A stretch of DNA of 32,000 bases from Acaryochloris marina S15 (GCF_018336915.1 NZ_CP064923.1:870001-902000); one strand, 5' to 3'; positions 1 through 32,000 are shown, numbered from the stretch's first letter. The notes: generated by a model from the sequence alone, not told the origin. Made by a program: numbers and translations.

Positions 1-473
1 GATGGGCGATTGCCAGAGAAGTTATTCTCATTTGCCTTGTCCATTTAGGTATCATGGCTAGTCTGAATTTTGATCCGGTTAAATTGGTATTCAGTTATTT
101 TCTACCCATTTGGATTGGTTATGCAGGAGCGCTGTTTTATATCTACACGAATCATATGTTGTCACCCATGACGGCCATTAATGATCCGCTAGTGAATAGT
201 GTTTCCCTGAAGGTTCCTAAGATATTTGATGTGCTGCATTTCAATTTTTCGTACCATACGGAGCACCACCTTTTTCCCGGAATGAATTCTGATTATTACC
301 CGCTTGTGCAGGAGTTGCTACTGAAGCTCTATCCTGAGCGCTTTCATTTACTTCCTGCGGGTCAAGTGTGGAAATTAATGTTGGAAACACCCAGACATTA
401 CGAAGATGAAAAGACTTTTACTACTTGGTCCGGTGAAGAGTCTATGACCTGTCCTTTGACGCTTGATCCCTAG
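1..473 (+). CDS. Membrane fatty-acid desaturase family protein, C-terminal part (5' end lies left of the window)
   Basis: The frame of the 54..473 ORF stays open back to nt 3, so the gene enters from the left. It carries the third histidine box of membrane desaturases (SYHTEHHLFPGMN) and hydrophobic segments upstream. Confidence 0.75.
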   Translation, partial: WAIAREVILICLVHLGIMASLNFDPVKLVFSYFLPIWIGYAGALFYIYTNHMLSPMTAINDPLVNSVSLKVPKIFDVLHFNFSYHTEHHLFPGMNSDYYPLVQELLLKLYPERFHLLPAGQVWKLMLETPRHYEDEKTFTTWSGEESMTCPLTLDP

Positions 474-474
474 G

Positions 475-708
475 ATGTCAAGGTTATGGGAAAAGTTAGA
501 TCAGGTACGGGTTGAGAATAGGCTTCGAGCTTTGATTGATTTAGGGCAGACCCTTGAAGATGCCTTACGGATTGTGCGAGAAGAGGAAAATATTGGGATG
601 ATGCATCTTTGGCCCGCGGTAGAAAGTGTTGCCCAAGTCAAGGCTCGTGAGGCAAAGCGCATAGTGATACGGGTTTTCCGGCCTCACTCTGATTTGGGAT
701 CACCTTAG
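475..708 (+). CDS. Small hypothetical protein (77 aa from the ATG at 475)
   Basis: The ORF starts right after the desaturase stop (471-473). I recognise no motif. The product is helical and charged. Confidence 0.3.
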   Translation: MSRLWEKLDQVRVENRLRALIDLGQTLEDALRIVREEENIGMMHLWPAVESVAQVKAREAKRIVIRVFRPHSDLGSP

Positions 709-736
709 GAGTTAGACCATCAGGGCTAACATCAAA

Positions 737-1186
737 ATGAAGAAGATATTGATAGTGTGTCTTTTCGTATTGGCTGGGTGCCGACCAAGCGTGGAAAAGC
801 GGATGAGATCTAGCGGTTCAACTGTTCTACGTAATCCAAGAGAGAAGGCTATTTTTGACTATTTCTATGCATTGCGAGAGCGGCGTTATGAGGACGCCTA
901 TCAACTTCGTGCCTTGCACCTTAGCTCGTCTCTTCCTTCCTCCCAGGATTTCTTGTATTTCAAGAAAACCCATCAGGAGAAGCATGAATCTTTGGCAACT
1001 CAAATTACCGTTGGTGGGGAAGAAAGAGGGTATGGAGATGGTCCCTGTGAATGCGTTTATACCGTTTACGCTGTTGAACCAGGACATACCACTTTAGTGA
1101 GTGGTATGGTCAGCACCCATTCAAAACCTGGTCAACCTGAAGTGTGCCTGATTGGCTATAATTCTGCGTTTGGCTTTTCTCCTTAG
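737..1186 (+). CDS. Putative lipoprotein, function unknown
   Basis: The N-terminus MKKILIVCLFVLAGC has a signal peptide followed by a lipobox (LAGC). Confidence 0.6.
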   Translation: MKKILIVCLFVLAGCRPSVEKRMRSSGSTVLRNPREKAIFDYFYALRERRYEDAYQLRALHLSSSLPSSQDFLYFKKTHQEKHESLATQITVGGEERGYGDGPCECVYTVYAVEPGHTTLVSGMVSTHSKPGQPEVCLIGYNSAFGFSP

Positions 1187-1213
1187 AGGCATCTCTTATA
1201 GCGATTGAGATTG

Positions 1214-1410
1214 ATGCATCCATCTGTTCAGAAGAAAGAACTGATCAGAAGAAAGAACTGATTACCAAACTAGCAAAGCAGTTGGTCATAGAAGCTCTGT
1301 CGATTGTGCACCAGTTTGATCATCCCTGCAATCAGATGTATGCTTTTGCGTTGATGACTCCTGCTGAGGGGACAGGTATTGGGGTTGCGATCGCAACTAA
1401 ACAAACCTGA
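1214..1410 (+). pseudogene. Small ORF disrupted by a 17-bp tandem duplication (possible remnant of a DUF4303-like gene)
   Basis: From ATG 1214 the frame hits TGA directly after the duplicated unit. Removing one 17-bp copy restores a 59-codon frame, MHPSVQKKELITKLAKQLVIEALSIVHQFDHPCNQMYAFALMTPAEGTGIGVAIATKQT*. The family guess is from memory only. Confidence 0.3.
1229..1262. repeat. Perfect 17-bp tandem duplication (cagaagaaagaactgat x2)
   Basis: Read directly: 1229-1245 is identical to 1246-1262. Confidence 0.95.
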
Positions 1411-1485
1411 GCAATAGTCGCTCAATCCTATCTTCAAAGGCTATCAGGCACAACAGGCGATACGCTGGCCTTACTATGCCTGAGT

Positions 1486-2412
1486 CTACTTCTTCTTTTC
1501 CCGACTGAGCAACGCCACACTAAAAGTGACTAAAATAACGCCGAGAATTTGGAGTGGATTGAGGGTTTCTTGAATGGCAAACCAAGCCAAGACAACTGTT
1601 AATGCTGGATTGGTAGCCCCGATGATAGATGCCGTGGTGGCCCCAATCAGACGAATGCCCATATTGTTGAGCAGGTGACCACTGGACGTGGCAATGGCAG
1701 ACAACAAGCCCCCGATCCATAATGGTCCCCACTCAATTGCCTCAGGCTGCGTCCAGAACAGCAAGCTTATGCAGGACAAGACCAGCGTGACCGCGAAGCT
1801 AATCCAGGTATAGGGAACAGGATGAACCTGCTCAAAGCTTTTTTGAGCGAGAACCGTATAGATGGCATAGGCAACCCCAGATGCAATCCCTAATCCAACC
1901 CCCAACGCATTGGCCGTTAGTCCAGTTTGGGGAACGGTAAGAGCACTGCCGAACAGGACTAATCCCATCACCATCCAGCGAAATCGGGAAGGTGCATCGC
2001 CAAAGAAGTACCAGGAGAGGAGAGCCGTAAAAACGGGAAAGGTGAAAAATAAGGTTAAGGCGATTCCAGTGGGAATCAAGCCCACAGAAAAATAGAGGAG
2101 TGCTAGGTAGAGATACATAAATACTCCCCCTAACAGCGATCGTATGAGATCAGGACGATTCTGCTTTTGACTCAGCTTTTTTAAATCCCACCAAAGCGCC
2201 GGATAAAACAATGGGGTCATGGCCGATACCAACGGCACCACCAGGACCATCCGCATTGCCATTAACAAAAAAGAGTTAGGGAGAGAAGGGACAACGAATC
2301 CTCCTGTTTGTAGCAGGCCAGCAACGGTATATTCGTTAAACAGAATGCGGACGATAACGTTCTGAAAACAAAAGAAGACTGCGCCCAGTAAGACGATCAG
2401 AAAACCAATCAT
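1486..2412 (-). CDS. EamA/DMT-family transporter
   Basis: 308 aa with about 10 predicted TM helices and the two-fold internal EamA-type organisation. The glycine-rich helix ends are typical of drug/metabolite transporters. Confidence 0.8.
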   Translation of the reverse strand: MIGFLIVLLGAVFFCFQNVIVRILFNEYTVAGLLQTGGFVVPSLPNSFLLMAMRMVLVVPLVSAMTPLFYPALWWDLKKLSQKQNRPDLIRSLLGGVFMYLYLALLYFSVGLIPTGIALTLFFTFPVFTALLSWYFFGDAPSRFRWMVMGLVLFGSALTVPQTGLTANALGVGLGIASGVAYAIYTVLAQKSFEQVHPVPYTWISFAVTLVLSCISLLFWTQPEAIEWGPLWIGGLLSAIATSSGHLLNNMGIRLIGATTASIIGATNPALTVVLAWFAIQETLNPLQILGVILVTFSVALLSREKKK

Positions 2413-2844
2413 ACTCTGGGGTCACTCATAAATCTGCCGCTACTAAGGTTTTGTTGATTTTAGGTAAGGCAGCATTCATGTTTTACAAACAATCAATGGG
2501 GTTACGAAAGGGATGATCAAAATTTATTCTTGAGAATAGTTTTGCAGGGGATTTTTCTGAATACTATTTGTATCGTTTTATAGGTATAACACATAGAAAA
2601 TCTACAAAATAAATCTATGAAGTCTTTATGAGAAAGTGAGCTCAATAAAATTCTTTTAGATAATATGAAAGCCTAAAATAATGATGAAAAGCTGGGCAGT
2701 AATCTTTGATGGCTGAATGGCTCTAGAAAAACTCATATATTCCTCATAAAAACTCATTTGATCTTCAGGCTCCCCTTATCCCACTTCTCTTAACTGTATA
2801 AGTGTAGGTTTTTAACCGACCCATTGATTTCTGGAGTTCTGTGT

Positions 2845-3147
2845 ATGAAAGTCAAATATCTAGCATTACTGGCATCTACCTCTATGTTGACTGTTGGGGT
2901 CGCTACAACGACTCTAATTTCTCCCCCAACCCATGCTAATCCTTGCGCTGCAGCTGCCGTGGATAATCCCTGTGCTGCCAAGAACCCCTGTGCTGCTAAA
3001 GACCCTTGTGCTGCTAAGAATCCCTGTGCTGCTAAAGACCCTTGTGCTGCTAAGAATCCCTGTGCTGCCAAAGATCCTTGTGCCGCTAAGAATCCTTGTG
3101 CTGCCAAAGATCCTTGTGCTGCCAAAAAAAATTGGAAACGCTATTAA
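2845..3147 (+). CDS. Secreted cysteine-rich hexapeptide-repeat protein, about ten (N/D)PCAAK units
   Basis: ATG 2845 is preceded by ctggag. The signal peptide is MKVKYLALLASTSMLTVGVATTTLISPPTHA. It is followed by NPCAAAAVD-NPCAAK-NPCAAK-(DPCAAK-NPCAAK)x3-DPCAAK-KNWKRY. Confidence 0.7.
   Translation: MKVKYLALLASTSMLTVGVATTTLISPPTHANPCAAAAVDNPCAAKNPCAAKDPCAAKNPCAAKDPCAAKNPCAAKDPCAAKNPCAAKDPCAAKKNWKRY
2937..3126. repeat. Tandem DNA repeat with 18-bp period (36-bp super-unit) encoding the PCAAK repeats
   Basis: Near-identical units aatccctgtgctgctaaagacccttgtgctgctaag are repeated head to tail. Confidence 0.9.
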
Positions 3148-3285
3148 TTAATATGCAGTCATGAGGATGCTAAAAGTGCAGAAATATCTCTTGCTTGTGT
3201 AAGTATCTTCAAGTTTTTGAGTTGTCAGTCACAGCTGTTTGTTAATACTAAGTTGTGGCTGATACATTATTTTGGAGAACAATCC

Positions 3286-3501
3286 GTGAACCCCAATACT
3301 CTGGCTAAAATCTCCTTATCTTCTATCGTACTTTTGGGTACGGCTTCTACATTATCTTCCATTGCTCACCCTGGAGGAATAGCGGTTGCTAATCCAGTCT
3401 CTGAATCCACTTCCCTAGCTGCTGCAATTTTTTCGGAGAAAGGGATTGCCATTCGTGGAACGGAGCCAGTGGCATATTTTGCAGAGGGACGTTCTAGCTA
3501 G
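3286..3501 (+). pseudogene. Truncated YHS-like periplasmic protein (signal peptide plus the first ~20 residues of the domain)
   Basis: GTG 3286 follows ggaga. The signal peptide is ...LSSIVLLGTASTLSSIAHP. The sequence KGIAIRGTEPVAYFAEG resembles the 'GYDPVAYF' start of YHS-domain-like proteins, which normally continue for about 100 more residues. Here the frame stops at 3501. Confidence 0.4.
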
Positions 3502-3541
3502 GGGGTTCAAGACTATGCTTAGAACATTAACCTTTTCCTCA

Positions 3542-3731
3542 AGGTGATATTGTTAGCCCTAACCTGCTTCCACTAAAGCTTTTTTGACTTCAGGCAAGGC
3601 ACTCTTCATTTTGCCTAGCCAGCCGATCAGGCTTTCCCATTGGCGATCAGCTTTCATGACACCAAGGCTCCGCACCGTCACCTTGCCTGGGAAGAATACG
3701 AACCGCGATCGCAAATATTTAACAAGTTTTC
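3542..3731 (-). pseudogene. Relic copy of the mfd 3' end (last ~52 codons plus stop)
   Basis: About 80% nucleotide identity to 4729-4921. The minus-strand translation is ...[51 protein letters not shown]. The real Mfd tail is ...[51 protein letters not shown]. Confidence 0.85.
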
Positions 3732-3994
3732 TGGCGTTTGCATGAAGTCGGCACTGATTCAGAGCAAAGAAGCTTGAAAACTTTATGGAGTGGAGATTAT
3801 CATTCTTGAGATTCCTAAAAATGACTTCCTAATTACAGCAAACTACTGGATAATATGCCCTATGGTTGGAGTTATTCGACTTTCGCTTGATAATACTCTT
3901 ATCTCGGATTTATACAGTTATTGGCGGATAATACCCTCTCAACAGGAGTTATCAGCCGTTATCCATATAATTAATAGTTATTTCTCCATAAAAT

Positions 3995-4456
3995 ATGCCA
4001 CGGAGAAAACAATTTAAAAGCATCGCAGATAATATAAATCAATGGATACTGAGTAGAAATTTCGATGCTCAAGGATATTGGGCTGTTGGAAAGCTGTACA
4101 AGTTTTCTGAAGAAAAAAGCACAAGAAAAGTAGTTTTGGATTTGAAATTGAACACAATAACTCCAGAGTCCAAGGATGGAGAATTTAGTGCTGTTATTAA
4201 AGAAATTTCCCAACTGCTCCATCGAAGCATGAAGTCAAATAAGATGCCAGAATACTGGTTACAAGAAGCCACAGTAACGTTTAGCTTCAACGTATCTTAT
4301 CAGGCTAAATATCATTACTGGGGTTCAGCTCTTGGTCAACCATTCATTTGCTCGATTTACATAAAAACAGATCTCGGAAGGGTCTATATCCGTGAAAATG
4401 GATGTAATTGTTGGATTCATGACCCTAAAAAAGAATTACGTCGTTATGGATTCTAA
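3995..4456 (+). CDS. Hypothetical protein (153 aa) in an AT-rich insert
   Basis: This is the longest ORF between the two mfd-tail copies. Its base composition is much more AT-rich than the flanks. I recognise no motif. Confidence 0.45.
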   Translation: MPRRKQFKSIADNINQWILSRNFDAQGYWAVGKLYKFSEEKSTRKVVLDLKLNTITPESKDGEFSAVIKEISQLLHRSMKSNKMPEYWLQEATVTFSFNVSYQAKYHYWGSALGQPFICSIYIKTDLGRVYIRENGCNCWIHDPKKELRRYGF

Positions 4457-4746
4457 AAATATTTGTCAGAGCAGAGCTAGAGACGCTTTAAACTTTTTTT
4501 GCATTTATCCTGTATTGGAGTCATGCTGGTTAAACCATGTGAGCCTTTTACTTAAATTGGTTGATCATCTTTCGCCTATAAAGTCTTGTCAGTCTGTGCT
4601 GTAGTCTAACCATGGCATGCAGGCAGGACTCTCAAATCATGCTCTTGGTCAACGCATATTAAAATAATTCTCGTGCCCCTGATGCCGAGCCGTTATGCTG
4701 TGGATGTCAGGCAATTAACCTATTGCTCAGGGTGATAACCTTAGCT

Positions 4747-7700
4747 CTAAACTGCTTCCACTAAAGCTTTCTCGATTTCAGGTAAGGCCCCCTTCATCTT
4801 GCCGAGCCAGTCGATCAGGCTTTCCAATTGGCGGTCGGCTTTCATGACGCCGAGGCCCCGTACCGTCACTTTTCCGGGGAAGTATACGAAACGCGATCGC
4901 AAATGTTCAGGTAAGTTTTCCTTCAAAAGTTTAAAGGCAGGTTCTTCCATCGGCGTTTCCAGCATTACATGTTGTTTATCCTCTGGTTTGATGCGCGAGA
5001 ACCCTAAGGATTTCGCCACCTGTTTCAGCTCCATAATCCGCAAAAGCTGTTGGGCCGAATCGGGAATCGGACCATAGCGATCGTTCCAGTCCACAGCGGT
5101 TTGGGTAAGGTCGGCTTTTGTCTCTGCCGAGGCCACCGCTCGATAGGCACTCATCTTTTGATCTAAATCGGTGATGTAATCGGCAGGGATAAAGGCGGTT
5201 AGGTTGAGATCCACCTGCGCTTCGTCCACCTGCGGGATTTCTTGGCCGCGAATTTCATTAATGGACTCGTCCAGCATTTCCATATACAGATCAAAGCCGA
5301 TGGCCTCCATTTGCCCTGACTGTTCTGCCCCTAGCAAATTACCGACGCCGCGAATTTCCATATCCCGAACCGCTAACTGGTAGCCGGACCCGAGCTGGCT
5401 AAATTCTTGCAAAGCCCGGAGTCGCTTGCGAGCCTTCTCCGTTAGAGAACTTTGATTGGGATAAAACAACCAGGCATGGGCTTGAATCCCGGCCCGACCC
5501 ACCCGACCTCGAAGCTGATAGAGCTGGGAGAGGCCAAACTTTTGGGCATCTTCAATCAAAATCGTATTCACTCGGGGAATATCCAGGCCCGATTCAATAA
5601 TGGTGGTACAGACCAGGATCTCGGCATCGCCATTGCTAAAGGTCAGCATGGTTGCTTCTAGCTCCCCTTCCACCATTTGACCGTGGGCAATGGCAATTCG
5701 GGCACTGGGCACCATTTCCCGCAGCTTACCTGCGACTTCTTCGATGCCTTCCACTCGGGGCACCACATAGAAAATCTGTCCCCCTCGGTCTAGTTCTTGG
5801 CGCACGGCACTACGGATCGATTCCGAGTCGTAGGGAGAAAGATGGGTTTTGATCGGACGGCGAGAAGGAGGCGGGGTGGTAATCAGGCTCATTTCTCGAA
5901 CGCCAGACAGGGCCATATATAGAGTTCGAGGGATAGGCGTAGCGCTGAGGGTGAGAACATCTACTTGGGTTTTCAGGGTTTTGATTTTCTCTTTTTGGTT
6001 GACCCCAAACCGCTGTTCTTCGTCGATGACGAGTAGGCCCAGGTCTCGGAAATTCACACTCTTGCCCAGCAGTTGATGGGTGCCAACGACAATATCTAGC
6101 TCTCCAGTTTTGAGACGATTTTGGACATCTTTCCGTTCTTCGGCACTGCGAAATCGGTTGAGAAGGCCAATTTGAATGGGGTAGGGGGCAAATCGTTCTT
6201 TCAGAGTGTGGTAATGCTGCTGGGTCAGAATGGTTGTAGGTGCGAGGAAAGCCACCTGTTTACCTGCGGTCACTGCTTTGAATACAGCACGGGTTGCAAC
6301 TTCGGTTTTACCAAATCCAACATCACCACAAACGAGTCGATCCATGGGGCGAGGATTTTCCATATCCCGTTTGACATCTTGGGCAGCTTTAAGCTGATCG
6401 GCAGTGGGCTGATAAGGGAAAGAGTCTTCCATCTCTTCTTGCCAAGGCTGATCGAGGGGAAAGGTAAATCCCTCCTGCTGGGCTCGCTGGGCATAGAGCT
6501 TGAGCAGATCTACCGCCAGCTTTTTAATGGCCTTGCGAACCTTATTCTTGGTTTTCTCCCAGGCTTTCCCAGACATTTTATTGAGCTGGGGACGACCTTC
6601 GCCGGTATTGCGGAATCGAGATAAGGTGCCCAACTGATCCGCCGCTACCCGCAAAGTGCCATCGGCGTATTGCAATACCAAATATTCACGGGTTTCGTGA
6701 TTTAGAGTCAGGCTCTCTAACTTGAGGAACTTGCCAATCCCGTGATTGCGATGGACGACAAAATCCCCAGGCTGGAGTTTATTGGGGTCGACCTGTTTAG
6801 ACGTTGCCCGCCGTCGCTTGCGAATATAGGTGGGAGTCGCTAGGGTATGCTGACCGAAAAATTCCCGGTCTGTAATTACCACCGTGCGGAAGGTGGGCAG
6901 CACAAAGCCTTCTAGTTCAGCTAACCCGGAATACTTGAGGGCAACGGGGGTGCGCTGCTCCTGCAGTTTGTCGATGGCAAGGAAATCTTTGGGGTTAGGG
7001 ACAAACTGGGCGGGGCAGTCATGCTCCTGCAACAGGGCCACGGAACGAGAGGGCTGAGCCGAGATTAGCCAGATACTGAATTTGCGATCGCGCTCCCCCC
7101 TAATCGTCTCCGCCAACTTGCCAAACTGGTGAGGCACCGCAGGTACCGTCCGACTGGACAGGTTTAAGCCCCCTTTCTCCTCTGCCAACTCCGACAGAAA
7201 TATCCGCTCAAACACTTCAATTTGTTCTAGTGCGGCCTCAAAATTCTGGTGCACCTTGGGTAATGGAGTGTCTGGTAGACTGACGGACTCCCATTGCTCT
7301 TGGGCATGTTCCACCCAGCGGTTGCTGTGGGGCAGACATTGATTGGGCTCATCGACCACCACCAATGTATTCTCTGGCAGGTAATCCAATAGAGAAGCAG
7401 GTGTCTCAAAGGCCATGCCTAGAAAACGCTGACTGCCTTCTAAGGTCCCGGTTTCTAATAGAGCCAGTTCTTCTTCGGTTAAGTAGGTTTTGACTTGGGT
7501 TTGCTGGGCCTCACTTAGGTTAGCTAAGGTGATTGGCGCAAAGCTAGTGGGGGTCAGGGTGAGCTTTTCACTACTATCTAAGGAGCGCTGACTAGTGGGG
7601 TCAAACTCCCGCATTTTGTCCAGCTCGTCCCCGAACCACTCCAAACGAATGGGCAGCTCGGAGGCCACGGGAAAGATATCGACAATGTCCCCCCGCCGAC

Positions 7701-8241
7701 TCCATTGGCCTTCGGTTTCCACCAGGGATACCCGTTCATAGCCGAGTCGAGCTAACTTATCGCTCAGGGTTTTTAGGTCTAGCTCAATCCCGGATTCCAA
7801 ACTTAAGCAATAGGGTTCGAAGACCTGCACGGGCGGCAAGTGGGGTTGTAAGGCCCGTTCCGTGGTCACAATCGCTAAGGGCTTAGCCTCTGGATTGGCA
7901 TTCAGTTTTAGGGTCTCGGCCAAAACCTGCAATTGTCCCCAGATCATCTCGGATTCTCGATCTAAGGATTCATAGGGGGAAGCTTCTGAGGTGGGGTAAA
8001 AATAAACGGTCTGCCAGCCCATGGCTTCTAGCTGAGTGGCCCAGCGTCCGGCTTCTTCTAGGGTGGCGGTGACTACAAACAGATGCTGCTGTTGCTGTTG
8101 GGCTAGGGCAGAGGCGACCAGTCCCTTCGGCAAGCGAGGCACACCACATAAATCCAAGAACCGCTGCTCTTTCAATTTCAGCAGCAACTCTTCCGACAGG
8201 CGGGAACGCCCTAATGCTTGCACTATGGCAGAAAAACTCAT
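4747..8241 (-). CDS. mfd: Transcription-repair coupling factor Mfd
   Basis: 1164 aa with a UvrB-like N-terminal region and a CarD/TRCF RNAP-interaction region ([12 protein letters not shown]). Superfamily-2 helicase motifs are present: [11 protein letters not shown] (Walker A), DEEQRFG (DExx) and QLRGRVGR (motif VI). A TRCF C-terminal domain follows. Confidence 0.97.
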
Positions 8242-8655
8242 GATTGCTTATTTCCCTGCTGCGATCGTCTGCAGCACCCTTTTTTTCAACGCTTCATCAC
8301 ACCATAGGATAGCAAGGTCAGGCAGGCCGTGCTCGATGATTTGCTGTGGTACAGATTCTTATGACTTATCTTTAGGGGATGTCAGTTAAGGTAAACCCCT
8401 AACATTTCTAGTACTTGTGGAATATCCACTAATGGCAATCGGACCAAGAGTTGTTTGCTGCCAATATTAGGAATTGATATTTTGCTCACTCCGACTACGC
8501 CGCTTCCTGAAACAACCTTAGAAGAGATGATGGGCCATAGTGCACATAATTACCCCGAAATTAGCATTGATAGGGCCAGTCAGATGCCCAACCCTCCATG
8601 CCAACGGACAAAATTTTCAAGTTATAATCAAGCCCAACATCATCTCACCTAAATT

Positions 8656-9324
8656 TTGAGTTCCTCCGTTCACCACCGCAAAGCCCAAGGCGAGCAAACC
8701 CGTAGAGCCATTTTGCAATGTGCCATGAATTTGGCTTCGGTCGATGGCCTGACCGGACTCTCCATTGGCGGTCTCGCTAAAGAATTGCAGATGAGCAAAA
8801 GTGGCTTGTTTGCCCATTTTGGGTCCAAAGAAGCGCTGCAACTAGCAGTCATTGAAGGGGCTCGTAATTTAGTGTTACGAGAAGTTGTCCGGCCTGCCCT
8901 ACGCGCTCCCAAAGGTTTACCGCGTTTATGGTCTCTCTGCGAAGCCTGGCTGCATTATACGGAGCAGAAACTGTTTCGAGGGGGATGTTTTTTTGCCGCC
9001 ACCTCTACTGAATTTAATAGTCGCCCTGGCCCCATTCGCGATCGCTTAGCCGAAATTATGGCTGAGCGCCAACAAACTTATGCCCGTCTGATTACGAGAG
9101 CACAACAGGCTGGAGATATTCATAATAGTGTTGATCCTGATCAGCTAGCTTACGAGCTAGATATGCTGCTATTCGGGACAAATTGGGCGTATCAACTGTA
9201 TGGAGATGGGGATGTGATTATGCGATCGCAAAAAGCAATACATCATCGCTTAAGGTCGGTATGTACTCATCCAGAAGACTTTGAATTTGAGGTGACGCTA
9301 CCATTGCCATCTGCAGGTCCCTAA
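8656..9324 (+). CDS. TetR/AcrR-family transcriptional regulator
   Basis: The N-terminal HTH (TRRAILQCAMNLASVDGLTGLSIGGLAKELQMSKSGLFAHFGSKEAL) is typical TetR_N. A TTG start is assumed because the first ATG would cut into the HTH. The exact start is uncertain. Confidence 0.85.
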   Translation: MSSSVHHRKAQGEQTRRAILQCAMNLASVDGLTGLSIGGLAKELQMSKSGLFAHFGSKEALQLAVIEGARNLVLREVVRPALRAPKGLPRLWSLCEAWLHYTEQKLFRGGCFFAATSTEFNSRPGPIRDRLAEIMAERQQTYARLITRAQQAGDIHNSVDPDQLAYELDMLLFGTNWAYQLYGDGDVIMRSQKAIHHRLRSVCTHPEDFEFEVTLPLPSAGP

Positions 9325-9488
9325 GGGTGTTGGTTAGGAATTACAACTGGACTATCAGCAAGTTGTTGAGGAGAGCAGCTTGATGAAGCTTGACTGCTGC
9401 GCTCACCTAGCCAAAAGGTGATGGGTCCCACTAAACCAAAAATTACAAACGAAGAAGCAAGGATAACCTTTTTAGAGCTTGCATTCAT
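9321..9488 (-). CDS. Possible small membrane protein (55 aa from ATG 9488)
   Basis: MNASSKKVILASSFVIFGLVGPITFWLG contains one TM helix. There is no other support. It is convergent with the TetR gene and overlaps its stop. Confidence 0.25.
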   Translation of the reverse strand: MNASSKKVILASSFVIFGLVGPITFWLGERSSQASSSCSPQQLADSPVVIPNQHP

Positions 9489-9777
9489 ATTTGTTATACC
9501 CCCATCGAACTTTAACAATTTATTATTCTTTACTTAACCAATGAAATCATAAAGGTCAGATTTTATCATATTTGTCATTTTATTTTAATATTTACTGAAA
9601 AATTAAGTAAATGACGCTTTTAAGAGGTAGTGGTCAACAATATCCTTTATCTAAAAGAATATATTGCGACTATTCAAGTATGGATAGCCGTGCTAGCCCC
9701 CCATGAATACCGACAATATGCCCAATCCCATCTAGAGAAACGACACGCTGCAATGCTTCCTGTCCATGGGCTTGAAA

Positions 9778-10506
9778 TTATTTCCTGGAAATAGCCAGGC
9801 CTTTGATCTTATCCGACACCAATTCCCATCGAATTTGCTGGGTATTGGCCTGTTCTTGCAGCTCTTCAGCTAATTCATTGAGCAGCTTATCGTCTCGCTG
9901 AATCGTCATCAGTTCAATTTCCAGCACCACTTGCTTGGGTTTACCTAAGGACTCTAAGCTTTCACTTCGCCAGGCGCTAATCATCATGTCTGCTGTATTG
10001 ATGGAACCTAGGAAGACATTTCGAATTTTTTTCTCTTCATAATGCTCACAGATCAAGACAAACCGATAAATACTCGTGGATTTTCCCGGCTTATGGGGAC
10101 GGAACTTCAACTGCTCCACCAAAGGTCGCATGACTAAGTTAGAGAACACTACTGCAGCTGCTCCCAGATAGGCTGGAAAGAGAAAGCCTCCCCCCACCAG
10201 GGTTCCGACTGATGCAGAGCACCATAAGGTAGCAGCTGTATTCAGCCCTCGCACACTGGTGCCTTCCCTTAAGATGACACCACCCCCCAAAAAGCCCACC
10301 CCCGACACAATCTGAGCAGCGACCCGAGTTGGGCTGGCATCTTGGGCATGCATCAACGACATCATCACAAACATGGATGAGCCGATACAAACCAAAACAT
10401 TGGTTTTAAGCACAGCACGAGTCTGTCGCCACTGCCGTTCGATGCCGATCGCACTTCCCAAAATCAGAGCAACGGTCAGCCGTAAGCTGAAATCAATCCA
10501 AGTCAT
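9778..10506 (-). CDS. MgtC/SapB-family membrane protein with a soluble C-terminal domain
   Basis: MTWIDFSLRLTVALILGSAIGIERQWRQ...TNVLVCIGSSMF is the conserved MgtC N-terminus. A cytoplasmic tail of about 100 aa follows. The start is placed at the internal ATG (10504-10506). Confidence 0.85.
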   Translation of the reverse strand: MTWIDFSLRLTVALILGSAIGIERQWRQTRAVLKTNVLVCIGSSMFVMMSLMHAQDASPTRVAAQIVSGVGFLGGGVILREGTSVRGLNTAATLWCSASVGTLVGGGFLFPAYLGAAAVVFSNLVMRPLVEQLKFRPHKPGKSTSIYRFVLICEHYEEKKIRNVFLGSINTADMMISAWRSESLESLGKPKQVVLEIELMTIQRDDKLLNELAEELQEQANTQQIRWELVSDKIKGLAISRK

Positions 10507-10590
10507 GCAAAAATTGCTCGATAATGCGTTTCGATTCTGACGCAATCAGGTTAAGCCAAGGCTAAGAACCCGCACTTTATTCCCTGATTT

Positions 10591-11040
10591 TTATACCTTC
10601 GTCGAAGATTGAGAAATTGGGCGAATCACCAACTCAGGATATCCAGTCAAGACATCTAGTTCGCGCGTGAATTGCAAGTCTTTGAAGGTTGCAATCACCA
10701 GTTCTAGAGTGGTATGAACAGGGCACCCTGACACCAAATGGCCGCCTCTACACTCCCCTAATTCGTTCGCAACGGTCATATGTAAGTGAACACCTGCTGA
10801 GCTGATGGTGCCGGACAAAGTTAGGATTTCATGTTTTCCAGCTAGGGCTGTTGGTATTTCAGCATTGGCAAACCGCAACTGCACGCTGCTCAAGCTACCC
10901 ACGGCACTCAAAATACTGCCCGCATTAATCTGCTCACGCTTAGCGATTGCTTCGATGGCTGGGCGCACGTCTGTACCGGGTGATAACCTCAGGGCCAATA
11001 CCTGCAGAGGACTTTGTTCTGATACATGATTGATATCCAT
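10591..11040 (-). CDS. PPC/DUF296-domain protein
   Basis: 149 aa. LRLSPGTDVRPAIEAIAKREQINAGSILSAVGSLSSVQLRF...HLHMTVA...GGHL matches the PPC (DUF296) pattern as I remember it. It lies directly upstream of the MgtC-family gene and is co-oriented with it. Confidence 0.65.
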   Translation of the reverse strand: MDINHVSEQSPLQVLALRLSPGTDVRPAIEAIAKREQINAGSILSAVGSLSSVQLRFANAEIPTALAGKHEILTLSGTISSAGVHLHMTVANELGECRGGHLVSGCPVHTTLELVIATFKDLQFTRELDVLTGYPELVIRPISQSSTKV

Positions 11041-11051
11041 GATTCAAGCTG

Positions 11052-12659
11052 TTGACTCACCGTTACTCAGAGCTGATTTCAGACTTAACCCCCTCTTCAA
11101 ACCTTTATGTTCTAACGCTAACGTCTGATAACGACACCTTGAATCAGAATGGATTTGCGTTCGGTTCATGGGTAAGGGAGAATCAACGTCAATACAACGG
11201 GGGACAGTTGTTTCGTTTCAGGAAAACCATCTTGTCTTCATCTAAGTCTTTCAAAATTCCTACGGCTGTTCATTTATCCCTTGGAGCTAGCGGTCCAGAC
11301 GTTCGGGAATTACAGGATTTTCTAGAACATTTTGGCTATCTTCGCTCTACCCAATCAGACCACCCCTACGCGTTTCTCCAAGACTCTACCCCTCTACCCA
11401 CGGCGACACCCGATAGGTTTGATGAAGCCACCTTGGCGGCCTTACATCACTACCAACAATTTCAAGGACTGCCGCTTTCCGATCAGTTAGATGAAGCGAC
11501 TATCGGCCAAATGAGTTTACCTCGCTGTGGTGTCCCAGATGCCCCGGTAGGAGAGTTTGTCGCTCAGGGCAATAAATGGTCTAAAACAGATCTGACCTAT
11601 GGGTTTCAGGAGTTTACGGCTGACCTCACCCCTGCACAAATCCGGGGTGCGATCGCATCTGCGTTTCAGCTCTGGAGTCGAGTCACTCCGCTTACCTTTA
11701 GAGAGGTCAGTTTTAGCAGCAATCCCGATATTGTGATTCGGTTTACCACCGGCGACCATAACGATGACTTTCCCTTTGATGGCGTCGGTAACGTTCTCGC
11801 CCATGCTTTTTTCCCTCCCCCGAATGGCGGCAATCTAGCAGGCGATACCCATTTTGATGATGCCGAAACCTGGAGTGTGACATTACCCACATCCGGTCGA
11901 GATCTGGCCACCGTTGCTGCCCATGAATTTGGTCATGCATTGGGCTTATCCCACTCCCAAGTTCAAGGAGCATTGATGGCCCCCACCTACAGAGGTCCCC
12001 AACGGTTTCTCAGCCCAGACGATATCAACGGGATTCAGTCTCTGTATGGAGATGTGAACAACAACCGATTTGCGGATATTACCAACGATATCTATCGTTC
12101 AGAAATCCTGGCAGCCGTTGACCTGAACTTTATTGCTGGATTTAATAACAACACCTTTCAGCCTTTGGCTTTTCTGACTCGGGAACAGCTCGTGTCCATG
12201 AGTTTAGAAGCCTTAAAAAATATTTCTGACTTGAATCTACAGCTCCCCAGCCAAGTCAGTACCAGTCCATTCCCAGATGTGAATGCCTCTCGCTGGAGTG
12301 CCGCTAAAATCAGTTTTGCTAGTGCAAATCAAATCGTGGCAGGCTATCGAGATGATACGTTTCGGCCTACCGTAACCGTGACCCGAGCAGAGATGATGGC
12401 GATCCTGCGACGCACCGCTGAATTTGTGCGATCGCGTCAGGGTTTCAACCCCCAGGTACCTACAATCCAAACACCTTTCGCCTTCAACGATATTCGGAAT
12501 CACTGGGCAGAAGCCGTGATTGAGCAAATGTCTGGCTATTGTGGGGTTGCCTCCCCCTTAAACGAGAGAGGAAGGGCATTTTTCCCGACCCGGCCAGCTC
12601 GTCGCAACTATGGTGCTGCAGCGACCTTACGGATGCTCAACTGCGTGCGGGCAGTATAG
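11052..12659 (+). CDS. Matrixin (M10A, MMP-like) zinc metalloprotease with a PG-binding-like prodomain, a cysteine switch and three C-terminal SLH domains
   Basis: The PRCGVPD cysteine switch and the HEFGHALGLSHS zinc site are present, with a Met-turn (ALMAPTY). The prodomain reads GPDVRELQDFLEHFGYL...HHYQQFQGLP. There are three SLH repeats: FADITNDIYRSEILAA..., FPDVNASRWSAAKISFA... and FNDIRNHWAEAVIEQM.... The assumed TTG start is uncertain and no signal peptide is visible. Confidence 0.9.
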   Translation: MTHRYSELISDLTPSSNLYVLTLTSDNDTLNQNGFAFGSWVRENQRQYNGGQLFRFRKTILSSSKSFKIPTAVHLSLGASGPDVRELQDFLEHFGYLRSTQSDHPYAFLQDSTPLPTATPDRFDEATLAALHHYQQFQGLPLSDQLDEATIGQMSLPRCGVPDAPVGEFVAQGNKWSKTDLTYGFQEFTADLTPAQIRGAIASAFQLWSRVTPLTFREVSFSSNPDIVIRFTTGDHNDDFPFDGVGNVLAHAFFPPPNGGNLAGDTHFDDAETWSVTLPTSGRDLATVAAHEFGHALGLSHSQVQGALMAPTYRGPQRFLSPDDINGIQSLYGDVNNNRFADITNDIYRSEILAAVDLNFIAGFNNNTFQPLAFLTREQLVSMSLEALKNISDLNLQLPSQVSTSPFPDVNASRWSAAKISFASANQIVAGYRDDTFRPTVTVTRAEMMAILRRTAEFVRSRQGFNPQVPTIQTPFAFNDIRNHWAEAVIEQMSGYCGVASPLNERGRAFFPTRPARRNYGAAATLRMLNCVRAV

Positions 12660-12683
12660 TTCTACCCGCACGCCAACCCGGTT

Positions 12684-13475
12684 CTAGAAAGCTAGATCAT
12701 CAACGACTGGGTCATAACGCTCAGACATTCCTTTATCCAGATCGCTTTGGACACGATCGCCCTGGGCAAAATTCTCATGGGCCTCAAAATCAGCGATTAG
12801 TTTTTGCTTAATGCTAGGGTCATATCCCAAGAAAAAGTTGCGCCAGTTTTCGTTAGTCGGTTGACCATGCTCCACAATTGAACAGACCCAGGATTTCTTT
12901 TCTTGTCCTTTGAGGATCGGCTGCAGCTTAACCGCAAGAATCGATAAAGCAAAAAAGCGATCGCCCCGAGGTTTGCCATAGGCCCAGTTCATTTGGGAGT
13001 GGAACTGGTTAAAATGCTCGCCAAACGACCCACAGAGGGAGCCCTTAGCGGTGAATTGCAAGGGAGATTGATGGAGAAGTTGCTTTTGTCGACTGACTAA
13101 ATACACCAAATAGCGGGTCTTGAGGATGACCTCTTCAGGATTATAATTATCGCGATCAAAAGAGCCCAGGAAGGCACGGTCTTTACGCGAAAACATCAGC
13201 AAGGGAGACCGTCGCAACACGGCTAAACGGGCAGTGAGGCTACGATAGCCCACGGCCACTCCCCCCGACATGAAATAGGCATCATGGGACTGCCACTCCG
13301 GCGTCGGTTGAAAGCCGACAGCAGCAGCATTATCAGCAGAGATAAAGAATCCAGCCTGCTGCGGATCTTCGTGATTGAGTATTTGCAGATACGGCAGGGG
13401 CTGATAAGCAGGACCATATTCATCCCCGGCAAATTCGTCGATCTGAGCAGGTTGAGTGAGGGTTGCGGACATCAT
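12684..13475 (-). CDS. Hypothetical protein (263 aa), family not recognised
   Basis: A long ORF with ordinary composition that contains a HIP1 site near 12956. I cannot name any motif with confidence. Confidence 0.65.
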   Translation of the reverse strand: MMSATLTQPAQIDEFAGDEYGPAYQPLPYLQILNHEDPQQAGFFISADNAAAVGFQPTPEWQSHDAYFMSGGVAVGYRSLTARLAVLRRSPLLMFSRKDRAFLGSFDRDNYNPEEVILKTRYLVYLVSRQKQLLHQSPLQFTAKGSLCGSFGEHFNQFHSQMNWAYGKPRGDRFFALSILAVKLQPILKGQEKKSWVCSIVEHGQPTNENWRNFFLGYDPSIKQKLIADFEAHENFAQGDRVQSDLDKGMSERYDPVVDDLAF

Positions 13476-13521
13476 TATTGAAATCTCCTTGATCGTTAGT
13501 TGAAGGTGAGGAAAGCGGTTG

Positions 13522-13686
13522 TTAGGCAGCCCATTGAGAGGTGTGAGACTCCAGGCTGTTATATCCCTGCATATACTCTGGATTCCTGGCGTACCGAGGA
13601 GGCAGGGATTTCAATGCATCTTCAAGCCCTTGGCAATAGGCACTCTGGCATTGAGCATCTAGAAAAATGATTTGAAAGTGAGACAT
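13522..13686 (-). CDS. Possible small protein (54 aa, MSHFQIIFLDAQCQSAYCQGLEDAL...)
   Basis: It lies 46 nt upstream of the 263-aa gene and is co-oriented with it. The start is placed at the internal ATG. Support is weak. Confidence 0.3.
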   Translation of the reverse strand: MSHFQIIFLDAQCQSAYCQGLEDALKSLPPRYARNPEYMQGYNSLESHTSQWAA

Positions 13687-14441
13687 ATGAACACCTGCAT
13701 CCAAAAAAAGTGAGGGAGTGATTATGCGTTGGCGGTTGCCAAGATTGGGCAAGACCAGTTGAGAAATAACACCCGACGGAAGGAGGTGTTTCCCTCTCTC
13801 GCATAGTACAAGTGTATCAGTACATGCGTACTATTGCAATATCCTTTTCTCCATCTAGATCCCATACTCCTAAAGCTTTTAAGGCTAAATTGATTGCCCC
13901 AGGCTTTAATAATTTGTTACGAAAGGAATAGAACCGACAAAAGAGACTACATATTTCAGAAAAGGCTCTTTTTAGCAGCTCCTTTCCAGATAAGACTGAT
14001 TTATCTAGAGAATTCTCAATTCTGCTCCAATAGAACCCATATATGAGGATCGGGATTCAACCGATCAGCCCATCTCAAGTTCAGTCATTCCTTTGGCAAT
14101 AAGGGGTTTGAGCTTGGCTAGCTCGGTCTTACCGGCGATGCCAACGCACTAGGACTGGCTGTGATAGTTGCCGAGAACGATGGGACGGATCGGGTCTGTC
14201 CATCAAGCATCAACCTTGCAAAAAATTACGTTTATAGATCAACAGAATTTCAATCAAAAAACTGGGAATTATAGAATAAATTGCTCACTCAATTTTTCCA
14301 TAATTTTATGCGAGATAAAAAATATTAAATCCGTGCTATGTCAAAGAACAAACGTATGCTTTTTGTTTTTAAATCAACCAATATTTATACGTTTTCCAAG
14401 TAAACAGCCAATATCTTTTCTTCTTGTTATAAAAAGTATTT

Positions 14442-15755
14442 ATGTTGCAATCCAATATCTTAGTACTTGCCCGTCAAGGCCAGGTAGAGGCCATCACCGA
14501 TGCCCTCAATCATGTCCTGCAGACCTTAACTGTGACGGGTCGGGCAATTATTGAATCAGAGAAAATTATTTTTATTGTCACCAAGTCAGACGGTATTCCA
14601 CCTCAAACCCTTGTTGAGAAATATATTAAAAACTTCCTAATCTATCTTCAAATTCCTTTTATTAGCCAGGCTGAAATTTATGCTAAGGATACAACCTCTC
14701 ACTCTTTAGAATGGTTTAGTCAGTTTTCTATGGCATCATTAGATCCTAAAAAAGCTGATGTACATTCATCTCAGAATCTTGATGAGAATATTCCGTCCTC
14801 CAATTTTGCCCCTCACTCAGAAAGAGACGCTAACCCGGTAGCTAGTTCAAACGCGAATCAAGATGGTGCTACATCCAGGGATATCCCTTTTAGAGAGTCT
14901 GTCGAGGATCAGTCACAAGATAACAGCAACACTTGGGATATAGTCTCCGCCTCTAGCAATGGTCCAATACCCAATCCAGTCAGCTTTGAGGAATTACCTC
15001 AAAACTTAAAGCAAAGCATTAAGTCAGCAGGCTTGAGGGCAGGAGAAACTCGTTCCTGGCAAGAAGCCCAGAAAATGTACAAAAAAATCCCTAAGAATGT
15101 CTGTCGCTTAGGGGCTAAGGGCATTCGTCAATATAAACAAAATCATGATTGGAGTCATAAAAAATCCCACGTCCATGGGGGATCTAGCAAGGCCAGTAAT
15201 GGAGACTGGGAAGCGCCAAGCGTGAATCGAGCGCGGGGTAAAAAGAATATTACTCCCACCGAAAAACAGACGATTGCCAAAGCTAAAGCAGAGATCAACT
15301 TTCAGGCTGGCACGAAGGTGGTGGCACAGCAGGCTACCAAAGCCGGAAAGTCAGCATTTGGATTTGAATTGGCTTTTAGTGGTTTGAATAATTTTGTAGC
15401 GGTGCAGCAAGGTCAGAAATCGGTGGAAGATGCGCTGGTTGATACGTTGAAAGCTTCTGCGACGGCTGCGGCAACCACAACTGTTGTTACCGGCGGTATT
15501 GTGGCAATTTCTATTGTTTTTCCTCCGGCAGGCGCTGCGTTTGCGACGGCGGCACCGGTCCTGAAAATTGTCGGCAAGGTGAACTGTCTAAAGCGGGTGA
15601 TCGGTATCCTCTCGGGTAGTGACAAGGTCGAAGGGGCAGATCAAATTCAGGCGTTAATGGACTCCTACGGTTTGGATGAAAAGGAGCTGATCTACCGAGA
15701 TTTGGAGATGGATGATGATCTGGCAAAACTAAAACTCGATATGGGAATGGCATAA
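14442..15755 (+). CDS. Multidomain hypothetical protein: cyanobacterial N-terminal module, low-complexity linker, HNH/His-Me-finger-like motif, hydrophobic hairpin
   Basis: The N-terminus LARQGQVEAITDALNHVLQ...IPPQTLVEKYIKNFL...EWFSQF resembles a recurrent cyanobacterial N-terminal module (from memory). NHDWSHKKSHVHGGSSKASNGDWEAPSVNRARGKK fits H-x3-S-x3-GG-x5-N-x8-N-xx-RG. ATAAATTTVVTGGIVAISIVFPPAGAAFATAAPVLKIVG is a hydrophobic hairpin of about 40 aa. Confidence 0.7.
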   Translation: MLQSNILVLARQGQVEAITDALNHVLQTLTVTGRAIIESEKIIFIVTKSDGIPPQTLVEKYIKNFLIYLQIPFISQAEIYAKDTTSHSLEWFSQFSMASLDPKKADVHSSQNLDENIPSSNFAPHSERDANPVASSNANQDGATSRDIPFRESVEDQSQDNSNTWDIVSASSNGPIPNPVSFEELPQNLKQSIKSAGLRAGETRSWQEAQKMYKKIPKNVCRLGAKGIRQYKQNHDWSHKKSHVHGGSSKASNGDWEAPSVNRARGKKNITPTEKQTIAKAKAEINFQAGTKVVAQQATKAGKSAFGFELAFSGLNNFVAVQQGQKSVEDALVDTLKASATAAATTTVVTGGIVAISIVFPPAGAAFATAAPVLKIVGKVNCLKRVIGILSGSDKVEGADQIQALMDSYGLDEKELIYRDLEMDDDLAKLKLDMGMA

Positions 15756-15879
15756 AGCCTCTCCAGCATCCTAGTTCGCACTACTGGGTAGCCCAGCGAA
15801 GTGTAATTTTGACACGGATGATGTCCTCCTCAAAATGGCACTATGCTTTGAATAGGTCATCTTTGATGCAACTAGACTT

Positions 15880-16407
15880 ATGCCTCAATCACACTCCACT
15901 CAATCCCCGCTTACAAACCTGCAGGGACGGATTGTTCAGATTAATGTGTCCGATGGAGGTGTGCCTAAACAGTCGGTGCCTAGCGTTCAGATTAACCAAG
16001 AAGGCTTGGTAGGCGATCGTCAGAAGAATCTCAAACATCACGGTGGTCCAGATCGAGCTGTCTGTTTATGGTCAACAGAAATCATCGACATGCTGCAAGC
16101 GGAGGGGCATCCTATTGAACCGGGTGCTGTGGGGGAAAATATAACGGTGGCAGGTTTAGATTGGCAGCAGTTAATCCCCGGAATTCAGCTGCAGTTAGGA
16201 GAGAAGGTGCTTGTAGAAATCACGGACTATGCTCAGCCTTGCCGCACGATTGCCCGCTATTTTAAACTCCGTCGCTATGGTCGTATTAGTCAAAAACGGA
16301 ATCCAGGGATGAGTCGTCTTTATGCCAAGGTTCTAAAAGATGGGTGTGTGAGCGTAGGAGATAATATTCATTGCTCTAACCATGCCATGTCGTATGGTGA
16401 AAGCTAA
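15880..16407 (+). CDS. MOSC-domain protein (YiiM-like)
   Basis: GDRQKNLKHHGGPDRAVCLWS...GENITVAGLDW...YAQPCRTI is the typical MOSC beta-barrel signature, including the conserved Cys. Confidence 0.85.
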   Translation: MPQSHSTQSPLTNLQGRIVQINVSDGGVPKQSVPSVQINQEGLVGDRQKNLKHHGGPDRAVCLWSTEIIDMLQAEGHPIEPGAVGENITVAGLDWQQLIPGIQLQLGEKVLVEITDYAQPCRTIARYFKLRRYGRISQKRNPGMSRLYAKVLKDGCVSVGDNIHCSNHAMSYGES

Positions 16408-16553
16408 CCCTTTTCCCAAAATTAAAAAGTTACGATTCAGGCTTAAAACATGGCTGCAGATGGAGTCATACTTGCATTCTCAACACAATGTTTGAAGCCT
16501 GAGTTTTGTATGCCAGCAGCCGTTTGACAGGCTGAAAACTCTAGAGAAAAGCC

Positions 16554-16862
16554 ATGATAATCATTACTGGAAAGATAAAAGTTCAATCTTCTGAAGAGTT
16601 GGCTAGGGTCAAAGACGCACTGATACGTCGTGCCCAGAAAAGCCGCACAGACAAAGGCAATATCGAATACATCTTCCCGCAGAATCTCGAAGATCCAACA
16701 GAGATCATTCTCACTGAAAAATGGACTGACATCACATCCCTCCAGGAACATCTTCAAATCCCCGATGAAGAATTCTCCACAATCCTAGGTTCGGCACTGA
16801 TTGAGCAGGCGGTCGTTCTCTCTCATGAAGTGACAGCAGAGCGCACGCTTCTAGAACGGTAG
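16554..16862 (+). CDS. ABM-domain (antibiotic-biosynthesis-monooxygenase-like) protein
   Basis: About 100 aa. MIIITGKIKV...NIEYIFPQNLEDPTEIILTEKWTDITSLQEHL matches the ferredoxin-like ABM pattern. Confidence 0.65.
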   Translation: MIIITGKIKVQSSEELARVKDALIRRAQKSRTDKGNIEYIFPQNLEDPTEIILTEKWTDITSLQEHLQIPDEEFSTILGSALIEQAVVLSHEVTAERTLLER

Positions 16863-16897
16863 GCGATATCCTTTCCTGAAGACAGCCGCGATGAGAT

Positions 16898-17806
16898 TCA
16901 AGGCATGACTAGACGAGGAACGTTCTGCTTAAAGAAGTCAATAAAGACCCTGAGCTTGAGGGGCACATAGCATCTAGAAGGATAGACGAACCACGCTGCA
17001 GTACTAAAGTCTGTACCTGTGACCTCATAGTCTGGTAAGACATCCACCAAGGTTCCTGTGCGTAAATCTTCATTGATCAGCCAGTTGGGGAGTAAGGCCA
17101 ATCCCATATTTGCGATCGCACATTGTTGCAAGGCAATACCATTGGAAATCACCGTGTTGCCATGAATGGGCACTTCCGTTAGAGTTCCCTGGGCATCTTT
17201 AAACAGCCATTGGGTCTGAAACCCCGCCAAAGGAAACCGCAGACAATTATGATCCGCAACATCCTGGGGAATAGTGATCCGGGGCGACTGCTTCAAATAG
17301 TCTGGACTGGCACAAACCCGATATTGGGTGCGCATCAACTGCTGAGCAATCAGGGTGGAATCCTGGAGCAGTCCCAGGCGGATCGCCACATCAATCCGGT
17401 TCATTAACAAATCCTCAACAGCATCTGAAAATAATAAATTGACCGTCAGGTCCGGATACAGTTGCTCAAACTGAGGCAAGAGGGGCACAATACACTTCAG
17501 CCCAAATGAGGCCGAGACCGTCACCCGCAACTGACCCTTGGGTTGCCCCACCACATCTGCTGCGATATCAGACGCTTGTTGCAGTTCTTCGACTAAAGGC
17601 TCAATGCGATCAAAGTAAGTTTTTCCGGCTTCCGTCAGCGAGAGTTGGCGAGTCGTCCGCTGCAAGAGTCGGAGGTCCAGTTCCTTCTCCAGACCTGCGA
17701 TTGCCCGCGATACCGACGACGGATCAATATTGCGATCGCGAGCCACTCTCGCAAAACTGCCCTGCCTAACGACATCCACAAACAACTTCAGTACTGATAT
17801 ATCCAT
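16898..17806 (-). CDS. LysR-family transcriptional regulator
   Basis: MDISVLKLFVDVVRQGSFARVARDRNIDPSSVSRAIAGLEKELDLRLLQRTTRQLSLTEAG is the LysR wHTH. A LysR substrate-binding domain follows. The start is set at the internal ATG (17804-17806). Confidence 0.9.
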   Translation of the reverse strand: MDISVLKLFVDVVRQGSFARVARDRNIDPSSVSRAIAGLEKELDLRLLQRTTRQLSLTEAGKTYFDRIEPLVEELQQASDIAADVVGQPKGQLRVTVSASFGLKCIVPLLPQFEQLYPDLTVNLLFSDAVEDLLMNRIDVAIRLGLLQDSTLIAQQLMRTQYRVCASPDYLKQSPRITIPQDVADHNCLRFPLAGFQTQWLFKDAQGTLTEVPIHGNTVISNGIALQQCAIANMGLALLPNWLINEDLRTGTLVDVLPDYEVTGTDFSTAAWFVYPSRCYVPLKLRVFIDFFKQNVPRLVMP

Positions 17807-17865
17807 TGCACGCGCAATAATCGGTCCATGCAGGCTAACCTTAAAGACATTTTTGCATGAATTAT

Positions 17866-17888
17866 TTTTTGATTCATGAACATCATGC
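17866..17888. promoter_or_regulatory. Inverted repeat CATGAAT-N9-ATTCATG in the LysR/peroxiredoxin divergent intergenic region (candidate LysR box)
   Basis: The 7-bp arms at 17866-17872 and 17882-17888 were read directly. The location fits the usual LysR autoregulatory geometry. No functional evidence. Confidence 0.3.
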
Positions 17889-17988
17889 ATGAGTCTCATG
17901 CATCAATCCGTCTTTATTGTTCAATTTTTCGTGAGTACAGTGGAGACAAATCAGTTTGAATTACGATCTGCAGTCACCGGAGGTTGCC

Positions 17989-18636
17989 ATGTCCCTCGCC
18001 ACAGAATTACAAGCCGTTACCGAAAACGTCCGTCAAAAGGCTCCAGAAAACGTCTTTTCCACCATGGAAGCCGCAACTGCCAAACTAGCTGCAACCGGGA
18101 TTACAGACCAAGCCTTACAACCCGGCCAAACCATGCCAGATTTTGAGTTGCCCGATGCCACTGGGAAGCTGGTGAGCAGCAGCGAATTACGCACCCAAGG
18201 TCTGCTGCTAATTTCCTTCTATCGGGGCAACTGGTGTCCCTACTGCAATCTTGAGTTGCAAGCCCTACAAGCTCACTTGGACAAAATCACTGCCCAAGGG
18301 GCCACCCTCGTAGCTATTTCTCCTGAAGTCCCGGATCAATCCCTGACTACTCAAGAAAAGTTTGATCTGAAGTTTCCAGTGCTCACCGATATAGGCAACA
18401 AAGTCGCTCGGCAGTTCGGGCTAGTGTTTACCCTCGACGAAAGCTTACGACCGATTTATGAAAGCTTTGGGATTGATGTCCCTACTCATAATGGCGATCA
18501 GAGCTTTGAATTACCTATCCCAGCCACTTATCTTGTCGCTGCTGACGGCACAGTTCTAAATCGCTTTATTGATGTTGACTATCGCGAGCGGTTAGCCCCA
18601 GAAACTGCTTTGACTTGGCTACAAGCAGCTCAGTAA
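17989..18636 (+). CDS. Peroxiredoxin-like (AhpC/TSA, thioredoxin-fold) protein with a CPYC motif
   Basis: MPDFELPDATGKLVSSSEL...LLISFYRGNWCPYCNLELQAL. ATG 17989 is preceded by ggagg. Confidence 0.8.
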   Translation: MSLATELQAVTENVRQKAPENVFSTMEAATAKLAATGITDQALQPGQTMPDFELPDATGKLVSSSELRTQGLLLISFYRGNWCPYCNLELQALQAHLDKITAQGATLVAISPEVPDQSLTTQEKFDLKFPVLTDIGNKVARQFGLVFTLDESLRPIYESFGIDVPTHNGDQSFELPIPATYLVAADGTVLNRFIDVDYRERLAPETALTWLQAAQ

Positions 18637-18704
18637 ATATCCGCGTTGTGGCAGGATCTTCTCTACCACAACGCTCATCCTTATACACCGAGATTTCCTT
18701 AGAT

Positions 18705-19085
18705 ATGTTGAGTGACGATCAGAAAAATACCGTTCTAGCAGCAACTACAGCAGCAAGTAACCAATGGCAGTCCGCTTTTAATGCTGGCAATGCAGCCCTT
18801 TGTGCAGCTCAATATGAACCCACTGCGATTATGCATGCTAGACCCTTTGGCACCTTTACGGGTACGGCTGAAATTCAAGGCTTTTGGGAAAAGCTGATGG
18901 CCGATGGGTTCTCTGAGGTTGAATATTTAGACCCCAAGATTGAGGTGATGGATCAGACCCGTGCGGTCCTCACCTCTGGCTGGCAAATGAATAATGCCAA
19001 GGGGGTGATCCATAAAGAGCTTTGGGTTTTGCAAGCGGACGGTACTGCCAAGCTACGAGAAGACGACTTCGAAGCAATCGGCTAG
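18705..19085 (+). CDS. NTF2-like (SnoaL/DUF4440-type) small protein
   Basis: 126 aa. NQWQSAFNAGNAALCAAQYEPTAIMHARPFGTFTGTAEIQGFWEKL is the typical N-terminal helix pattern of the NTF2-like fold. Confidence 0.6.
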   Translation: MLSDDQKNTVLAATTAASNQWQSAFNAGNAALCAAQYEPTAIMHARPFGTFTGTAEIQGFWEKLMADGFSEVEYLDPKIEVMDQTRAVLTSGWQMNNAKGVIHKELWVLQADGTAKLREDDFEAIG

Positions 19086-19105
19086 CAAATTGAGAACAAC
19101 TCAAA

Positions 19106-19153
19106 ATGAAAACAATTGCGGTCCTAGGCTCAGGCGCAATGGGTTCCCGCTAG
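19106..19153 (+). pseudogene. 15-codon remnant of a Rossmann-fold dehydrogenase N-terminus (MKTIAVLGSGAMGSR*)
   Basis: A GxGxxG dinucleotide-binding start is cut off by a stop inside the palindrome at 19136-19178. Confidence 0.35.
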
Positions 19154-19178
19154 GATTATCCTAGCGGGAACCCATTGC
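19136..19178. repeat. 43-nt perfect palindrome (21-nt arms around nt 19157)
   Basis: gcaatgggttcccgctaggat-t-atcctagcgggaacccattgc, read directly. No T-tract follows it. Confidence 0.95.
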
Positions 19179-19219
19179 ACTAGCGAGACGGAATAGATGA
19201 ACAGTTACACAAGCACGAT

Positions 19220-19510
19220 TTAGTTGTTAACGTTAAAACCGTCTAGATTGGCTCCAGGGTTTTCTGTATCTAGTGTTGCAAACTGCTGAGAATTAAAAGA
19301 TAAGGCACCGTTGGTATTGTCAAAGGAAAATAGATCGTTACTCGTTGCACCAAATTCGGCTGCGTTAATTCGAATTTCATCAACTCGCACTGTGAAATTT
19401 TCGATGATATCAAGGCTCGTTAACAAAGTATTGAAGACGAATGTATCGTTTCCATCCCCACCGATTAATGATCTGTACCGTCATCAGTCAGCACTTTATC
19501 AACTGTAGAC
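19220..19510 (-). pseudogene. C-terminal remnant of an RTX-type calcium-binding repeat protein, frameshifted
   Basis: The minus strand reads ...DKVLTDDGTDH* in one frame. The adjacent frame continues SLIGGDGNDTFVFNTLLTSLDIIENFTVRVDEIRINAAEF..., which is a GGxGxD nonapeptide plus the typical RTX tail. No upstream body of the gene is present. Confidence 0.6.
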
Positions 19511-19514
19511 AATG

Positions 19515-20095
19515 TTTCACCTGTGATTGGATCTATGCCTCCTGATGGCGCAACGATAGCAGCGATCGCACTCTCAAGCTTTGGGATGCAAGCTCTGGGA
19601 ATTTCCAGCATACATTGAACGGACATCACCGCCAGATCTGGTCCGTGAGCTTTAGTCCTGATGGTCAGTGGGTTGCCAGCGGGAGTAGCGATCGCACGGT
19701 GAAACTTTGGAACGCAGAGACTGGCGTATGCTATGCCACTTTGGAAGGGCACCATAGTCTAATTTCATCAGTTGCTTTCCATCCCCATCTGCCCATCTTG
19801 GTATCCGGGAGGGGACGATGGACAGATCTAGCTCTGGAACAATATATAGCAACGCTGGGAGTTACCTCTGCTTGGGCATACAGCATGTATCTGGTCCATT
19901 ACATTTAGTCGTGATAGCAAAATACTGTGTAGCGGTTCACAAGATGGCACGACGCAGCAATGGAATATCGAAGCGAGACAGTGCAGCAATATGCTACAGC
20001 CCCCAAGACTCTATGAAGACTTAAATATTATGGATTCAACGGGCTGAAACATCGCTCAGATAGAAACACTCAAGGCTTTGGGGGCCAAAATATAA
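19515..20095 (+). pseudogene. WD40-repeat protein remnant (C-terminal repeats) with several frameshifts and stops
   Basis: SSDRTLKLWDASSGNFQHTLNGHHRQIWSVSFSPDGQWVASGSSDRTVKLWNAETGVCYATLEGHHSLISSVAFHP is followed by shifted frames containing ...SGSQDGTTQQWNIEARQC...PRLYEDLNI. The terminal NIAQIETLKALGAKI* is a typical cyanobacterial WD40 C-terminus. Confidence 0.75.
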
Positions 20096-20642
20096 AGTCC
20101 GGCCAGTGAACGGGGCATCACCCTGGTCGCTTACCTGGACTAACAGGTAGGTCTCCCTTTGGCCATGGGTGAAGGTATTGCATTCTCAAAATCATTTATT
20201 TCAAGGGCTTCGTGAACATAGCTGTAATCTGATTACGCCTCCAAGCCATCTTGGGCGATCAAGCCAGAGGAGAAACAATAAGCCTTCAGATTACTCTGAT
20301 TGCTCATGATACTGTTACCCGACGTTGAACCGCACCAACACAACTACACACACAAAATGTGTTCACAATCACTTTAAAAATGGTCATATATCACTGAATA
20401 CCTCTAAAACGAGTGTTCTAATTCAGATAGAAATCAGTTCACACCACTCTTTAGTCATAATTCACTATTTATCTTCTAAAAAGAATTTATTGCATTAGAT
20501 AGAAGCCTGAGAAGTATCAGACTTAACCCAATGAGTTAACGATACTTGTCTTGAGTTTTACCCAGGATATCTGCACCAATCAGAAGGTTGCTTCAACAGG
20601 CAGCAAAGCACTCAATTGATCAATATTTCAAGGAGATTAGGT

Positions 20643-21008
20643 ATGTCCGGGATATTCCAAGATAGTAAAGGCAAGCAATCCTCAGGAAGGCTGCAGACCA
20701 CCGCATCGGTATTGGTGGGACTTGGCCTCGCCATTACCCTGGCTGCTGGAGAATGGCGAGGAAAAGCTTTTTCAGAAAACCTATATATCCTAACTGGGGC
20801 CTTGACGATTGGCGGCGCAGGCATGAAGGGCTTACAAAAATTTTCAGAGCATGACAAACAGCCTCAATCCGCTGCACCACCCACAAAAGTAGCAGCCCCT
20901 CAAATCGTAGCTGTGCCATCTACCGAGGTGGTTTCAACTTCCTCTAAAGTCATCAAGATTCAAACCCCTGAAAAAGAATTAACCGCCGTTTTACAGGAGG
21001 GCTGGTAA
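20643..21008 (+). CDS. Holin-like small membrane protein (two TM helices, proline/alanine-rich tail)
   Basis: ATG 20643 is preceded by aaggag. TM1 is TTASVLVGLGLAITLAAG and TM2 is LYILTGALTIGGAGM. Its stop overlaps the next start (TAATG at 21006-21010). The holin role is inferred from topology and context only. Confidence 0.45.
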   Translation: MSGIFQDSKGKQSSGRLQTTASVLVGLGLAITLAAGEWRGKAFSENLYILTGALTIGGAGMKGLQKFSEHDKQPQSAAPPTKVAAPQIVAVPSTEVVSTSSKVIKIQTPEKELTAVLQEGW

Positions 21009-22516
21009 TGCCATTTATTACAGCGAAAAAGAATACTCTCCTAGCCCCCTTACCCAACCAACCCCACCTTCAGCCCTTAAATCGATTAGCAAAAGTGTAT
21101 GAAGGAGGAATCCTAGGCATCATTAAAGTGTCTGCCGTAAATTCACAGTTGGCGGAGATTACCTTAGCAGGCCCCTATACCTGGCATGACCATTACCCAA
21201 CGATTGAAACAGGTGTCACACGATATATCAATCCAGTATCGTGGCATATTCCAGAGGATGCCTGGGAGAAACCAGAAGTCCCTGCCTTGCCCGCCCCCAC
21301 TTCTAACCTCTCCCAACCAGAGACTCCAGGGATTCCCTTGCTACCACCAGAGGTCGCCCAACTCAACCACTTCTACGAAGGCTGTCAAAGGAAATTAGCG
21401 GATGGGCGAATTCAAGCTTATCCCGATCCCAGAGCCGGAAGTGGTGGGCTACCCGTAACGATTGGCTGGGGCAGTACCTATTACAAAGATGGTTCTGCCA
21501 TCCAGATGGGAGACATCATTACCCAAACCGAAGCAGATGAATTATACGATTACATTTGCCACAAGGATTTTTGGATCAAGTTGCAATCGACCATCCCTTA
21601 CTGGGACGACATGACCCATCAACAGCGGGCCGCTTTAACCAGCTTTGCCTATAACAATGGCGCTGATTTTTACGGTTCCCCCAACCATAGAACCATCACA
21701 CGCAACTTAAAAGAAAAAGATTGGCAGGCGGTCCCTGGCACCCTGATGATGTACCGTAACCCCGGCGAAAATGTAGAAGTGGGGTTAGGTCGCCGCCGAT
21801 ATGCCGAAGCTAAAGTCTGGTGTGGTGAAGTGCCAACGACCGCTTGTGCCGCCGCTGCCCAGGAAATTCAGACTGCCCAGGACTGCGAACCCATTGAACA
21901 GCGGCTCAAAACCAACCCACCGGCGGTGGCAGGTTTTGAATCTATGGTAACCATCTCAACACCAATCCAACCTTCTGGTCCTCGGCAGCTCCATGTTATA
22001 GCAGGGATGAAAGGCCCAAAGTCTCATCCAGATGCCCATGGCTTTAAACCCGGAGACTATCATCTAGTGGCCAATGATGCCGTAGGGAAGATCAAGTGCT
22101 ATGACTATGACGGTACTTTGATGTGGGAATTATCATGTCTCTGTCGCGGTCAGTTTGAGGACAATTACTTTGGCAAACATGGAGATACCCCGGCAGGTCT
22201 CTACAAATGTGGGCAAATCTATCGGGACTATGAGCAAGCGGGTGACCATGCTGGCTATACCCGCGACCGCATGTCTTATGGCTGGTTTAGTTTTGATCTG
22301 GTTGAACTAGAAAGCCAAGAAGCTAATCTGGGTCGGGCAGGGATTATGATCCATGGCGGCGGCAGTGGTTGCGGATGGCCAGGCGCATGGAAACCGAAGC
22401 AACCTATGTTCGCAACCCTAGGCTGTATCAGAATGTATAACCAAGATCTACGAGACAAAGTTGTGCCCTTATATGATCAGCCCGGCGCCACCCTTTTTGT
22501 CAGTGTCTATCAGTAG
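21008..22516 (+). CDS. Two-catalytic-domain cell-wall enzyme: GH24 (phage-type) lysozyme plus YkuD-like L,D-transpeptidase domain
   Basis: The GH24 pattern is FYEGCQRKL...AYPDP....LPVTIGWGST...QQRAALTSFAYNNG (E/D/T catalytic arrangement). The C-terminal part GDTPAGLYKCG...AGIMIHGGGSG...ATLGCIRMYNQDLRDKV matches the His...GC[IV]R motif of L,D-transpeptidases. The N-terminal ~110 aa are unassigned. Confidence 0.85.
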   Translation: MPFITAKKNTLLAPLPNQPHLQPLNRLAKVYEGGILGIIKVSAVNSQLAEITLAGPYTWHDHYPTIETGVTRYINPVSWHIPEDAWEKPEVPALPAPTSNLSQPETPGIPLLPPEVAQLNHFYEGCQRKLADGRIQAYPDPRAGSGGLPVTIGWGSTYYKDGSAIQMGDIITQTEADELYDYICHKDFWIKLQSTIPYWDDMTHQQRAALTSFAYNNGADFYGSPNHRTITRNLKEKDWQAVPGTLMMYRNPGENVEVGLGRRRYAEAKVWCGEVPTTACAAAAQEIQTAQDCEPIEQRLKTNPPAVAGFESMVTISTPIQPSGPRQLHVIAGMKGPKSHPDAHGFKPGDYHLVANDAVGKIKCYDYDGTLMWELSCLCRGQFEDNYFGKHGDTPAGLYKCGQIYRDYEQAGDHAGYTRDRMSYGWFSFDLVELESQEANLGRAGIMIHGGGSGCGWPGAWKPKQPMFATLGCIRMYNQDLRDKVVPLYDQPGATLFVSVYQ

Positions 22517-22714
22517 GGACATGCTTTGGAGGATGGCAGGGGAAAGCTTCATTGGGTGATGGTGGCTTACTTCCCCAGAATCGAATGAGTATAGGGTTCA
22601 ATCGCTTTTCAAGGAGGTCTGTCCGAATCAGAGGCAGTAATGTATGGGGGATGAGGGCTTGAGTTGAGCTGTACCTCCCCGGCTAAAAGTCACTACTAAA
22701 AGAGATTTCAAGCA

Positions 22715-22740
22715 TTTTTGGACTCAAACCTCCCAAACCT
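22715..22740. repeat. Core of direct repeat R1, left copy (upstream of the hydrolase gene)
   Basis: tttttggactcaaacctcccaaacct matches attttgaactcaaacctcccagaaatt at 23814-23840. Weaker similarity extends over about 22683-22760 versus 23783-23880. Confidence 0.6.
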
Positions 22741-22774
22741 AAATTTATTATTCTCTAACAACTAAGGAACTAAG

Positions 22775-23710
22775 ATGACACAGAGCATTGCAGGTATATC
22801 TGGTCAGATCTGGGATGAGTATTATGCAGAATTTAAAGATTACTTTAGCCGTGATCTAGTCAGGGATGGCTGTCATCCCTTGATTTTCGAGCAGGCTGAC
22901 CCCACTGACAAAGCAATCGTGTTGGTTCACGGTTTGTCTGATTCCCCTTATTTTATGAGCGCGATTGGGGAGTATTTCTATCAAAAACTAGGGTATAACG
23001 TCTACATGCCGCTTCTGCACTTTCATGGTTTAAAGGACCCCCAGGGGATGGAAGGCGTAGAGCTAGAAGAGTGGAAAGCGAATGTTAGGTTTGCCATCAA
23101 TGTGGCCGAAGGCAAGGCCAAAACAGTTTCCATCGGAGGCTTATCGATGGGCGGAGCCCTGAGCTTTTATATGGCAGCAACTAGCCCTAGAATTGACGGC
23201 GCACTATACCTATTTTCTGCCACCCTTGATTTAGCAGATGGCCACTTTGGGTCTTTGGGCGAATTGAAGGAGCGAATACTGAGAACCTTTTGGCCTGATC
23301 TGGTGGACCCTATCCTAGAGAGAATATCCCCCCCTTTAGTGAGTGATGACAATCCTTATGGTTATACCCATGTTGATCTGGATGGGGCTCAAGAACTAGC
23401 GAGGCTGATTAAGGAAACCGATAGTCTACTCAAGGGATTCAGTTCTAAGGCACCGTTTGCCAAGCGAGTATTTGCTGCTCATTCTGAGTCTGACACTACA
23501 GCTGGCTTAGAGGGGATTCGGGAACTGCAATCTGTGTCAGATCCGGCTCTATTCCACCCCTATATTTTCCCCAAGGCATGGGAAATTTCCCATGCTAGCG
23601 TTGTCCTCAAAGATCCCATTATGAATACAGAGGGGCAGATCTCAAAGAACGCAAATCCCCGATTTACAGAGATGATGTCAGCGATTAAGAATTTCCTAGA
23701 TGGGAATTGA
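22775..23710 (+). CDS. Alpha/beta-fold hydrolase (esterase/lipase-like)
   Basis: The oxyanion region is VLVHGLSDSPYFM. The nucleophile elbow is GLSMGG (GxSxG). A late His (ISHASV) is also present. Confidence 0.85.
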   Translation: MTQSIAGISGQIWDEYYAEFKDYFSRDLVRDGCHPLIFEQADPTDKAIVLVHGLSDSPYFMSAIGEYFYQKLGYNVYMPLLHFHGLKDPQGMEGVELEEWKANVRFAINVAEGKAKTVSIGGLSMGGALSFYMAATSPRIDGALYLFSATLDLADGHFGSLGELKERILRTFWPDLVDPILERISPPLVSDDNPYGYTHVDLDGAQELARLIKETDSLLKGFSSKAPFAKRVFAAHSESDTTAGLEGIRELQSVSDPALFHPYIFPKAWEISHASVVLKDPIMNTEGQISKNANPRFTEMMSAIKNFLDGN

Positions 23711-23813
23711 GTCAAAATACGGAGCCGAAATGTTTTGCCATAGAGAGAGCCAACCAATCGACGAGATTAGGATATAGGGACCTGAAAAGCCTGCTGTCAA
23801 AGTGTCTAGATCT

Positions 23814-23840
23814 ATTTTGAACTCAAACCTCCCAGAAATT
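23814..23840. repeat. Core of direct repeat R1, right copy (downstream of the hydrolase gene)
   Basis: See the left copy at 22715-22740. Confidence 0.6.
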
Positions 23841-24023
23841 CCTATAGAGTCGCGATCTGACTTGAATTTTTAGTTCTCTATCATATCGGTAGCTGAATTA
23901 TGCAAGAGGTCTACTCATTCACCGATGCTCCCAATTCATTTAGTAGAAAAAGATTTCTGATATATGCTGCAATCAGCAAACTTTATTGAGGTTTCGATGC
24001 CCACAGTTTCTGCCGTTCGGGGT

Positions 24024-24186
24024 GTGTATCAGGATGCGATCGCACCAGGATACAGTGCAGACAACATTACTGGCATCATTCAACTCTTCGCGAAGTCTTA
24101 GCACCTTGCAGCTCTTTTACTGGATACAAATTTCAATGCTGTTCCCTGGGGCCAAATCAACCGTCACAACAGATCGAAAACATCAG
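24024..24186. repeat. Direct repeat R2, left copy (downstream of sbtB)
   Basis: About 75-80% identity by eye to 26181-26337. An example block is gtgtatcaggatgcgatcgcaccaggatacagtgcagacaa versus gtgtatgaggatgcgatcgcacaagaatacggtgcagacaa. A later block is aaatttca...aaccgtcacaa. Confidence 0.75.
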
Positions 24187-24257
24187 AAACTTGTCGTCCT
24201 GCGGCCCCCCAACAGCCGGGGGGATGCTCCAGATGTTGGGGGCTGCGTCACCTGGAT

Positions 24258-24635
<378 letters not shown>

Positions 24636-24725
24636 TCAGAAAAGCGGCAGCAGCGCGTTATCGCGCTGATCTATCCGTCGTGTTGGTTACCAGGCCAGCG
24701 GAGTACTGGCTCAGTAACCTGTGGA

Positions 24726-25790
24726 TCAGCTACCCATCAGTGTCTGGGCAAGTCCGATAAAGAGCGGTATTCCTATCGCAAGGGCAACCGGCGTGCCGAC
24801 GGCTGTAGACGAGCCGATGTAGGCAGAGGGATTAGCCGACGGGATGCCAGCTCGTAAAGTGGGTGGCCCTGAGATGTCTGAACTAGAGGAGGCGATGACG
24901 GCCAGAATCACACAGCCGCCAGGGCTAAATCCTGTCGTGTAGTGGGCAATCATACCGAAACCGAAGGCGATAAGCCCATGCAGTAGTGGCGCGATTGCAG
25001 CATAGAGAGCGTACCACTGGCCTACCTTGCGCAGCTCGCCAATCCTTGCCGTGGCCTCCATCCCCATAACCAGCATCAGGATCGAAAGCAGGCCGCGGAA
25101 GAGGGGATTGAAGAAGCTCTCATAGACACTTTCTGGCCGGGTTAGTATGCCTAGGGCCAGACCGAGTAGCAGGGCCGATAGGGCCGAGCCCTGCAAGCTT
25201 TCCTTGACGATGGGCCATATCTTGACCCGTTTGCTCTTGCGGCGATACTTAACTGGGCTGCCGAGAGACTCCTGCTTACTGAGAGCTTCGTCTGCGGTAT
25301 CGTACTGCTTGCTGGTATAAACGCTAGCCAAGACAATCGCAGTCACAAGGGCTGGAATATCCATAAAGGGATAGAGGGCAGCGGCCCAGGGTTCATATTG
25401 GATACCTTCCGTTTCCATTAGGGTCAGGGCCGCGGCGAGGGTAGAGCCACTCACAGCACCAAACAAGCCCGCGGTCGCGATCGCATCCACGGTCTTAACG
25501 TTCGGCATCTTGGCCAAGGTGTAGCGTCCGATGAACACGATTAGGATCCCCACGACCATGGCGAATACCGCGGGCAACAGCATCTCCGCCAGATTAGCGT
25601 TGCGGATCGCAATGCCACCGCTCAGGCCGACTTTTATCAGCAGCATAAAGACGATGAACTTATAGATCGCATCTGGAATTTGCAGGCGGCTATTGACGGC
25701 GGCAACGACCATCCCACCAATCAGAAAGCCAAGGGTTGGAGACTGCAACTTCGCCAGGAAGAGCGTCATGAAATCGGACAAAAAATCCAC
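24726..25790 (-). CDS. sbtA: Sodium-dependent bicarbonate transporter SbtA
   Basis: MDFLSDFMTLFLAKLQSPTLGFLIGGMVVAA...FMLLIKVGLSGGIAIRNANLAEMLLP closely resembles the Synechocystis SbtA N-terminus as I remember it. It has about 10 TM helices in two inverted halves with a central cytoplasmic loop. Confidence 0.92.
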   Translation of the reverse strand: MDFLSDFMTLFLAKLQSPTLGFLIGGMVVAAVNSRLQIPDAIYKFIVFMLLIKVGLSGGIAIRNANLAEMLLPAVFAMVVGILIVFIGRYTLAKMPNVKTVDAIATAGLFGAVSGSTLAAALTLMETEGIQYEPWAAALYPFMDIPALVTAIVLASVYTSKQYDTADEALSKQESLGSPVKYRRKSKRVKIWPIVKESLQGSALSALLLGLALGILTRPESVYESFFNPLFRGLLSILMLVMGMEATARIGELRKVGQWYALYAAIAPLLHGLIAFGFGMIAHYTTGFSPGGCVILAVIASSSSDISGPPTLRAGIPSANPSAYIGSSTAVGTPVALAIGIPLFIGLAQTLMGS

Positions 25791-25988
25791 TTTGTAATTC
25801 CTCCTTCTTTCTCCTCTAGCGAGGAGTTGTGATTGTGATAAGTAAGCTTTTTTAAAGGTTGAAGAAAGTAGAAGACGAAGCGCTTCATCTCCTATTGCAC
25901 AGGTGTTATCAGAAAACCTGTCGCCAGGGTATCCAGAGATGGCCGTTCTCTAAACGATGTTGGAGGGCAATGCTGCAGAACAGTATTA

Positions 25989-26010
25989 TTAATAGAGTAA
26001 AATCTATTAA
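25989..26010. promoter_or_regulatory. Palindrome TTAATAG-N8-CTATTAA about 200 bp upstream of sbtA (candidate NdhR/CcmR-type operator)
   Basis: Read directly. It contains ATAG-N8-CTAT, the motif I recall being reported for the LysR-type repressor NdhR, which controls sbtA in model cyanobacteria. Confidence 0.35.
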
Positions 26011-26180
26011 GAAAAGAATCTTTATATACTTAAGTCTATATTGAAAAGTGCGCCATTTTTTGGCTTCCACCACGAATTAGCGAAGCAATCTTAAATCTCA
26101 ACTAAAAGAAAAACTTATAACTCCAGAGATTTAATATTGCTTTGGTTATGTAAATTGTGGTGTTAATTCGATAGGGGGGA

Positions 26181-26337
26181 GTGTATGAGGATGCGATCGC
26201 ACAAGAATACGGTGCAGACAAAATCACCGACGTGATTCAACGGTTTCCCTAACCTCATGCTCTGAGCCAGGGAGACCCTAAATTTCACTTCTGTCCCCTA
26301 CAGTCAAATAAACCGTCACAATAAATGTGTGGATCAG
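26181..26337. repeat. Direct repeat R2, right copy (between the sbtA promoter region and the P450 gene)
   Basis: See the left copy at 24024-24186. Confidence 0.75.
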
Positions 26338-26361
26338 TGATGAAGCCTGAGGATGTGATAG

Positions 26362-27747
26362 ATGAGTGAAGTATTGGTTCTAGAGACAGAGCAAACTCCC
26401 CCTACTGGAACCCAGTCCCCCCCTCGCAAACCGAAGTGGACCGATACCCTCGCTTACATCGCCAATCCCGATCAATTTTGTCGCCACAACCTGAAGGAGC
26501 ATGGTCCTATTTTTAGGACGAGCGTGTTTGGAGGCACCACCATTTTTGTCGGCTCAGCTCAGGCAGTGAAAATGGCCCTTAATGGTGACCTCCGCTATAC
26601 GGAAATTGGTCTTCCCCAAACCACCATGACTATGTTTGGAGAATATAGTCTGTTTCAACGTCCGGATGTACATCGACAACGCAAAAGTTCCTTACGAGCA
26701 GGCTTAGCAGGGCAAGCCATCCAGGGCTATATTCCTCAAATTAATGATGTGATTGTTCAAGGACTCCAAGCTTGGCCAGACCTAGGAGACATTGCCCTGT
26801 TCCCAGCCGTAGAGCAGATCTGTTTTGATGCTTTAGTCCCCCTATTGCTGGGCGTAGAGCTAAAGGATGCTTACTTTCAAGGACTCCCCATTTCTTCCAA
26901 AACAGAACTCAAACAAGTCTACAAAACCTTTTTTGATGGCTTCTATGGTTTAGTCCCCTGGCGTTCATCTCTAACCACGTTTGGTCGGGGTCTCCAAGCA
27001 CGCGCTCGTCTGATCGAATTTATGCAGGCCGTGATTCGAAGACGGAAATCTGAGGCTAACTTGGATCCTGCCTCAGATTTCCTGTCCATGATGTTGGTGA
27101 GTCAAGCAGCAGATCCAGACAGTGTATTTAGTGACACCTTCATCGAGAATCAATGCTTATTGCAGTTATGGGCATCCCACTATGAAATCAGTGGCTTAGT
27201 CTCATCCTGGATATATCAACTGGGCCTTCATCCTGAGCATTTTTCCGACCTCCAAGCTGAACAAAAAACGATACAAGACGAAGCGTCTACCCCAATCACA
27301 AGTGACCCACTCAAAATGGCCTCATTTCTGGAAGCCACTATTCAAGAAACACTGCGCACTCTCCCCCCTTCATCTACCGCTAACCGTCGCCTTACCCAAT
27401 CCGTAATTTTAGACGGCGTACTCTATGAAAAAGGGTGGACCTTAATTGCAGAGCCCAGGATTGCCCATATCCTGCCAGAACATTTTTCCCAACCTGATGC
27501 CTATCACCCCCATCGGTTTATGGAGGATGCCAACTCCAGAGAGAAATATGCTTATATCCCCTTTGGGGGTGGGGTTCATGCTTGTTTAGGCGCTCAGCTC
27601 GCGATGGTCGTAGCCAAAATTTTTGCTAGCCATCTGTTGCGCCAGTTTGAATGGCAGGTGCAAGATACAGCATCCTTTGTGCAATTCCCCTTGAAGAAAA
27701 TAAAAGACAACTACACCATCCCCATATCTCGACTCCAACAGCAATAG
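26362..27747 (+). CDS. Cytochrome P450 (CYP120-like)
   Basis: The heme-binding loop is FGGGVHACLGAQLA (FxxGxxxCxG). The ExxR motif is ETLR. Length and overall layout are typical. Confidence 0.92.
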   Translation: MSEVLVLETEQTPPTGTQSPPRKPKWTDTLAYIANPDQFCRHNLKEHGPIFRTSVFGGTTIFVGSAQAVKMALNGDLRYTEIGLPQTTMTMFGEYSLFQRPDVHRQRKSSLRAGLAGQAIQGYIPQINDVIVQGLQAWPDLGDIALFPAVEQICFDALVPLLLGVELKDAYFQGLPISSKTELKQVYKTFFDGFYGLVPWRSSLTTFGRGLQARARLIEFMQAVIRRRKSEANLDPASDFLSMMLVSQAADPDSVFSDTFIENQCLLQLWASHYEISGLVSSWIYQLGLHPEHFSDLQAEQKTIQDEASTPITSDPLKMASFLEATIQETLRTLPPSSTANRRLTQSVILDGVLYEKGWTLIAEPRIAHILPEHFSQPDAYHPHRFMEDANSREKYAYIPFGGGVHACLGAQLAMVVAKIFASHLLRQFEWQVQDTASFVQFPLKKIKDNYTIPISRLQQQ

Positions 27748-27775
27748 AGGCTGGAGCAATCCCCGTTTCTAAATC

Positions 27776-28765
27776 TTAAGACGTAGACACACAGCTTTCA
27801 GCCCCATCTGCCATCTCGTTCGTTTCCATCGGTCGAGATGACTGCCGATTAAAGCTCGTCACGCAAATCCCTGCCATGATCACCAGAAATGCCAAAAATT
27901 GAGCCATCGAAGGTCGTTCACCGTTGAGCAAAAAGGCATAGGTCACCCCAAACACGGGGGACAAAGACGTCCATTTCCCTACCGTTTGTGAATTCAACTG
28001 CTCAAGAGCTGAATACCAAAGAAATTGGGCCAGGACAATAATGATCAGGGCATAGACCACCATCACCATCCAGAGTTGCCCCGCCAGCACATCTGTAAAA
28101 TGTTCCGGGCCAAATACCAGATTAGCAATGATAAAAAAGATGATGGACGAAATCAAATTACGGCTAAACACCACAATGCGCAGATTCGTTTGTTGAGACA
28201 ACATCAGCTTTCCCAAGGTAGAGCTGGCCGCATACACCACCGCCGACAGCAAAATCAAGAGGTCTCCCTGATTGATCTGAAAATTGCTGGTCTTCAGCAC
28301 AATCGCCAACACACCGGCAATAATCAAGGAAAACCCGATCCATTCAAATCGCTTAATTTTGCGTCCTAAAATCAGGGTGCCGACCAAGGCATAGATGACT
28401 GGGCCAAGACGTCCCAACAGCACCGCATTCGTAACAGAGGTATAAGCCAATCCCACAAAGATTAAAGAAGAAAGGAGGGCGGCTAAACAACCGTTCAAGA
28501 ACAGTCCAACCTTAATTCGTCGCTCCAAACTCAGCCAATCTTGAATCAGGGAACGCCAACCAAACCAGGTCCCCACCGCTAGGGCAGCACATAAATTGCC
28601 CACAAATAAGACATTGCAAAAAGAGATAGGAGTTTGGGTTCCCCCACTCAGCAACATGGCATTGGCCACCAAAAAAGCAATCAGAGAAGGCCGTAACGCC
28701 GCCAAGGCTCTGGATATGACTAAAGCAATTTTGGGGTCAATTGCAGAGAAGGACAGTTGGGGCAT
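27776..28765 (-). CDS. EamA/DMT-family transporter (last gene of the five-gene operon)
   Basis: 329 aa with about 10 TM helices and a duplicated EamA-type architecture. Its start abuts the stop of the upstream gene (28765/28766). Confidence 0.8.
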   Translation of the reverse strand: MPQLSFSAIDPKIALVISRALAALRPSLIAFLVANAMLLSGGTQTPISFCNVLFVGNLCAALAVGTWFGWRSLIQDWLSLERRIKVGLFLNGCLAALLSSLIFVGLAYTSVTNAVLLGRLGPVIYALVGTLILGRKIKRFEWIGFSLIIAGVLAIVLKTSNFQINQGDLLILLSAVVYAASSTLGKLMLSQQTNLRIVVFSRNLISSIIFFIIANLVFGPEHFTDVLAGQLWMVMVVYALIIIVLAQFLWYSALEQLNSQTVGKWTSLSPVFGVTYAFLLNGERPSMAQFLAFLVIMAGICVTSFNRQSSRPMETNEMADGAESCVSTS

Positions 28766-29530
28766 CTACAGCAGTTTATAGGTGGCCGGATCCGCTTTGA
28801 GAACAAACGCATCCGCATATTGAATCACTTCACCCGTAATTTGCACAGGATCTGCAACCAGGTCTAGAACCTTATCATTTACAGCCTTCCCATCCAAATC
28901 TGATAGTAGAAAATACAGCTTATCCCCCACCTGATTGTGAACCACAAACACGGGGGGCACCCCACCACTGAGACAGCGAATGGCACAGGATCGATGGGTT
29001 TTGGTTCGCCCAGGTTTCATCACGCCGGGATAGCATTTGCCATCAACGATTTCTCCCGTTAATGAAAACTCTCCTAAAGAGCTACTTTCAGCTGGTTGTG
29101 CCGACTCTGGAGTTGGGGGCTCCATCGGTTCCGCTGATTTCGTGGCAATCACCGTTAAGTGATTGCGATGGAAGGGCGTACCTTTGAGCTTGACCCATTG
29201 ATTAACATGCTCCAGCACCTTCGGTTTCGGTGAGGTCTTGCCCGTTCCTGACAATAGATAGAGGGAAAAATCACTGGCAGTGCCTACTTCTCCCGTTCTC
29301 GGTACCAATAGGTGAGGAGACGGCTCTCCTACTAGCAGTCCTTCAAACTCAGGAACTTTGGTGCGTTTACCCAAATTGAAGTGATCAAAATGTAAGGGCG
29401 GCAGAATGAAGGCAAAGGCTAAAACACTCAACACTAGGATGGGAATAAACCCCAACAAAAACCGTTTTAATCTGGGCGGCACCCCTAGATAGCCAATAAA
29501 AAATTCATCTTGAGGATCAAGGCTACTCAT
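28766..29530 (-). CDS. Membrane-anchored hypothetical protein with a C-terminal Cys-containing domain
   Basis: The N-terminal TM is FLLGFIPILVLSVLAFAFILPP. The conserved-looking block is GEIVDGKCYPGVMKPGRTKTHRSCAIRCLSGGVPPVF. Family not recognised. Confidence 0.7.
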   Translation of the reverse strand: MSSLDPQDEFFIGYLGVPPRLKRFLLGFIPILVLSVLAFAFILPPLHFDHFNLGKRTKVPEFEGLLVGEPSPHLLVPRTGEVGTASDFSLYLLSGTGKTSPKPKVLEHVNQWVKLKGTPFHRNHLTVIATKSAEPMEPPTPESAQPAESSSLGEFSLTGEIVDGKCYPGVMKPGRTKTHRSCAIRCLSGGVPPVFVVHNQVGDKLYFLLSDLDGKAVNDKVLDLVADPVQITGEVIQYADAFVLKADPATYKLL

Positions 29531-29532
29531 CG

Positions 29533-30594
29533 CTACACTTGGCCGATAACAGCAGGGACAACAGGCGTTCCAGGAAGATTAGGCTTGGCACTGACTAGAA
29601 TCTGATCGCCCTGGAGTTTGACATTAAACGTCGGAATTTTTTCGGTAAATGGCGGTGGCGAAATACCGCTATCGGGTAGGTATTGATAGCCATGCCAAGG
29701 GCAAGTGATACAGCCATCGACAACCTTGCCTTCTCCCAACGGGCCATTTTGATGCTGACAAACATTGGAAATCGCCGAGATTTGGCCGTCATATTTAAAG
29801 ATGGCTACGCGCTCCCCCGCAATCACTGCAATTTTGGCCCGATTCTCAGGAATATCTTGCACACTGCCAACATGCACAAAGCCATCAGCATCCACTTGGG
29901 CTTTGGCCGGTTTTCCAAACAGCGGTGCACCATCTTTTTGGGCTTCTCGCAGGGAAGTCATCAAGTGAATACCTACAATCCACACAAACCCCACGCCAAC
30001 TGCCAGGGTAAGGAAAGGATGGGTATTGGTTTCCAAAGCCCCTAGAACCACATGCCCGACCAACAAGCCATAGGCTAAGTAAACCCCCATATGCAGAGCT
30101 TTCCACACCGGAGCCGTGAGGTTGGTTAGCCAAAAATCATGGCTGGTTGCCGCCATCAAAAACAAGATGACAAGGGCTACGCCTCCCAATGCTTCAAAGG
30201 GAAAGCGGACAAAATCAGCATAGTGAGTATTGCTAACAAACAAGCTGACAATCGGCTCTAGATTGCCAAAGTCGTGATACCAGGCCAAAGCATCCCGGGC
30301 ATGGAGCAGGGCCAGAATAAACATGGTGACGCCCATGTGCCGCCGATTGTAGAGAAGCGGCAAAAACTTAGCGCTAAGACGACTCAGGGGACCAATGGAA
30401 AGAATGACATGGAGCAGGATAAAAGCCGCAGAGCCAAAGGCCCGAATCCAAATACCTTTTAGATCTAGATCGCTACTGAACTGAAGGCTAATGCCTTCAA
30501 AGCAAAAAAGATAGAAAACGACCGTGGACAGCAAAATAATGTCGTAAACAAACTTTTGCCGATTCCACTGAACCGCTTTATATGCAACGCCCAC
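29533..30594 (-). CDS. Fusion of a ferric-reductase-like (FRD/YedZ-type, di-heme b) transmembrane domain with a C-terminal Rieske [2Fe-2S] domain
   Basis: Six TM helices carry conserved His residues (LLHVILS, NRRHMGV, LLHARD, TSHDF, ALHMGV, VGHVV). The Rieske ligands are CQH-x16-CPWH, within a typical Rieske beta-sandwich context. Confidence 0.85.
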   Translation of the reverse strand: MGVAYKAVQWNRQKFVYDIILLSTVVFYLFCFEGISLQFSSDLDLKGIWIRAFGSAAFILLHVILSIGPLSRLSAKFLPLLYNRRHMGVTMFILALLHARDALAWYHDFGNLEPIVSLFVSNTHYADFVRFPFEALGGVALVILFLMAATSHDFWLTNLTAPVWKALHMGVYLAYGLLVGHVVLGALETNTHPFLTLAVGVGFVWIVGIHLMTSLREAQKDGAPLFGKPAKAQVDADGFVHVGSVQDIPENRAKIAVIAGERVAIFKYDGQISAISNVCQHQNGPLGEGKVVDGCITCPWHGYQYLPDSGISPPPFTEKIPTFNVKLQGDQILVSAKPNLPGTPVVPAVIGQV

Positions 30595-30624
30595 AGATAA
30601 CTTCCTCTCAGAATGAATTAGCGC

Positions 30625-31137
30625 TTAAGATTGGGTCCAAAAAGGATCTAGGGGAAATGTAGAAATGATTTCTTTAGTCGCTTGGCTGAACAATAGTAGG
30701 TGTCCCGTTTGGCCCTGCATCGCGTCTGGAACCCGAAATTGACGATTAGATGCTCCTGACAACGCCCCTAACAAGATAGAATCCTGACTCAGTTCCTCCG
30801 GTGGCTTCCCCTGCTGCCAATACACCAACACATCCGGCAATTGGAGATCAGACTGGGGCTGAATATTGATAAAGACATCGCTGCCATCTTGAGCAAACAA
30901 TGTTTCAACCCGGAGTTGAATGTTCTCTTGTTTGAGCAAAGTGGGTTTGCGCTTCGACCTCTGATTTTCCCAAGCAAAGTACGGGACAAATCCTGCTCGT
31001 TGAAATAAGGCGTCCGCTGAGGCATCCACTGGCGCGAAATTTGGCCGCCAGACTAACCCTGCAATAAAACAGAGGGGTAACACAACGGCCAAAACTACAA
31101 AGGAATAGAGGTGAACCTGCCGGCGAGAAATGACCAT
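30625..31137 (-). CDS. Membrane-anchored hypothetical protein (170 aa)
   Basis: There is a single N-terminal TM (LYSFVVLAVVLPLCFIAGLV) followed by a soluble domain. The start codon overlaps the upstream stop by 1 nt (TAATG at 31135-31139 on the minus strand). Confidence 0.65.
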   Translation of the reverse strand: MVISRRQVHLYSFVVLAVVLPLCFIAGLVWRPNFAPVDASADALFQRAGFVPYFAWENQRSKRKPTLLKQENIQLRVETLFAQDGSDVFINIQPQSDLQLPDVLVYWQQGKPPEELSQDSILLGALSGASNRQFRVPDAMQGQTGHLLLFSQATKEIISTFPLDPFWTQS

Positions 31138-31415
31138 TATTGGGCTCCTGCACTTTGCTTAGCGGCTAGTCGATGGGCATTTTTTTCGGTGGGATGACCT
31201 TTGCCTCGCAACAGCCGAATCGCGAACATCGGCCAAAATGCTACCACGCCAGGAATAATTAAAACTCGAAATCCAAGGGCCCAACCTTGAGCGCCAGAAT
31301 CGACCCGCTTGACCAAAAAGGTGACGAACAAAAAAGCGAAGATCAAACCTGCGATCGCATAGGCTCGCACCAGATTAATCACCCACTCAACTACAGCAAT
31401 AGCAGTGCTATCCAT
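31137..31415 (-). CDS. Small two-TM membrane protein (92 aa), first gene of the operon
   Basis: Two hydrophobic helices (YAIAGLIFAFLFVTFLV and VLIIPGVVAFWPMFAI) and a basic C-terminus. Confidence 0.6.
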   Translation of the reverse strand: MDSTAIAVVEWVINLVRAYAIAGLIFAFLFVTFLVKRVDSGAQGWALGFRVLIIPGVVAFWPMFAIRLLRGKGHPTEKNAHRLAAKQSAGAQ

Positions 31416-31563
31416 ACGTCGTCTACCTTCTAGAATTCATAAAGGGCAGTCCTATTAGGTATGAGAATACCAGCCCATTTAGCCATCGGTAAACTACTCG
31501 TCTAGATTTGGCAAATTGCCTCAAGGTTGCCAGAATTAGAACCGTAGGAATGAACGGTACAAC

Positions 31564-32000
31564 ATGCATCGCTTTACTCAGACTCCTAAACGAAAATCGA
31601 TTGCTTTAGCCCTACTTCCCCTTAGTCTTGGGTTATTGATCAGCTGCAGCACTACAGAAGCCCCCTCAGACACTGAATCGCCAGCGTCCGACACCTCGAC
31701 AGAGTCTCTAGATCGCTCGGTTGCTGATCCCAGCGCTACAACGGAGGAAAGTGCGGACAGCTCCGGCACCGAAACTCTAGCCTCTTCAGCCAGTTCAGGG
31801 AAAGTCGATCTGGCAGCCATCATTGGCACTGAAGATGATGGATGGCTCCCCAAAACTCTCTCGGAATATGATTTCAAGCGGGGAATGAGTCCCGAAGAAG
31901 TGGGCAAGATTATGCCTGGAGCTGAAAAGATCTCCAAGTTTGGTTTTAGCGAAGTCCCCGCCAATGGTGTCCCAGGTGTTGATAAGTACAAATTTAGCTT
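31564..32000 (+). CDS. Putative lipoprotein, 3' end beyond the window
   Basis: From ATG 31564 the frame is open to the window edge. MHRFTQTPKRKSIALALLPLSLGLLISC has a signal peptide and lipobox. An acidic Ser/Thr-rich linker follows. This ORF is not in the supplied track because it does not terminate inside the window. Confidence 0.55.
   Translation, partial: MHRFTQTPKRKSIALALLPLSLGLLISCSTTEAPSDTESPASDTSTESLDRSVADPSATTEESADSSGTETLASSASSGKVDLAAIIGTEDDGWLPKTLSEYDFKRGMSPEEVGKIMPGAEKISKFGFSEVPANGVPGVDKYKFS

Follow-up and report, generated by a model that had tools for sequence, protein, structure and literature searches.

Four adjacent genes of Acaryochloris marina S15 encode a small two-helix membrane protein (p92), a membrane-anchored partner of 170 aa (p170), a fusion of a ferric-reductase-like domain with a Rieske domain (FRD-Rieske) and a membrane-tethered protein of 254 aa (OB254). 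The same four genes, in the same order and on the same strand, are found in 75 of 78 related loci from 13 named phyla, and recurrence on this scale places the arrangement far beyond chance. It seems about an even call that their products constitute an outward electron conduit of the MsrQ/NOX kind, comprising a Rieske centre, two haems b and a periplasmic Cys3His centre.

A conserved set of four genes

The window—the whole stretch of 32,000 nucleotides that was analysed—carries five minus-strand genes between positions 27776 and 31415: p92 (31137..31415, 92 aa), p170 (30625..31137, 170 aa), FRD-Rieske (29533..30594, 353 aa, with a GTG start), OB254 (28766..29530, 254 aa) and a gene for an EamA/DMT transporter (27776..28765, 329 aa). 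The ORF list, together with direct reading of the junctions, bears out the tight packing that a preliminary description had reported. p92 and p170 overlap by 1 nt (TAATG); a 30-nt spacer, with GAGAGGAAG 8 nt before the GTG, separates p170 from the fusion; 2 nt separate the fusion from OB254 (TAG-CG-ATG); and the EamA start abuts the OB254 stop with a gap of 0 nt (TAGATG). Opposite p92, across a 148-bp intergenic region (31416..31563), a lipoprotein gene begins on the plus strand with an ATG at 31564. This region is presumed, by its position only, to hold the promoter of the operon; a promoter scan of it scored at chance level, and an Rfam search of it returned no family match.

EamA/DMT transporters are defined by two EamA repeats and some ten TM helices. 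The fifth protein has two repeats of PF00892 (92 bits over 2 stretches) and, by a simple scan, nine hydrophobic segments, but it reaches no NCBIfam equivalog cut-off; as the O-acetylserine/cysteine exporter EamA (NF008523) it scores 34.6 bits against 472. The gene is found downstream of OB254 in 16 of the 35 cyanobacterial loci and in no others, and elsewhere its place is taken by OlsB/OlsA-like, DinB_2 or DedA-ATP-grasp genes. The preliminary description saw a five-gene unit, a 'self-contained transmembrane redox/transport module'. Conservation of the neighbourhood holds for the first four genes, which are the conserved unit, and fails for EamA; the redox half of the label stands, whereas the transport half over-reads a lineage-specific neighbour that other genes replace outside the cyanobacteria.

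The set of four occurs in Cyanobacteriota, Verrucomicrobiota, Acidobacteriota, Planctomycetota, Bacteroidota, Nitrospirota, Gemmatimonadota, Calditrichota, KSB1, Spirochaetota and Actinomycetota, and on Rhizobium plasmids. At least 581 species-level genomes have the module, and the OB254 family alone forms 2474 representative clusters at 50% identity. As the preliminary description anticipated, no named pathway matched, and our literature search found no paper on the four-gene module.

The proteins and their putative redox centres

The FRD, Rieske and EamA domains that had been claimed all score above their Pfam cut-offs, and the other three proteins match no Pfam family. In the fusion, a six-TM ferric-reductase domain (PF01794, residues 54-178, 43.2 bits against a cut-off of 28) is followed by a C-terminal Rieske [2Fe-2S] domain (PF00355, residues 240-323, 57.1 bits against 20.3), whose nearest solved relatives in the PDB are soluble Rieske ferredoxins. 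Four histidines, H86 and H98 in TM3 and H168 and H181 in TM5, occupy the haem-b ligand positions noted earlier, and are invariant in 65 of 65 sequences. The expected CQH-x16-CPWH motif is present too, and its ligands (C279, H281, C298 and H301) are invariant in the same 65 sequences. Haem b binding and electron transfer across the membrane are predicted from these features of the sequence. K+R counts are 3.1 at the N terminus, 4.1 in loop 2-3 and 3.1 after TM6, against 0.3-0.8 in the opposite loops, and because of this positive-inside bias the N terminus and the Rieske domain are predicted to be cytoplasmic.

The fusion falls outside three narrower families. As MsrQ (NF003831) it scores 35 bits against an equivalog cut-off of 130; as MamZ (NF040998), where membership calls for an MFS fusion as well as a sufficient score, it has 37 bits against 650, with only the FRD part covered. 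Nor is it an NADPH oxidase (NOX): in the Pfam search only the Rieske domain follows the FRD, in the place of the C-terminal FAD/NADPH dehydrogenase domain.

OB254 consists of a conserved N-terminal tail (DEFYxGY), a single TM helix and, by prediction, two OB folds in tandem. The block GKCYPGVMKPG..HRSCAIRCLSGG that had been quoted is present, and the second OB fold bears an invariant site, K165-C166...M171...H179-x2-C182-x3-C186-x2-GG (alignment A1); reduced to its pattern, C-x12-H-x2-C-x3-C plus a Met (C166, M171, H179, C182 and C186). The AF2 model has a mean pLDDT of 88.4. Its top Foldseek matches are all OB or tandem-OB proteins with probabilities of 0.9-1.0, but with E values of ~1e-3 and low TM scores, and the sequence profile gave a single weak match, at E=1, to 3f1z, a lipoprotein with an OB fold. 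OB254 has no match in Pfam or NCBIfam. The model makes it a probable membrane-tethered tandem OB fold with a Cys3His(+Met) site.

In some lineages, Nitrospirota and Acidimicrobiia, FRD-Rieske and OB254 are fused in frame (loci L040 and L072; representatives P0274, P0281 and P0331), which argues that OB254 is the direct partner of FRD-Rieske; this is the sole fusion pairing among the best 150 family members. In these fusions the OB domains come after a seventh TM helix, and so should lie on the opposite side of the membrane from the Rieske domain. In cofactor proteins of the dual Sec/Tat-inserted class a conserved twin-arginine motif precedes the last TM helix (Tooke et al. 2017, PMC5449189). 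Neither OB254 nor the fusion fits this class: the residues before the OB254 helix vary across alignment A1 (RR, KR, GR, TT), with no conserved Tat motif among them, and no RR precedes TM6 of the fusion. Since the motif is not conserved in OB254, its Cys3His site is probably assembled outside the cytoplasm.

The features of the fusion and of its partner bear on whether the module might make superoxide outside the cell as NOX does, the outer haem passing its electrons finally to O2. A four-His, two-haem FRD is nearer the NOX type than the single-haem YedZ type, but the fusion has no FAD/NADPH domain, and such a reading does not explain why a periplasmic partner with an invariant Cys3His site should be obligatory and in some cases fused. 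We regard superoxide generation as very improbable indeed.

The two small proteins are less readily described. p92 has two TM helices and a basic C-terminal tail with the motif E-x-NAHR (hydropathy, charge and alignment A3); its invariant residues are Y19, G23, F26, F30, F49, P55, G56, W61, P62, E77 and H81, and it matches no Pfam, NCBIfam or PADLOC family. p170 has a short N-terminal tail with invariant R6 and H9 (alignment A2), followed by one TM helix. The AF2 model, made from a shallow alignment (mean pLDDT 73), adds an Ig-like beta-sandwich that includes the conserved PDLLVYW motif, and for which Foldseek found weak beta-sandwich matches alone: COPI appendage, CrdA and PDE6D. In Rhizobium, p170 has shrunk to the tail and TM helix (53-54 aa). 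It has no Pfam or NCBIfam match. The preliminary description spoke of three unrecognised membrane-anchored partners, and all three indeed lack a Pfam or NCBIfam family, although OB254 and p170 can now be described by predicted fold. PADLOC profiles of anti-phage defence gave 0 matches for any of the five proteins. Each of the four conserved subunits has invariant residues that the inferred topology predicts to face the cytoplasm: E77 and H81 in p92, R6 and H9 in p170, H152, D153 and H210 in FRD-Rieske, and D8, F10 and Y11 in OB254.

Proposed electron flow and the genomic neighbourhood

If the module is an outward conduit, the four products would assemble in the membrane as one complex and carry electrons singly from the cytoplasm to its periplasmic side. 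A cytoplasmic donor would reduce the Rieske [2Fe-2S] domain; the Rieske centre would reduce the inner haem b (H86/H168), and the inner haem the outer haem b (H98/H181); and the outer haem would pass the electron to the Cys3His(+Met) centre of the tethered OB254. Such a module would operate in the manner of MsrQ, NOX or STEAP, but with a new type of partner in the periplasm. p92 and p170 might be accessory or stabilising subunits, as p22phox is for NOX2, although neither has detectable similarity to p22phox. In some genomes the donors could be Rieske-fused TPP or FMN dehydrogenases, or GMC/SDR enzymes, that are encoded alongside; Rieske-TPP and Rieske-GltS(FMN) enzymes are encoded directly upstream of p92 in four loci (L016, L019, L028 and L063). 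Against the outward conduit, it is not obvious that haems, which donate one electron at a time, would reduce disulfides, and the Cys3His site could simply hold a structural zinc, as the OB folds of RPA70 do.

We infer the outward direction by analogy alone: in every characterised FRD family electrons travel outward (PMC3591440). The sequence itself fixes no direction, and the flow could run inward, from an oxidised periplasmic OB254 or its bound substrate through the haems to the Rieske centre and a cytoplasmic acceptor, with the predicted cytoplasm-facing residues of all four subunits forming the acceptor site. But no characterised FRD protein works inward (PMC3591440), the Rieske domain is, by similarity, of the low-potential ferredoxin type, and dehydrogenase-type neighbours are better suited as donors than as acceptors. 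Inward flow strikes us as improbable.

The neighbouring genes point to a role in envelope oxidant, thiol or metal stress. Among those that recur are genes for ECF sigma factors with zf-HC2 or NrsF anti-sigma factors, MsrB-MsrA, peroxiredoxin, DUF1223, DoxX-like, YHS (seleno)protein, DinB_2 and GST. Published work, PMC3511200 included, has NrsF-type sigma systems of other bacteria controlling MsrP/MsrQ-type (YedY) genes and responding to hypochlorite, chromate and cadmium. Because these neighbours are concentrated in Verrucomicrobiota and Rhizobium, part of the signal may be shared ancestry. No stress regulator adjoins the operon in the Acaryochloris window, and no Caulobacter-type sigma-F promoter was found upstream of the module in Rhizobium. 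On an outward conduit the likely role would be to supply reducing power for envelope defence or repair under such stress, and in cyanobacteria EamA may bring a small molecule, perhaps a thiol, to the same compartment.

Some neighbours suggest instead a periplasmic metal reductase with its own metallochaperone, in which Cu(II), Fe(III) or some other metal is bound by the Cys/His/Met site of OB254, or delivered to it, and is reduced by FRD-Rieske. Uptake, cuproenzyme assembly or detoxification would be the purpose, and the analogues would be FRE/STEAP, FRO2-IRT1 and CusF, a chaperone of Cu(I) with an OB fold. The FRD members of known substrate include ferric and cupric reductases (PMC3591440), and the invariant Cys, His and Met of OB254 are typical soft-metal ligands. 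A YHS-domain protein is encoded nearby in 11 loci, a CopD-family gene follows the cluster in Rhizobium, and a ZIP-like membrane protein adjoins the core in five cyanobacterial loci, but with E 0.002, short of the cut-off, the likeness to ZIP is very weak. Also weak is the resemblance of the p170 model to CrdA, a Cu/Ag protein, and its sandwich has no conserved metal ligands in alignment A2. Published NrsF-type systems respond to Cr, Cd and Cu (PMC3511200 among others). Against a metal reductase, no metal-related neighbour is universal, cox, nos and iron-uptake genes are not recurrent in the module neighbourhoods, and a stress response that produced periplasmic Cu(I) would do harm. We consider a metal reductase unlikely, if worth keeping in mind.

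Across phyla, no neighbours are shared more widely than aminolipid acyltransferases, and the outward-conduit model does not account for them. In at least six phyla OB254 is followed, often after only a few bases, by OlsB-like and/or OlsA-like genes, though their matches are below the equivalog cut-offs; two loci (L041 and L043) keep OB254>OlsB>PlsC>DinB2 with no FRD-Rieske nearby. In an aminolipid-linked reading, the neighbouring OlsB/OlsA-like, ATP-grasp and GNAT enzymes would synthesise an aminolipid resembling ornithine lipid, or else a small amino acid bearing an acyl group; DedA or EamA would flip or export this product, and the module would modify or redox-cycle it. A VTT protein encoded near the module is a DedA plus ATP-grasp fusion; ATP-grasp, GNAT and CDO-like genes occur near it in Cyanobacteria and Nitrospirota, with EamA in cyanobacteria alone; and the model of p170 has a weak likeness to sandwiches that bind lipids, PDE6D for one. 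Yet many loci, that of the Acaryochloris window included, have none of the OlsB/OlsA-like genes, and neither an FRD/Rieske chain nor an OB protein with a Cys3His site is known to serve in any lipid-modifying chemistry. The probability of an aminolipid role is, we think, small.

Known systems and significance

The closest parallel is MsrQ (YedZ)/MsrP, in which an FRD-family haem-b membrane protein sends electrons outward to a dedicated periplasmic partner encoded alongside; the MsrP (YedY) gene lies in envelope-stress ECF (SigF-NrsF) regulons, which recalls the neighbours of the module. The fusion differs in that its haem histidines number four and electrons would enter through a cytoplasmic Rieske domain of its own, the partner is a tethered, probably tandem-OB protein with a Cys3His site rather than a Tat-exported molybdoenzyme, and there are two extra small subunits. 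No Oxidored_molyb (MsrP) gene is among the recurrent neighbours of ~85 loci. NOX2/p22phox and bacterial NOX share the six-TM FRD with four histidines, in TM3 and TM5, for two haems, a C-terminal domain in the cytoplasm through which electrons enter and, for NOX2, a small membrane subunit as partner, but there the input is FAD/NADPH rather than Rieske [2Fe-2S], and the acceptor O2 rather than the predicted protein centre. FRE/FRO/STEAP proteins (e.g. FRO2, which works with the ZIP transporter IRT1) belong to the same superfamily and also transfer electrons outward; the metal-type Cys/His/Met ligands of OB254, and the YHS, CopD and ZIP-like genes of some genomes, are reminiscent of them. The module has no flavin domain, however, its site is carried by a protein partner, and its link to metals is by association only.

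CcmE (haem) and CusF (Cu/Ag) are familiar cases of an OB fold that is anchored at the periplasmic face, or released to it, and holds a cofactor or metal, but OB254 is predicted to have two such folds and matches neither protein by sequence or by Foldseek. The Zn-Cys3His redox switch of the ZAS anti-sigma factor RsrA has the ligand order of the OB254 site, C...H...C...C, with a different spacing: H-x3-C-x2-C in ZAS, H-x2-C-x3-C in OB254. DsbD/CcdA likewise exports cytoplasmic reducing power to periplasmic thiol proteins, but through cysteine pairs and two-electron exchange, where the module would use one-electron FeS and haem carriers. FRD plus Rieske is listed as a bacterial architecture, 'M4', by Zhang et al. 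2013 (PMC3591440), a catalogue entry that also lists an FMN module and gives no partners, operon or function. The bare architecture has thus been known since 2013, and what is new is the conserved, putative complex and its genomic context.

More tentatively, and here doubt outweighs confidence, the module may be a previously unrecognised, widespread inner-membrane route for the export of reducing power, beside DsbD and MsrQ: a four-subunit Rieske/di-haem complex whose Sec-exported OB254 Cys3His(+Met) terminus redox-cycles a periplasmic or outer-leaflet thiol, metal or aminolipid, the last from the adjacent acyltransferase/ATP-grasp genes. Invariant His and acidic residues of the four subunits, predicted to lie at the cytoplasmic face, may create an additional site for a metal, placed between Rieske centre and inner haem.

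Few bacterial systems are known to deliver electrons to the periplasm for repair or defence, DsbD/CcdA and MsrPQ among them. Three of the four module proteins have had no family annotation, so finding the acceptor would assign a function to three 'dark' families as well as to a branch of the NOX/FRD superfamily that has been neglected; the link to ornithine-lipid-type genes is unexplained but testable. The module spans environmentally dominant groups—Cyanobacteriota, Verrucomicrobiota, Acidobacteriota, Planctomycetota, Bacteroidota, Nitrospirota and the rhizobia—and could explain part of their envelope tolerance of oxidants and metals, or of their reductive handling of metals.

An operon of five genes and a conserved unit of four

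Five genes are packed on the minus strand of the window, and their reading frames and junctions, read from the sequence, match the preliminary description exactly. They encode, in order, a 92-aa protein with two TM helices (p92; 31137–31415), a 170-aa TM-anchored protein (p170; 30625–31137), a 353-aa fusion of a ferric-reductase domain (FRD) with a Rieske domain (29533–30594), a 254-aa TM-tethered protein with two predicted OB domains in tandem (OB254; 28766–29530) and an EamA/DMT transporter (27776–28765). The first two genes overlap by 1 nt (TAATG); 30 nt, which include a GAGG-type ribosome-binding site, separate p170 from the GTG start of FRD-Rieske; and gaps of 2 nt and 0 nt follow, before OB254 and EamA respectively. 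Pfam bears out the domain calls first made for the 353-aa protein (Ferric_reduct plus Rieske) and for the transporter (EamA). Each of the five products of this Acaryochloris marina window has an identical counterpart among Acaryochloris entries QUY43475–QUY43479, and the MBIC11017 orthologues, AM1_4156 to about AM1_4160, are annotated only as hypothetical, 'Rieske 2Fe-2S domain-containing' or 'DMT family transporter'.

The 148-bp region 5' of the operon is common to a divergent gene for a predicted lipoprotein (31564–32000, plus strand; MHRFTQTPKRKSIALALLPLSLGLLISC followed by S, with a Ser/Thr/Glu-rich linker), which extends past the end of the window. Rfam finds no riboswitch or other RNA within 27000–32000, and promoter and terminator scans of the window give matches at chance level only, so internal promoters are neither supported nor excluded. 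On the 3' side, convergent with EamA, is a cytochrome P450 gene (26362–27747, plus strand) whose top NCBIfam match, the RiPP P450 ApyO, scores 105 bits against a cut-off of 525—far short—and whose synteny is limited to Acaryochloris. The window also contains a second, separate EamA-family gene (1486–2412, minus strand) and, about 10 kb from the operon, a LysR regulator divergent from an AhpC/TSA peroxiredoxin-like gene (16898–18636). Redoxins of the same cluster as the latter occur directly 5' of p92 in Verrucomicrobiota locus L061, and a few genes 3' of the module in locus L046. The chromosomal surroundings look ordinary (4747–8241, 11052–12659, 21008–22516, 24726–25790), and include Mfd/TRCF, an SbtA-like bicarbonate transporter, a 502-aa protein with a phage-lysozyme domain, and a matrixin protease with SLH and peptidoglycan-binding domains.

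Close homologues of FRD-Rieske are common among cyanobacteria. A first look at genomic contexts found sets of about 92, 168, 350 and 255 aa in Leptolyngbya, Acaryochloris thomasi, another cyanobacterium, Verrucomicrobiota and one unclassified genome, with EamA beside only some of them. A scan of one genome per species gave at least 581 carriers of the OB254 family, and an exhaustive profile search gave 2474 representative clusters at E ≤ 1e-3. HMMs of the four families were then run against all six-frame ORFs of the fetched loci. The neighbourhood proves to be conserved in cyanobacteria and in other phyla: p92, p170, FRD-Rieske and OB254 follow one another in that order, on one strand, in 75 of the 78 loci with enough sequence on the 5' side. 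In one locus p92 is not detectable by its HMM, and in two OB254 has none of its three usual partners close by. Represented among the loci are Cyanobacteriota, Verrucomicrobiota (including Kiritimatiellae), Acidobacteriota, Planctomycetota, Bacteroidota (including Rhodothermia), Nitrospirota, Gemmatimonadota, Calditrichota, KSB1, Spirochaetota and Actinomycetota, and across these phyla stop and start codons that overlap or abut between the four genes are the rule. EamA lies 3' of OB254 in cyanobacteria only (16 of 35 cyanobacterial loci), often at a spacing of 0–11 nt or with an overlap. The five-gene operon first described is therefore genuine in that lineage, but the conserved module comprises four genes. 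In one cyanobacterial contig (L003:7832–10066), the EamA gene 3' of the module is interrupted by an IS element (rve transposase).

The four proteins

Among 65 FRD-Rieske sequences, H86 and H98 in TM3, H168 and H181 in TM5, and Rieske residues C279, H281, C298 and H301 are invariant; H107, H152 and H210 are likewise conserved. The FRD is of the four-histidine, two-haem type, from which most YedZ-like short forms differ (PMC3591440). Lysine plus arginine averages 3.1 at the N terminus, 4.1 in loop 2–3 and 3.1 after TM6, versus 0.3–0.8 in the alternate loops, which predicts six TM helices, a cytoplasmic N terminus and a cytoplasmic Rieske domain. The nearest likeness of this domain is to soluble Rieske ferredoxins. 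Identities as MsrQ, NOX or MamZ were considered and rejected when the membership tests failed.

The three partners that had gone unrecognised match no family in Pfam, NCBIfam or PADLOC, and sequence-profile searches of the PDB return just a TM-helix match to PsbY, and noise. A confident AF2 model of OB254 (pLDDT 88) comprises one TM helix and two beta-barrel domains, and the top structural matches are tandem-OB or OB proteins, such as Thermus SSB, Teb1 and the LysRS anticodon-binding domain, at a modest E of ~1e-3. The residues invariant in the alignment—K165, C166, G169, M171, G174, H179, C182, A183, C186, G189, G190 and P192—form a C-x12-H-x2-C-x3-C site with a nearby Met, which the model places on a pair of short helices that lie between strands in the second OB domain. 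No twin-arginine motif is conserved in the alignment ahead of the TM helix, and so this Cys3His site probably assembles only once Sec has exported the protein, with a metal ion or as thiols; a pre-assembled FeS cluster is, for the same reason, unlikely. Apparent selenocysteine variants were rejected, the two loci concerned (L048 and L087) reading through with Cys.

Of the smaller proteins, p92 has two TM helices and a C-terminal E-x-NAHR tail conserved in most lineages. p170 begins with a tail in which R6 and H9 are invariant, followed by a TM helix and, in a model from a shallow alignment, an Ig-like sandwich in which the alignment reveals no conserved metal ligands; a word-index search for its homologues reached Acaryochloris relatives only.

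In two loci, FRD-Rieske and OB254 form one reading frame, of 603 aa in a member of the Nitrospirales (L040) and 607 aa in a member of the Acidimicrobiia (L072). In both, the Rieske domain is followed without a break by OB254's conserved DEFYxGY tail and its TM helix, and the OB and Rieske domains must then face opposite sides of the membrane. Among the best 150 of the 2474 OB254 representatives, all longer proteins with a Pfam match (P0274, P0281, P0331, P0383 and P0290) are FRD-Rieske fusions or fragments of them. A further apparent long fusion, in L068, was rejected as an out-of-frame, high-GC ORF extension. To judge from sequence, the fusions and the coupling of the genes would be evidence that the four proteins work together, presumably as a complex. 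The bare FRD-plus-Rieske architecture was already listed in a 2013 survey (PMC3591440); what is new is the conserved operon, the fusions and the three unannotated partner families beside a putative FRD-family electron conduit. Literature searches on FRD-Rieske, MsrQ with Rieske, DM13/DOMON, DUF1223/DoxX/YHS, OlsB with ECF and DedA, and AM1_4156–4160 found no functional study, nor any paper on the module's partners, conserved operon, fusions or function.

Neighbouring genes and a possible function

By analogy, the architecture would mark the module as an outward, FRD-type electron conduit, both flow direction and cofactor content being predicted. Single electrons would enter at a cytoplasmic domain, cross the membrane through two haems and reach a dedicated partner on the other face; the proposed chain runs from the Rieske centre to the inner haem, the outer haem and then the Cys3His(+Met) centre of OB254, with p92 and p170 as putative accessory subunits. 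MsrPQ is the closest functional analogue, but the module scores below the MsrQ profile cut-off and has no MsrP gene among its recurrent neighbours, and so does not belong to that family.

Every ORF in the loci was assigned to a cluster, and the recurrent clusters were annotated. In several cyanobacteria and one Kiritimatiellae genome, Rieske-GltS(FMN) and/or Rieske-TPP genes lie directly 5' of p92 and co-oriented (L016:658–4392, L028:2100–5956, L019:61–2016, L063:5510–6331), a spot occupied by a DM13 protein in other genomes. The fusions are unusual: one joins an N-terminal Rieske domain to a GltS-type FMN domain (537 aa), the other joins one to a complete TPP enzyme (651 aa). They may feed electrons to the module. 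Outside cyanobacteria, GMC and SDR oxidoreductases also lie 5', together with a divergent ECF sigma factor and its zf-HC2 anti-sigma factor; some Verrucomicrobiota have, in addition, an MsrB-MsrA fusion and a peroxiredoxin.

A reduced, alphaproteobacterial version occurs on Rhizobium plasmids (L088:7503–9953; also L089 and L090). Its p92-like protein has 71 aa and no ExNAHR tail; its p170-like protein, of only 53–54 aa, is tail and TM helix with no beta-sandwich; and an extra 70-aa ORF and a CopD-family gene lie 3' of the core. The plasmid neighbourhood comprises SDR, the core, the CopD-family gene, DUF1223, a lysophospholipase, GST and a peroxiredoxin-like gene. On one plasmid (WSM1689), genes next to the module encode an ECF sigma factor accompanied by a DUF1109 (NrsF family) protein, another NrsF-family protein and a member of the chlorite-dismutase family. 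Studies of other bacteria, PMC3511200 among them, report NrsF-type systems that answer to hypochlorite, chromate and cadmium and that control the gene for an MsrP-type YedY. The Rhizobium loci searched contain no Caulobacter sigma-F motif (GTAACC-N16-CGAA).

Genes of envelope oxidant, thiol and metal stress are the neighbours most consistent with a role, any substrate being putative. The main rival reading makes the module a metal reductase that has a dedicated chaperone, for which YHS, CopD and ZIP-like neighbours speak, as do the ligand types of the OB254 site. The strongest fact that the electron-conduit model leaves unexplained is that, in several phyla, the module is linked to acyltransferases of aminolipid type and to ATP-grasp ligases. 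Outside cyanobacteria, the genes found most often directly 3' encode OlsB-like and OlsA-like acyltransferases, whose top NCBIfam matches are ornithine-lipid enzymes, below cut-offs. Also common there are DinB_2, TANGO2, an alpha/beta hydrolase, DUF1223, a double glyoxalase, a YHS (seleno)protein above its NCBIfam cut-off, and a 600-aa 'VTT' protein (L075:11662–13464, and relatives) in which a DedA/UptA-like membrane domain is joined to an ATP-grasp similar to part of cyanophycin synthetase. Cyanobacterial neighbours are instead EamA, a glutathione-synthase-like ATP-grasp, an ArsN1/PPT-like GNAT, a CDO-like cupin and an AI-2E transporter; GNAT and CDO also lie directly 5' of p92 in Nitrospirota.

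In two loci (L041:8001–8768 and L043:3272–4120), OB254 is followed by OlsB-like, PlsC-like and DinB_2 genes, and the DNA fetched contains no FRD-Rieske, p92 or p170, which suggests an association of OB254 with aminolipid genes that is independent of the other three. No alternative redox partner was found there, the genes 5' of OB254 being unrelated. The linkage to acyltransferases and ATP-grasps across phyla hints that the real partner of the Cys3His site is a small amino-acid-derived molecule or lipid carried to the periplasmic leaflet, an idea that the EamA exporter of the window would fit. The module is of note both for its breadth and for its testability.
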